Part shown: one piece after another, positions 1-64,000 of the stretch | Numbering within the stretch: position 1 is the first letter of the stretch | Layout of the letters: each line of letters opens with the position of its first letter | Made by a program: the position numbers and the translations under genes | Source: Amphiscolops sp. MND2022 | Taxonomy: Eukaryota | Assembly: GCA_964187785.1 (NCBI GenBank) | Contig: OZ076409.1 | Location: forward strand, 73,596,001-73,660,000 | Reading direction: 5' to 3' | DNA: 64,000 nucleotides | Notes under the pieces: model-generated | Database searches by the model: none | What the model was told of the DNA's origin: nothing | Seen by the model: the letters and a program-made list of their open reading frames with translations, nothing else

Positions 1-1639
1 TCTGGTTTTCATCCCCAAACCCCCCTTGAGACCAAAATTCAAACAAACATTTTACCTCTATTTGTCGTTTTTTTCACAAAATGTCGTCATTTCTATCGGC
101 AAAGATTTGAATTAGGGGCTCCTAATAGCGTACCAAAGTTCAAGTACACTTGGAGTGCAATTGAGTGACCCTTTTTGGGCCTCTCGTGTGTTCGGCAATG
201 ACCGGAAGTGGTATAAACCCCCCTTTTTTGACGTTTGTTGACCTTGAGACTCGCGCTTAGATGACGTTTGTGTCGCGCAAATCCTACAAACCAGTATTAG
301 GATGACATGCTAGCCAACTAGAGAGCAATAAGGGAAACTATACTATACCGGAAGTAACCCCCTCTTGACCGGAAGTTGTCATTTTTGACCGGAAATGGTC
401 CAAAACCTAGCGTGAAAGCAGTTTTTCATTGCTTTTAATGTCAACTTAATACTTTTTTCACTCTGCGCGAGCTTGCCTTCAGGTCCGTTAGTGTTGCCCG
501 TGCACACTGCAACAAATATACATCTGTAAAGATTTGGCTATAATTTCGTCGGAGAGAGAAATAACGGATTTTTGTGATTTTTTTTCAAAAATATTAGTCT
601 TTATCTGTCATTTTTACTCAACGTTATTGAACAGTAGAACCACAGGTGTTAGTCTCTGCACAAATATATGTCTAACAAAAGCACTTGTTCCATTGGTTGC
701 AGTTTGAGCGATCTAGTTTTGCCTCGTCACAAGTTAGGGGACTTGAAAAACTTTCAAAATCTTTTCCGAACTTTTTTCTAAACGTCACGTCTCTCAAAGT
801 TAAGAAACTTCCTCACAACTAGGACTGCAAGTGAATGCATGTGGTAAGACCTATAAATGGAGAGAAAAACTCCGTTTAGGACGTCTCTTTATCTTAACGT
901 GACGCTAAGAGATGTTGCTTTGAATGTGAGTTTGATAATGCGTCGAGAAGTAAAAGCGTGTAAATGGAACCTTTGTCTCGATAAATACTCATTGCACAAC
1001 ACGCGATGAACCCCAATTACCCTCAGTTTCAGTTGTTTAGTACATCAACGTCTTCCAAAGACCTTTTATCTATTTTGAAAAGTGTCGAAATCAATATTGA
1101 TATCAGTTATCATGAAACACTTGAGTACATTCTCATCTCTCCCCATCGGGTGAGATGAGAATGTTCTTGCTAAAAGCCAGGTACTACGGCTCCCTTTTGT
1201 TTTAATACGATGCATTCTCTGCTTTAGCACATATATATTTTATTTCGCCTGATTGCTTGTATACTCTCTGACTTGTTGTTATAAATCTCTCGTCATTACT
1301 TTACATAAATATACAACCAAAAATCATTATCGTCAACGCCACATACATTTAGACGCCCACCATTCCGTAGGTATGTCGAGGCATACCTTTCGATTACGTA
1401 TGTCAAAACGCAAACGCGATAAAAAGTGCTGAAAGTCTGAAACAGTGACAAACAATTTAGACTATTTGACATATGGTAGGTTTTAATATGGGAGTTACAC
1501 ATCACTGACATTTCACATCATTCCAGCTGACGCCCACATACCAACATCAACGCCCACCGTCCGTGGGCATGCCGAGGCATGCCCTTCGACGACGTATGCC
1601 AATTTCTGCATATCTACACTCAATTGCGGTAGCAGCTAG
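1..1639 (+). mobile_element. Non-autonomous unit, subfamily C (5' part outside window)
   Basis: Matches the 3' 1.6 kb of 5811-8008 and 9398-11592. Ends with the palindromic box and CTAG. Confidence 0.8.
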
Positions 1640-2706
1640 GTGGTCGGGTATTTTTTTTTACTCGTAGATGGCGTTTGCGAGGCTTTGGGGAGGGCCCCGT
1701 GCCGAGCCTGTACCGAAATTTACCACATACCAGAAGTGTCCGATTTAATCGAGATCTCAAAAACTAACCGTTAGAATTCTCTGATTTTTTGCATGTGGCC
1801 CCTAATCAATGAGTAATGAAAAAGTGTAGTAGTGACGGTTGCTGAAAAACTTGTCTTTGTTGCACTTTTTGCGCAATTTTTGTCGCATTGTTGCGTTTTT
1901 TATGTCATTTTCGACTTTTCAAGCAAAAAACTCATAGATACTTTGTTCCTAGCGTATCAAGTGTGGAGCACGAAAAGTTGCAGCATCTTCCATTACGTAT
2001 GCTGAGAAAATTTGGTTGCAATCGGATTACCCCCCACAGAGAGAGAGGGGTGCATCCGGGTTTTTTTGACCCCTAAATTTGGGAAATTGCTAATTTTCGT
2101 AATAAAGCCGTAGATTTAGCGCGTGCACACCCTGCTGACGATTTGTTAGGCAATTTGAGATAGATCCGATGACATGCGTTGAGTTCACCCCCATCACCCC
2201 CTTGACCGGAAATGAACGTTTTTGGGCACTTTCAGACCGGAAGTCTCCATTTTCACCGGTAAGGAGGCATTGTACGAGCAACTAGCAGGATATCAAAAGT
2301 GAACTATAACCTGGGGTCAACTTAATGACCGCGTGTTGTCCAGTCATGGGTTTCGCTATGACCGGAAATGGGCTTAAAACCCCCTTTTGGTAGTATTTTT
2401 ATCAATTTTCCTTGTGTTTGGTCCACATTCAAGTTGCGTAAGTCAGTTGAACCAGTGAGAGCATAAAATATATATTCACTGCGTAGTCGTAACTGACACT
2501 GCCAGATACCGGAAGTAACCCCCTGTGACCGGAAGAGGTCAATTTTGACCGGAAATGGTCCAAAAAGTAGCGTAAATGCAGTTTTCAATGCTTTTTAAGG
2601 TCAAGTTATTAGTATTTTTCAATTTGAATGCTTTTTTCCACGCAAAAAGCTAACATCGTTGCATGTTTTGCTGAAGATCGGAAAAGTGATCACCATTATC
2701 ACCCCC

Positions 2707-2749
2707 GATAGCCTTTCAAGTTGACCTTTGGTCAATCTTGAAGGCTATC
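2707..2749. other. Long subterminal hairpin, class I (example copy)
   Basis: GATAGCCTT..AAGTTGAC-loop-GTCAA..TT..AGGCTATC, seen in A, B (5459-5501) and J (27427-27470) units. Confidence 0.85.
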
Positions 2750-2949
2750 TGTTATGAAAACGAAAAATAGTGGAATTTCGTTTCCTCCTTTCTCTTGATA
2801 TTTTTCCTTCAAGTCAATTTGTCAAAAGGAAGACATTTGTTCAACTGAGTTATCTGAATCCTGTCCAGAGGTGTCACCCGGACGAATACCATTTCAAGCT
2901 GAAGTACACAAATCAGGGTAGTATTAGACATCACAAACTCCTACCAACT

Positions 2950-2995
2950 CCCACCGTCTGTGGGCATGCCGAGGCATGCCCTTCGACGACGTATG
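2950..2995 (+). other. Conserved 3'-subterminal palindromic box (example copy; present in 27 of 37 unit ends)
   Basis: CCCACCGTCYGTGGGCATGCCGAGGCATGCCCTTCGACGACGT, with a perfect 9-bp stem GGGCATGCC-GA-GGCATGCCC (2962-2981). In the copies measured it ends 39-55 nt before the unit end. Confidence 0.85.
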
Positions 2996-4421
2996 CCAAA
3001 TAGCGCCACAGGGCGCCCACACTTTTGCTAGGTGGTCGGGTATTTTTTTTTACTCGTAGATGGCGTTTGCGAGGCTTTGGGGAGGGCCCCGTGCCGAGCC
3101 TGTACCGAAATTTACCACATACCAGAAGTGTCCGATTTAATCGAGATCTCAAAAACTAACCGTTAGATTTCTCTGAAATTTTGCATGTGGCCCCTAATCA
3201 AGGAGTAATGAAAAAGTGTAGAAGTGACGGTTGCTGAAAAACTTGTCTTTGTTGCACTTTTTGCGCAATTTTTGTCGCATTGTTGCGTTTTTTATGTCAT
3301 TTTCGACTTTTCAAGCAAAAAACTCATAGATGCTTTGTTCCTAGCGTACCAAGTGTGGAGCACGAAAAGTTGCAGCATCTTCCATTACGTATGCTGAGAA
3401 AATTTGGTTGCCCTCGGATTACCCCCCACAGAGATAGAGGGGTGCATCCGGGTATTTTTGACCCCTGAATTTGGGAAATTGCTAATTTCCGTAATAAAGC
3501 CGTAGATTTAGCGCGTGCACACCCTGCTGACGATTTGTTAGGCATTTTGAGATCAATCCGATGACATGCGTTGAGTTCACCCCCATCACCCCCTTGACCG
3601 GAAATGAACGTTTTTGTGCATTTTCAGACCGGAAGTCTCCATTTTCACTGGTAAGGAGGCATTGTACGAGCAACTAGCAGGAACTCAAAAGTGAAGTATA
3701 ACCTGGGGTCAACTTAATGACCACGTGTTGTCCAGTCATGGGTTTCGCTATGACCGGAAATGTGCTTAAAACCCCCTTTTGGTAGTATTTTTATCAATTT
3801 TCCTTGTGTTTGGTCCACATTCAAGTTGCGTAAGTCAGTTGAACCAGTGAGAGCATAAAATATATATTCACTGCGTAGTCGTAACTGACACTGCCAGATA
3901 CCGGAAGTAACCCCCTGTGACCGGAAGAGGTCAATTTTGACCGGAAATGGTCCAAAAAGTAGCGTAAATGCAGTTTTCAATGCTTTTTAAGGTCAAGTTA
4001 TTAGTATTTTTCAATTTGATTGCTTTTTCCCACGCAAAAAGCTAACATCGTTGCATGTTTTGCTGAAGATCGGAAAAGTGATCACCATTATCACCCCCGA
4101 TAGCCTTTCAAGTTGACCTTTGGTCAATCTTGAAGGCTATCTGTTCTGAAAACAAAAAATAGTGGAATTTTGTTTCCTCCTTTCTCTTGATATTTTTCCT
4201 TCCAGTCAATTTGTCAAAAGAAAGACATTTGTTCAACTGAGTGATCTGAATCCTGTCCAGAGGTGTCACCCGGACGAATACCATTTCAAGCTGAAGTACA
4301 CAAATCAGGGTAGTATTAGACATCACACACTCCTACCAACTCCCACCGTCTGTGGGCATGCCGAGGCATGCCCTTCGACGACGTATGCCAAATAGCGCTA
4401 CAGGGCGCCCACATTTGCTAG

Positions 4422-5810
4422 GTGGTTGGGGCGGTCCCCAGAACGCACAAGGAGGCGCGGGGAGGGTCCTGCGCCGACGTAGAATAATTTCATATAATAC
4501 TAGTATCCTACATGGGTGTTTTAGAGGCGATTTTGGAATCTAACCGTAGGATTTGGATAATTTTTTGCATGCGGCCATAACTCGAAATTCTAAGAACTTT
4601 TTCCTACTGTCATTTTCCCCGCAAATTGTTTTTTGTTGACTTATGGCCGAAAAACCGGAAATAACGTCCTTTTTAGACGTTATATCCGAAGTGTCGTCAT
4701 AACTTTTTTCCAGGGCATGCTAGCGTTCTCGTTCACTCTTACACTTAGTTGCAGCATCTCAAAATACAACTGGTGGAAAATTTTGGTTGCATTCGGATCA
4801 CCCCCCACCGAGATAGAAGGGTTCCCCCCTCCAGTTTTACCCCCCAAATTTGCAAAATAGCCAATTTTGAGCATGAAGCCGAGGATTTAGCGTACCCATA
4901 CCCTCCTGATGTTTTGTTGTACGTATTGGGGTCAATCTGACGACATGTGTGGTTTTCACCCCCAACCCCCCCTTGGACCGGAAATGACACTTTTTTGTGT
5001 TTTTTGGCAGAATTTAGCCTTTTTCATTATTAGGCAGTCGTTTTAGGGACTCCTAGCAGGATATCGAAATTGAAATACAACCTGATCACAACCCAGTGAC
5101 AACATAGTGGCCACTTGGAGGTATCATCATGACCGGAAGTGGGGTCAACCCCCCTTTTTGTGACCGCTTTTTGACCTTGTGCACCAAAATGCCAACATCT
5201 TGAGGCCTAATGAGGCATTCAAATCTGTACCAAGATAAAATGTTAGACAACCGAAGTCCCGGAAGATCTTTAGCATATACCGGAAGTTACCCCCCATGAC
5301 CGGAAGTTACCCAATGTGACCGGAAATGGTCCAAAAATTAATGTAAAGTTGAATTTTTTACTATTTCAAGACCACTTAATTGAAACTTTTCAATCTATAA
5401 ACTAGCGTACTGGCTTGTTTTGCTGAATTTATGGAAATTGATGAGCTCTATCGCCCCCGATAGCCTTCGAAGTTGACCTTGCGTCAACTTTGTAGGCTAT
5501 CGATAAAGAATAAGAAACAACAAAGTACATTGTTGCTCTCGTTTTTTTCCCGTTGTTTTTCCTCAAACATTCTTGAGACATATACATGGCCGTTAGTTGA
5601 AATCAATATTTAGCCCATGTTATAGCTGGAGCAGCGAAGCGTTACACAGACTAGTGTGGTTTTGAAATCACACTATTTAAATTAACAACTGACCGTCTTA
5701 GTCAACTCCACACATTCATACCAACGCCCACCGTCTGTGGGCATGCCGAGGCATGCCCTTCGACGACGTATGACGAATCCACTCCAACGACACCCGCAGT
5801 CCTCAGCTAG
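4422..5810 (+). mobile_element. Non-autonomous unit, subfamily B
   Basis: 1389 bp. Same family as 8009-9397, 11593-12978 and 12979-14367. Confidence 0.85.
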
Positions 5811-8008
5811 GTGGATGGTATTTTATAACAATTAAAGTGTTTTTTTCCGGAGTTTGTGGCTTTGGAAAAAACAAAAGGCGAGAAATTGGGCCCTCCAGGC
5901 TGAACCTAAAAACACCTTAAAATTCGCCCAATATTTATACGATCTCGAAACCCAGCCGTACGATTTGGCTGAAAATTTGCATGTGGCTAAAAAATCAGAT
6001 TCTAAGAACTATTTCCTGCTGACATTTTTTTGAAATTTTTGTGTACGTTTCCCCCCCGCCCCCTAAAGAGGTCAATTTTCCTCAATTTTGCACTTATGAG
6101 TCAAATTCTCAAAACTGGTGGATCTGAGCGTATTCCCGGCGGGGACAACTTTTAACAAGCGCTCTTCAGTAGACCTTTTTGACTTTTTACTTTGGTGGTA
6201 CGTTCACCCCCCAAGCAGGAAATGGCGTTTTTGTGACTTCCGGTCGAGACTTTTTTCACCCAAAAAATCGAAATAAGCCAGTTTTGAGCAGGAAGGAGTG
6301 GATTTAAAGTGTCTGTACCCTGCTTAACATTTGTTGGGCTTGTAGCGATATATCTCATACCAAGTCTGGTTTTCACCCCCAAACCCCCCTCGAGACCAAA
6401 AATCACCCAAACGTTTTACCTCTATTTGTAGTTTTTTTCACAAAATGTCGTCATTTCCATCGGTAAAGATTTGAATTAGGGGCTCGTAATAGGGTACCAA
6501 AATTCAAGTACACTTGGAATGCAACTGAGTGACCCTTTTTGGGCCTCTCGTCTGTTCGGCAATGACCGGAAGTGGCGTAAACCCCCCTTTTTTGACGTTT
6601 GTTGACCTTGAGACTCGCGCTTAGATGACGTTTATGTCGCGCAAATCCTACAAACCAGTATTAGGATGACATGCTAGCCAACTAGAGAGCAATAGGGGAA
6701 ACTATACTATACCGGAAGTTACCCCCCTTGACCGGAAGTTGTCATTTTTGACCGGAAATGGTCCAAAAAATAGCGTGAAAGAAGATGTTCATGGCTTTTG
6801 AAGTCAACTTATTGTTTTTTTCACTCTGCACGAGCTTGCCTTCAGGTTCGTTAGTGTTGTCCGTGCACACTGCAACAAATATACATTAGTAAAATTTTCG
6901 CTATAACCTCGTCGGAGAGAGAAATAACGGGTTTTTGGGATTTTTTTTCAAAAATATTAGTCTATATCTGTCAATTTTACCCAACGTTATTGAACAGTAG
7001 AACCACAGGGGTTTGTCTCTGCCCAAATATATGCCTAACAAAACCACTTGTCCCATTGGTTGCAGTTTGAGCGTTCTAGTTTTGCCTGGTCACAAGTTAG
7101 GGGACTTGAAAAAGTTTCAAAATTATTTCCGAAATTTTTTTTCTAATCGTCACCTCTCCCAAAGTTAAGGAACTTCCTCACAACTCGGACTGCAGGTGAA
7201 TGCATGTGGTAAGACCTATAATTGGAGAGAAAAACTCCATTTAGAAAGTCTCTTTATCGTAACGTGACGTTAAGAGATGTTGCTTTGAATGTGAGTTTGA
7301 TAATGCGTCGAGAAGTAAGTGTGTAAATCGAACCTTTGTCTCGATAAATACTCATCGCAATACATGCGATGAACCCCAATTACCCTCAGTTTCAGTTGCT
7401 TAGTACAACAACGTCTTCCAAGGACCTTTTATCTATTTTGAAAAGTGTCGAAATCATTATTAATATCAGTTAGCGAGAAACAATTGAGTACATTCTCATC
7501 TCTCCCCCCATCGGGTGAGATGAGAATGTTCCTGCTAAAAGCCAGGTACTACGTCCCATTTTTGTTTTATTGCGACGCATTCTGTGCTTTAGCACACAGA
7601 TACTTCTATTCCGTCTCACTTTTTGTATACACTCTGACTTGTTGTTATAAATTTCTCGTCATTACTTTACATAAACTTACTACCCTACAACTTTAACGTC
7701 AAAGCCACATTCATTTAGACGCCCACAATTCCGTAGGTATGCCGATGTATGCCTTTCAAAGACGTATGTCAAAAAGCAAACGCAATTTAAAGTGCTGAAA
7801 CTCTGAAATAGGGACAAAAAATTTTGACTATTTGACATTTGGTAGGTTTTTATATGAAACTTTTACATCACTGTCATTTCAAAACATTCCAGCTGACGCC
7901 TACGTACAAACATCAACGCCCACCGTCCGTGGGCATGCCGAGGCATGCCCTTCGACGACGTATGCCAAACAACCATCCCTATCTACACCCAATTGCGGTA
8001 GCTGTTAG
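5811..8008 (+). mobile_element. Non-autonomous unit, subfamily C (2.2 kb, TTAG end)
   Basis: Copy of 9398-11592. The end reads GCTGTTAG|GTG. Confidence 0.85.
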
Positions 8009-9397
8009 GTGGTTGGGGCGGTCCCCAGAACGCACAAGGAGGCGCGGGGAGGGTCCTGCGCCGACGTAGAATAATTTCATATAATACTAGTATCCTACAT
8101 GGTTGTTTTAGAGGCGATTTTGGAATCTAACCGTAGGATTTGGATAATTTTTTGCATGCGGCCATAACTCGAAACTCTAAGAACTTTTTCCTACTGTCAT
8201 TTTCCCCGCAAATTGTTTTTTGTTGACTTATGGCCGAAAAACCGGAAATAACGTCCTTTTTAGACGTTATATCCGAAGTGTCGTCATAACTTTTTTCCAG
8301 GGCATGCTAGCGTTCTCGTTCACTTTTACACTTAGTTGCAGCATCTCAAAATACAACTGGTGGAAAATTTTGGTTGCATTCGGATCACCCCCCACCGAGA
8401 TAGAAGGGTTCCCCCCTCCAGTTTTACCCCCCAAATTTGCAAAATAGCCAAATTTGAGCATGAAGCCGAGGATTTAGCGTACCCGCACTCTCCTGATGTT
8501 TTGTTGTACGTATTGGGGTCAATCTGACGACATGTGTGGTTTTCACCCCCAACCCCCCCTTGGACCGGAAATGACACTTTTTTGTGTTTTTTGGCAGAAT
8601 TTAGCCTTTTTCATTATTAGGCAGTCGTTTTAGGGACTCCTAGCAGGATATCGAAATTGAAATACAACCTGATCACAACCCAGTGACAACATGTTGGCCA
8701 CTTGGAGGTATCATCATGACCGGAAGTGGGGTCAACCCCCCTTTTTGTGACCGCTTTTTGACCTTGTGCACCAAAATGCCAACATCTTGAGGCCTAATGA
8801 GGCATTCAAATCTGTACAAAGATAAAATGTTAGACAACCGAAGTCCCGGAAGATCTTTAGCATATACCGGAAGTTACCCCCCATGACCGGAAGTTACCCA
8901 ATGTGACCGGAAATGGTCCAAAAATTAATGTAAAGTTGAATTTTTCACTATTTCAAGACCACTTAATTGAAACTTTTCAATCTCAAAACTAGCGTACTGG
9001 CTTGTTTTGCTGAATTTATGGAAATTGATGAGCTCTATCGCCCCCGATAGCCTTCGAAGTTGACCTTGCGTCAACTTTGGAGGCTATCGATAAAGAAAAA
9101 TGAACAACAAAGTACATTGTTGCTCTCGTTTTTCTCCCGTTGTTTTTCCTCAAACATTCTTGAGACATATACATGGCCGTTAGTTGAAATCAATATTCAG
9201 CCCATGTTATAGCTGGAGCAGCGAAGCGTTACACAGACTAGTGTGGTTTTGAAATCACACTATTTATATTAACAACTGACCGTCTTAGTCAACTCCACAC
9301 ACTCATACCAACGCCCACCGTCTGTGGGCATGCCGAGGCATGCCCTTCGACGACGTATGACGAATCCATTCCAACGACACCCGCAGTCCTCAGCTAG
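8009..9397 (+). mobile_element. Non-autonomous unit, subfamily B
   Basis: Copy of 4422-5810. Confidence 0.85.
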
Positions 9398-11592
9398 GTG
9401 GAGGTTATTTTATAATAATTAAAGTGTTTTTTTCCGGAGTTTGTGGCTTTGGAAAAAACAAAAGGCGAGAAATTGGGCACTCCGGGCTGAACCGTATACA
9501 CTCAAAATTCGCCCAATATTTATACGATCTCGAAACCCAGCCGTACGATTTGGCTGAAAATTTGCATGCGGCTAAAGAATCAGATTCTAAGAATTATTTC
9601 CTGCTGACATTTTTTTGAAATTTTTGTGTACGTTTCCCCCCCGCCCCCTAAAGGGGTCAATTTTCCCCAATTTTGCACTTATGAGTCAAATTCTCAAAAC
9701 TGGTGGATCTGAGCGCATTCCCGACGGGGACAACTTTTAACAAGCGCTCTTCAGTAGACCATTTTGAATTTTTACTTTGGTGGTACGTTCACCCCCCAAG
9801 GAGGAAATGGCGTTTTTGTGACTTCCGGTCGAGACTTTTTTCACCCAAAAAATAGAAATAAGCCAGTTTTGAGCAGGAAGGAGTGGATTTAAAGTGTCTG
9901 TACCCTGCTAAAAATTTGTTGGGCTTGTAGCGATATATCTCATACCAAGTCTGGTTTTCACCCCCAAACCCCCCTTGGGACCAAAATTCACCCAAACTTT
10001 TTTTACCTCTGTTTGTAGTTTTTTTTGCAAAATGTCGTCATTTCCATGGGTAAGGAGTTGAATTAGGGGCTCCTAATAGGGTACCAATGTTCAAGTACAC
10101 TTGCAGTGCAACTGAGTGACCCTTTTGGGGCCTCTCCTGTGTTCGGCAAGGACCGGAAGTGAGGTAAACCCCCCTTTTTTGACGTTTGTTGACCTTGAGA
10201 CTCGCGCTTAGATGACGTTTATGTCGCGCAAATCCTACAAACCAGTATTAAGATGACATGCTAGCCAACTAGAGAGCAATAAGGGAAACTATACTATACC
10301 GGAAGTAACCCCCTCTTGACCGGAAGTTGTCATTTTTGACCGGAAATGGTCCAAAACCTAGCGTGAAAGCAGTTTTTCATTGCTGTTAAAGTCAACTTAT
10401 TACTTTTTTTCACTCTGCGCGAGCTTGCCTTCAGGTTCGTTAGTGTTGCCCGTGCACACTGCAACAAATATACATCTGTAACATTTTCGCTATAATATCG
10501 TCGGAGAGAGAAATAACGGGTTTTTGGGATTTTTTTCAAAAATATTAGTCTTTATCTGTCATTTTTACCCAACGTCGTTATTGAACAGTAGAACCATAGG
10601 GGTTAGTCTTTGCCCAAATATATGCCTAACACAAGCACTTGTCCCATTGGTTGCAGTTTGAGCGTTCTAGCTTTGCCTGGTCACAAGTTAGGGGACTTGA
10701 AAAACTTTCAAAATCATTTCCGAAATTTTTTTCTATACGTCACGTCTCCCAAAGTTAAGAAACTTCCTCACAACTAGGACTGCAAGTGAAAGCATGTGGT
10801 AAGACCTATAAATGGAGAGAAAAACTCCGTTTAGAACGTCTCTTTATCGTAACGTGACGTTAAGAGATGTTGCTTTGAATGTGAGTTTGATAATGCGTCG
10901 AGAAGTAAAAGTGTGTAAATGGAACCTTTGTCTCGATAAATACTCATCGCAATACATGCGATGAACCCCAATTACCCTCAGTTTCAGTTGCTTAGTACAT
11001 CAACGTCCTCCAAGGACCTTTATCTATTTTGAAAAGTGTCGAAATCATTATTAAAATCAGTTATCAAGAAACACTTGAGTACATTCTCATCTCTCCCCAT
11101 CGGGTGAGATGAGAATGTTCTTGCTAAAAGCCAGGTACTACGGCCCCCTTTTGTTTTGATGCGATGCATTCTCTGCTTTAGCACATAGATATTTTATTTC
11201 GCCTCATTGTTTGTATACTCTCTGACTTGTTGTTATAAATCTCTCGTCATTACTTTACATAAATATACAACCGAAAATCATCATCGTCACGCCACATACA
11301 TTTAGACGCCCACCATTCCGTAGGTATATCGAGGCATACCTTTCGATTACGAATGTCAAAACGCAAACGCGATAAAAAGTGCTGAAAGTCTGAAACAGTG
11401 ACAAACACTTTTGACTATTTGACATATGGTAGGTTTTAATATGGGAGTTACACATCACTGACATTTCACATCATTCCAGCTGACGCCCACATACCAACAA
11501 CAACGCCCACCGTCCGTGGGTATGCCGAGGCATGCCCTTCGACGACGTATGCCAATTTCTGTAAATCTACACCCAATTGCGGTAGCGGCTAG
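9398..11592 (+). mobile_element. Non-autonomous unit, subfamily C
   Basis: Copy of 5811-8008. Confidence 0.85.
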
Positions 11593-14367
11593 GTGGATGG
11601 GGCGGTCCCCAGAACGCACAAGGAGGCGCGGGGAGGGTCCTGCGCCGACGTAGAATAATTTCATATAATACTAGTATCCTACATGGGTGTTTTAGAAGCG
11701 ATTTTGGAATCTAACCGTAGGATTTGGATAATTTTTTGCATGCGGCCATAACTCGAAATTCTAAGAACTTTTTCCTACTGCCATTTTCCCCGCAAATTGT
11801 TTTTTGTTGACTTATGGCCAAAAAACCGGAAATAACGTCCTTTTTAGACGTTATATCCGAAGTGTCGTCATAACTTTTTTCCAGGGCTTGCTAGCGTTCT
11901 CGTTCACTTTTACACTTAGTTGCAGCATCTCAAAATACAACCGGTGGAAAATTTTGGTTGCTTTTGGATCACCCCCCACCGAGATAGAAGGGTTCCCCCC
12001 TCCAGTTTTACCCCCCAAATTTGCAAAAAAGCCAATTTTGAGCATGAAGCCGAGGATTTAGCGTACCCGCACCCTAATGATGTTTTGTTGCACGTGTTAG
12101 GGTCAATCTGACGTCATGTGTGGTTTTCACCCCCAACCCCCCCTGGGACCGGAAATGACACTTTTTTGTGTTTTTTGGCAGAATTTAGCCTTTTTCATTA
12201 TTAGGCAGTCGTTTTAGGGACTCCTAGCAGGATATCGAAATTGAAATACAACCTGATCACAACCCAGTGACAACATGTTGGCCACTTGGAGGTATCATCA
12301 TGACCGGAAGTGGGGTCAACCCCCCTTTTTGTGACCGCTTCTTGACCTTGTGCACCAAAATGCCAACAACTTGAGGCCTAACGAGGCATTCAAATCTGTA
12401 CAAAGATAGAATGTTAGACAACTGAAGTCCCGGAAGATCTTAGCATATATCGGAAGTTACCCCCCATGACCGGAAGATACCCAATGGGACCGGAAATGGT
12501 CCAAAAATTAATGTAAAATTGAATTTTTTACTATTTCAAGACCACTTCATTGAACATTTTCATTCCCAAAACTAGCGTACTGGCTAGCTTTGCTGAATTT
12601 ATGGAAATTGATGAGCTCTATCACCCCCGATAGCCTTCGAAGTTGACCTTGCGTCAACTTTGGAGGCTATCGATTCTGAAAATGAACAACAGAGTACATT
12701 GTTGCTCTCGTTTTTTTCCGTTGTTTTTCCTCAAACATTCTTGAGACATATACATGGCCGTTAGTTGAAATCAATATTTAGCCCATGTTATAGCTGGAGC
12801 AGCGAAGCGTTACACAGGCTAGTGTGGTTTTGAAATTACATTATTTAAATTAACAAATGACCGTCTTAGTCAACTCCACACATTCATACCAACGCCCACC
12901 GTCTGTGGGCATGCCGAGGCATGCCCTTCGACGACGTATGACGAATCCACTCCAACGACACCCGCAGTCCTCAGCTAGGTGGTTGGGGCGGTCCCCAGAA
13001 CGCACAAGGAGGCGCGGGGAGGGTCCTGCGCCGACGTAGAATAATTTCATATAATACTAGTATCCTACATGGGTGTTTTAGAAGCGATTTTGGAATCTAA
13101 CCGTAGGATTTGGATAATTTTTTGCATGCGGCCATAACTCGAAATTCTAAGAACTTTTTCCTACTGTCATTTTCCCCGCAAAATGTTTTTTGTTGACTTA
13201 TGGCCGAAAAACCGGAAATAACGTCCTTTTTAGACGTTATATCCGAAGTGTCGTCATAACTTTTTTCCAGGGCATGCTAGCGTTCTCGTTCACTTTTACA
13301 CTTAGTTGCAGCATCTCAAAATACAACTGGTGGAAAATTTTGATTGCATTCGGATCACCCCCCACAGAGATAGAAGGGTTCCCCCCTCCAGTTTTACCCC
13401 CCAAATTTGCGAAAAAGCCAATTTTGAGCATGAAGCCGAGGATTTAGCGTACCCGCACCCTCCTGATGTTTTGTTGTACGTATTGGGGTCAATCGGACGA
13501 CATGTGTGGTTTTCACCCCCAACCCCCCCTGGGACCGGAAATGACAATTTTTTGTGTTTTTTGGCAGAAATTAGCCTTTTTCATTATTTGGCAGTCGTTT
13601 TAGGGACTCCTAGCAGGATATCGAAATTGAAATACAACCTGATCACAACCCAGTGTCAACATATTGGCCATTTGGAGGTACCATCATGACCGGAAGTGGG
13701 GTCAACCCCCCTTTTTGTGACCGCTTTTTGACCTTGTGAACCAAAATGTCAACAACTGGAGGCCTAATGACGCATTCAAATCTGTACAAAGATAGAATGT
13801 TAGACAACCAAAGTCCCGGAAGATCTTTAGCATATACCGGCATTTACCCCCCATGACCGGAAGTTACCCAATGTGACCGGAAATGGTCCAAAAATTAATG
13901 TAAAGTTGATTTTTTTTACTATTTCAAGACCACTTGATTGAACATTTTCATTCCCAAAACTAGCGTACTGGCTTGTTTTGCTGAATTTATGGAAATTGAT
14001 GAGCTCTATCACCCCCGATAGCCTTCGAAGTTGACCTTGCGTCAACTTTGGAGGCTATCGATTCTGAAAATGAACAACAAAGTACATTGTTGCTCTCGGT
14101 TTTTTCCCGTTGTTTTTCCTCAAACATTCTTGAGACATATACATGGCCGTTAGTTGAAATCAATATTTAGCCCATGTTATAGCTGGAGCAGCGAAGCGTT
14201 ACACAGACTAGTGTGGTTTTGAAATTACATTATTTAAATTAACAACTGACCGTCTTAGTCAACTCCACACATTCATACCAACGCCCACCGTCTGTGGGCA
14301 TGCCGAGGCATGCCGTTCGACGACGTATGACGAGTCCACTCCAACGACACCCGCAGTCCTCAGCTAG
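11593..14367 (+). mobile_element. Two non-autonomous units, subfamily B (11593-12978, 12979-14367)
   Basis: Copies of 4422-5810. Confidence 0.85.
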
Positions 14368-15642
14368 GTGGTTAAGGGCGTCCCCTTACCTCTGTCGCCG
14401 GCGCGGGGAGGGTCCTGTGCCGGCGCCCCTTGTAGAAAATATACGTAAAGGATGGAAAAATATAAATGCGATTTTTTAAACTAACCGTTGGATTCGGCTA
14501 ATTTTTTGCATGCAGCCTCCTTGGACCAATATAAGAACAAACTCCTACTGGCGTTTTTCTGGGAAAATTTTTTTTGTTGACTTATAGACAATTTTAGGGT
14601 CAAAAAATGGCCTTTTTTTCAATTTTTTGCATTTTTTCGCTTTTTTTCGCAAAAAAGTGTAACTTCGTCCACACAACTAGTATTGCAAGTGGCTGCATGC
14701 GGAAAGCCAATGAACAGACGAGAAAAATGAGCTATAGAACGCTCGTCTACGACAACCTGACGTTGACTTATGGTAATTTGAGTAATCGCATTTTTTTGTT
14801 TTTGCCTCGAATTTGGTACTTAGTGACCCATATCTCACTACACAGTTGTCTGAGCAAGATCATTTATATTAACGTTTTTGTTGTCCATCAATAGTGCAAC
14901 AACTGATCATGAGTAAAATTTTCTGTCAGACAACGTTGAAAAAAGATATTGGTGATTTTACACCCAGAAAAACGGTGTTTCAAATTTTTTTTTCAACTTC
15001 AGGCCTCCCAAAGTCAAGAAACTTCCACACAACTAGTATTGCAAGTGAATGCATGTGGAAAGTGCTCGAATAGACGAGAAAAATGAGCTATTATAAAACT
15101 CTGTAGCTCAACCTGACGTTGACTTATGATAATTTTAGTGTGAGCTTGCTATGTGTGAAAAAATTCAAAAATTGAAAACGGAAGCTAAGTCTCATCCAAA
15201 TTTCATCGGAATACGTTCAATCCAAGCCAGAGCGGTTTGTTCCCAGTTGTAGAGTGCAGCAACACCATTCAAGATTATTTGACCCATTTTAATAGGTTTT
15301 TGACTCTGTCTTATCCATCCGAAAGTTCGAAACAGTTGAGTACATTCCATCTCCCCTCCGTGGGAGATGGCAATGTACTCGCAAAAAGCCAAGTACTATT
15401 CCCCTTTTTATACCTGCACTGGCCCTAGAAATACAGTAGCGTGAGCTCCAGGTGGTTTGCAGTAGTCTTAACGTGTGTTGTAACTTTGCTACAAATCTAA
15501 CTATGTTACTAAACATGAAAAAATTGTTTCAATCCAAATTTTTTTCCAATCATTATATGTCATCAATATACATATATCCATCCATTTACTACTACCTACC
15601 CCATCACCCGCCCCTCGCATCCCTTCATGGTGCAGCCTCTGG
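14368..15642 (+). mobile_element. Non-autonomous unit D (own 5' half, F-type 3' half, CTGG end)
   Basis: 5' hairpin CCGGCGCGGG-GAGGGT-CCTGTGCCGG. Matches F-type sequence from ~14985. No 3' palindromic box. Confidence 0.8.
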
Positions 15643-18189
15643 GTGGTCGGTATTCTTTACTACCTCATGCTCTGAGGGCGGGGTAGGGCCCCTCGCCCGA
15701 TCCTAATCCTTAGGATTTTAAACATAAGGCCAATAATCCAGATAATGGCGATCTCGAAAACTAACCTTACGATTTGGCTGAAATTTTGCATGCGGCTCCC
15801 TATGACAGATATAAGAACAAATCCCTGGTGGCATTTTGCTGGGAAAATTCAGTTTTTGGGTCAAAATTACTATTTTAGGTCCAAAAAATGGCGTTTTTTC
15901 GGAAAATTTTTTTTCAAGAGCCAATATCTCGCCCCCAGGTGCTCGGAGCGGGTCGCATGTGGACGTTGATATTGTTGGGCACTTCGTAAGGAGTCCGTAG
16001 ACAAATTTTGGTTCAGATCGGATGAAAATTGACTGAGTAATAGAAAACTTTCAAAGTGATTTTGACGACATTTTTCGAAAACCTAGTCTATCTCTGCCGT
16101 TTTTTGCCCAGATTTTTTTCCAGGACCTCTCCTAAAGGCCTCCCCTGGCCGGTTTACCTCCCAGAAAAACCATTTGGCCCGTTTGCCGCAGTTTCAGCGT
16201 TCCAGGATTCCCCGGGTAAAAGTAAAATGACTTAGAATTTTTTCGAAAAATTTTCAAAATTTTTTTTTCAACTTCAGGCCTCCCAAAGTCAAGAAACGTC
16301 CACACAACTAGTATTGCAAGTGAATGCTTGTGGAAAGTGCTCGAATAGACGAGAAAAATGAGCTATTATAAACCTCTGTAGCTCAACCTGACGTTGACTT
16401 ATGACAATTTTAGTGTGAGCTTGCTAAGTGACAAAAAATTTCAAAAATTGAAAATCGAAGCATAGTCTCATCCAAACTCCTCGGAATACGTTCAATACAA
16501 GCCAGAGCGGAATAAATCCAGCTATATAGTGCAGCAATACCATTCAAGTTGTTTTTACTCTCCTTTTAATTTAAACTCCTTTTAATAAGTTTTGACACTG
16601 TCTTATTCATCCGAAAGTTCGAAACAGTCAAGTACATTCCATCTCCCTTTAGGGAGATGGTAATGTACTCACCAAAAACCAAGTAATATTGCCCTTTTTA
16701 TACCTGTAAAGGCCCTATAAATGCAGTAGCGTGAGCTCCAGGTCGTTTGCAGTAGCCTTCACGTGTGTTGTGACTTTGCTATAAAACTAACTATGTTACT
16801 AAAAGTGAAAAAAATTTCTCTTCAAAAAACTATTATATTTACACGTTTTGTTGTCAAATACAATTACTAAACAAATAGCGCCCCCTTGTCTACTGTTCAA
16901 CCGTGCACGTCTAGGTGCAGATCCCCTTTGGGATGCCTTAGTTTCGAGGGCGGGGTAGGGCCCCCAGCCCGAGTCCTAGTAAAAACAACGTAAGGCGATT
17001 ATAACAGTCTCCTATCGATTTTGGAAATGGCCCATACGATTTCGCTCAAATTTTGCATACGGCTTCCTCTAGCGATTCTAAGAACTTTTCCCTACTACCG
17101 TTTTGCCCGGAAAATTTTTTTTGTTGACTTATAGACAATTTTAGGTGCCGAAAATGGCGTTTTTTCGAAAAAATTTTTTTCAAGAGCCCATATCTCGCTC
17201 CCAGGTGCTCGGAGCGGGTCGCATGTGGACGTCGATATTGCTAGTCACTTCGTAAGGAGTCCGTAGACAAATTTTCGTACAGATCGGATGAAAATTGACT
17301 TAGTAATAAAAAACTTTGATTTGCATTTTTTCGAAAATTTATGAAATCCCAGTGTATCTCTGCCGTTTTTTGCCCAGATTTTTTTCCAGGACCTCTCCTA
17401 AAGGCCTCCCCTGGCCGGTTTACCTCCCAGAAAAACCATTTGGCCCTAAATACGGAGTTTCAGCGTTCCAGGATTCCCCGGGTAAAAGTAAAATGACTTA
17501 GAATTTTTTCGAAAAAATTTCAAAATTTTTTTTTCAACTTCAGGCCTCCCAAAGTCAGGAAACGTCCACACAACTAGTATTGCAAGTGAATGCATGTGGA
17601 AAGTGCTTGAATAGACGAGAAAAATGAGCTATTATAAAGTTCTGTAGCTTAACCTGACGTTGACTTATGACAATTTTAGTGTGAGCTTGCTATGTGAGAA
17701 AAATTTTCAAAAATTGAAAATCGAAGCTAAGTCTCATCCAAAACTCATCGGAATGCGTTCAATCCATCCCAAAGCGGTTTAATTCCAGCTATATAGTGCA
17801 CCAACACCATTGAAGAACATTTGATCCATATATAAAAGTTTTGACACCGTCTTATCCATTTGAAAGTTCGAAACAGTTAAGTACATTCCATCTCCCCTCC
17901 GTGGGAGATGGTAATGTACTCGCAAAAAGCCAAGTACTACCGCCCTATTCTACCCGGAGTGGTGCTAGCAATGCAGTAGCGGGAGCGCCAGGCTGTTTAC
18001 AGTAGCCTTTATGGGTGTTGTGACTATGTATTACAAATCTAACTATGTTACTGAACGTGAAAAAGTTGTTTCAATCCCAAAATTTTTTTTCAACTTTAAT
18101 ATGTCACCAATAAACATATATCCATCTTTCCTACTACAACCACCCTACCACCCGGCCCCTCGTATCTTTGTTCAACCGTACACGTCTAG
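15643..18189 (+). mobile_element. Two non-autonomous F-type units (15643-16914, 16915-18189)
   Basis: Core CCCAGGTGCTCGGAGCGGGTCGCATGTGGACG. Ends CCGTRCACGTCTAG. 15643-16914 is nearly identical to 60401-61658. Confidence 0.85.
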
Positions 18190-19458
18190 GTGGCCGTGTC
18201 TTTTCGACGTGCTTTTGCATTGAGGAGTGGGTAGGGCCCCGCGACGACCTAGAAGAATTGGATGCTCACCGAAACGTGCAGAATTCTACGAGATCTCATA
18301 GTTTGAGCCATACGATTTTGCTGAAATTTGGCATGTGGCCTGGAATTGGTGAGTAGGTAAAACGTGTAGGAGGTGATTTTTCCCAAATTCCACTGTGAGA
18401 CGAGATATGGGCAAATAACGGTCCCAAAAATGACAAAAATGCACTTTTTTCAACTTTGTCAGCCCATATCTCGTTCCCAGGTGCCCGGAGCGGGACGCGT
18501 TAAGCTGATTATAAACTCTAGGGTGTTGAGGCTGTACGGTGAACTTGGGCCCGTTCCGATCCGACTTGTAGTCTTGGAGAAATAACGGTATTTTTGGGGA
18601 ACCTTTTCTAACGGTCCAGCTTATCTTTGCCATTTTTTCGAAAATGTACTCGCCTAAAGGCCTCCCCCTGGCCGAATTTACTCCCAGCAAAACCATTTGG
18701 CCCTAAATACGGAGTTTCAGCGTTCCAGCATTCCCGGGCGAAAAGTTGTGGGACTTGGAAAATTTTCAAAAATTTTCAAAAAATTTTTTTTTCGTTTTCC
18801 GGGCCCCCAATGAAGGGGAAACGACCCCCCAACCAGTATTTTGAGTGAATTCATGTGGAAAGCCCTTGTTTTGACGAGAAAAATACCGTTTAGAACATCT
18901 TTTTATCTTGACTCAACGTTGACTTATGACGTTTTGAATGTGATGTAAGGATGTAGGAGGCATGTGATAAGTTGATGTTTTGAGTCTTTATCTCATATGA
19001 AAGCGGTTGAGATGCAAGCTGTCCTGCTCAAAACGTCTTTCGTTGTAATTTTCCAGTGCACCAATACCCTTTGGTGTCATATAAACATACTTTTTGTCGA
19101 TATATTAACAATTTTAATGTATTTATTCCAATTTTTATTATCTTATAACTCAAAACAGTTGAGTACATTTCATCTCCCTTTCGGGGGAGATGAGAATGTA
19201 CTCGCTAAAGACCTAGCGCCATGACCAAAAATTTGAAACCCACGTTTTTTATCTTCTTACAGACTTGTTTTTGTATTTTTTCGGAATTTTTTAAAAATTA
19301 ATATACTTGAAATACATTACTTGACTTTACTACTACAACCCACCTCCAACGACAACGCCCCCCTGCTTGCATCAACGCCCACCGTCCGTGGGCATGCCGA
19401 GGCATGCCCTTCGACGACGTATGCCAAATGCCCAGTGCCACGCAGTCATTATCGCTAG
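18190..19458 (+). mobile_element. Non-autonomous unit, subfamily G
   Basis: Same family as 30465-31736 and 31737-33005. Confidence 0.85.
19161..19203. other. Long subterminal hairpin, class II (example copy)
   Basis: GAGTACATT-Y-CATCTCCC-loop-GGGAGATG-AG-AATGTACTC, seen in C, D, F, G, H, I, K and L units. Confidence 0.85.
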
Positions 19459-22400
19459 GTGCCGGGATTTCTATTCGATAAAGTATGTGGCGCGTGTGGG
19501 TAGGGTCCCTGGCGCGCTCTTGTGTTTGGGGGTTTCCTACTTCTAAATCACGTTCAGATTTCCGGGATCTCGTAAACTATCCATACGATTTGGCTGAAAT
19601 TTGGCACACGTACCCCCCTCGGCACGGTGAAGATGATTTCCTACTGACGTTTTTCCCGCTAAACATTTTTTGTTGACCAAAATAACGGTTTTTGGTGGAA
19701 AATTTTTGATTTTTTTTAAATTTTATCTTATATCTCGCCACGGGTCCACGCTAGCGCTTCCAAACCTTGCTGACGAAACCTCGCAAACTGTCTCAGGAAT
19801 GCTGTGTGAAATTTTCAGCTCAATCGGACTCGAACTCGGGGAGATATAGCGTTTTTCCGGAGCGGGGGGGTTTCATTTTTCTAACGGTCCAGCTTATCTT
19901 TGCCATTTTTTCGAAAATGCACTCGCCTAAAGGCCTCCCCTGGCCGGTTTTACTCCCAAAAAAACCATTTGGCCCTAAATACGGAGTTTCAGCGTTCTAG
20001 CATTCCGGGGCGAAAAGTTGTGGTACTTAGTAAATTTCAAAAATTTTCAAAAATTTTTTTTTCGTTATTTGGGCCCCCAAAGTGGGGGAAAAGACCCCCC
20101 AACCAGTAATTTGAGTGAATTCATGTGGAAAGGCCATGTTTAGCGGCGAAAAATGCTTTTTAGATCGTCTTTTTATTTTAACCTGTTGTTGACTTATGTT
20201 GTTTTGAAGGTGATGTTTGGATGTGTGAAGCATGTGAAAAGGTAATTTTTTGTGTCTTTATCTCTTCTAAAAGCCATTGAGATGCAATCTGTTTTGCTCA
20301 AAACGTAATTCAATGCAATTTGGCAGTCAATGAACACAATTTGGTGTCTTTTGTTATATTTTTCTGTTGATATAATAAAAAATTTTGTGTCTTTATTAAT
20401 TTTTTTTAAATAAAATAACTTGAAACAGTTGAGTACATTCCATCCCCCCTTCCGGGGGAGATGGAAATGTACTCGCTAAAAGCCGCGAACAAGAGCCCAT
20501 ACCTTCCTGCGCTACGCAGTATAAAGATTGCATGTTGGTTCCGACTTTTTGGTAGTGTTATATCTTGGTAATTTGACTGAATATGGAGAAAAATCAGCAA
20601 GTGCTCTTTTATAGCAAATTGCTGACAACGACAATTTTTTTATATCAACGCCCCCATATTTATCAACGCCCCCCGTCCGTGGGCATGCCGAGGCATGCCC
20701 TTCGACGACGTATACCAAAATATGCGTTAGCGCGGTAGCCGCTAGGTGGCCGGAAATTTTTTTTTTCAGCAAAATCTTTGCCATTGGGGGAGGGGCCCCG
20801 GATGGCCAGTAGTACGGGATAGCTTCCTACCAAATCCAGATGGAAAAAACGTGATTTTGGAAACTAGCCGTCAGAATTTGCTCAAATTTTGCATACGGCT
20901 TCCTATGACAATCCTAAGAACTAATCCCTACTGGCATTTTGCCCAAAAAACGCAAAAAGTTGGTTAAAATCTTAGTTTTTTGGTCAAAAAATGGCGTTTT
21001 TTCGAAAAATTTTTTTTTTCAGAGACAATTACTCGTAACTGGTTCACCCAGCGCAATAACGTCTAGCTGATTTATTGTTGGGCACTTCATGAGGAGTGCG
21101 TATACAAATTTTCGTCCAAATCGGATAAAAGTTGATTGAGAAATAATTGAAATTTTGAGGCATTTTTTTGGAATTTTTTGAAATCCCAGTCTATCTCTGC
21201 CGTTTTTTGCCCAGATTTTTTTCCAGACACTTTCCTAAAGACCTCCCCTGGCCGGTTTACCTCCCAGCAAAACCATTTGGCCCTAAATACGGAGTTTCAG
21301 CATTCCAGCAAACCCCGGGTAAAAGATAAATGACTTAGAATTTTTTCGAAAATTTTTCAAATTTTTTTTTTTCAAATTCAGGCCTCCTAAAGTCAGGAAA
21401 CTTCCACACAACTAGGATTGCAAGTGATAGCATGTGGAAAGTGCTTGAATAGACGAGAAAAAGGAGCTATTATACGACTCTGTAGCTTAACCTGACGTTG
21501 ACTTATGATAAATTTAGTGTGAGCTTCGTATGTGCTGAAAAAATCAAAGAAACCTAAAAGTCTTTTAAAAGTAATCAGAATACGTCCAATGAACCACAGA
21601 GCTGTTAAATTGCCGTTGTGCAGTGGAGCAACACCATTTAGAGTGTTTTGACCCATTTTGATAAGTTTTGATACCGTCTTGTTCATCTGATAGCACAAAA
21701 CAGTTGAGTACATTCCATCTCCCCCCTTGTGGGGGAGATGAGAATGTACTCGCTAAAAGTCAGGTACTATAGCACCCATTTTGTTTTATTCGACGCTAGT
21801 GATGCTATTGCACACGAATACAATAGTTTTGTGAAATCATGTTTAACATGATGAATCTTACTATACCTTTGGTGTACGTTAACCTACTACTACAACATCG
21901 CATCCGTAACGTCAACGCCACATACTCGCATCAACGCCCACCGTCCGTGGGCATGCCGAGGCATGCCCTTCGACGACGTATGCCAAATAGCGCCACAGGG
22001 CGCAAACTTGTCCGCTAGGTGCCGGGATTTCCATTCGATAAGGAATTCTGCGCGTGTGGGTAGGGCCCCTGGCGCGCTCCTGTGTTTTCGGTTTTCCTAC
22101 TCCTAAATAGGCCCCCTGAATTCCGGGATCTCGTAAACTAGCCATACGATTTGGCTGAAATTTGGCACACGTACCCCCCTCGGCACGGTGAAGATGATTC
22201 CCTACTGACGTTTTGCCCGCTAAACATTTTTTGTTGACCAAAATAACGGTTTTTGGTGGAAAATTTTTGATTTTTTTTAAATTTCATCTTATATCTCGCC
22301 ACGGGTTTACGCTAGCGCTTCAAAACCTTGCTGACGAAAGTTTGCAAACTGTCTCAGGAATGCGGTGTGAAATTTTCAGCTCAATCGGACATAAACTCGA

Positions 22401-25400
22401 GGAGATATCGCGTTTTTCCGGAGCGGGGGGGTTTCATTTTTCTAACGGTCCAGCTTATCTTTGCCATTTTTTCGAAAATGCACTCGCCTAAAGGCCTCCC
22501 CTGGCCGGTTTTACTCCCAAAAAAACCATTTGGCCCTAAATACGGAGTTTCAGCGTTCTAGCATTCTCGGGCGAAAAGTTGTGGGACTTAGAAAATTTCA
22601 AAAATTTTCAAAAAAATTTTTTTTTGTTATTTGGGCCCCCAAAGTGGGGGAAAGGACCCCCCAACCATTAATTTGAGTGAAAGCATGTGCAAAGCCCTTG
22701 TATAGAGGAGAAAAATGCCGTTTAGAACATCTTTTTATCTTTACTCAACGTTGACTTATGACGTTTTGAAGGTGACCGTTAGATATGGAAAATTGATGTT
22801 TTGAGTATTTATCTCATCTGAAAGCCATTGAGATACAACATGTTTTGCTCAAAACGGGTTTCATTGCAGTTTCGCTGTTCTTTAACACCCTTTGGTGACT
22901 TTTGACATGTTTTTGCTTTTATATAAAACCAATTTTTTGTGCATTTTTTCTTTTTTTTCATCTAATATCTTGAAACAGTTGAGTACATTCCATCTCCCTT
23001 CCCGGGGGAGATGAGAATGTACTCGCTAAAAGCCAAGAACTACGGCCAATACCTTCCCGAGCTACGCACTACAATTATTGCATATGCATGCAGACCTTTT
23101 GATACATTTTTATCTTTGTAGATTGACTGGAAAAACCGAAAACTCTGTCCTGATTATACAAAGTTTCCTCACAACGACACATGTTTACGTCAACGCCCCA
23201 TAGTTCTTATCAACGCCCCCCGTCCGTGGGCATGCCGTGGCATGCCCTTCGACGACGTGCACCAAAATATATTCGAGCGCGGTAGCCGCTAGGTGCCGGG
23301 ATTTTCTATTCGACAAGTTTGCGCGCCTTGGGGAGGGTCCCTTTGCGCGCTTTAAGATCCAGGTGTTTCCAACTCCTAAACGGGCATGTGATTTCGACGA
23401 TCTCCTAAACTAGCCATACGATTTGGCTGAAATTTGGCACACGTACCCCCCTCGGCACGGTGAAGATGATTCCCTACTGACGTTTTTCCCGCTAAACATT
23501 TTTTGTTGACCAAAATAACGGTTTTTGGGGTAAATTTTTGAACTTTTTTTAAATTTCATCTTATATCTCGCCACGGGTACACGCTAGCGCTTCCAAACCT
23601 TGCTGACGAAAGTTTGCAAACTGTCTCAGGAATGCTGTGTGAAATTTTCAGCTCAATCGGACTCAAACTCGAGGAGATATAGCGTTTTTCCGGAGCGGGG
23701 GGGTTTCATTTTTCTAACGGTCCAGCTTATCTTTGCCATTTTTTCAAAAATGCACTCGCCTAAAGGCCTCCCCTGGCCGGTTTTATTCCCAGCAAAACCA
23801 TTTGGCCCTAAATACGGAGTTTCAGCGTTCCAGCATTCCTGGGCGAAAAGTTGTGGGACTTAGAAAATTTCAAAAATTTTCAAAAAAAAATTTTTTCCGT
23901 TATTTGGGCCCCCAAAGTGGGGGAAAAGACCCCCCAACCAGTAAAGCAAGTGAATGCATGTGGAAAGCCCTTGTTTAGACAAGAAAAATGGCGTTTAGAA
24001 CGTCTTTTTATCTTGGCTCAACGTTGACTTATGACGTTTTGAAGGTGATGTTTGGAGGTGTAAAGCACGTGAATAGTAAACGTTATGAGTATTTATCTGA
24101 TCTGAAAGCCATTGAGATGCAATATGGTTTGCTCAAAACGTAATTCATTGCAGTTTGGCAATCAATCAACACCCTTTGTTGTCGTTTGACATATTTTTTT
24201 GTTGTTATAATAAAAAATTTTGTGTATTTATTCATTTTTTTCTCATCAAATAACTTGAAAGAGTTGAGTACATTCCATCCCCCCCTTCCGGGGGAGATGA
24301 GAATGTACTCGCAAAAAGCACCGAACTACGGCCCTTACCTTCCCGAGCTACGCAGTATAAGGATTACATATTGGTTCCGACTTTTTCATAGAGTTATATC
24401 TTGGTAATCTGTCTGGATATGCCGAAAAATCAGCACGTGCCTTTTAATACCAAGTTGCTCACAACAACAATTCTTTTATATCAACGCCCCCATATTTATC
24501 AACGCCCCCCGTCCGTGGGCATGCCGAGGCATGCCCTTCGACGACGTATACCAAGATATGCCATAACGCGTTAGCCTAGGTGCCGGTGTTTTTTTACACA
24601 AAGGGGGATGTTGCGCGTGTGGGGAGGGTCCCTGACGCGCTCCCGGGATTTCGGATTTTTTAACCTTTACGTACCCATCAAAAATTTTGGGATCTCGAAA
24701 ACTAGCCGTACGATTTGGCTGAAATTTGGCACACGTACCCCCCTCGGCACGGTGAAGATGATTCCCTACTGACGTTTTGCTCGCTAAACATTTTTTGTTG
24801 ACCAAAATAACGGTTTTTGGGGTAAAATTTTCAACTTTTTTTAAATTTCATCTTATATCTCGCCACGGGTACACGCTAGCGCTTCCAAACCTTGCTGACG
24901 AAAGTTTGCAAACTGTCTCAGGAATGCTGTGTGAAATTTTCAGCTCAATCGAACTTGAACTCGAGGAGATTTAGCGTTTTTCCGGAGCGGGGGGGTTTCA
25001 TTTTTCTAACGGTCCAGCTTATCTTTGCCATTTTTTCAAAAATGCACTCGCCTAAAGGCCTCCCCTGGCCGGTTTTATTCCCAGCAAAACCATTTGGCCC
25101 TAAATACGGAGTTTCAGCGTTCTAGCATTCCGGGGCGAAAAGTTGTGGGACTTAGAAAATTTCAAAAATTTTCAAAAAAATTTTTTTCCGTTATTTGGGC
25201 CCTCAAAGTGGGGGAAAAGACCCCCCAACCAGTAAAGCAAGTGAATGCATGTGGAAAGCCCTTGTTTAGGCGAGAAAAATGCCGTTTAGAACGTCTTTTT
25301 ATCTTGGCTCAACGTTGACTTATGACGTTTTGAAGGTGATGTTTGGAGGTGTAAAGCAAGTGAATAGTAAACGTTATGAGTATTTATCTGATCTGAAAGC

Positions 25401-25872
25401 CATTGAGATGCAATATGGTTTGCTCAAAACGTATTTCATTGCAGTTTGGCAATCAATACAACACCCTTTGTTGTCGTTTGACATACTTTTTTGTTGTTAT
25501 AACAAAAAATTTTGTGTATTTATTCATTTTTTTCTCATCAAATAACTTGGAACAGTTGAGTACATTCCATCCCCCCCTTCCGGGGGAGATGAGAATGTAC
25601 TCGCAAAAAGCACCGAACTACGGCCCTTACCTTCCCGAGCTACGCAGTATAAGGATTACATATTGGTTCCGACATTTTCATAGAGTTATATCTTGGTAAT
25701 CTGTCTGGATATGCCGAAAAATCAGCACGTGCCTTTTAATACCAAGTTGCTCACAACGACAATTATTTTATATCAACGCCCCATATTTATCAACGCCCCC
25801 CGTCCGTGGGCATGCCGAGGCATGCCCTTCGACGACTCGCACCAAAATATGCGTTAGCGCGGTAGCCGCTAG
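19459..25872 (+). mobile_element. Five non-autonomous units: H-type 19459-20745, singleton I 20746-22018, H-type 22019-23292, 23293-24579, 24580-25872
   Basis: H core CACACGTACCCCCCTCGGCACGGTGAAGATG. Each unit is 1.27-1.29 kb with the box and CTAG. Confidence 0.85.
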
Positions 25873-27886
25873 GTGGTCGGGGTTTTCTCCCCACCTTTAT
25901 TTGCGAGCGCGGGAGACGGGTCCTGTCGCGAGCCTTAGATACCAAAAATAGCCTATCCGCGACCGGGTCAAAAAAATGCGATCTCGAAAACTAGCCGTAC
26001 GATTCGGCTGAAATTTGGCACACGGCTTCCTATAACAGTTCTAAGAAACATTTACTACTGACGTTTTGCTGGCAAAAATCGAAAAGTGGGTCAAAATAAC
26101 GGTTTTTGGGGTAAAAAGTAGCGTTTTTTTGAAAATTTTGCATTTCACAGCCAATTACTCGGAAATGGTCGGTCCAGCGCAGTAACGCCTTGCTGATTTA
26201 TTGTTGGGCACGTCAAGAAGCGTACGTACACAAATTTTGGTCCATATCGGATTGAAACTTGGGGAGATATTAACGGTAGTTTGGGGGTTTCAAACCGCTA
26301 TTTTACCGGAAATTGCACTTTTTGACCGGGAAGGAGTTGTCTGAGTGCGGGGTCGTCTGGTAATGTTTTGTAGAGCATCTGGGGACGTAGTGGGGGACAT
26401 GTAATTTAATGACCCCGGTTAACCCCTCGGACGGGAAATGACCGTTATGTGGGTTTTAAATGTGGCCCCCGCCAATTTTCCCCGTTATTTCCGGTGTGAA
26501 GGAGTGGTAGTAGCGCGTCGGGTGCCTTATATCAAAAGTACGTTTAGACAAGGACCTATTGGAAACATGTGGTTTGGGACCCTTTGAACGGACCCGTTAG
26601 CCGCTAATGGGGTGACTGCCTCCTTTTTTTGGGGGTAAAACCGTAAAACGGGCATTGAAGTGAAATTAACTCGTGAACGCGTGGAGCTATCGTGTCCTTC
26701 ACTACTACAAGGTTTCATACCCATGATATGGTGCCTTCAGGGGGGCGAAGAGATTTCCGCTATCTATCACCGTTACGGACTTGGCCCCCCAGCCTAACCG
26801 CTATGTGACCGGAAATGTCACTTTTTGAGCCCAAAGTGTCGGTCCCAGCGTGGCAACGTTAGGTAACCTATTGTAGTACACATTGAGACGAGTTGGGGGA
26901 TTTAGTTTCAGTCACACCCTGTTGGCCCGTTAGGTCGGAAATGACCGTTATGTAGTTAAAAATGGGATTTTTATAGTTTTTGAAGGCCATTTCGGGCAGG
27001 AAGGAGGGGTAATATGACTTTGGACACCATATGATGGAAGACGTGAAGTGTGACGAGCATTCCGGATTAACCGTTATGATGACCCAGAAGTCCCCCTGGC
27101 CCCGGAAATGACCAAAAAATGTAACATTTTGTGTTTTTTGATTAAAAATGTTTGTTATTTAACCGAATAAAGTACATGTTAGGTGTTTCAATTTCTTCCA
27201 GAGGTGAATATAGTCCAATTACATGGTGGGGGGTAACGGTATATTGCCCCGGAAGTCCAACACGTTGGGTCTGAGTATGTTTTTCGGGTTTTAAAATGTG
27301 TCAAAACGTACTTTTGTGTAATAAATCTCTATTGTAGGCTAATAAGGACCATTTTTGAAGAGTTTAAATTTTTTCATAGTAGTTTGTGGAACACCAAAAC
27401 CTCAAAAAACATAACCGTTATAATATGATAGCCTTTCAAGTTGGCCTTGTGTCAACTTGGAAAGGCTATCCTTCAAGACTCATGCAACAAAGAAGTTTTT
27501 GGGTACATTTGTAATGCTTTAGTGTCAATTAGAGTATCAACAAGAGTATACCAAGCACTAAAACTATGTCTAGTTTTCGTTATTAGGATATTAGTTTCCT
27601 GAATATTTGTCGGAAATGCTTTTTTTAATCTCTTTTAATGTGGTCTAAATACTCTGAAAACACTTTATCGAACCAATTTTCTTGGATGAACCTTAGTAAC
27701 AATACTAAAAATCGTAGACAACCTTGCTTCGTTTAAATATTTGAAGCTGAAACCGCACCTTACCGTTGCTCAAACTTCAACCGACGCCCCATAGCATACA
27801 TCAACGCCCATCGTCTGTGGGCATGCCGAGGCATGCCCTTCGACGACGTATGCCAAATACCTTTAACCCGACGCCCGCAGTCCTGG
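25873..27886 (+). mobile_element. Singleton 2.0-kb non-autonomous unit J (CTGG end)
   Basis: Interior is unique in the window. Retains the GTG start, GATAGCC-class hairpin (27427-27470) and 3' box (27819-27838). Confidence 0.8.
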
Positions 27887-30464
27887 GTGCCGGTGTTTTT
27901 TTACACAAAGGGGGATGTTGCGCGTGTGGGGAGGGTCCCTGACGCGCTCCCGGGATTTCGGATTTTTTAACCTTTACGTACCCATCAAAAATTTTGGGAT
28001 CTCGAAAACTAGCCGTACGATTTGGCTGAATTTTGGCACACGTACCCCCCTCGGCACGGTGAAGATGATTCCCTACTGACGTTTTTCCCGCTAAACATTT
28101 TTTGTTGACCAAAATAACGGTTTTTGGGGTAAAATTTTCAACTTTTTTCAAATTTCATCTTATATCTCGCCACGGGTACACGCTAGCGCTTTCAAACTTT
28201 GCTGACGAAAGTTTGCAAACTGTCTCAGGAATGCTGTGTGAAATTTTCAGCTCAATCGGACTCAAACTCCAAGAGATATAGCGTTTTTCCGGAGCGGGGG
28301 GGTTTCATTTTTCTAACGGTCCAGCTTATCTTTGCCATTTTTTCGAAAATGTACTCGGCTAAAGGCCTCCCCTGGCCGGTTTTATTCCCAGCAAAACCAT
28401 TTGGCCCTAAATACGGAGTTTCAGCGTTCCAGCATTCCCGGGCGAAAAGTTGTGGGACTTAGAAAATTTCAAAAATTTTCAAAAATTTTTTTTTCCGTTA
28501 TTTGGGCCCCCAAAGTGGGGGAAAAGACACCCCAACCGGTAAATCAAGTGAATGCATGTGCAAAGCCCTTGTTTGGACGAGAAAAATGCCGTTTAGAACG
28601 TCTTTTTATCTTGGCTCAACGTTGACTTATGACGTTTTGAAGGTGATGTTTGGAGTGTAAAGCAAGTGAATAGTAAACGTTATGAGTATTTGTCTGATCT
28701 GAAAGCCATTGGGATGCAATATGGTTTGCTCAAAACGTAATTCATTGCAGTTTGGCAATCAATCAACACCCTTTGTTGTCGTTTGACATACTTTTTTGTT
28801 GTTATAATAAAAAATTTTGTGTATTTATTCATTTTTTTCTCATCAAATAACTTGAAACAGTTGAGTACATTCCATCCCCCCTTCCGGGGGAGATGAGAAT
28901 GTACTCGCAAAAAGCACCGAACTACGGCCCTTACCTTCCCGAGCTACGCAGTATAAGGATTAGATATTGGTTCCGACATTTTCATAGAGTTAAATCTTGG
29001 TAATCTGTCTGGATATGCAGAAAAATCAGCACGTGCCTTTTAATACCAAGTTGCTCACCACGACAATTATTTTATATCAACGCCCCCATATTTATCAACG
29101 CCCCCCGTCCGTGGGCATGCCGAGGCATGCCCTTCGACGACCCGCACCAAAATATGCGTTAGCGCGGTAGCTGCTAGGTGCCGGTGTTTTTTTACACAAT
29201 GGGGGAAGTTGCGCGGTTGGGGAGGGTCCCTGACGCGCTTCCGTGGTATCGGGTCTTTCAACCGATGAAAACGACATAAAAAATTGGGATCTCGAAAACT
29301 AGCCATACGATTTGGCTGAAATTTGGCACACGTACCCCCCTCGGCACGGTGAAGATGATTCCCTACTGACGTTTTTCCCGCTAAACATTTTTTGTTGACC
29401 AAAATAACGGTTTTTGGGGTAAAATTTTCAACTTTTTTAAATTTCATCTTATATCTCGCCACGGGTGCACGCTAGCGCTTCCAAACCTTGCTGACGAAAG
29501 TTTGCAAACTGTCTCAGGAATGCTGTGTGAAAATTTCAGCTCAATCGGACTTAAACTCGAGGAGATATAGCGTTTTTCCGGAGCGGGGGGGTTTCATTTT
29601 TCTAACGGTCCAGCTTATCTTTGCCATTTTTTCAAAAATGCACTCGCCTAAAGGCCTCCCCTGGCCGGTTTTATTCCCAGCAAAACCATTTGGCCCTAAA
29701 TACGGAGTTTCAGCGTTCCAGCATTCCCGGGCAAAAAGTTGTGGGACTTAGAAAATTTCAAAAATTTTCAAAATTTTTTTTTCCGTTATTTGGGCCCCCA
29801 AAGTGGGGGAAAAGACCCCCCAACCAGTAAAGCAAGTGAATGCATGTGCAAAGCCCTTGTTTAGAGGAGAAAAATGCCGTTTAGAACGTCTTTTTATCTT
29901 GGCTCAACGTTGACTTATGACGTTTTGAAGGTGATGTTTGGAGGTGTAAAGCACGTGAATAGTAAACGTTATGAGTATTTATCTGATCTGAAAGCCATTG
30001 AGATGCAATATGGTTTGCTCAAAACGTAATTCATTGCAGTTTGGCAATCAATCAACACCCTTTGTTGTCGTTTGACATACTTTTTTGTTGTTATAATAAA
30101 AAATTTTGTGTATTTATTCATTTTTTTCTCATCAAATAACTTGAAACAGTTGAGTACATTCCATCCCCCCCTTCCGGGGGAGATGAGAATGTACTCGCAA
30201 AAAGCACCGAACTACGGCCCTTACCTTCCCGAGCTACGCAGTATAAGGATTACATATTGGTTCCGACATTTTCATAGAGTTAAATCTTGGTAATCTGTCT
30301 GGATATGCAGAAAAATCAGCACGTGCCTTTTAATACCAAGTTGCTTACAACGACAATTATTTTATATCAACGCCCCATATTTATCAACGCCCCCCGTCCG
30401 TGGGCATGCCGAGGCATGCCCTTCGACGACGTATACCAAGATATGCGTTAACGCGTTAGCCTAG
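27887..30464 (+). mobile_element. Two H-type units (27887-29177, 29178-30464)
   Basis: H core, box and CTAG. Confidence 0.85.
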
Positions 30465-33005
30465 GTGGCCGTGTCTTTTCGACGTGCTTTTGCATCGAGG
30501 AGTGGGTAGGGCCCCGCGACGACCTAGAAGAATTGGATGCTCACCGAAACGTGCAGAATTCTACGAGATCTCATAGTTTGAGCCATACGATTTTTCTGAA
30601 ATTTGGCATGTGGCCTGGAATTGGTGAGTAGGTAAAACGTGTAGAAGGTAATTTTTCCCAAATTCCACTCTGAGACGAGATATGGGCAAATAACGGTCCC
30701 AAAAATCGCAAAATTGCACTTTTTTCAACTTTGTCAGCCCATATCTCGTTCCCAGGTGCCCGGAGCGGGACGCGTTAAGCTGATTATAAACTTTAGGGTG
30801 TTGAGGCGGTACGGTGAACTTGGGCCCGTTCCGATCGGACTTGTAGTCTTGGAGAAATAACGGTATTTTTGGGAAATTTTTTCTAACGGTCCAGCTTATC
30901 TTTGCCATTTTTTCGAAAATGTACTCGCCTAAAGGCCTCCCCCTGGCCGAATTTACACCCAGCAAAACCATTTGGCCCTAAATACGGAGTTTCAGCGTTC
31001 CAGCATTCCCGGGCGAAAAGTTGTGGGACTTGGAAAAATTTCAAAAATTTTCAAAATTTTTTTTTTAACGTTTTCCGGGCCCCCAATGAAGGGGAAACGA
31101 ACCCCCAACCAGTATTTTGAGTGAATGCATGTGGAAAGGCCATGGTTAGAGGAGAAAAATGCCGTTTAGATTGTCTTTCTATTTTAACTTGACATTGACT
31201 TATGACGTTTTGAATGTGATGTTAGGATGTGTGAGGCATGTGAAAAGTTGATGTTTTGAGTCTTTATCTCATATGAAAGCAATTGAGATGCACGCTGTCC
31301 TGCTCAAAACGTCTTTCGTTGTAGTTTTCCAGTGCACCAGAACCCTTTGGTGTCATTTGAACATACTTTTCTTCGGTTTATTAACATTTTTAATGTATTT
31401 ATTCCAATTTTTATTATCTTATAGCTCAAAACAGTTGAGTACATTTCATCTCCCTTTCGGGGGAGATGAGAATGTACTCGCTAAAGACCTAGCGCCATGA
31501 CCAAAATTTGAAGCGCACGTTTTGTATCTTCTTACAGACTTGTTTTTGTATTTTTTCGGATTTTTCTAAAAAATAATAATATACTTGAAATACATTACTT
31601 GACTTTACTACTACATTCCACCTCCAACGTCAACGCCCCCCTGCTTGCATCAACGCCCACCGTCCGTGGGCATGCCGAGGCATGCCCTTCGACGACGTAT
31701 GCCAAATGCCCAGTGCCACGCAGTCATTTTCGCTAGGTGGCCGTGTCTTTTCGACGTGCTTTTGCATCGAGGAGTGGGTAGGGCCCCGCGACGACCTAGA
31801 AGAATTGGATGCTCACCGAAACGTGCAGAATTCTACGAGATCTCATAGTTTGAGCCATACGATTTTTCTGAAATTTGGCATGTGGCCTGGAATTGGTGAG
31901 TAGGTAAAACGTGTAGGAGGTGATTTTTCCCAAATTCCACTGTGAGACGAGATATGGGCAAATAACGGTCCCAAAAATGGCAAAAATGCACTTTTTTCAA
32001 CTTTGTCAGCCCATATCTCGTTCCCAGGTGCCCGGAGCGGGACGCGTTAAGCTGATTATAAACTCTAGGGTGTTGAGGCTGTACGGGGAAGTCAGGCCCG
32101 TTCCGATCGGACTTGTAGTCTTGGAGAAATAACGGTATTTTTGGGGAACCTTTTCTAACGGTCCAGCTTATCTTTGCCATTTTTTCGAAAATGTACTCGC
32201 CTAAAGGCCTCCCCCTGGCCGAATTTACTCCCAGCAAAACCATTTGGCCCTAAATACGGAGTTTCAGCGTTCCAGCATTCCCGGGCGAAAAGTTGTGGGA
32301 CTTGGAAAATTTTCAAAAATTTTCAAAAAAAATTTTTTTCGTATTCCGGGCCCCCAATGAAGGGGAAACGACCCCCCAACCAGTATTTTGAGTGAATTCA
32401 TGTGGAAAGCCCTTGTTTTGACGAGAAAAATACCGTTTAGAACATCTTTTTATCTTGACTCAACGTTGACTTATGACGTTTTGAATGTGATGTAAGGATG
32501 TAGGAGGCATGTGATAAGTTGATGTTTTGAGTCTTTATCTCATATGAAAGCGGTTGAGATGCAAGCTGTCCTGCTCAAAACGTCTTTCGTTGTAACTTTC
32601 CAGTGCACCAATACCCTTTGGTGTCATATAAACATACTTTTTGTCGATATATTAACAATTTTAATGTATTTATTCCAATTTTTATTATCTTATAACTCAA
32701 AACAGTTGAGTACATTTCATCTCCCTTTCGGGGGAGATGAGAATGTACTCGCTAAAGACCTAGCGCCATGACCAAAAATTTGAAACTCACGTTTTTTATC
32801 TTCTTACAGACTTGTTTTTGTATTTTTTCGGAATTTTTTAAAAATTAATATACTTGAAATACATTACTTGACTTTACTACTACAACCCACCTCCAACGAC
32901 AACGCCCCCCTGCTTGCATCAACGCCCACCGTCCGTGGGCATGCCGAGGCATGCCCTTCGACGACGTATGCCAAATGCCCAGTGCCACGCAGTCATTATC
33001 GCTAG
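30465..33005 (+). mobile_element. Two G-type units (30465-31736, 31737-33005)
   Basis: Copies of 18190-19458. Confidence 0.85.
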
Positions 33006-36000
33006 GTGCCGGGATTTCTATTCGATAAGGAATTTTGCGCGGTTGGGTAGGGCCCCGTGAGCGCGCCAGGGGATAGTGTTAGAACAACAAGGATTTGGGC
33101 ATCAGTTGGGAGCGATTTTCTAAACTATCCGTACGATTTGGCTCAAATTTGGCATGAAGCTTCCTTGGAACATTCTAAGAACAAATCCCTACTGGCGTTT
33201 TGCTGGGAAAAATCAAAAAGTTGGTCAAAAATGCGACTTTCCGACGAAATTTTCGAGTACTTTTTTTTTGAATCGTTATATCTCGCCACAGGGTTACGCT
33301 AGCGCTTCGCAACCTATGATCGTGTTTTGTAGGGCGTTGTCTGTAGAACACGTATGCCAAATTTGGTGGCAATCGGACTTAAACTCAGCGAGTTAGAGCG
33401 ATTTTTTTGGTGATTTTTTGACATTTTTTGCATTTGCCGATTTATCTCTGCCGTTTTTGCCCAGATTTTTTTTGAGACACTCTCCTAAAGACCTCCCCTG
33501 GCCGGTTTACCTCCCAGCAAAACCATTTGGCCCTAAATACGAAGTTTCAGCGTTCTAGCAATCCCGGGCGAAAAGTTATGGGACTTAGAAAATTTTTTCG
33601 AAAACGCAAAATGTGTAAAGTCAACTTCAGGCCTCCCAAAGTCAAGGAACTTCCACACAACTAGTATTGCAAGTGAATGCATGTGGAAAGTACTCGAAAA
33701 GACGAGGAAAATGAGCTATAGAACGTCTCTGTATCTTAACCTGACGTTGACTTATGGTGTTTTGAATGTGGGCTTCCTGAGGGGTCTGAAAAGCAAAAAT
33801 TAAAAATGGAAACTAAGTCTTATTGAAAACTCACCGGATTCCGTGCAATCGACCCCAGAACGTGCTCAATTGTAGTTTCCTAATCTATCAACGCCATTCA
33901 AGGTCTTTTGACTAATGTTGAAAAAATTGATACCGTATTATTCATCCGAGAGCACGAAACAGTTGAGTACATTCCATCTCCCTTTCGGGGGAGATGAGAA
34001 TGTACTCGCTAAAGTCCAGCTACTACAGCCCATATTTGTTTTTATGCGGCGCTCTTTATACTAGTGTGTAGACGTATTAATCTTTTAACTGAATTTTCTT
34101 TTGTCTACACTTTGAGTTTGACTTGACATATACTGAAAGTTTTTGACCTTACAACATACACATGACTTACGTCAACGCCCCATCCTTGCATCAACGCCCA
34201 CCGTCCGTGGGCATGCCGAGGCATGCCCTTCGACGACGTATGCCCTCACTATCGCGGTAGCCGCTAGGTGCCCGGATTTCTATTCATTAAAGTATGTTGC
34301 GCGTGTGGGTAGGGCCCCGTGGCGCGCTCTTGTGTCCCTGTTCTCATAACTGCAATTTCCGGCAGCATTCTGAGCGATTTTCTAAACTATCCATACGATT
34401 CGGCTGAAATTTGGCATGTGAGTTCCTATGACAGTTCTAAGAAACATTTCCTACTGGCGTTTTGCCCGGAAAATTTTTTTTGTTGACTTATAACGTTTTT
34501 TTTGGCCAAAAAATGCAATTTTTTCAAAAAAATTTTTTTTCGGAGCCGATATCTTTTTTCAGGGTGCCCGGAGCGGGACGCGTTAAACTGATTATAAACT
34601 CTACGGTTCATGGGCTTTACGGAGAACCTAGGCTCGTTTCGATCGGACAAGTAGTCTTGGAGATATAACGGCATTTTTTGGGAATTTTTTGGAAATTTTT
34701 CTAACGGTCCAGCTTTTCTTTGCCATTTTTTCGAAAATGTACTCGCCTAAAGGCCTCCCCTGGCCGTTTTTAATCCCAGCAAAACCATTTGGCCCTAAAT
34801 ACGGAGTTTCAGCGTTCCAGCATTCCCGGGCGAAAAGTTGTGGGACTTAGAAAAATTTCAAAATTTTTCAAAAATTTTTTTTTCCGTTTTCCGCCCTCCC
34901 CCCCGAGGGGAAAAGACCCCCCAACCAGTAATTTGAGTGAATTCATGTGGAAAGGCCATGTTTAGAGAAGAAAAATGCCGTTTAGATCGTCTTTTTATTT
35001 TAACCTGTCGTTGACTTATGTTGTTTTGAAGGTGATGTTTGGATGTGTGAAGCATGTGAAAAGGTAATTTATTGTGTCTTTAGCTCTTCTAAAAGTCATT
35101 GAGATACACGGTGTGTGACTCAGAACGTGTTTAATTCTAATTTAGCAATGCATCAACACTTTTTGTGTCTTTTGACTCTGTTTTAAAAAATCTTTCCGAC
35201 TAAAATCAAAAATTATTTATAATTATTCACATTTTTTTTCTGATCTCTTAACTCGAAACAGTTGAGTACATTCCATCTCCCTTCACGGGGGAGATGAGAA
35301 TGTACTCTTTAGAGACCAGGTACTACAGTACTTACCTTCCCCGAGCAACGCCCCATAAAAATTGCGTTTTGATCCAGATATTTTGACATAATTTTATCTT
35401 TGTAATTTGACTGGAAATGAAGAAAATGCCGCACGTGCTCTTTTATATCAAGCATCCTAACAACGCCATCTCTTTTACGTCAACGCCCCATCCTTCAATC
35501 AACGCCCCCCGTCCGTGGGCATGCCGAGGCATGCCCTTCGACGACGTGCACCAAAATATGCTCCCAAGCGCGGTAGCCGCTAGGTGCCGGGATTTCCATT
35601 CGATAAGGAATTCTGCGCGTGTGGGTAGGGCCCCTGGCGCGCTCCTGTGTTTTCGGTTTTCCTACTCCAAATTCACACCCCAGTTATCTCCGATCTCGTA
35701 AACTATCCATACGATTTGGCTGAAATTTGGCACACGTACCCCCCTCGGCACGGTGAAGATGATTTCCTACTGACGTTTTTCCCGCTAAACATTTTTTGTT
35801 GACCAAAATAACGGTTTTTGGGGTAAAATTTTCAACTTTTTTTAAATTTTATCTTATATCTCGCCACGGGTACACGCTAGCGCTTCCAAACCTTGCTGAC
35901 GAAAGTTTGCAAACTGTCTCAGGAATGCTGTGTGAAATTTTCAGCTCAATCGGACTTAAACTCGAGGAGATATAGCGTTTTTCCGGAGCGGGGGGGTTTC

Positions 36001-38149
36001 ATTTTTCTAACGGTCCAGCTTATCTTTGCCATTTTTTCGAAAATGCACTCGCCTAAAGGCCTCCCCTGGCCGGTTTTATTCCCAGCAAAACCATTTGGCC
36101 CTAAATACGGAGTTTCAGCGTTCCAGCATTCCCGGGCGAAAAGTTGTGGGACTTAGAAAATTTCAAAAATTTTCAAAAATTTTTTTTCCGTTATTTGGGC
36201 CCCCAAAGTGGGGGAAAAGACCCCCCAACCAGTAAAGCAAGTGAATGCATGTGCAAAGCCCTTGTTTAGAGGAGAAAAATGCCGTTTAGAACGTCTTTTT
36301 ATCTTGGCTCAACGTTGACTTATGACGTTTTGAAGGTGATGTTTGGAGGTGTAAATCACGTGAATAGTAAACGTTATGAGTATTTATCTGATCTGAAAGC
36401 CATTGAGATGCAATATGGTTTGCTCAAAACGTAATTCATGGCAGTTTGGCAATCAATCAACACCCTTTGTTGTCGTTTGACATACTTTTTTGTTGTTATA
36501 ATAAAAATTTTGTGTATTTGTTCATTTTTTTCTCATCAAATAACTTGAAACAGTTGAGTACATTCCATCCCCCCTTCCGGGGGAGATGAGAATGTACTCG
36601 CAAAAAGCAGCGAATTACGGCCCTTACCTTCCCGAGCTACGCAGTATAAGGATTACATATTGGTTCCGACATTTTCATAGAGTTAAATCTTGGTAATCTG
36701 TCTGGATATGCAGAAAAATCAGCACGTGCCTTTTAATACCAAGTTGCTCACAACGACAATTATTTTATATCAACGCCCCCATATTTATCAACGCCCCCCG
36801 TCCGTGGGCATGCCGAGGCATGCCCTTCGACGACGTATACCAAGATATACATCGAGCGCGTTAGCCTAGGTGGTCCGGTACACTACCAACAAAACATTGT
36901 CGCGAGCAACGGGGAGGGTCCTGTAGCGAGCTTTATAGGAAAAAAACGGCGGAGCATATATACTAGGCAACATCGGCACTTTTACCCACGATCTCTGAAA
37001 TGAACCATACGATCCGGCTCAAAATTTGCATACGGCTTCCTCTAGCGATTCTAAGAACTTTTCCCTACTGGCATTTTGCCCGGAAAATTCAAAAAGTGGG
37101 TCAAAATCTTAGTTTTTTGGTCGAAAAATGGCGTTTTTTTGGAAAAAAATTTTTTAAGAGCCCATATCTCGCTCCCAGGTGCTCGGAGCGGGTCGCATGT
37201 GGACGTTGATATTGCTGGGCACTTCTTAAGGAGTCCGTAGACAAATTTTCGTACAGATCGGATGAAAATTGACTGAGTAATAGCCGCAAATCCGACGAAT
37301 TTTTCAGAAAATTTTGGTACACCTAGTCTATCTCTGCAGTTTTTTGCCCAGATTTTTTTCCAGGACCTCTCCTAAAGGCCTCCCCTGGCCGGTTTACCTC
37401 CCAGAAAAACCATTTGGCCCTTTTGCCGCAGTTTCAGCGTTCCAGGATTCCCCGGGTAAAAGATAAATGACTTAGAATTTTTTCGAAAATTTTTCAAAAT
37501 TTTTTTTTTCAACTTCAGGCCCCCCAAAGTCAAGAAACTTCCACACAACTAGTATTACAAGTGAATGCATGTGGAAAGTGCTCGAATAGACGAGAAAAAT
37601 GAGCTATTATAAAGTTCTGTAGCTTAACCTGACGTTGACTTATGACAATTTTAGTGTGAGCTTGCTATGTGAGAAAAAATTTCATAAATTGAAAATCGAA
37701 GCTAAGTCTCATCGGAATACGTTCAGTGGACCCCAGCGCTGTTTAAATGCCGCTGTTTAGTGCAGCAACGCCCTTTAAGGTCATTTGATTCATTTTTTAC
37801 AGGTTTTGACACCGTCTTATCCATTCGAAAGTTCGAAAGAGTTGTGTACATTCCATCTCCCCCCTTCTATGGGGGAGATGGTAATGTACACGCAAAAAGC
37901 CAAGTACTACTGTTCTTTTTATACTTGGAGTGGCCTCGGCAATGCAGTAGCGGGAGCTCCAGGTCGTTTGCCGTAGCCTTATTGTCTGTTTAGACTTTGC
38001 TACAACAGAAACTATGTTACTGAACATGAAAAAGATTGTTTCAATCCAAATGTTTTTTCAAATAATAATACCAAATAACACATGTCCATATATCCACTAT
38101 TGCCACTAAATACTGGCGCATCGTCGCACAACGAAGCCTGCAGCGCTAG
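33006..38149 (+). mobile_element. Four units: K 33006-34267, L 34268-35583, H 35584-36869, F-type 36870-38149
   Basis: K body matches 57861-59120 and L matches 55264-56579. Each unit is delimited by CTAG|GTG. Confidence 0.85.
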
Positions 38150-39240
38150 GTGCCCTAATCCATCGATTTGCTCAACACTTCGAGGGCAGGGTAGGGCCCC
38201 TTGCCCGAGCCAAAAAGTCGGATACTTACGACAGACAACTTAAGGCGATTGGGACAGTCTGACCCCGATCTTCTAAACGAGCCTATCGATTTGGCTCAAA
38301 TTTTGCATGCGGCTTCCTCTAGCGATTCTAAGAACTTTTCCCTACTACCATTTTGCCCGGAAAATTTTTTTTGTTGACTTATAGACAATTTTAGGTGCCG
38401 AAAATGGCGTTTTTTTGAAAAATTTTTTTTTAAGAGCCCATATCTCGCTCCCAGGTGCTCGGAGCGGGTCGCATGTGGACGTCGATATTGCTGGGCACTT
38501 CGTAAGGAGTCCGTAGACAAATTTTGGTACAGATCGGATTAACATGGACTGAGTAATAGCCGAAATTCGGACGCATTTTGTCGACATTTTTCGAAAACCT
38601 AGTCTATCTCTGCCGTTTTTTGCCCAGATTTTTTTCCAGGACCTCTCCTAAAGACCTCCCCTGGCCGGTTTACCTCCCAGAAAAACCATTTGGCCCTTTT
38701 GCCGCAGTTTCAGCGTTCCAGGATTCCCCGGGTAAAAGTAAAATGTCTTAGAATTTTTTCGAAAAATTTTCAAAAAAATTTTTCAACTTCAGACCATCCA
38801 AAGTCAGGAAACTTCCACACAACTAGTATTGCAAGTGGATGCATGTGGAAAGTGCTCGAATAGACGAGAAAAATGAGCTATTATAAATCTCTGTAGCTTA
38901 ACCTGACGTTGACTTATGACAATTTTAGTATAGGTAGTTTTTAACTTCACTGTACCTCAACTTACTTTTTTTTCTTTTTCCAGGTGTCGGAGTTAATTTT
39001 TTCTGCATACAGGTAGTATTTGGTAACAGGTGACGTCTAGTAAGTTGGTGGTGATTTGGTAAGCAGCGAATGGTGTTTAAATGTATGTCCAGTTTAACTT
39101 AATCTTTGTCATGAACTGGTTCCTCTCTCTGGTGATGTCTAACAAAACAGCGTTTTTTAAGATTTGCTTTGATTTGCTTTGATCTGCTTTGCCAACATTA
39201 ACTTGTTTTGCTGGGCAATCAAAGAGGCTAAAAGTCTACA

Positions 39241-42200
39241 ATGCCACGAGGCCGAGGAAGAGGTAGAAGCGCTATTGCGAGGAGGAGATGCCCTGTACAC
39301 AGTTACTATCTTGGAAGTGATGGAGTTTGTTCGAGATGTCAAGAGAGTGAGCGAGTTCAACAACAACAACAAGATGATGCCGAACAAGATGTAGCAGCAG
39401 TCAATGTCCCCATTCCCCCATATTCCCCCAACGACGTACAGATGACGGAGACGGAGAGTTGTGCTAAGTGCTGCAGGACTAGCACCGAAAGATACAATCT
39501 AAACTTCCAGACTTTACACAGAGACTCTTTACATAGGACTATGTTTGGTAAACCGGTGGCGGAGATGACCGGCGAAACAATCACAATGTGCCAACTCTGT
39601 ACTGACTACAACAATAACATCAATCGACACAAAGACTGGGCCAATGCATGGCCAAGCGTTATGTATACTTTTTTATTTGACACTCATAGGTTCAACTCTA
39701 ACGCTGAAAAACTGTATAAACTACTACCTAATGAACTTAAAGAGTCCTATAAACAAAACATGAACACTGTTCATCCCTCGTTAGCGACTACTATTACTGA
39801 ATCTGTATTTAGGGATATAACTCACGAAAAGGAAGACTTTTGGACTCTAATTAATACTAAAACTGCTAAAACCTTAGTAAAAGCTCTGACTGTTCATTGC
39901 TTTCCCAACATCAGGTGTCCTGCAGGGTGTTTCGAATTTGTTGAGAAAAGTAGTGATATTTCTTTTGCCCATTTCCTCAACTGGCTCTATCCTTCTTTTA
40001 CAAGTTTTAATGCAAATAGTAGGAAATTTTTGAAGGGAGCGAGAGAAGATTTTTTGAAACCTTTTACTCTTCTGGAAAAGTTCAACGTGTCACCATGTGT
40101 AATTACTAATGAAAAAGGGTTAGGGTTGGTTACTTGCTCAGACCATAAAAACGGTGTTTTGTTAAACTATGTGCATATTCCAACAAATCCAGTTGCGGGA
40201 AACATAAGTCCAAGAAATGTCGACAGGTTAGCGTTGATGGTTTCCAGCGTTAGAACAGTAAGACCATTGAAAATAGGAGTAAAAAGTGCGACTTTCACTA
40301 TGTGTCGAGTTGATAGTGGACGCATCAGTGGCGTTAGCTCGACTGTCCTTCACAAGTTCAGGAACTTTGAACCTCCTTATCCCGACCTTCATCAAGACAT
40401 TGAAAGACTTATGATTAATTGTAGGAGTGATGTTAAGGAAATAATTAGAACATGTTGTCAAAATCAAGAAATCAGTGCACGTTTAGCTGAGGAATTTTTA
40501 TCATTCGAGGCTCCTGTTTCGTTTTCACTTATCGAAGAATTTTGTAAAAACGCTGTAGTCTTCAATATGAGATCTCTAATGGGCATGAAAGACTATGTAG
40601 AAACTTGTCCAGACGACGTAACTCTTCGCGATGATTTCAAGAAACCTCTAGTATATGGTCATAAATTGGACGGCTATGGTTCCGAACCATCAGTGTTCCC
40701 GAAAGGTTTTTCACAAGAAGACAGTTTGTTTGTTTTTTCGCATGCACTTTTAATCACTGATTCATTATGGTCTAAACTATGTCGACTTTGCGATGAAAAT
40801 GTCCACATTTTGGAAATTTGTAAAACTTTGTATCGCCTCAACGTCAGAAAAACTCAGATAAAAAAACACTACACAAATTCATCACTCATAAATGGCATGC
40901 GCAATGCATTCACTGAACTTTTTCCGTCTCAGATGGACCCTTTAGTTTCTCTTTGTGAAACCTTAGAAGGTTGTCAAGTCGTCAATTGTGCTCGAGGGTC
41001 TGTAGATAATGTAACTATCGATTGTGCCAGAAATGACTTACTTTTAGTTGTGGCCACTGAGTCGCAAGGCAGAGACACTCAAATTCCTTTCAATTTAACA
41101 TCGGCAAACGGAAAAGACTTCCAACTGATTTTCTTATCTACTGAAGGTAAAGTAAGTGTGAGACACGGTGATCCTTTTTTTAATTTTTGGACAATCATCA
41201 ATGACGGAAGCAGAGCTGTAAAAGACCCAACCTTAGAATTTCAATATAACAGAACATGGAAATTTTTAATCTACGTTTCGAAATCTGATTTCAACGAGGA
41301 AACTAAACTGCGTTACCTAAAATACATGGGAGGTCAAGGTATTTTTTTCTGTAGTGAACACAACTTGCCACTGTCAACTGATTACTTTAAGTCTAACAGA
41401 AAATGCAGTCTACCTAAAAACAATAGTGAAAATGTAACATGTACAAGAAAATCTGCTTGGCGTTGTCCCGAAAAAGATTGCTTTGCGTCGGTTTGTAAGA
41501 CTCATTTCCGCGAGTATTCTGACGCCGTCGATAAGGTTTTGGTCGACAATACGCCTTCAAATGAGGCCATCCAGGATAGCAGCGACGATGAGCCAACTTT
41601 TGAAGATGAGGAAGCAGAACAGCAGCCTGATGACAACTTGCCAGGACCCAGCTTCGTGCTGGAACAACCCCAAAGAAATGAAACTTCAGAAGCAAACATG
41701 GATGAATTTGACTGCCCTCAGCTGATAGTTGATGCCGGGTTCCAAGAAACGGATGCTTTTGCCACGGACTCTGGCTGTGAGCCCGTGTACTTGTCAAATG
41801 ATTCTAAGTTTGTGCCAATGCATGTACTTCTGAATGGCGAATGCCAACTTTTAAAACGGTTAAGGTATCCAAAACATGTAGGTAAAAAATTTCAGCGATT
41901 TTTCCAAAATTTCATTTCCACTCTGCCGGGTCGATCGATACCACTCCTGCAGCCTGAGGCATGCTTATTTCCTAGCATTTTCTTTAAACAATTAGAGGAT
42001 TGTTCTTTCCCTGGTGCTCTGCCTTTTTTTCTCTATGACGACAGAAATGCCAATTCTAAATTTGATTTCGATGGTCTGCACGAGCACATGCGTCTAAGAC
42101 TAAAAGATAGCACCTTATTAACATCATCAAATTTGAGCTACATCATGTATGCATTCGACAGTGTTTTAAATTTATCGCTAACAAAATGTCATACCAACCA

Positions 42201-45200
42201 GTTCTTTAAACGTGGATTGCAAACAATTACAATAGGTAAGTATAAACCTCAGCAACTAACATCAACTGAGTCTGTACTTAAAATGGATAGCGTCGACAGC
42301 GACGTTCATGTAAATCGCCTAGGAACTGCTTGTGCGTCTGAAACACCAGACCTTTTTGTAACATTCACTTGCAACCAAAAAGAACATCCAGGGGTTGCTG
42401 AAGTAGTTAACGCTATCTACGAACTGTACGGCAGCGCGACCACCGAAGAACTAAAAGAAGTGCTCCAGGCTTACATGGTCATCATTGTAAGATGCTGGAC
42501 TAGGACTATTGAACTTTTAATAGATTACTTGAGGTTTTCAGACGAACAAATTTTGGGTGAAATTATCAAAGTTTGGGGTAGGGCAGAATTTCAAAGTGCA
42601 GCAGCCAACCTACAACACTATCACATTCTTTTTTGGTTAAAAAATTCGACACAGGACATCATCGAGAAAATTCAATGTGCACACAAACACGTCCTCCATG
42701 AGTTTAAAAAGTTGTTTCAAATGAATTTCGGAACTGTTGATAGTGAGGAGCATGCAGGTAAGTTATTTGACGATTGTATCCGCGTTCAAAGTCATGATTG
42801 TGAGAAAGGGCACTGTCTTAAAAAAGTAAGGTTGAACGGCGAGCGAAAGTGTCGTTTCCCGCCCTATCCTCAAAGTAACGTTCCCTGGTACAAAAAATTC
42901 CACCAGCCACATTCGGAAGAAGCCCTAGTAGCATTACAGGAAATTGATTTGGCTGAACCGAGGCCTGGTTTTGATAATTCTTTGCAGGTTACAACAACTC
43001 TTATGGCAGGTAAGTACATGTATGCGGCCACCAGAGGAGAGCACATGTCACCGCTGAATGTTGCCCTCTGGAGTATTTGTAAATCCAGTTTGAACGTTTT
43101 GAAGGTTTGCAAGTCGGTTGCATCCAGGTACTTGACATCGTACGCTGCTGGAAAAGAAGAGCATGCTGATGTGGCCATCAATCCAGAAAACTCTCACAAT
43201 GTATTAAATGTTCAGGTTCAGAAAATTGAAAACAAAAAGTTAGGAGGTGTTAGAAAGATCCTTGCTCGAGAGGCTAAGCAGGATAAAACGCAAGGTATCA
43301 TTGATTCTACCACCATTGCAAGTACAGAATGTGTGTCATGGATGTTACAATTACCAACTGTAATAACAACCATGGACTTTGTTTCAGTCCCCACCGTAGC
43401 TTTAGAAAATCGGGGAGGTGTAATTTTAAAAAGGAAAAATAATACTTGTTCAAGATCAAATATACCAGGTGTGGCCAACGAAGGCCCATGTGAGATCAGG
43501 GAACATCATTTGAGGTTACCACGTCATCGACTTTTTACTAGGAGCCAGAAAATAGTTCTAGAAAGTGTGAACAAAACGCCATTTAGTACTGATAAAGTAA
43601 CTGTTTTTTCTCTACGTCCTCCTGAATTGCTTTTTGTAAACAAACTAAGACCCTACTTCAGGTGGTTTAAACGCGAAAAATTGTCCGGTAAAAGGGAGAC
43701 TGCCAGTGTACGATTTTTGAAAAACGACGTTAGGGAATCAACTTGGGTAGATGGCGAAAATTATGCCATTCGTTTAAGACCTTCTGCAGTTTCCGAATTT
43801 TCAGCTTTCGTCCAGGAATCTTTAGCGGCAAATCCAACCGATAGTAGACTGCTCGATGCCTTCGTTATAATTTCGGAAGTTTTGACTATTTCCTCACATC
43901 CAGGACGGTCGCTTTTTGTATCCAGTGACCCAAATTTGTCAAATACACCAGCAGAGGTGGTTTTTTCAAAAGTGTATCCCCGCAATCCTGCAAACTTTTT
44001 AATTCATTTTTTACTATCTAATGCTGCTTTCGAAACTGAATTTGAACTTTTTGATGTGCCAACTTTGAAGGATGCATACGTGAAGGGCAGGGTTGTACCA
44101 GACAAACAAGTATACGATGAAAATGATGTCAATGAACTTTTGAAAAAATATGTACTTGAGCAATTGCGATACCTACCAGGTGGTACGCGTTCTTTTGATA
44201 ACAATCTACTTGCGGCAAAGTCAGCATTCAAGGGAATGTTAATAGATAATGACATTTATAATGAAGGGCTGCCCATTACAAAGATGGATACCTTGACTGA
44301 AGCATTGGAAGATAAGGCTAAAAAGATGCTTCGGCAGTCCCAGTTAAACATCATAAAATCTTTAACTCAGAAAAATTTGCCCAATTTTCCTAATTCTAGC
44401 GTTTTTGAAAATGTGTCCAAGGAAACACCATCTGACTGGTCTGGTGAACTTGTTCCAAACAATTTTCAGACTGAAGAGTCTCGTGAAGAACAGACCATAA
44501 TTTTAGAACAACTGAAAGAACTAATTTGTGAAAATCTGTTTTCTGACCATAAATTTAGGAAACACCAGTTGATTTTGGGTCCACCAGGTACAGGTAAGAC
44601 GTATGTGTTGACGATGGCTTTGGGTTATGCGCTCACGAAAGGGTTGTTTTGTCTTGTAACTAGTTTAGCATCCCGAAGATCGATGCACTTTGGCGGTGAG
44701 CACATTCACAAATTGTTTTGCTTGCCTCCTTCTTCTTGTGGATCACCGATCAAAATGGCCGAGCAAGCTCTCGTGAAACTGGACCACCGGAATGACAAGA
44801 AGATGCTGTTAATGGCCCTGGAAGTACTGTTCGTGGAAGAAGTGAGCCTAATCAGTGCTGAACAGTGGTCTGCCATGGACCTCACCCTTCAAGAGTTGAA
44901 GCAGTCAACCTTGCCTTTCGGTGGGGTTTTAGTGATCGCGAGTGGTGATCAGATGCAACTGCCATCAATTGAAGGGAACGACATCTTCCTCAGTCCTGTT
45001 CTACTGACAAACTTCGCAATGTTCTTTTTGTCGCACTTTGTTCGAATGACAGATGCAGACGGTCAAACTGTACTTCGACACATGTGGAAACGTCCCATAA
45101 ATGCCCCTGCTGTCGCTGAAATACTCGCGATTCTGGACACTAAGTGCACATTCAAGGACAGCTGGGATGACTTGGACGACCCTTGTGTAATGCGTGTTTT

Positions 45201-46359
45201 TGGCAAGCGGAAAGCTGAACAGAGAGAATTCGATAGCCACATTCAGCGAGTACGCGCGTCGGGATCGTCCTACCGCATTTTCGAAGCCAAGGATGAGATC
45301 TGTCTTTCGAAGAGCTCAGTTTGGAATGAGACTGACTCTCGGCAAGTAAGTAACCATCTGAGCGACAAGGTAAACGAGCCCAAACAGTTAATTGTTTACT
45401 CAAAGGCTTTGGTAAGGGTCACAGTGAATCTGGAAGCTGAGCAATTGTCTCAAGGTCAGGTTGGTGTAGTTCACGAGGTTCCCACTGGTGACTCGGTCAC
45501 AATCTACGTCCCAGATAGCAGTGGTGGGGAAGTTGATATCACTCCTGGGATGTTGGAACGCGAGGAGTACCTGACTTGGCGGACTGTGACTCTCTCAAAG
45601 CACACCGGCTTCGTTCAGCCTTTCAAGAAGAACTCAGTGCGAAGGGTTCAGTTACCGCTCATGAACTTTGTTGCCATGACAACGCACAAACTCATGGGTG
45701 ACACATTTGAAAAGTTGGCGACGTCCATTTCCGCAACCGACAGTAGCTACGCTTTGTGGATGACGTCGCAAGTTTTTGTAATTGTCAGTCGTGTCAAACA
45801 ATTAAAAAACCTTACTTTTGTTGGTAACAAAAATGCTACTTTAAGTGCCATCGAATCTATTTTTGAAAAGAGAGACTTGAGAGAGGAACGTCTCTTCAAT
45901 TTGCTAGACAAAATAAAAAACAACTCGAGGTGCAATTCCAATGTTCAGCCAATCAACATTTCGAAGTTATCTTACGTACCTTTTAACAAAAACATCCCAA
46001 GCACTCCGAATGGCTTCGTATATCTTTTGATTAGTCTGAACCCGACTTCGCCCGAAACTTTTTACGTAGGAGAAACTGAGCGCGCGCTGTTAACACGGTT
46101 GTCGGAACACAACTGCGGCAACGGTTCAGATTTCACGAGAATCCCCCACCGTTTGCCCTGGGCAGTCGCTGCTTTTGTTTGCAATTTTTCATCACGTTTT
46201 TCACGCAAAGACTTCGAAAAAGAAATACATCGAGAAATGTGTGTTCGTCATAACAATTTGAAAAATTTAAAAGACATGCTATCTCTTTTCCAGGAAAAAG
46301 TTAACGAAAAAAACTGTAATCTTCATTTTTGTGTTTGCGGTGAAATGCAGTCGACATAA
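39241..46359 (+). CDS. Helitron-type RepHel transposase (HUH/Y2 Rep + Pif1-family SF1B helicase) with N-terminal Cys/His clusters and C-terminal GIY-YIG endonuclease
   Basis: 2372-aa uninterrupted ORF. Rep motif 1 PDLFVTFTCN (~42346), motif 2 GRAEFQSAAANLQHYHILFW (HYH 42616-42624), QSHDC..HC..KCRFP, motif 3 YLTSY (43129/43141). Helicase: GPPGTGKT (44578-44601), VEEVSLIS, PFGGVLVIASGDQMQLPSI, QLPLMNFVAMTTHKLMGDT, QVFVIVSRVK. GIY-YIG: GFVYLL..FYVGET.R.L..RL.EH..G.GS.FT (from ~46012), with a candidate catalytic Glu in KDFEKEI. Confidence 0.92.
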   Translation: MPRGRGRGRSAIARRRCPVHSYYLGSDGVCSRCQESERVQQQQQDDAEQDVAAVNVPIPPYSPNDVQMTETESCAKCCRTSTERYNLNFQTLHRDSLHRTMFGKPVAEMTGETITMCQLCTDYNNNINRHKDWANAWPSVMYTFLFDTHRFNSNAEKLYKLLPNELKESYKQNMNTVHPSLATTITESVFRDITHEKEDFWTLINTKTAKTLVKALTVHCFPNIRCPAGCFEFVEKSSDISFAHFLNWLYPSFTSFNANSRKFLKGAREDFLKPFTLLEKFNVSPCVITNEKGLGLVTCSDHKNGVLLNYVHIPTNPVAGNISPRNVDRLALMVSSVRTVRPLKIGVKSATFTMCRVDSGRISGVSSTVLHKFRNFEPPYPDLHQDIERLMINCRSDVKEIIRTCCQNQEISARLAEEFLSFEAPVSFSLIEEFCKNAVVFNMRSLMGMKDYVETCPDDVTLRDDFKKPLVYGHKLDGYGSEPSVFPKGFSQEDSLFVFSHALLITDSLWSKLCRLCDENVHILEICKTLYRLNVRKTQIKKHYTNSSLINGMRNAFTELFPSQMDPLVSLCETLEGCQVVNCARGSVDNVTIDCARNDLLLVVATESQGRDTQIPFNLTSANGKDFQLIFLSTEGKVSVRHGDPFFNFWTIINDGSRAVKDPTLEFQYNRTWKFLIYVSKSDFNEETKLRYLKYMGGQGIFFCSEHNLPLSTDYFKSNRKCSLPKNNSENVTCTRKSAWRCPEKDCFASVCKTHFREYSDAVDKVLVDNTPSNEAIQDSSDDEPTFEDEEAEQQPDDNLPGPSFVLEQPQRNETSEANMDEFDCPQLIVDAGFQETDAFATDSGCEPVYLSNDSKFVPMHVLLNGECQLLKRLRYPKHVGKKFQRFFQNFISTLPGRSIPLLQPEACLFPSIFFKQLEDCSFPGALPFFLYDDRNANSKFDFDGLHEHMRLRLKDSTLLTSSNLSYIMYAFDSVLNLSLTKCHTNQFFKRGLQTITIGKYKPQQLTSTESVLKMDSVDSDVHVNRLGTACASETPDLFVTFTCNQKEHPGVAEVVNAIYELYGSATTEELKEVLQAYMVIIVRCWTRTIELLIDYLRFSDEQILGEIIKVWGRAEFQSAAANLQHYHILFWLKNSTQDIIEKIQCAHKHVLHEFKKLFQMNFGTVDSEEHAGKLFDDCIRVQSHDCEKGHCLKKVRLNGERKCRFPPYPQSNVPWYKKFHQPHSEEALVALQEIDLAEPRPGFDNSLQVTTTLMAGKYMYAATRGEHMSPLNVALWSICKSSLNVLKVCKSVASRYLTSYAAGKEEHADVAINPENSHNVLNVQVQKIENKKLGGVRKILAREAKQDKTQGIIDSTTIASTECVSWMLQLPTVITTMDFVSVPTVALENRGGVILKRKNNTCSRSNIPGVANEGPCEIREHHLRLPRHRLFTRSQKIVLESVNKTPFSTDKVTVFSLRPPELLFVNKLRPYFRWFKREKLSGKRETASVRFLKNDVRESTWVDGENYAIRLRPSAVSEFSAFVQESLAANPTDSRLLDAFVIISEVLTISSHPGRSLFVSSDPNLSNTPAEVVFSKVYPRNPANFLIHFLLSNAAFETEFELFDVPTLKDAYVKGRVVPDKQVYDENDVNELLKKYVLEQLRYLPGGTRSFDNNLLAAKSAFKGMLIDNDIYNEGLPITKMDTLTEALEDKAKKMLRQSQLNIIKSLTQKNLPNFPNSSVFENVSKETPSDWSGELVPNNFQTEESREEQTIILEQLKELICENLFSDHKFRKHQLILGPPGTGKTYVLTMALGYALTKGLFCLVTSLASRRSMHFGGEHIHKLFCLPPSSCGSPIKMAEQALVKLDHRNDKKMLLMALEVLFVEEVSLISAEQWSAMDLTLQELKQSTLPFGGVLVIASGDQMQLPSIEGNDIFLSPVLLTNFAMFFLSHFVRMTDADGQTVLRHMWKRPINAPAVAEILAILDTKCTFKDSWDDLDDPCVMRVFGKRKAEQREFDSHIQRVRASGSSYRIFEAKDEICLSKSSVWNETDSRQVSNHLSDKVNEPKQLIVYSKALVRVTVNLEAEQLSQGQVGVVHEVPTGDSVTIYVPDSSGGEVDITPGMLEREEYLTWRTVTLSKHTGFVQPFKKNSVRRVQLPLMNFVAMTTHKLMGDTFEKLATSISATDSSYALWMTSQVFVIVSRVKQLKNLTFVGNKNATLSAIESIFEKRDLREERLFNLLDKIKNNSRCNSNVQPINISKLSYVPFNKNIPSTPNGFVYLLISLNPTSPETFYVGETERALLTRLSEHNCGNGSDFTRIPHRLPWAVAAFVCNFSSRFSRKDFEKEIHREMCVRHNNLKNLKDMLSLFQEKVNEKNCNLHFCVCGEMQST

Positions 46360-47178
46360 AAATATAACATTTAAAACGCTTTGTTTTTGGCACGAGTTTT
46401 CTTAAATGTGTTTGTTGGAATCGACGATGAGCGTGGTTCCAGGTAGGTTTAAATTAGGTTGGTTTGCTGGAATCGACGATGAGCGTGGTTCCGGAAATGA
46501 TCAATCAGAATAAAAAAATTTCATTGAGGTTTTGAAACATCATGTAACTTCGAGGTATGTTGCCCTTTTGAGCCATCTGCCTCTTAAAACTAGAACTTGA
46601 AGTAACCTTCATTCTATTTTTCAAGTGTATCCTTGTGTGTTGCCCTTTTGAGCCATCCGCAATGATACACTTCTTTTTTTGAAAATGGAGGTTAACCTGG
46701 TAAAAATGACAGCGATCCAGTTGAAGAAGAAGACGATGAAGAACGATGTCGCGGACAGCAGACGATGGTGCAGCTGAAGCAGAGCAGATGATGACGATCT
46801 AGAAGCAAGACCCCAGTGTAAAAGCTTGTGTAGCCCTTTTGAGCCTTCCAAGCTTATACACTAAATATAAAAATGAAAGTCTTAACAAATATAACCAGTG
46901 TGGCAGCACGTGTAGCCTTTCTGAGCCTTCCGTGCTGAGACACTCTCCTTAATAAAAATAGGTCGAGAAATTCTAAAATCGGAATTATTAGACCAAAACA
47001 TGACTTCCCTAAAACTGACTTTTTTCTACTTCGGACTTTTTGACTAAAAGACTCCAAGACTGAGACTTAATTGACTTTTTTCTAAAACCTAACCGTCCTT
47101 TTTCCTTACGTAGTGAGAATGAGTGGAGTTGAGCATTGAGACGTTTTTGGATACATTCAAACTAGTGTTTATACCAGA

Positions 47179-48060
47179 GCGTCCAGATGAAGAAGAAAGA
47201 AGATTCGGAAGATGAGAATAAATAATATGTATAATAGTAATATTTATAGTAGTTGCGTCCAGATGAAGAAGAAAGAAGATTCGGAAGATGAGAATAATTA
47301 ATATGTATAATAGTAATATTTATAGTAGTTGCGTCCAGATGAAGAAGAAAGAAGATTCGGAAGATGAGAGTAATTGATATTTATAATAGTAATATTTATA
47401 GTAGGTGCGTCCAGATGAAGAAGAAAGAAGATTCGGAAGTAGAGAATAAATAATATTTATGATAGTAATATTTATAGTAGGTGCGTCCAGATGAAGAAGA
47501 AAGAAGATTCGGAAGTAGAGAATAAATAATATTTATAATAGTAATATTCATAGTAGGTGCGTCCAGATGAAGAAGAAAGAAGATTCGGAAGTAGAGAATA
47601 AATAATATTTATAATAGTAATATTTATAGTAGGGGCGTCCAGATGAAGAAGAAAGAAGATTCGGAAGTAGAGAATAAATAATATTTATAATAGTAATATT
47701 TATAGTAGCTGCGTCCAGATGAAGAAGAAAGAAGATTCGGAAGATGAGAGTAATTGATATTTATAATAGTAATATTTATAGTAGGTATGTCCAGATGAAG
47801 AAGAAAGAAGATTCGGAAGTAGAGAATAAATAATATGTATAATAGTAATATTTATAGTCGCTGCGTCCAGATGAAGAAGAAAGAAGATTCGGAAGATGAG
47901 AATATATAATATGTAATGTAGTAATATTTATAATAGAGCCTCCAGAAGAAGAAAGAAGAAAAGAAGATTCAGAAGATGAGAATATTTAATATCTATTGTA
48001 GTAGTATTTATAATAGAGCGTCCAGAAGAAGAAAGAAGAAAAGAAGAAGACGGTCCAGAA
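47179..48060. repeat. 76-bp minisatellite, 10 copies plus 2 degenerate copies, inside the autonomous element
   Basis: GCGTCCAGATGAAGAAGAAAGAAGATTCGGAAG...TAATATTTATAGTAG recurs at 47179, 47255, 47331, 47407 ... 47863, then degenerates at ~47939 and ~48018. Confidence 0.95.
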
Positions 48061-48242
48061 CACGAAAGGAATATTTGGGAAAAGATTTTAATAACTATGA
48101 CTTGTTTTTGTACTTCACTTTTTTGAAAGGCTGTAGGTTCAGAATAGGCTGTAGTGATTAGGTTGTATAAATTTCACTGTTGGGCATGACCGCTGCAAAT
48201 CACTGGGAGCCTTAACCGATAGTACTCGTTTTGTAGATCAAA

Positions 48243-48890
48243 ATGAACACTACAAGTCTCGTGATAGTTGGTGCCAGTAATCTTGTCTACAACAAAAAGC
48301 CTCTCGTTGCCTGCAATTGTGAAACATTCGAATGCCACAGAAAAGATGAACATCTAACAAACATACCCCCAGATGCAAACTTCACGATAATTGCTCGTCC
48401 AGGAGCTAAATTTGGTCACAAAAATCAAGATAAGTGCGCCGAAAATTTATTCAAAAAAGCTCTTGCTTTGAGTCCAAGAACAATAGTTTTCTATATGGAC
48501 ATTTTGATGAACAGTGTCACAAGTCCCCCTTGGCAACCTAATTCGCCTGTGTTAACACCTGAAAAAGTTCTCAGAAAGTTGTTCACGTTAGAAAGAAAAG
48601 CCAACGCTAAAGATTGCAATTTTGTTTTAGTTTTGTGCCGGCGCAAAAGATCCGACAGACAGAAACTACCACCGTCTACTTCCCGGCATCCTGGCGAGCA
48701 ACCGAGAGAAATTTACGATATTGATAACGAAATGAATAGTCTTTTGAAGCAAAATTTTTTCAATTATGTCGATCTCAAACTGTCTAATGCATCATTCAAG
48801 GTTAACGATGAGGCGCACCAGACTCAAGTTTCAAAAAATTTGTCCCTTGGGCGAATCATTCGCTACTTCACACGAACAAATGATGATTGA
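48243..48890 (+). CDS. SGNH/GDSL-hydrolase-fold protein (transposon-associated esterase-like)
   Basis: 215 aa. Block I-like VIVGASN (cf. GDS), block II-like ARPGAK, block III-like ILMNS, block V DEAH (DxxH) near the C-terminus. ATG lies in AAAATG just after a TTTTGTAG acceptor-like site. Confidence 0.65.
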   Translation: MNTTSLVIVGASNLVYNKKPLVACNCETFECHRKDEHLTNIPPDANFTIIARPGAKFGHKNQDKCAENLFKKALALSPRTIVFYMDILMNSVTSPPWQPNSPVLTPEKVLRKLFTLERKANAKDCNFVLVLCRRKRSDRQKLPPSTSRHPGEQPREIYDIDNEMNSLLKQNFFNYVDLKLSNASFKVNDEAHQTQVSKNLSLGRIIRYFTRTNDD

Positions 48891-49109
48891 TATTTTCTGC
48901 TTTGTCAGTTTAAGCGCTTTAGCGTCTTAAACTGACCCTTTTTCCTCTCTCTTTTCTTCTTTTCCGCCTTTTTCTTTTTAATAGGGTTCTGGCGACGTGG
49001 AAGAGAAGGAGAGGAAACCTGGCCTGCTTGCAGGATTGCCAGCTGTCTTCGCGGAAATTGTTGTGCCTGTCTACGTCCTTGCCGCAACTTGGACCCGAAG
49101 CAGCTGTCT

Positions 49110-49400
49110 CACAAATCAAAAACAAAGAAATTCCAAAAAAATCAAAACTTCAAAAAACCCAAAAAAAAAAACAAAAAAACCAATAAAACCAAAAAAACTA
49201 AAACAAAAATTTAACCAAAACCCCAAAAAAAACAAAAACTCAAATTCAGAAAAAAGCACAAACAAACGAAAAACCAGAAAACTTTAAGACAAAACTCGAA
49301 AACATATCTTACCAAAAGTGAAATCTCAAAAATCCTAAAACCTTGAAAAGTAGAGCAAAACTTTCCAAAAAATCCTTACAACTTAAAAACTATAAAACTT
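49110..49400. repeat. A-rich low-complexity tract
   Basis: Runs of A punctuated by C between the SGNH ORF and the third ORF. Confidence 0.8.
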
Positions 49401-49971
49401 TCCTGTTTTCCAACTTTTTTATTTTGCACTCTGTCTAAAGAGATTAATAACACTTTTAGTCTTTATGTAACGATTCCAATTTTGTTTGTGAAGTAAATAC
49501 TGTCAATTAAAATTTTTTCGTTAAAAAGTCTTTTGACATTAAAAAAAACTATTTTCGAGTATTTTTTCCTTGGAATCCTACTTTCTAAAATTCACATCTT
49601 TGCTTAAGCTTCTTCATACCCTGCATTTCATTTACTGTTTGAGGATTCCAATATGAATTTTTTTTGCCCATTCCGAACTCAGCAGATACATGTCTTAATT
49701 TTCATTGAAGTTTGCATTTGTTCAATGCCTTTTGTTTTTTGAGCACCTTCAAAACTCTCAAATACATGCGAAAAAACGTTTTTAGTAGAGAAAAAATTGA
49801 AAAAAATCCTAACGAGATGTCCTGTGGAGAAGATTCCAGCACTGTTTGTGTATCAACAGTTCGGTAATGGGTCTACAATGAAATTTAGGTTAACCTCCAT
49901 TCTGTATTCGTATGGTCTTTTATTCTTGGAATGTGAAAACTAAAATTTTTGGTTGCTTTTCCAGATTCAAA

Positions 49972-51003
49972 ATGCCCGGTTTTCTCAAAGCCACTCTTAC
50001 TGTTCCTCAAGCTGTCGATTTAACATCAAAATTTACTGCCATAAGTGTTGACAGCCTACTTAGTCCAGATGCCACAACGCCTCGTTTGTCAAAAATTTCC
50101 CTGAAATTTGTTTATATTGCGCAGCCACAGAAGAAATTGGTCTTTTCCAAATTCAGCAAAGCTTTTAACCAGGCGAGAAAGTTGGAAATGGAGCGATACC
50201 ACAGGTACATTGTGCTAGGGGTGCCTGGTACACCCACCGTCCTAACAATGTTCACGCAGACTAGCGAAGAAACCAGGAGGCTGCTTCGGTACCAAAAAGA
50301 GATTAGACCTGGTTCGGAAGTGGTCGTGTTGAAACCAAACCTGGAAGGAACATTAGCGGGGGGATCCACTCCCTTGATAACAACAAGGGAACCCCTTATC
50401 CCAGTTACTGCCAATAACCTCATTTGCCTTCCACCTTACGATGTCGAGGGAACATCGCTTGAGTACAAATTTTTTTCTTTCGTTACGAAGGGACTGCATG
50501 TTGACTCAGTAGTTATCGCTGAAAATGTATGCGATGGAACGCTCTGCGACGGGCATACATTCCATGAGCCATGCGGCTGTGTAGAGGCTTCTACAAAAAA
50601 GACATGGGGCTTATTGATTGAATTTAGATGCCCCGAATTCCATGGTTTGGACGAAAACATTAGCCTGTATTCGGTCCAAATTGCATCCGTATTCCTCACA
50701 AATGAGGTTAGAACCTATAAGGCCGACAGTGATAGAATCGATCGATTCGATTTGGACGAACAAGCTCAAAAGATTGTGGACGCGATTAACCAGGTGCAAG
50801 GGTTCAGGATAGAAGGCTGGTTCAAGCCGGCCGCAGATGACGAGGGAACTGCCCTTGGAAATAAACGGTATCATGTTTCTCTACTAACTCCCGATAAAGA
50901 ACTTACTACAGAACAAGCGGCCCTGAAGTACAACGGGGTTACTGACTCTTCTCCTTCTACATCTGCTCCAACTTTAGCGGTTGCCGCGTCTCCGTCTGCC
51001 TGA
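49972..51003 (+). CDS. Uncharacterised element-encoded protein with Cys cluster (CDGTLCDGHTFHEPCGC); possibly OB-fold/RPA-like ssDNA-binding protein
   Basis: The open frame runs 49912-51003. The likely start is the ATG at 49972, after TTTTCCAG|ATTCAAA. The sequence looks beta-rich with a Zn-ribbon-like insertion. The OB-fold call is an inference by analogy to RPA70-like genes of some Helitrons. Confidence 0.6.
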   Translation: MPGFLKATLTVPQAVDLTSKFTAISVDSLLSPDATTPRLSKISLKFVYIAQPQKKLVFSKFSKAFNQARKLEMERYHRYIVLGVPGTPTVLTMFTQTSEETRRLLRYQKEIRPGSEVVVLKPNLEGTLAGGSTPLITTREPLIPVTANNLICLPPYDVEGTSLEYKFFSFVTKGLHVDSVVIAENVCDGTLCDGHTFHEPCGCVEASTKKTWGLLIEFRCPEFHGLDENISLYSVQIASVFLTNEVRTYKADSDRIDRFDLDEQAQKIVDAINQVQGFRIEGWFKPAADDEGTALGNKRYHVSLLTPDKELTTEQAALKYNGVTDSSPSTSAPTLAVAASPSA

Positions 51004-51611
51004 ACCACCGGAACCCTTCGTCATCAGCAAAAAAACTGGCATAACTCCATCCGGTAGTTGAAATTTGTCAAAGCAACCTGATGACAGAACAACCCAAGCG
51101 CTGTTGCGGTTGAGTGGCTTGTCGCCCTTTTGAGCCGTCAGTCACTCTCCGCAATTGAACTTAAACATTTTATTTCTGTTAAAATCATTACCTTGTTTTC
51201 TGCAGAAAAAAAGCAAAATAAAACCGAAAAATTATGGGAAGAAATGAAATCAATTTATTGTTTTAATCCCGCAGGATTTTTTTACTCGACAGACTTCAGG
51301 TACTTTTTTTCAACGGGCATCTTTATTCTTAAGGTAATTAAGTAGATTCTAAAATTTGAAGACATGTACTCTGATTACATCAGCCTCATTTGGTGGAATC
51401 GACGATAAGCGTGGTTCCAGGTTTGCGTAATTTGAATTCAAGTATAATAATGTAACGACAACTCTTCCACACTCTTGCACATCATTAACCACTCATTAAC
51501 CTTTCAACCGACACCCGACTGACGACTCTTCTCCAATCACGTAAGTAACTACTTTCATATTTTTAACACTCTCCTGCCTACTGGAATCTTCGTTTTGCCG
51601 TACACGTCTAG

Positions 51612-52681
51612 GTGGAATTGGGTTATGACAAACTCATTTTTCGAGGTTGGGGTAGGGCCCACAACCGAGCCCTAATTTCATTTGCTACTGTACCGAAACC
51701 CCCCCTGAAAAATCACGATCTTTTAAATGAGCCCTACGATTTCGATGAAACTTTGCATGAGGCAAGAAAAAAAAATTCTAAGAATTTTTTCTTGCTGACA
51801 CTTTTTCGAAAAAACGGTCCTTAATGGTTTTTTTGGCACTTTTTTGTTGAAATTTAGTGCATTTTGTGCATTATTCGTGAGTAACGTGAATAAAAATGAA
51901 TGTGCTCAGAATTGGACCATATTATATGTGAATACTCAGCACAGTTATGCGATTTCATTTTCATGTCGCGGCACGTCGCTCCGACTCTCGAGAGTTAGTT
52001 ATGACAGGATGAAAAAATACAAATGAGTGCCAAAAAAACGAGTTAGGAAATTTTTTTTAAAATTATGTTTTCGAACAAAAATGTGAATAATTTTTTTTCA
52101 CATGACAAAAAAAAGTACGAAAAAAAGTACGAAAACAAGTACGAGAAAAAGTACGAAAAAAAAGGATAATTTTTTTTTGAAAAAAAAACAATTTTTTGGA
52201 ATATTTTTTTCACCGTACAGGACCTAATTAGTACCGTAGAATTCATTTTATGCCTTGCCCAGTTGCCCTTCTATTGTTTTGTAGCGCTGACAACTTATTT
52301 GAGGTTTGTGTAGCAAAGTATGTTCAGCAAAGTTTAAAGGGAGGAACCATATAGTTTATTTTAAGTCAACTGTATTATATTTCACACTGCTGTTAACCAA
52401 AATTAACTCTTGCGGTCGTCTCATGGTCCCGGAGTGGTCCATGAGACAGACGCAATGGCAAAACACAAAGGTCCAAGTGATGATTAGTCGTAGTGTCACA
52501 TGTGATCCTGCATGTGACGGCTGTATATAGGTTGGAGCTGTTTTTCTTTTTCGAAACTTTCGCATTGGCAATATGTCTTTTAATGTCTTAGTTGCGATGT
52601 TATTACCTTCATCGAGTACGTTCTCCTAACACTCTTAACCCAACTCGCTAGACTAATGGCAGTGGACGGACACGAGTCTAG
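51612..52681 (+). mobile_element. Divergent singleton 1.07-kb unit M
   Basis: GTGG start, hairpin GGTTGGGG-TAGGG-CCCACAACC at +41, ends GAGTCTAG. Lacks the long hairpin and the 3' box. Contains 4x ~12-bp AAAAAAGTACGA near 52110-52156. Confidence 0.7.
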
Positions 52682-55600
52682 GTGCCGGGATTTCTATTCG
52701 TTCGAGTAAGTGGCGCGTGTGGGTAGGGCCCCTGGCGCGCTCTTGTGTTTCGGGTTTTCCTACTCCTAAACCGCGTTCAGATTTTCGGGATCTCGTAAAC
52801 TAGCCATACGATTTGGCTGAAATTTGGCACACGTACCCCCCTCGGCACGGTGAAGATGATTCCCTACTGACGTTTTGCCCGCTAAACATTTTTTGTTGAC
52901 CAAAATAACGGTTTTTGGTGGAAAATTTTCAACTTTTTTTAAATTTCATCTTATATCTCGCCCCAGGTTTACGCTAGCGCTTCAGAACCTTGCTGACGAA
53001 AGTTTGCAAACTGTCTCAGGAATGCGGTGTGAAATTTTCAGCTCAATCGGACGTAAACTCGAGGAGATATAGCGTTTTTCCGGAGCGGGGGGGTTTCATT
53101 TTTCTAACGGTCCAGCTTATCTTTGCCATTTTTTCGAAAATGCACTCGCCTAAAGGCCTCCCCTGGCCGGTTTTATTCCCAGCAAAACCATTTGGCCCTA
53201 AATACGGAGTTTCAGCGTTCCAGCATTCCCGGGCGAAAAGTTGTGGGACTTAGAAAATTTCAAAAAATTTCAAAAATTTTTTTTTCCGTTATTTGGGCCC
53301 CCAAAGTGGGGGAAAAGACCCCCCAACCAGTAGAGCAAGTGAATGCATGTGCAAAGCCCTTGTTTAGAGGAGAAAAATGCCGTTTAGAATGTCTTTTTAT
53401 CTTAACTTGACATTGACTTTTGTCGTTTTGAAGGTGACCGTTAGATACAGAAAATTGATATTTTGAGTATTTATCCCATCTGAAAGCCATTGAGATACAA
53501 CATGTTTTGCTCAAAACGTGTTTCATTGCAGTTCCGCTGTCCATTGACACCCTTTGATGTCTTTTGACGTAATTTTCTTTTCTATAATAACAATTTTTTC
53601 GTGTATTTATTCATTTTTTCCTCATCAAATAACTTGAAACAGTTGAGTACATTCCATCTCCCTTCCCGGGGGAGATGAGAATGTACTCGCTAAAGGTCAG
53701 GAACTACGGTCTATATCTTCCACAACACAAAAGCAATTGAAAATTGTTTCAGTTTGTCGCAGAAAACTTTTCTTTTTGCACTCAGTGACTCGGCAAAGTG
53801 AACGATTTTGACCCATATTGAATCTTACTTTACCACAACTCATCTCTAACGTCAACGCCCCCCACACACATCAACGCCCCCCGTCCGTGGGCATGCCGAG
53901 GCATGCCCTTCGACGACGTATAACAAAATATATTCGAACGCGGTAGCCGCTAGGTGCCGGGATTTCTATTCGATAAAGTATTTTGCGCGGTTGGGTAGGG
54001 CCCCGTGAGCGCGCCAGGGGATAGTGTTAGAACAACCGGAAATTCGGCATACGATTTTGGCGATTTTCTAAACTATCCATACGATTTGGCTCAAATTTGG
54101 CATACGGGTTCCTGAGACAGATATAAGAACTAATTCCTACTGGCGTTTTTCCCGGAAAATTTTTTTTGTTGCCCAAAATTGAAATTTTCGGCAAAAAAAT
54201 GCGATTTTTTTTGAAAAAATTTTTTTGAGAGGCCATATCTTTTTTCAGGGTGCCCGGAGCGGGACGCGTTAAACTGATTATAAACTCTACGGTTCATGGG
54301 CTTTCCGGAGAACCTAGGCTCGTTTCGCTCGGACGAATAGTCTTGGAGATATAACGGGATTTTTCGGGAATTTTTTGAAAATTTTTCTAACGGTCCAGCT
54401 TATCTTTGCCATTTTTTCAAAAATGCACTCGCCTAAAGGCCTCCCCTGGCCGGTTTTATTCCCAGCAAAACCATTTGGCCCTAAATACGGAGTTTCAGCG
54501 TTCCAGCATTCCCGGGCGAAAAGTTGTGGGACTTAGAAAAATTTCAAAATTTTTCAAAAAATTTTTTTCCGTTTTCCGCCCTCCCCCCCGAGGGGAAAAG
54601 ACCCCCCAACCAGTAATTTGAGTGAATTCATGTGGAAAGGCCATGTTTAGAGGAGAAAAATGCCGTTTAGATCGTCTTTTTATTTTAACCTGTCGTTGAC
54701 TTATGTTGTTTTGAAGGTGATGTTTGGATGTGTGAAGCATGTGAAAAGGTAATTTATTGTGTCTTTAGCTCTTCTAAAAGCCATTGAGATACAAGGTGTA
54801 GCACTCAGAACGTGTTTAATTCTAAATTAGCAATGCATCAACACTTTTTGTGTCTTTGGACTCTGTTAAAAAATTTTTCCGACTAAAATCAAAAATTATT
54901 TATAATTATTCACATTTTTTTCTGATCTCATGACTCGAAACAGTTGAGTACATTCCATCTCCCTTCCCGGGGGAGATGAGAATGTACTCTCTAAAGACCA
55001 GGTACTACAGTACTTACCTTCCCCGAGCAACGCCCCATAAAAATTGCGTTTTGATCATTCTATTTTGACATAATTCTATCTTTGTAATTTGACTGGAAAT
55101 GAAGAAAATCCGCACGTGCTCTTTTATATCAAGTATCTTAACAACGCCATCTCTTTAACGTCAACGCCCCATAGTTCACATCAACGCCCACCGTCCGTGG
55201 GCATGCCGAGGCATGCCCTTCGACGACGTATGCCAAAGATATACCCCAAGCGCGTTAGCCTAGGTGCCCGGATTTCTATTCATTAAAGTATGTTGCGCGT
55301 GTGGGTAGGGCCCCTGGCGCGCTCTTGTGTCCCTGTTCTCATAACTGCAATTTCCGGCAGCATTCTGAGCGATTTTCTAAACTATCCATACGATTCGGCT
55401 GAAATTTGGCATGTGAGTTCCTATGACAGTTCTAAGAAACATTTCCTACTGGCGTTTTGCCCGGAAAATTTTTTTTGTTGACTTATAACGGTTTTTTTGG
55501 CCAAAAAATGCGATTTTTTCAAAAAAAATTTTTTTCGGAGCCCATATCTTTTTTCAGGGTGCCCGGAGCGGGACGCGTTAAACTGATTATAAACTCTACG

Positions 55601-58600
55601 GTTCATGGGCTTTACGGAGAACCTAGGCTCGTTTCGATCGGACAAATAGTCTTGGAGATATAACGGCATTTTTTGGGAATTTTTTGGAAATTTTTCTAAC
55701 GGTCCAGCTTATCTTTGCCATTTTTTCGAAAATATACTCGCCTAAAGGCCTCCCCTGGCCGGTTTTAATCCCAGCAAAACCATTTGGCCCTAAATACGGA
55801 GTTTCAGCGTTCCAGCATTCCCGGGCGAAAAGTTGTGGGACTTAGAAAAATTTCAAAATTTTTCAAAAAATTTTTTTCCGTTTTCCGCCCTCCCCCCCGA
55901 GGGGAAAAGACCCCCCAACCAGTAATTTGAGTGAATTCATGTGGAAAGGCCATGTTTAGAGAAGAAAAATGCCGTTTAGATCGTCTTTTTATTTTAACCT
56001 GTCGTTGACTTATGTTGTTTTGAAGGTGATGTTTGGATGTGTGAAGCATGTGAAAAGGTAATTTATTGTGTCTTTAGCTCTTCTAAAAGTCATTGAGATA
56101 CACGGTGTGTGACTCAGAACGTGTTTAATTCTAATTTAGCAATGCATCAACACTTTTTTGTGTCTTTTGACTCTGTTTTAAAAAATTTTTCCGACTAAAA
56201 TCAAAAATTATTTATAATTATTCACATTTTTTTTCTGATCTCATGACTCGAAACAGTTGAGTACATTCCATCTCCCTTCACGGGGGAGATGAGAATGTAC
56301 TCTTTAGAGACCAGGTACTACAGTACTTACCTTCCCCGAGCAACGCCCCATAAAAATTGCGTTTTGATCCAGATATTTTGACATAATTTTATCTTTGTAA
56401 TTTGACTGGAAATGAAGAAAATGCCGCACGTGCTCTTTTATATCAAGTATCTTAACAACGCCATCTCTTTTACGTCAACGCCCCATAGTTCACATCAACG
56501 CCCACCGTCCGTGGGCATGCCGAGGCATGCCCTTCGACGACGTATACCAAGATATACTCCCGAGCGCGGTAGCCGCTAGGTGCCCTAACCCATCGGTTTA
56601 CCTTCATTTTGAGGGCGGGGTAGGGCCCCCGACCGGCTCCTCAGGCTTTAGACTGACAACGTAAGGCGCTTTTCAGTTGTAGAGACGATCTCGAAAATGG
56701 CCCATACGATTTTGCTCAAATTTTGCATACGGCTTCCTCTAGCGATTCTAAGAACTTTTCCCTACTACCATTTTGCCCGGAAAAATCAAAAAGTGGGTCA
56801 AAATCTTAGTTTTTTGGTCGAAAAATGGCGTTTTTTCAGAAAATTTTTTTTCAAGAGCCCATATCTCGCTCACAGGTGCTCGGAGCGGGTCGCATGTGGA
56901 CGTTGATATTGCTAGGCACTTCGTTAGGAGTCCGTAGACAAATTTTGGTTCAGATCGGATAAAAATTGACAGAGTAATAGCCGCAAATCCGACGAATTTT
57001 TCAGAAAATTTTGGTACACCTAGTCTATCTCTGCCGTTTTTTGCCCAGATTTTTTTCCAGGACCTCTCCTAAAGGCCTCCCCTGGCCGGTTTACCTCCCA
57101 GAAAAACCATTTGGCCCTTTTGCCGCAGTTTCAGCGTTCCAGAATTCCCCGAGTAAAAGTAAAATGACTTAGAATTTTTTCAAAAAAATTTCAAAATTTT
57201 TTTTTTCAACTTCAGGCCTCCCAAAGTCAAGGAACTTCCACACAACTAGTATTGCAAGTGAATGCATGTGGAAAGTGCTTGAATAGACGGGAAAAATGAG
57301 CTATTATAAAACTCTGTAGCTTAACTTGACGTTGACTTATGACAATTTTAGTGTGAGCTTGCTATGTGAGAAAAAATTTCAAAAATTGAAAATCGAAGCT
57401 AAGTCTCATCCAAAACTCATCGGAATACGTTCAATCCATCCCAAAGCGGTTTATTTCCAGCTATATAGTGCAGCAACACCAGTCAAGACCTTTTGACCCA
57501 TTTATATTAGTTTTGACACCGTCTTATCCGTTTGAAAGTTCGAAACAGTTAAGTACATTCCATCTCCCCTCCGTGGGAGATGGTAATGTACTCGCAAAAA
57601 GCCAAGTACTACCGCCCTATTCTACCCGTAGTGTTGCTAGAAATGTAGTAGCGGGAGCGCCAGGCTGTTTACAGTAGCCTTTACGGGTGTTGTGACTATG
57701 TATTACAAATCTAACTATGTTACTGAACGTGAAAAAAACTGTTTCACTCCAAATTTTTTTTCAACTATTTTATGTCATCAATAAAGATATATCCATCCAT
57801 TTACTACTACCTACCCCATCACCCGCTCCCTCCACTATCTGTTCAACCGTACACGTCTAGGTGCCGGTGTTTTTCACGACAAAGAAAGTTGCGCGCTTTG
57901 GGTAGGGTCCCGGCGCGCTTTTGGGGTTCATTTTTACAACCTGATAGGACACATGCTGAAATGACCGATCTCCTAAACTACCCTACCAATTTTGCTGAAA
58001 TTTGGCACGAAGCTTCCTTGGAACATTCTAAGAACAAATCCCTACTGGCGTTTTGCTGGGAAAAATCAAAAAGTTGGTCAAAAATGCGATTTTCCGACAA
58101 AATTTTGGGGTAAAATTTTTTTGAAACGTTATATCTCGCCACAGGGTCACGCTAGCGCCTCGCAACCTATGATCGTGTTTTGTTGGGCGTTGTCTGTAGA
58201 ACACGTATGCCAAATTTGGTGGCGATCGGACTTAAACTCAGGGAGATATAGCGATTTTTTAGGTGCATTTTTTGACATTTTTTGCATTTGCCGATTTATC
58301 TCTGCCGTTTTTGCCCAAATTTTTTTTGAGACACTCTCCTAAAGACCTCCCCTGGCCGGTTTACCTCCCAGAAAAACCATTTGGCCCTAAATACGAAGTT
58401 TCAGCGTTCTAGCATTCCCGGGCAAAAAGTTGTGGGACTTAGAATAGTTTTTATGGTAACGCAAAATGTGTAAAGTCAACTTCAGGCCTCCCAAAGTCAA
58501 AGAACTTCCACACAACTAGGATTGCAAGTGGGTGCATGTGGAAAGTACTCGGATAGACGAGAAAAATGAGCTATAGAACGACTTTGTAGCTTAACCTGAC

Positions 58601-61600
58601 GTTGACTTATGACAATTTTAGTGTGAGCTTGCTATTTGGTGTAAAAATTCAAATGATGAAAATCGAAGCTAAGTCTCATCCAAAACTCATCGGAATACGT
58701 TCAATGCACCCCAAAGCGGATTAATTCGAGATGTTTAGTGCAGCAACACCATTCAAGACCATTTGACCCATTTTTATAAGTTTTGACAACGTATTATTCA
58801 TACGAGAGCACGAAACAGTTGAGTACATTCCATCTCCCTTTCGGGGGAGATGAGAATGTACTCGCTAAAGTCCAGGTACTACAGCCCATATTTGCTTTTA
58901 TGCGACGCTCTTATGCTAGTGCGCATACTTTTTAATCGTTTAACTGAATTTTCTTCTGTCTGCACTTTGACTTTGACTTGACATATAGTGAACGTTTTGT
59001 CTTACAACTTACAAATGAGTAACGTCAACGCCCCATCCTTGCATCAACGCCCACCGTCCGTGGGCATGCCGAGGCATGCCCTTCGACGACGTATGCCCTC
59101 ACAATCGCGGTAGCCGCTAGGTGCCCAGCTTTGACCAGCAACCCAACTCTTTGAGGGCGGGGTAGGGCCCCCAGCCCGAACATAAGGCTTTAGACTTTCA
59201 ACTTAAGGCCAATAGTACTACCTAATAGCGATTTCGAAAACGGCCCGTCAGATTTTGCTCAAATTTTGCATACGGCTTCCTATAACAATCCTAAGAACTA
59301 TTTCCTACTGGCGTTTTGCCCAAAAAAATTTTTTGTGGGTCAAAATCTTAGTTTTTTGGTCAAAAAATGGCATTTTTTTGGAAAAAAATTTTTTAAGAGC
59401 CAATATCTCGCTCCCAGGTGCTCGGAGCGGGTCGCATGTGGACGTCAATATTGCTGGGCACTTCGTAAGGAGTCCGTAGACAAATTTTCGTTGAGATCGG
59501 ATCAAAATTGACTGAGTAATAGAAAACTTTGAAAGTGATTTTGACGAAATTTTTCGAAAACCCAGTCTATCTCTGCCGTTTTTTGCCCAGATTTTTTTCC
59601 AGGACCTCTCCTAAAGGCCTCCCCTGGCCGGTTTACCTCCCAGAAAAACCATTTGGCCCTTTTGCCGCAGTTTCAGCGTTCCAGGATTCCCCGGGTAAAA
59701 GTAAAATGTCTTAGAATTTTTTCGAAAAATTTTCAAAAATTTATTTTTCAACTTCAGGCCTCCCAAAGTCAGGAAACGTCCACACAACTAGTATTGCAAG
59801 TGAATGCATGTGGAAAGTGCTCGAATAGACGAGAAAAATGAGCTATTATAAAGTTCTCTAACTTAACCTGACGTTGACTTATGAAAATTTTAGTGTGAGC
59901 TTGCTATGTGAGAAAAAAATTCGAAAATTGAAAATTGAAGCTAAGTCTCATCCAAAACTCATCGGAATACGTTCAATCCATCCCAAAGCGGTTCAATTCC
60001 AGTTGTATAGTGCAGCAACACCATTAAAGGTCATTTGGCCCATTTTTATAACTTTTGACGCCGTCTTATCCATCCGAAAGTTCGAAACAGTTAAGTACAT
60101 TCCATCTCCCCTCCGTGGGAGATGGTAATGTACTCGCAAAAAGCCAAGTATAACCGCCCTATTCTACCCGTAGTGGTGCTAGAAGAGCAGTAGCGTGAGC
60201 TCCAAGTTTGCAGTAGTCTCTATGTGTTATAATTATATTTTTCATAGCTAAAAATCTTACTAAACGTGATAAAAAAAATTACATCACTCAAAATTTTTTC
60301 AAATATTATTATATGTCCCCAATTGACGCACGTCAACTATTTCACTACAACCACCCTACCACCCGGCCCCTCGTATCTTTGTTCAACCGTACACGTCTAG
60401 GTGGTCGGTATTCTTTACTACCTCATGCTCTGAGGGCGGGGTAGGGCCCCCTGCCCGATCCTAATCCTTAGGATTTTAAACATAAGGCCAATAATTCAGA
60501 TTTTGGCGATCTCGAAAACTAACCTTACGATTTGGCTGAAATTTTGCATGCGGCTCCCTATGACAGATATAAGAACAAATCCCTAGTGGCATTTTGCTGG
60601 GAAAATTCAGTTTTTGGGTCAAAATCACTATTTTAGGTCCAAAAAATGGCGTTTTTTCGGAAAATTTTTTTTCAAGAGCCCATATCTCGCTCCCAGGTGC
60701 TCGGAGAGGCTCGCATGTGGACGTCGATATTGCTAGGCACTTCGTAAGGAGTCCGTAGACAAATTTTCGTACAGATCGGATGAAAATTGACTTAGTAATA
60801 AAAAACTTTGAAAGGCATTTTGTCGAAATTTTTTGAAATCCCAGTCTATCTCTGCCGTTTTTTGCCCAGATTTTTTTCCAGGACCTCTCCTAAAGGCCTC
60901 CCCTGGCCGGTTTACCTCCCAGAAAAACCATTTGGCCCTTTTGCCGCAGTTTCAGCAATCCAGGATTCCCCGGGTAAAAGTAAAATGACTTAAAATTTTT
61001 TCGAAAAATTTTCAAAAATTTTTTTTTTCAACTTTAGGCCTCCCAAAGTCAAGAAACGTCCACACAACTAGTATTGCAAGTGGATGCATGTGGAAAGTGC
61101 TCGAATAGACGAGAAAAATGAGCTATTATAAACCTCTGTAGGTCAACCTGACGTTGACTTATGACAATTTTAGTGTGAGCTTGCTAAGTGACAAAAAATT
61201 TCAAAAATTGAAAATCGAAGCATAGTCTCATCCAAACTCCTCGGAATACGTTCAATCCAAGCCAGAGCGGATTAAACCCAGCTATATAGTGCAGCAACAC
61301 CATTCAAGTTGTTTTTGACTCCTTTTAATAAGTTTTGACACTGTCTTATTCATCCGAAAGTTCGAAACAGTCAAGTACATTCCATCTCCCTTTTAGGGAG
61401 ATGGTAATGTACTCACCAAAAACCAAGTAATATTGCCCTTTTTATACCTGGAAAGGCCCTAGAAATGCAGTAGCGTGAGCTCCAGGTCGTTTGCAGTAGC
61501 CTTCACGTGTGTTGTGACTTTGCTATAAAACTAACTATGTTACTAAAAGTGAAAAAAATTTCTCTTCAAAAAACTATTATATTTACACTTTTTGTTGTCA

Positions 61601-64000
61601 AATACAATTACTAAACAAATAGCGCCCCCTTGTCTACTGTTCAACCGTGCACGTCTAGGTGCCAATCCCCCCCGGGATGCCACAGCTTCGAGGGCGGGGT
61701 AGGGCCCCCTGCCCGAGTCCAATACCAACGGCGCTAAACTTCGCGCCAGAAACGTAAGGCGATATAGGATTCTGGAGGCGATTTTCTAAACGAGCCATAC
61801 GATTTGGCTCAAATTTTGCATACGGCTTCCTCTAGCGATTCTAAGAACTTTTCCCTACTACCGTTTTGCCCGGAAAATTTTTTTTGTTGACTTATAGACA
61901 ATTTTAGGTGCCGAAAATGGCGTTTTTTCGAAAAATTTTTTTTCAAGAGCCCATATCTCGCTCCCAGGTGCTCGGATCGGGTCGCATGTGGACGTCGATA
62001 TTGCTAGGCACTTCGTAAGGAGTCCGTAGACAAATTTTCGTACAGATCGGATGAAAATTGACTTAGTAATAAAAAACTTTGATTTGCATTTTTTCGAAAA
62101 TTTCTGAAAACCCAGTCTATCTCTGCCGTTTTTTGCCCAGATTTTTTTCCAGGACCTCTCCTAAAGGCCTCCCCTGGCCGGTTTACCTCCCAGAAAAACC
62201 ATTTGGCCCTTTTGCCGCAGTTTCAGCGTTCCAGGATTCCCCGGGTAAAAGTAAAATGTCTTAGAATTTTTTCGAAAAATTTTCAAAAATTTTTTTTTCA
62301 ACTTCAAGCCTCCCAAAGTCAGGAAACGTCCACACAACTAGTATTGCAAGTGAATGCATGTGGAAAGTGCTCGAATAGACGAGAAAAATGAGCTATTATA
62401 AACCTCTGTAGCTCAACCTGACGTTGACTTATGACAATTTTAGTGTGAGCTTGCTATATGGTAAAAAATTTCAAAAATTGAAAATCGAAGCTAAGTCTCA
62501 TCCAAAACTCATCGGAATACGTTCAATCCATACCAAAGCGGTTTGTTCCCAGTTGTAGAGTGCAGCAACACCATTCAAGGTCATTTGACCCACTTTAATA
62601 GGTTTTGACTTTGTCTTATCCATCCGAAAATTCGAAACAGTTTAGTACATTCCATCTCCCCTCCGTGGGAGATGGTAATGTACTCGCAAAAAGCCAAGTA
62701 TAACCGCCCTATTCTACCCGTAGTGGTGCTAGAAGAGCAGTAGCGTGAGCTCCAGGTTTGCAGTAGTCTCTATGTGTTATAATTATATTTTTCATAGCTA
62801 AAAATCTTACTAAACGTGATAAAAAAAATTACATCACTCAAAATTTTTTCAAATATTATTATATGTCCCCAATTGACGCATGTCAACTATTTCACTACAA
62901 CCACCCTACCACCCGGCCCCTCGTATCTTTGTTCAACCGTACACGTCTAGGTGCCATAATCCATTGATTAGCTCAACACTTCGAGGGCGGGGTAGGGCCC
63001 CCAGCCCGAGTCAAAAGTCGAAGACTAACAACTTAAGGCCCATGGTACCTCGAGACCCCGATTTTCTAAACGGCCCATCAGATTTTGCTCAAATTTTGCA
63101 TACGGCTTCCTATAACAATCCTAAGAACTAATCCCTACTGGCATTTTGCCCGGAAAACGCAAAAAGTGGGTCAAAATCTTAGTTTTTTGGTCAAAAAATG
63201 GCGTTTTTTCGAAAAATTTTTTTTCAAGAGCTCATATCTCGCTTCCAGGTGCTCGGAGCGGGTCGCATGTGGACGTTGATATTGCTGGGCACTTCGTAAG
63301 GAGTCCGTAGACAAATTTTCGTTCAGATCGGATGAAAATTGACTGAGTTATAACATATTTAGAAACGCATTTTTTCGCAAATTTCTGGAATCCCAGTCTA
63401 TCTCTGCCGTTTTTTGCCCAGATTTTTTTCCAGGACCTCTCCTAAAGACCTCCCCTGGCCGGTTTACCTCCCAGAAAAACCATTTGGCCCTAAATACGGA
63501 GTTTCAGCGTTCCAGGATTCCCCGGGTAAAAGATAAATGACTTAGAATTTTTTCAAAAATTTTTCAAAAATTTTTTTTTCAACTTCAGGCCTCCCAAAGT
63601 CAAGAAACGTCCACACAACTAGTATTGCAAGTGAATGCATGTGGAAAGTGCTCGAATAGACGAGAAAAATGAGCTATTATAAAGTTCTGTAGCTTAACCT
63701 GACGTTGACTTATGACAATTTTAGTGTGAGCTTGCTATGTGAGAAAAAATTTCAAAAATTGAAAATCGAAGCTAAGTCTCATCCAAAACTCATCCGAATA
63801 CGCTCAATCCATCCCAGAGCGGTTTAATTCTAGCTATATAGTGCAGCAACACCATTCAAGGTCATTTGACTCATTTCTATAGGTTTTGACTCTGTCTTAT
63901 CCATCCGATAGTTCGAAACAGTTGAGTACATTCCATCTCCCCTCCGTGGGAGATGGTAATGTACTCGCAAAAAGTCAAGGTCCTACCACCGTATTCTACC
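52682..64000 (+). mobile_element. Nine units: H 52682-53953, L 53954-55263, L 55264-56579, F 56580-57860, K 57861-59120, F 59121-60400, F 60401-61658, F 61659-62950, F 62951->64000
   Basis: Same subfamilies as left of the autonomous element, in a different order. Each unit is delimited by CTAG|GTG. Confidence 0.85.

Follow-up and report, generated by a model that had tools for sequence, protein, structure and literature searches.

A fixed-loop hairpin near the 5' ends of a mixed Helitron-like array as a candidate start signal in a distinct RepHel-GIY-YIG clade

In HLE1, the group of Helraiser (PDB 7LCC), an HUH-Y2 Rep and a Pif1 helicase are joined in one ORF, the element starts with TC, and a hairpin is found 10-15 nt before the 3' end. 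The HLE2 group (Helitron2, Helentron, FoHeli3-5 and proto-Helentron) has a hairpin near the 5' end, and FoHeli3-5 are described in PMC5148889 as starting with TGCCT and having a 5' hairpin without a 3' hairpin. The relevant passages of PMC4067079 give the proto-Helentron end as CTAG and Rep motif 2 of both groups as (V/I)ExQxRG(S/L)(P/L)HxH, and a GIY-YIG domain is mentioned for one Sphagnum HLE2 family (PMC11417382). The Helitrons of Paramecium, presented as a third clade, encode intact transposases of very large size that fall into neither HLE1 nor HLE2, and have a fixed orientation, with a proposed target specificity and compensatory changes in the terminal stem-loop (PMC13085455).

We have analysed a stretch of 64,000 nt from Amphiscolops sp. 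MND2022 (the window), which consists of 37 same-strand units arranged head to tail, mostly of about 1.3 kb and none of them inverted (Table 1). Most units measure 1258-1392 bp, three 2.0-2.2 kb and one 1070 bp, and unit 27 is far longer. Clustered at 95% identity the short units form 26 groups, and at 80% they form 11. An assembly artefact behind the array is unlikely, because the units are 1-40% different from each other. No telomeric tandem repeat was present among the 14 tandem repeats listed for the window.

Table 1. Positions of the array features in the window.
Feature	Position	Strand	Remark
3' portion of another long unit (subfamily C)	1..1639	+	90-94% identity to units 4 and 6
Non-autonomous units, n=26, 1262-2198 bp	1640..38149	+	head to tail
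Subfamily C large-loop hairpin variant	5847..5899 (unit 4); about 9434-9486 (unit 6)	+
Unit 9 hairpin	14394..14429	+	outer stem fully paired (CCGG/CCGG instead of GA/GA)
Unit 22 hairpin	31765..31800	+	outer stem GAGGAG/CGACGA, two predicted tandem G.A pairs
3' palindrome GGGCATGCCGAGGCATGCCC, example	36806..36825	+	ends 39-58 nt before unit end in 26/36 complete units
Long internal palindrome, 17-20 bp stem, example	37844..37891	+	~300 nt before unit end
Unit junction CTAG|GTG of unit 27	38146..38152	+	T, G, G, T, G invariant in 37/37 junctions
Putative autonomous element (unit 27), 13,462 bp	38150..51611	+
Unit 27 5' hairpin CGAG GGC AGGG / TAGGGCC / CCTT GCC CGAG	38181..38209	+	outer stem with predicted tandem G.A pair
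Fixed core GGG-TAGGGCCC of unit 27	38189..38199	+	inner stem and loop
Intact RepHel transposase, 2372 aa	39241..46359	+	HUH (H1126/H1128), Y1297/Y1301, Pif1 helicase, C-terminal GIY-YIG
215-aa ORF	48243..48890	+	no Pfam match
363-aa ORF, predicted multi-OB-fold, RPA-like ssDNA-binding protein	49912..51003	+	structure model matches RPA-type OB folds
Non-autonomous units, n=10, 1070-1316 bp	51612..64000	+	last one cut by window end

The junction consensus is (C/T)T(A/G)G|GTG, the upstream unit ending in CTAG at 34 junctions, in CTGG at two and in TTAG at one. All 37 junctions read G-G-T-G followed by G or C, and TC was seen at none. GTG, which had been proposed as a non-canonical 5' end, does stand behind every junction, but as an exact end it was not borne out, the boundary lying somewhere in the invariant G-G-T-G. 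The cut would fall inside these four bases: CTAG|GTG obeys the CTRR rule, and CTAGG|TG would yield the 5' T of other Helitrons, as in the TGCCT start of FoHeli3-5. HLE1 elements insert between A and T; within the array the flanks of every unit are G and G. No duplication beyond the shared junction was observed at the 37 junctions, a comparison made inside the array, in which no empty site or isolated insertion was seen.

Over its first ~780 nt unit 27 shares 85-91% identity with the short units closest to it, and nothing else in the window matches its interior. Its 2372-aa ORF matched Helitron_like_N (E 1e-9), PIF1 (E 3e-11) and GIY-YIG in Pfam, the residues H1126, H1128, Y1297 and Y1301 were invariant in all 28 aligned relatives, and the predicted model of the Rep region had Helraiser 7LCC as its sole fold match (E 2e-8, 13% identity, TM 0.35). 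The HUH transposase presumed in the earlier note is thereby confirmed for the array. Relatives of the 363-aa ORF adjoin the transposase in six metagenome loci. With telomere proteins, RPA and MCM10 nearly tied among its fold matches, the idea that the hairpin loop is a telomere-repeat mimic read by this OB-fold protein is unsupported. By eye, the 215-aa ORF may resemble SGNH-type hydrolases. Three further features of unit 27 were observed: a 23-nt sequence present three times, two copies right after the transposase stop (46417 and 46469) and one near the 3' end (51395); a 76-bp minisatellite of 11 copies at 47179-48040; and, at 38930-39015, where the unit diverges from the short ones, a pyrimidine tract with AG suggesting a 5'-leader intron.

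In the broad sense these elements are Helitron-like, with an HUH-Y2 Rep and a Pif1 helicase in one ORF as in HLE1. With HLE1 they also share the CTAG or CTGG 3' end, in agreement with CTRR if the cut follows the first G, the RPA-like cargo and the short non-autonomous partners. Unlike HLE1, the units start with GTG (or TG) instead of TC, the hairpin is near the 5' end, the identity to Helraiser is low, the Rep has its own motif 2 and a fused GIY-YIG domain, and the array mixes subfamilies. Where HLE1 has its 3' hairpin the units have none, the shared palindrome being located 39-58 nt before the end and absent from 10 of 36 units. The hairpin near the 5' end is a likeness to HLE2, as are traits of single HLE2 members: the missing 3' hairpin of FoHeli3-5, the CTAG end of proto-Helentron and the GIY-YIG domain of the Sphagnum family. 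Unlike HLE2, the units contain no subterminal or asymmetric inverted repeats (11-18 nt), the longest inverted match between the first 30 and the last 80 nt of a unit averaging 5.0 versus 5.1 with other units (maximum own 8). The T-run ends and the diagnostic RGSxHxH motif are absent as well, unit 27 has no Pfam match to AP endonuclease or DUF6570 and has GIY-YIG instead, and the clade has conserved the sequence of its loop.

A Rep domain search returned 373 clusters at E values up to 0.001. Motif 2, which here reads R-x-E-F-Q-x3-6-G-N-x-x-H-x-H, was detectable in 116 of the 164 proteins examined, none of which had ExQxRGxxHxH, and a C-terminal GIY-YIG domain was found in 13 of 19 long members scanned, in one case below the curated cut-off. 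At least 14 related ORFs with 77-100% identity in the Rep region suggest recently active families. Lacking a TC start, subterminal inverted repeats and a 3' hairpin in the usual place, the elements are Helitron-like but do not show the defining traits of HLE1 or HLE2. By their description the Paramecium Helitrons are similar in having a large transposase outside HLE1/HLE2, a fixed orientation, a proposed target specificity and compensatory stem-loop changes, but as described in PMC13085455 their stem-loop is at the right end, the end is CCAA and the flanks are telomeric repeats, whereas the array ends are of CTAG type, and GIY, present in the array transposase, is unmentioned in the main text of that paper. 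We regard the elements as a distinct RepHel-GIY-YIG clade, differing in these described traits from the Paramecium Helitrons. The literature searched, which comprised few subscription journals and neither Repbase nor supplements, contained no description of the clade, the hairpin or this type of array; Repbase or paper supplements may hold members, for instance among the unclassified clusters of HELIANO.

The earlier note had also pointed to a fixed loop, some 40 nt behind the junction, between self-complementary arms that differ among subfamilies. All six loop coordinates and all seven arm pairs that it quoted were recovered in the window. The motif KAGGGYCC occurs 35 times versus 4.1 expected, a count reached in none of 100 shuffles; 33 of these copies lie on the plus strand, one per unit head, and GGG precedes the motif in all 26 distinct contexts. 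GGG(T/G)AGGG(C/T)CC is found in 33 of the 37 units at 41-51 nt from the junction, while the loop is altered in units 14 and 18, and units 4 and 6 show the large-loop CCGGAG...CTCC(A/G)G form, as had been described for subfamily C. Counted from 1 at the junction, the T/G base is at +41 (six units), +42 (six), +43 (15), +45 (four) or +51 (two); the range of +40 to +42 and +50 given before is right for 0-based positions, but the four units at +45 fall outside it.

The strong divergence of the unit starts is real, the first ~30 nt being saturated (mean identity 0.44 versus 0.42 shuffled, 19 classes). A selected spacing, as proposed in the earlier note, is borne out in part: from junction to hairpin 18 of 19 classes have a spacer of 41-45 (SD 2.2). 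The idea of a ruler is only moderately supported, however, because the distance on the far side of the hairpin varies little as well (60-67 in 16 of 19 classes, SD 5.0). A true 5' end behind the hairpin was considered and rejected, since the heads travel with the downstream body in recent twins. No Rfam family matched in the window. A covariance model of the hairpin found, in the window, the unit heads alone and, in the metagenome loci, its training sequences plus L013 alone.

The hairpin was proposed to be selected for structure and not for arm sequence. Twenty-seven hairpins, 21 from window heads chosen as distinct types and six from the metagenome loci, were aligned without gaps, anchored on the loop only, and compared with 500 shuffles and six slid registers. 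Paired cells (68% versus 57% shuffled), double changes (53 versus 32) and the covariation score (0.327 versus 0.180) were matched in none of the 500 shuffles and all exceeded the six slid registers, but the two measures least affected by relatedness did not exceed the shuffles (9 pairs with a double change versus 8.8; 24 pair types versus 24.3). RNAalifold returned just four consensus pairs for the alignment. When relatedness was limited by merging the heads of the window into 11 arm classes, selected without regard to folding, own arms formed 5.0 Watson-Crick pairs versus 3.9 with swapped arms (p=0.0008), and 6.4 versus 4.4 once tandem G.A pairs were counted (reached in 0 of 100,000). The same comparison was not significant in three control windows (p=0.21-0.38), and with the loci included 16 lineages gave 5.8 pairs for own arms versus 3.9. 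The proposal that structure is kept and not arm sequence is thereby supported.

Many arms resemble direct repeats (CGAG...CGAG, GGAG...CGAC, GAGGAG...CGACGA), which, read antiparallel, are predicted from sequence to form tandem G.A pairs closed by G-C pairs. Among the 27 hairpins GA in the left arm is accompanied by GA in the right arm in 10 of 12 cases, and a right-arm GA is present in one of the 15 without it; other subfamilies have CG/CG or CC/GG at this position. On a tree of the adjacent block the GA state changed four times, at least two of the changes being forced, a count that recombination may inflate. G.T and G.A type appositions were not enriched overall (36 versus 48.6 expected), and A.C and T.C types were depleted on the plus strand (18 versus 27.3, p=0.009), which folds better than the minus strand in 22 of the 27 hairpins, the minus strand doing so in one. 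By standard folding energies eight window heads had z values of -3.5 to +1.5 and five of these were unremarkable (z -1.4 to +1.5), as would be expected where G.A pairs replace Watson-Crick pairs. The GA/GA pairing points to the plus strand, as the minus strand would carry T.C mismatches. Tandem sheared G.A pairs are known to be stable. For DNA hairpins, stabilisation by sheared G.A pairs is described in PMC13037366.

To see the hairpin outside the window, we scanned metagenome contigs, in which 55 loci with transposase relatives were found. The loop, with new arms, adjoins relatives of 25-39% Rep identity in seven of the 55. Four loci (L002, L012, L013 and L014) have the exact 11-base core versus 0.29 expected, all on the coding (+) strand, upstream of the ORF and at most 400 nt from the contig start. 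Of these, three (L002, L012 and L014) show new arms that pair; L013, nearly identical to L014, is truncated at the start of its contig. The remaining three were picked as having a loop with one mismatch and a stem, stemless hits with one mismatch being set aside: L020 and L040 resemble the exact-core loci in position, and in L023 the hairpin is downstream of the ORF on the opposite strand. The carriers are found on both sides of the clade tree, at 25-39% identity to the Rep region of the window. In L012 two candidate junctions place the hairpin at +32 (CTGG|GTGG) or +51 (CTAG|TGCC).

The loop was not found in 11 of the 16 loci with more than 1 kb upstream of the ORF, where it may have been lost, changed or left beyond the contig end, and the covariance model with filters off matched none of six long loci. 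Possible loop variants missed by the model were seen near contig ends at L007:19700-19809, L009:119-140 and L039:100-135. When related metagenome loci were compared, no clean ends of elements emerged, and no transposase relatives were found in the viral contigs or prokaryotic genomes searched. As a separate observation, sequence from downstream of the ORF is joined to upstream sequence in L043:1-210 compared with L028:10643-10767, which hints at a circle, a tandem or a chimera. Since the same loop recurs beside such distant relatives, it probably serves a divergent Helitron lineage as its end signal. The hairpin is real, its structure is conserved, and it is common to distant members of the distinct RepHel-GIY-YIG clade.

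Other repeats are present in the units. Neither the autonomous unit nor the short units most closely related to it contain the 3' palindrome GGGCATGCCGAGGCATGCCC, which may for that reason come from another autonomous family; no exact match was found in viral contigs or prokaryotic genomes. Its 27 copies in total (36806-36825 and 26 more) have a C-GA-G centre and are near-invariant, though the bodies share about 60-65%. The long internal palindrome has 29 copies in the window and is kept across most subfamilies, and it was not found in the autonomous unit, which likewise has no strong plus-strand 3' hairpin. Subfamily B units contain GCGAAGC...CTAG|TG about 156 nt before their end (5651, 9238, 12819, 14208), resembling an older Helitron 3' end.

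We propose that the hairpin is the start signal for a RepHel-GIY-YIG nick at the junction and that the array grows by self-targeting, an explanation that as a whole we lean towards. The plus strand would fold on opened DNA, with tandem sheared G.A pairs replacing Watson-Crick pairs in some subfamilies; RepHel would bind loop and stem and nick within the (C/T)T(A/G)G|GTG junction ~30 nt upstream of the hairpin; and the strand would be peeled off, cut a second time at the next CTAG and closed into a circle whose junction holds CTAG|GTG and the hairpin. These steps, from folding to circle, we regard as probable. The enzyme would then join circles into existing junctions, as single units in one orientation, and a mixed, cassette-like array would grow, short units borrowing the enzyme of autonomous copies. 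This last step, by which the family targets itself, is plausible, with the balance slightly against it. Its logic is that the chromosomal junction would be the same substrate as the circle junction. For Helraiser, end-joined circles and reversible cutting of the plus strand of its own junction in vitro are reported in PMC4778049 and PMC5876387, which makes a chromosomal junction a plausible target if specificity rests on junction and hairpin.

The earlier comparison with IS200/IS605 ends and integron attC sites, to which IS91 may be added, concerns single-stranded, structure-based recognition near the cut, and integrons also grow by cassette-like arrays. The IS200/IS605 enzyme is a Y1 transposase without helicase and that of attC a tyrosine recombinase, both different from the array enzyme, which is a Y2 Rep-helicase of Helitron type; the comparison is one of analogy only.

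The history of the array bears on the last step. Twins of 97-99% identity (units 12/22 at 99%, 24/31 at 98%, and 17/19) do not have a neighbour in common on either side, their similarity ending precisely at the junctions, and among 23 unit pairs with at least 93% identity none shares both neighbours and five share one. Such near-identical units with different neighbours suggest insertion of one unit at a time at junctions. Outside the junctions the window has 17 other YTRGGTG sites, none with a hairpin and most not CTAG. The heads (first ~110 nt, e.g. 29178-29290 and 35584-35695) are hypervariable or swapped, with bodies 97-98% and spacers 42-58% identical.

In the leading alternative, which we nevertheless consider unlikely, the hairpin would be an initiation signal only. 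The arrays would arise from rolling-circle concatemers and multi-unit read-through, followed by gene conversion or unequal crossing-over, and junctions would not be preferred for insertion. PMC5876387 describes tandemly arrayed Helitrons from both plants and bats. In the window the adjacent units 1-2, 7-8 and 19-20 reach at least 95% identity, units 3-4/5-6 resemble a duplicated pair, and the bodies are mosaic; units whose bodies are almost the same can have swapped or divergent heads, as do units 20 and 25 (bodies 98% identical, spacers 46% and 42%). Neighbours are also more alike than random units (0.71 versus 0.59), a measure distorted by failed alignments of unit 28; together with the five neighbour-sharing pairs this indicates that block duplication, and conversion as well, have also acted on the array. 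Against this alternative, those three are the only ones of 36 adjacent pairs to reach 95%, one array holds 26 groups at that identity, and the twins part exactly at the junction between different neighbours. Insertion of single units into existing junctions fits better than rolling-circle amplification of one circle.

It is improbable that the stem-loop acts in RNA or binds a host or accessory protein, such as the RPA-like ORF, in a manner unrelated to the nick. Tandem G.A pairs are found in RNA too, covariation cannot separate DNA from RNA, in six of the seven carrier loci the hairpin is on the sense strand and precedes the ORF by 0.8-2.4 kb, and the element does encode a predicted OB-fold protein. 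But units without coding capacity have also retained the hairpin, with little variation in its distance from the junction, it has no Rfam match in the window, and in L023 it lies on the other side and strand of the ORF. Least probable of all is a minus-strand orientation of the elements, in which the hairpin would be a 3' terminator of the ordinary kind, ~30 nt ahead of the palindromic CTAG: CTAG is identical on both strands, a strong plus-strand 3' hairpin is missing from the autonomous unit and Helitrons with reversed ORFs are described (PMC5148889, PMC13085455), but GA/GA covaries and can pair on the plus strand, the depleted appositions and better folding favour that same strand, the CTGG variants go with certain upstream units, the downstream unit having twins that stand behind CTAG, and the implied minus-strand 5' ends have no common first base.

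Beyond the proposed start signal and array growth, we would tentatively, and with more doubt than conviction, suggest a widespread, undescribed major clade in which an ancient fixed-loop 5' hairpin, partly built with tandem G.A pairs, is origin and target at once, so that elements insert at their own junctions and, in the chromosomes of eukaryotes, build up arrays of many subfamilies resembling those of integrons. It is unusual for a loop to be conserved among transposases with only about a quarter of their residues in common, because Helitron left ends are reported as more variable (PMC11417382). Since Helitron annotation uses TC...CTRR or inverted repeats, short copies of this lineage would be missed, and the loop and the Rep motif together provide a handle for finding its members. 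Which signals a Helitron transposase recognises at its start and at its target has long been an open question, and one that becomes testable with short oligonucleotides. If the clade does use the hairpin as origin and target, it would represent a natural sequence-specific single-strand integrase with a cargo of 1-13 kb, and self-targeting, if true, would explain how mixed Helitron arrays form and offer an integrase that is site-specific.

Follow-up and report, generated by a model that had tools for sequence, protein, structure and literature searches.

The window, that is, the whole stretch of 64,000 nucleotides analysed here, contains an uninterrupted ORF predicted to encode a Helitron-type transposase composed of a HUH/two-tyrosine Rep, a Pif1 helicase and, at the C-terminus, an intact GIY-YIG domain of the SLX1 type. 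We give an even chance to the reading in which the GIY-YIG domain is an accessory structure-selective nuclease that would trim a flap or branch behind the helicase during rolling-circle transposition. The ORF and its domains are:

39241..46359, forward strand: RepHel-GIY-YIG ORF, 2,372 aa counted from the first Met, uninterrupted.
42616..43143, forward strand: Rep domain motifs, HUH (HYH, residues 1129-1131) and two-tyrosine (Y1300, Y1304); Pfam Helitron_like_N, E 1.2e-9.
44554..45876, forward strand: Pif1-family SF1B helicase; Pfam PIF1, E 3e-11, and fold.
46003..46356, forward strand: SLX1-type GIY-YIG domain; Pfam, profile, fold and active-site alignment.

Translation from the ATG at 39241 to the stop ending at 46359 revealed zero stops and zero frameshifts. 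The HUH Y2 Rep and, downstream of it, the Pif1 helicase are carried by one protein, the arrangement by which the Helitron-like superfamily is recognised, as found using Pfam, motif alignment and helicase fold. Via a family profile, the Rep motifs correspond to residues 593-595 and Y727/Y731 of Helraiser (7lcc), the sub-domain matches being weak, and the Rep region, searched against PDB as a single sequence, returned nothing relevant. Walker A of the helicase is located at 44578-44601 and motif VI at 45784-45804, and the predicted model matches Pif1 in fold at Z 33.3 and Helraiser at Z 25.7.

The GIY-YIG motifs are all in frame with the helicase, namely GFVYLLISL at 46012-46038, FYVGETER at 46060-46083, RLSEHN at 46096-46113, PW, and FEKEI at 46213-46227. 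A first-pass annotation of this DNA had recognised an in-frame GIY-YIG domain at the C-terminus from its pattern of two Tyr, Arg, His and Glu, and both points hold, with the correction that the start it gave, 45990, is two bases out of frame and 45988 is in frame. PF01541 matches residues 2261-2333, scoring 27.5 bits when the whole protein is searched and 32.8 bits with the domain alone, above the curated cut-off of 22.6 bits, and searches of NCBIfam and PHROGs found no match for the GIY-YIG of the window. The predicted active site consists of Y2264 (46021), Y2278 (46063), R2289 (46096), H2293 (46108) and E2329 (46216), which align with Tyr17, Tyr29, Arg39, His43 and Glu82 of SLX1 (PMC8287910), so that 5/5 are present. 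In SLX1, these five residues are required to cut Holliday-junction and 5′-flap DNA (PMC8287910).

A profile and fold check of the C-terminal residues, proposed at first pass, gave clear matches. Among solved structures the tail matched SLX1 (E 1e-12), HIGLE (E 1e-11) and UPF0213 (E 1.6e-4) by profile; SLX1 and its plant relative were the best solved matches (E 1e-12 to 3e-9), and no GIY-YIG nucleases other than SLX1, HIGLE and UPF0213 were found among the best 60. An AlphaFold2 model of the helicase and tail has a mean pLDDT of 92.7 and a pTM of 0.89, and its final 118 residues (484-601 of the model) can be superimposed on At-HIGLE 7wme (Z 11.5, rmsd 2.9, 111 aligned), Slx1 6seh (Z 10.8, rmsd 2.2, 103 aligned) and 7cq2 (Z 9.9, rmsd 3.0, 106 aligned). 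By profile and modelled fold, as distinct from a domain tree, the tail is nearer to SLX1 and HIGLE than to other solved GIY-YIG nucleases. The likeness to SLX1, At-HIGLE and UPF0213 is one of fold and of the five active-site residues, whereas here the predicted nuclease is fused to a transposase; no RING domain was seen, and there is no known SLX4-like partner. According to PMC8287910, fungal SLX1 is inactive without SLX4, and that neither a partner nor a RING domain was seen here is an observation against the accessory-nuclease reading.

Helitrons readily capture genes (PMC11417382), and the fusion could in principle be accidental, arising from read-through into a nested element or a captured gene, or from an error of assembly. 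However, the stop-free stretch of ∼168 codons past the helicase has a chance of ∼2e-5 from base composition, and the fusion is present in 17 of 19 family proteins, the window's own counted (the other two stop earlier). A search for RepHel+GIY-YIG architectures, also suggested at first pass, aligned it in 136 of the best 150 50%-identity clusters (533 matches, E<=1e-30; ENA, JGI, Logan and NCBI sources), a proportion biased upward because the search profile included the GIY-YIG and the best 150 of the 533 matches were considered. Read-through or artefact was ruled out on these counts, and its probability is negligible. Judged from the sequences, the fusion is ancient.

Among the 131 clusters spanning the active site (from the best 150 of 533), 101 keep all five residues, and many of these share <35% identity with the query, a pattern that suggests selection on catalysis. 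A further 29 lack the Arg or Glu and retain the domain, still holding a downstream Asn (100%) and Pro (97%). As the live or dead state also changes 11 times on a FastTree helicase tree (a quick, unsupported tree), the predicted nuclease activity would be dispensable in several lineages. Retention of the domain in the 29 clusters, and the whole-fragment pTM of 0.89, which suggests fixed packing on the helicase, are what would be expected of a domain whose main task is binding to branched DNA or capping of the helicase, with cutting incidental. We consider this unlikely, as preservation of five residues in 101/131 deeply diverged clusters is unlikely to be needed for binding alone.

The ORF lies within a putative autonomous element set in a train of smaller units:

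1637..38146, forward strand: left arm of the train, comprising 26 non-autonomous units (1.26-2.2 kb) from several subfamilies.
38147..51611, forward strand: putative autonomous rolling-circle element, ∼13.46 kb, bounded by CTAG|GTG junctions as are the array units.
38147..38929, forward strand: 5′ segment common to family-A non-autonomous units; globally 85-91% identical to the heads of seven of them.
46417..46492, forward strand: 24-nt stem-loop motif, two copies directly past the ORF; shuffle test.
47179..48040, no strand assigned: 76-bp minisatellite, 11.3 copies, within the element.
48243..48890, forward strand: cargo ORF, 215 aa, likely GDSL/SGNH hydrolase-like; Atlas feature score 0.94.
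49894..51003, forward strand: cargo ORF, possibly an OB-fold ssDNA-binding protein (a lead only); Atlas 0.86-0.88.
51609..64000, forward strand: right arm of the train, with 9 complete units (1.07-1.32 kb) and a further one truncated where the window ends.

The bounding junctions of the element are at 38146-38153 and 51608-51615, and its 3′ end, CCGTACACGTCTAG, is common to family-A units. The 5′ boundary would be at 38147. Homology of the 5′ segment to family A ends abruptly at 38929, and the element may alternatively start near 38930 as an insertion into a family-A unit; an orphaned remainder of a unit split at 38930 is absent from the window. A third copy of the 24-nt motif is found at 51395-51418, ∼190 nt from the 3′ end of the element; there were 3 matches to the motif versus 0 in 100 shuffles, with z values of -1.6 and -2.8 indicating a modest hairpin. 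The assignment of the 215-aa product draws on Lipase_GDSL_2, found in 21-46% of top-cluster members, the ORF itself having no Pfam match. The Atlas scores of the second cargo ORF are to POT1, CTC1 and MEIOB clusters and fall under the 0.9 level, and it too has no Pfam match. Neither cargo ORF matched NCBIfam or PHROGs, and an Rfam search gave no match.

The array is composed of shuffled head-to-tail non-autonomous relatives joined at CTAG|GTG. The T, G, G, T and G positions do not vary over the 37 junctions, 36 of which also have the C before them; the 3′ terminus is CTAG or CTGG at 36/37 and GTG follows the YTRG end at 37/37. We infer the precise cut position inside CTAGGTG. Units abut directly with no target-site duplication, as read from the junctions alone, and the autonomous copy and family A share their 5′ and 3′ ends. 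Four internal TTAGGTGC sites are not junctions, which rules out that the 8-mer by itself suffices as a target. In one unit type 27 sites have a hairpin in front of them, and the autonomous 3′ end has none. Inverted matches of at least 7 nt between head and tail are lacking in 25 of 36 units, and the 11 short matches found are at inconsistent positions; HLE2-type ends were ruled out by this analysis.

Unit identities range from 48 to 99% and their order is shuffled, which rules out a simple homogenised satellite. Only 6 of 33 adjacent pairs are at least 90% identical, ruling out one rolling-circle concatemer, and since the nearest relative adjoins a unit in only 4 of 35 cases, separate insertions fit better. 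On the other side, part of the array clearly expanded by segmental duplication (a 5-kb stretch at 94%).

If the element behaves like Helraiser, Rep would nick the plus strand at the element 5′ end, the helicase would peel the strand off, and joining of the ends would give a circle with a CTAG|GTG junction. Because the chromosomal junction has the same sequence as the circle junction, Rep could re-use it as a target, producing a shuffled head-to-tail train in which the GIY-YIG need not read sequence. From SLX1 biochemistry, the nuclease might then cut the displaced-strand flap or the branched strand-transfer product, leaving host repair to finish. Helraiser transposes without an extra nuclease, so such a step is not generally required. 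In nuclease-dead families the step may be carried out by host SLX1 or another flap nuclease, or by sister elements acting in trans. Complementation of dead families in trans could mask an essential role.

Of what the first-pass annotation had suggested for the domain, resolution of branched intermediates would fit membership of the SLX1 lineage, and junction targeting was left unsupported. A targeting nuclease would nick the target or second strand at CTAG|GTG and so build the array, and the element does sit within an array with extremely precise junctions, Helentrons have an endonuclease at the same position (PMC6431247), and several families have members with identical longest-contig sizes, suggesting clustering. 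However, the nearest relatives are structure-selective and not sequence-specific. The array junction joins the 3′ end of the element to its 5′ end, and PMC5876387 describes precise in vitro cutting of its own end-to-end junction by the Helraiser transposase, which has no GIY-YIG, such that Rep by itself can cut a junction of this kind, and reports head-to-tail Helitron arrays in plants and bats. Dead families are also intact and multicopy, as in P0014, which lost both Arg and Glu and in which 6 full-length members were checked; Arg or Glu is lacking in 29/131 clusters. A targeting role is therefore improbable.

Two autonomous families, P0008 and P0024, have recombined to give the ORF of the window, the crossover falling within the Rep region. 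Per 100-residue block, identity to P0008 is 72-100% over residues 1-1100 (>=94% in 9 of 11 blocks), and residues 1201-2300 are 97-100% identical to P0024. Several non-autonomous units are likewise mosaic-like, and GIY-YIG domains elsewhere serve as homing endonucleases (PMC12774661). The nuclease might accordingly nick resident elements or stalled intermediates, leading to inter-family recombination or conversion in a homing-like or conflict role. However, mosaics are explained without a nuclease by template switching, or by the ectopic recombination that is ordinary among arrayed repeats, and no sequence-recognition module was seen beside the domain, making this role distinctly unlikely.

In a helicase tree with plasmid Pif1-type helicases as the outgroup, the proteins with the fusion form a long-stemmed clade (support 100/100), and HLE1 helicases form a separate clade (100/100). 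The clade groups with two HLE2-like rows at 80/85, though only 3 such rows, all long branches and labelled via motif and Pfam instead of a curated set, inform this placement. A little short of even chances is given to the proposal that these elements are an unnamed major Helitron-like lineage beside HLE1, HLE2 and the Paramecium clade, with a fused SLX1-type nuclease, its own Rep signature and well over 100 deeply diverged families, and that in this host it inserts into its own end-to-end junction, generating trains of mixed transposons that can be mistaken for satellite DNA. An ascidian member is the GIY-intact Styela clava copy XP_039257388.1, and some relatives (P0016, P0018) carry an OTU domain. 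Helitron_like_N was matched in only 6 of 19 full-length members, and with weak or no score against this standard Rep profile the lineage is probably under-annotated. No clade member was among the matches listed in a metagenome scan, which supplied one HLE2-like locus (L001) kept as a reference. Viral-contig scans gave short Walker-A matches or nothing, the plasmid scan gave Pif1-type helicases only, and the Rep-motif pattern had 2 matches in prokaryotic genomes, both chance. The fusion marks a large, little-described branch of rolling-circle transposons, and a transposon with an exact junction target would be of interest for targeted insertion and for the origin of satellite-like arrays.

Canonical Helitrons (HLE1, Helraiser 7lcc) share the HUH/two-tyrosine Rep, Pif1 helicase and head-to-tail junctions with this element, and also the CTRR 3′ end if the cut lies where it is placed here. 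The subterminal hairpin of HLE1 has a likeness in one unit family, but not at the autonomous 3′ end, which lacks a terminal hairpin. HLE1 elements have a 5′-TC terminus and A|T target, whereas here GTG follows at all 37 junctions, and the Rep signature is E[FY]QxxxGNL[PS]HxH in place of EFQKRGLPHAH. PF01541 was matched in 0 of 120 HLE1 homologues among the matches listed. Paramecium Helitrons, a third clade (PMC13085455) compared here by description only, are similar in being a divergent lineage outside HLE1 and HLE2 with long ORFs, internal satellites, strong orientation and target bias and many non-autonomous copies. However, they insert at telomeric repeats and have CCAA ends, and GIY is unmentioned in the main text and 7 searchable supplements of PMC13085455.

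Among Helitron-like elements, the literature searched holds one earlier mention of GIY-YIG, for HelenSM92 from Sphagnum magellanicum (HELIANO, PMC11417382), which is said to have captured the domain; whether it is fused, and its position, are unstated in the text and legend. HelenSM92 is described as an HLE2 element that has short terminal inverted repeats and inserts at TT, and may or may not belong to the GIY clade. A parallel in architecture is with Helentrons (HLE2 subgroup b), which carry an AP endonuclease after the helicase (PMC6431247). As the first-pass annotation had noted, the GIY-YIG occupies that same position, and here an SLX1-type domain running up to the stop codon replaces the AP endonuclease; Exo_endo_phos had no Pfam match in P0001 or 19 relatives. 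The ends also differ: they read CTRG-3′ and 5′-GTG, they lack consistent subterminal inverted repeats, and a TT target was not seen. What the AP endonuclease does in Helitron transposases has yet to be settled (PMC8788227), and the intact ORF, named predicted catalytic residues and natural dead variants described here make the question of the extra nuclease directly testable. Finding an unrelated nuclease in the place of the AP endonuclease suggests that some processing step is repeatedly needed once the helicase has acted.

The window contains three ORFs of at least 150 aa (standard code). The longest encodes RepHel, the Rep and helicase transposase, and lies within the putative autonomous rolling-circle element listed below.

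Features of the RepHel unit
38147 to 51611, + strand: RepHel unit as bounded by junctions, ending with CTAG at 51608-51611
39232-46359, + strand: longest ORF (ORF scan), stop to stop, first Met at 39241
ORF residues 1036-1133: Helitron_like_N (Pfam, E 1.2e-9)
ORF residues 1780-1913: PIF1 (Pfam, E 3e-11)
ORF residues 2261-2333: GIY-YIG (Pfam, 27.5 bits against a cut-off of 22.6)
48243-48890: cargo ORF, likely GDSL/SGNH hydrolase-like
49894-51003: cargo ORF with a Cys-rich patch, product possibly OB-fold ssDNA-binding (atlas scores <0.9)
46417 and 46469 (directly past the transposase stop) and 51395 (near the 3′ end): a 24-nt stem-loop present three times, which may represent former or alternative terminators

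The in-frame GIY-YIG fusion at the C-terminus of RepHel proposed in the first-pass annotation is borne out by a Pfam match above cut-off in the same ORF. Every GIY-YIG motif quoted there was found in frame, and only the domain start was misplaced, being 2 bases out of frame. The fusion is genuine, and it is both intact and conserved. Two families contributed to the ORF by recombination, P0008 the N-terminal part and P0024/P0003 the C-terminal part, with a crossover near residues 1100-1200, within the Rep domain.

Searched alone against PDB, the domain gave only weak matches to UPF0213 or SLX1 proteins (5 sequences, E 0.018-0.58), and a 69-sequence profile matched SLX1 (E 1e-12), At-HIGLE (1e-11) and UPF0213 (1.6e-4). 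The C-terminal 601 residues were modelled with AlphaFold2 (pLDDT 92.7, pTM 0.89); model residues 1-456 matched the fold of Pif1 helicases and Helraiser, and model residues 484-601 the GIY-YIG fold (At-HIGLE Z 11.5, 6seh Z 10.8, 7cq2 Z 9.9). Helicases occupied all 40 rows among the Foldseek matches listed for this model. By alignment and spacing, Y2264, Y2278, R2289, H2293 and E2329 are the counterparts of the five residues found in PMC8287910 to be essential in yeast SLX1. The domain is SLX1-like and is usually intact within the clade of GIY-YIG-bearing transposases.

When ORF residues 1750-2375 were used as query, the 20 proteins listed comprised 19 from the window's family (including its own) and one from a canonical Helitron (HLE1); GIY-YIG is present in 17 of the 19 listed family proteins, the other two stop before the domain, and Arg is lost in three. 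A six-sequence helicase plus GIY profile, run against 1.84 billion representatives, gave 533 matches at E<=1e-30. Recurrence of the fusion, a matter the first reading left to database searches, is evident among the best 150 of these 533, where the N-terminal half of GIY-YIG aligns in 136, a count biased toward fusions because the profile contained GIY-YIG. The remaining 14 of the 150 end no more than ~30 residues past the match, and none has a different domain after it. All five active-site columns are covered in 131 of the best 150 of 533, with YYRHE in 101, Arg or Glu absent in 29 and another change in one. An independent Pfam scan of 19 chosen full-length members found GIY-YIG in 17, with 16 passing the cut-off, and gave no match to an AP endonuclease; in a control PF01541 was absent from the precomputed domains of all 120 HLE1 homologues listed of 5,848 found. 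Among 29 proteins looked up, one is assigned to a named host: Styela clava XP_039257388.1, a clade member with an intact active site.

Five clusters (P0101, P0102, P0103, P0105 and P0239) end right past helicase motif VI at an almost identical position, possibly reflecting a shared intron ahead of GIY-YIG or true loss in one sub-lineage. C-terminal to GIY-YIG, P0130 carries a fused Ulp1/C48 protease (Pfam) and P0123 an OTU-like tail (judged by eye).

Retention or loss of the catalytic Arg and Glu changes state 11 times on a FastTree topology without support values, and the activity residues appear to have been lost several times. One family shows identical Arg and Glu loss in all 6 full-length members checked; the longest contigs of its members agree in length with those of families retaining both residues, so complementation in trans by the latter is possible. 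A binding or structural role for GIY-YIG is considered unlikely, and a recombination-promoting role slightly less likely still.

Clade members have in common a Rep motif, E[FY]Qx(3-6)GNx[PS]HxH, and a tyrosine motif, Y..[KS]Y, which the family profile aligns to the Helraiser HUH and Y727/Y731 through weak sub-domain matches (i-E 100 and 0.0048). HLE1 and HLE2 (Helitron2/Helentron) labels were assigned here from canonical motifs and from Pfam, with DUF6570 taken to mark HLE2 following PMC11417382. The helicase tree was built from 390 columns and 38 rows, namely 21 from the clade, 10 HLE1, 3 HLE2-like and 4 bacterial Pif1, 12 of 50 prepared rows having been removed by hand; P0138 had no Walker-A match. 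A long branch sets the clade apart (100/100), and HLE1 is likewise separate (100/100); the 3 HLE2-like rows form long branches of uncertain placement. The clade is thus distinct from HLE1 but is not separated from HLE2 by this tree. It is possibly a whole unnamed Helitron-like lineage. A 1,990-aa HLE2-like RepHel on a 9.4-kb metagenome contig (L001 677-6649) served as reference.

Nearly the entire window (1637-64000) consists of non-autonomous rolling-circle-type units of 1.07-2.2 kb, all on one strand and arranged as a shuffled train, which would pass as a 1.3-kb satellite in annotation. The first 783 bp and the last 14 nt of the RepHel unit also occur in family-A units, its non-autonomous relatives; the RepHel unit carries a minisatellite and the two cargo ORFs. 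The family-A homology ends at 38929/38930, where the sequence resembles a junction (TTTTAGT followed by ATAGGTAG). This point marks either a 5′ end of chimeric origin or an insertion for which the downstream half of the target is not within the window. Unique segments occur within array units at 26262-27782 (1.5 kb), which has no ATG ORF >65 aa, and 14785-14977 (0.2 kb). Of the 35 complete non-autonomous units, 4 have their best match next to them, and 6 of 33 adjacent pairs are >=90% identical; near-identical units are separated by up to 45 kb, and a stretch of 5 kb arose by segmental duplication (94%).

The consensus of 37 junctions (35 exact TAGGTG and 2 CTGGGTG variants picked by eye) is YTRG|GTGS, with 5 invariant positions, and all 41 matches to the junction 8-mer are on the plus strand, 4 of them internal to units. 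PMC5876387 describes the Helraiser transposase as making and precisely cutting RTS-to-LTS junctions via the plus strand. By analogy, a circle formed by the present element would be closed at CTAG|GTG, the very sequence that joins units in the array, and therefore Rep could take resident CTAG|GTG junctions as targets, which would explain the train without GIY-YIG. The role in junction targeting first suggested for GIY-YIG is accordingly not supported, as re-use of junctions by Rep would suffice, and a targeting nuclease seems improbable. The best-fitting reading, to which we give roughly even chances, is that GIY-YIG would work behind the helicase as an accessory flap or branch nuclease.

In the papers searched, the one direct precedent found for a Helitron GIY-YIG is HelenSM92, a Sphagnum HLE2 family reported in HELIANO (PMC11417382 and preprint) to have captured this domain. 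Neither the HELIANO text nor its supplement legend speaks of a fusion; the captured-domain account (sections 22-23 of PMC11417382) does not name GIY-YIG and mentions at least four unclassified clusters. A third clade, from Paramecium, is described in PMC13085455 as telomere-targeting, and the text and supplements searched make no mention of GIY.
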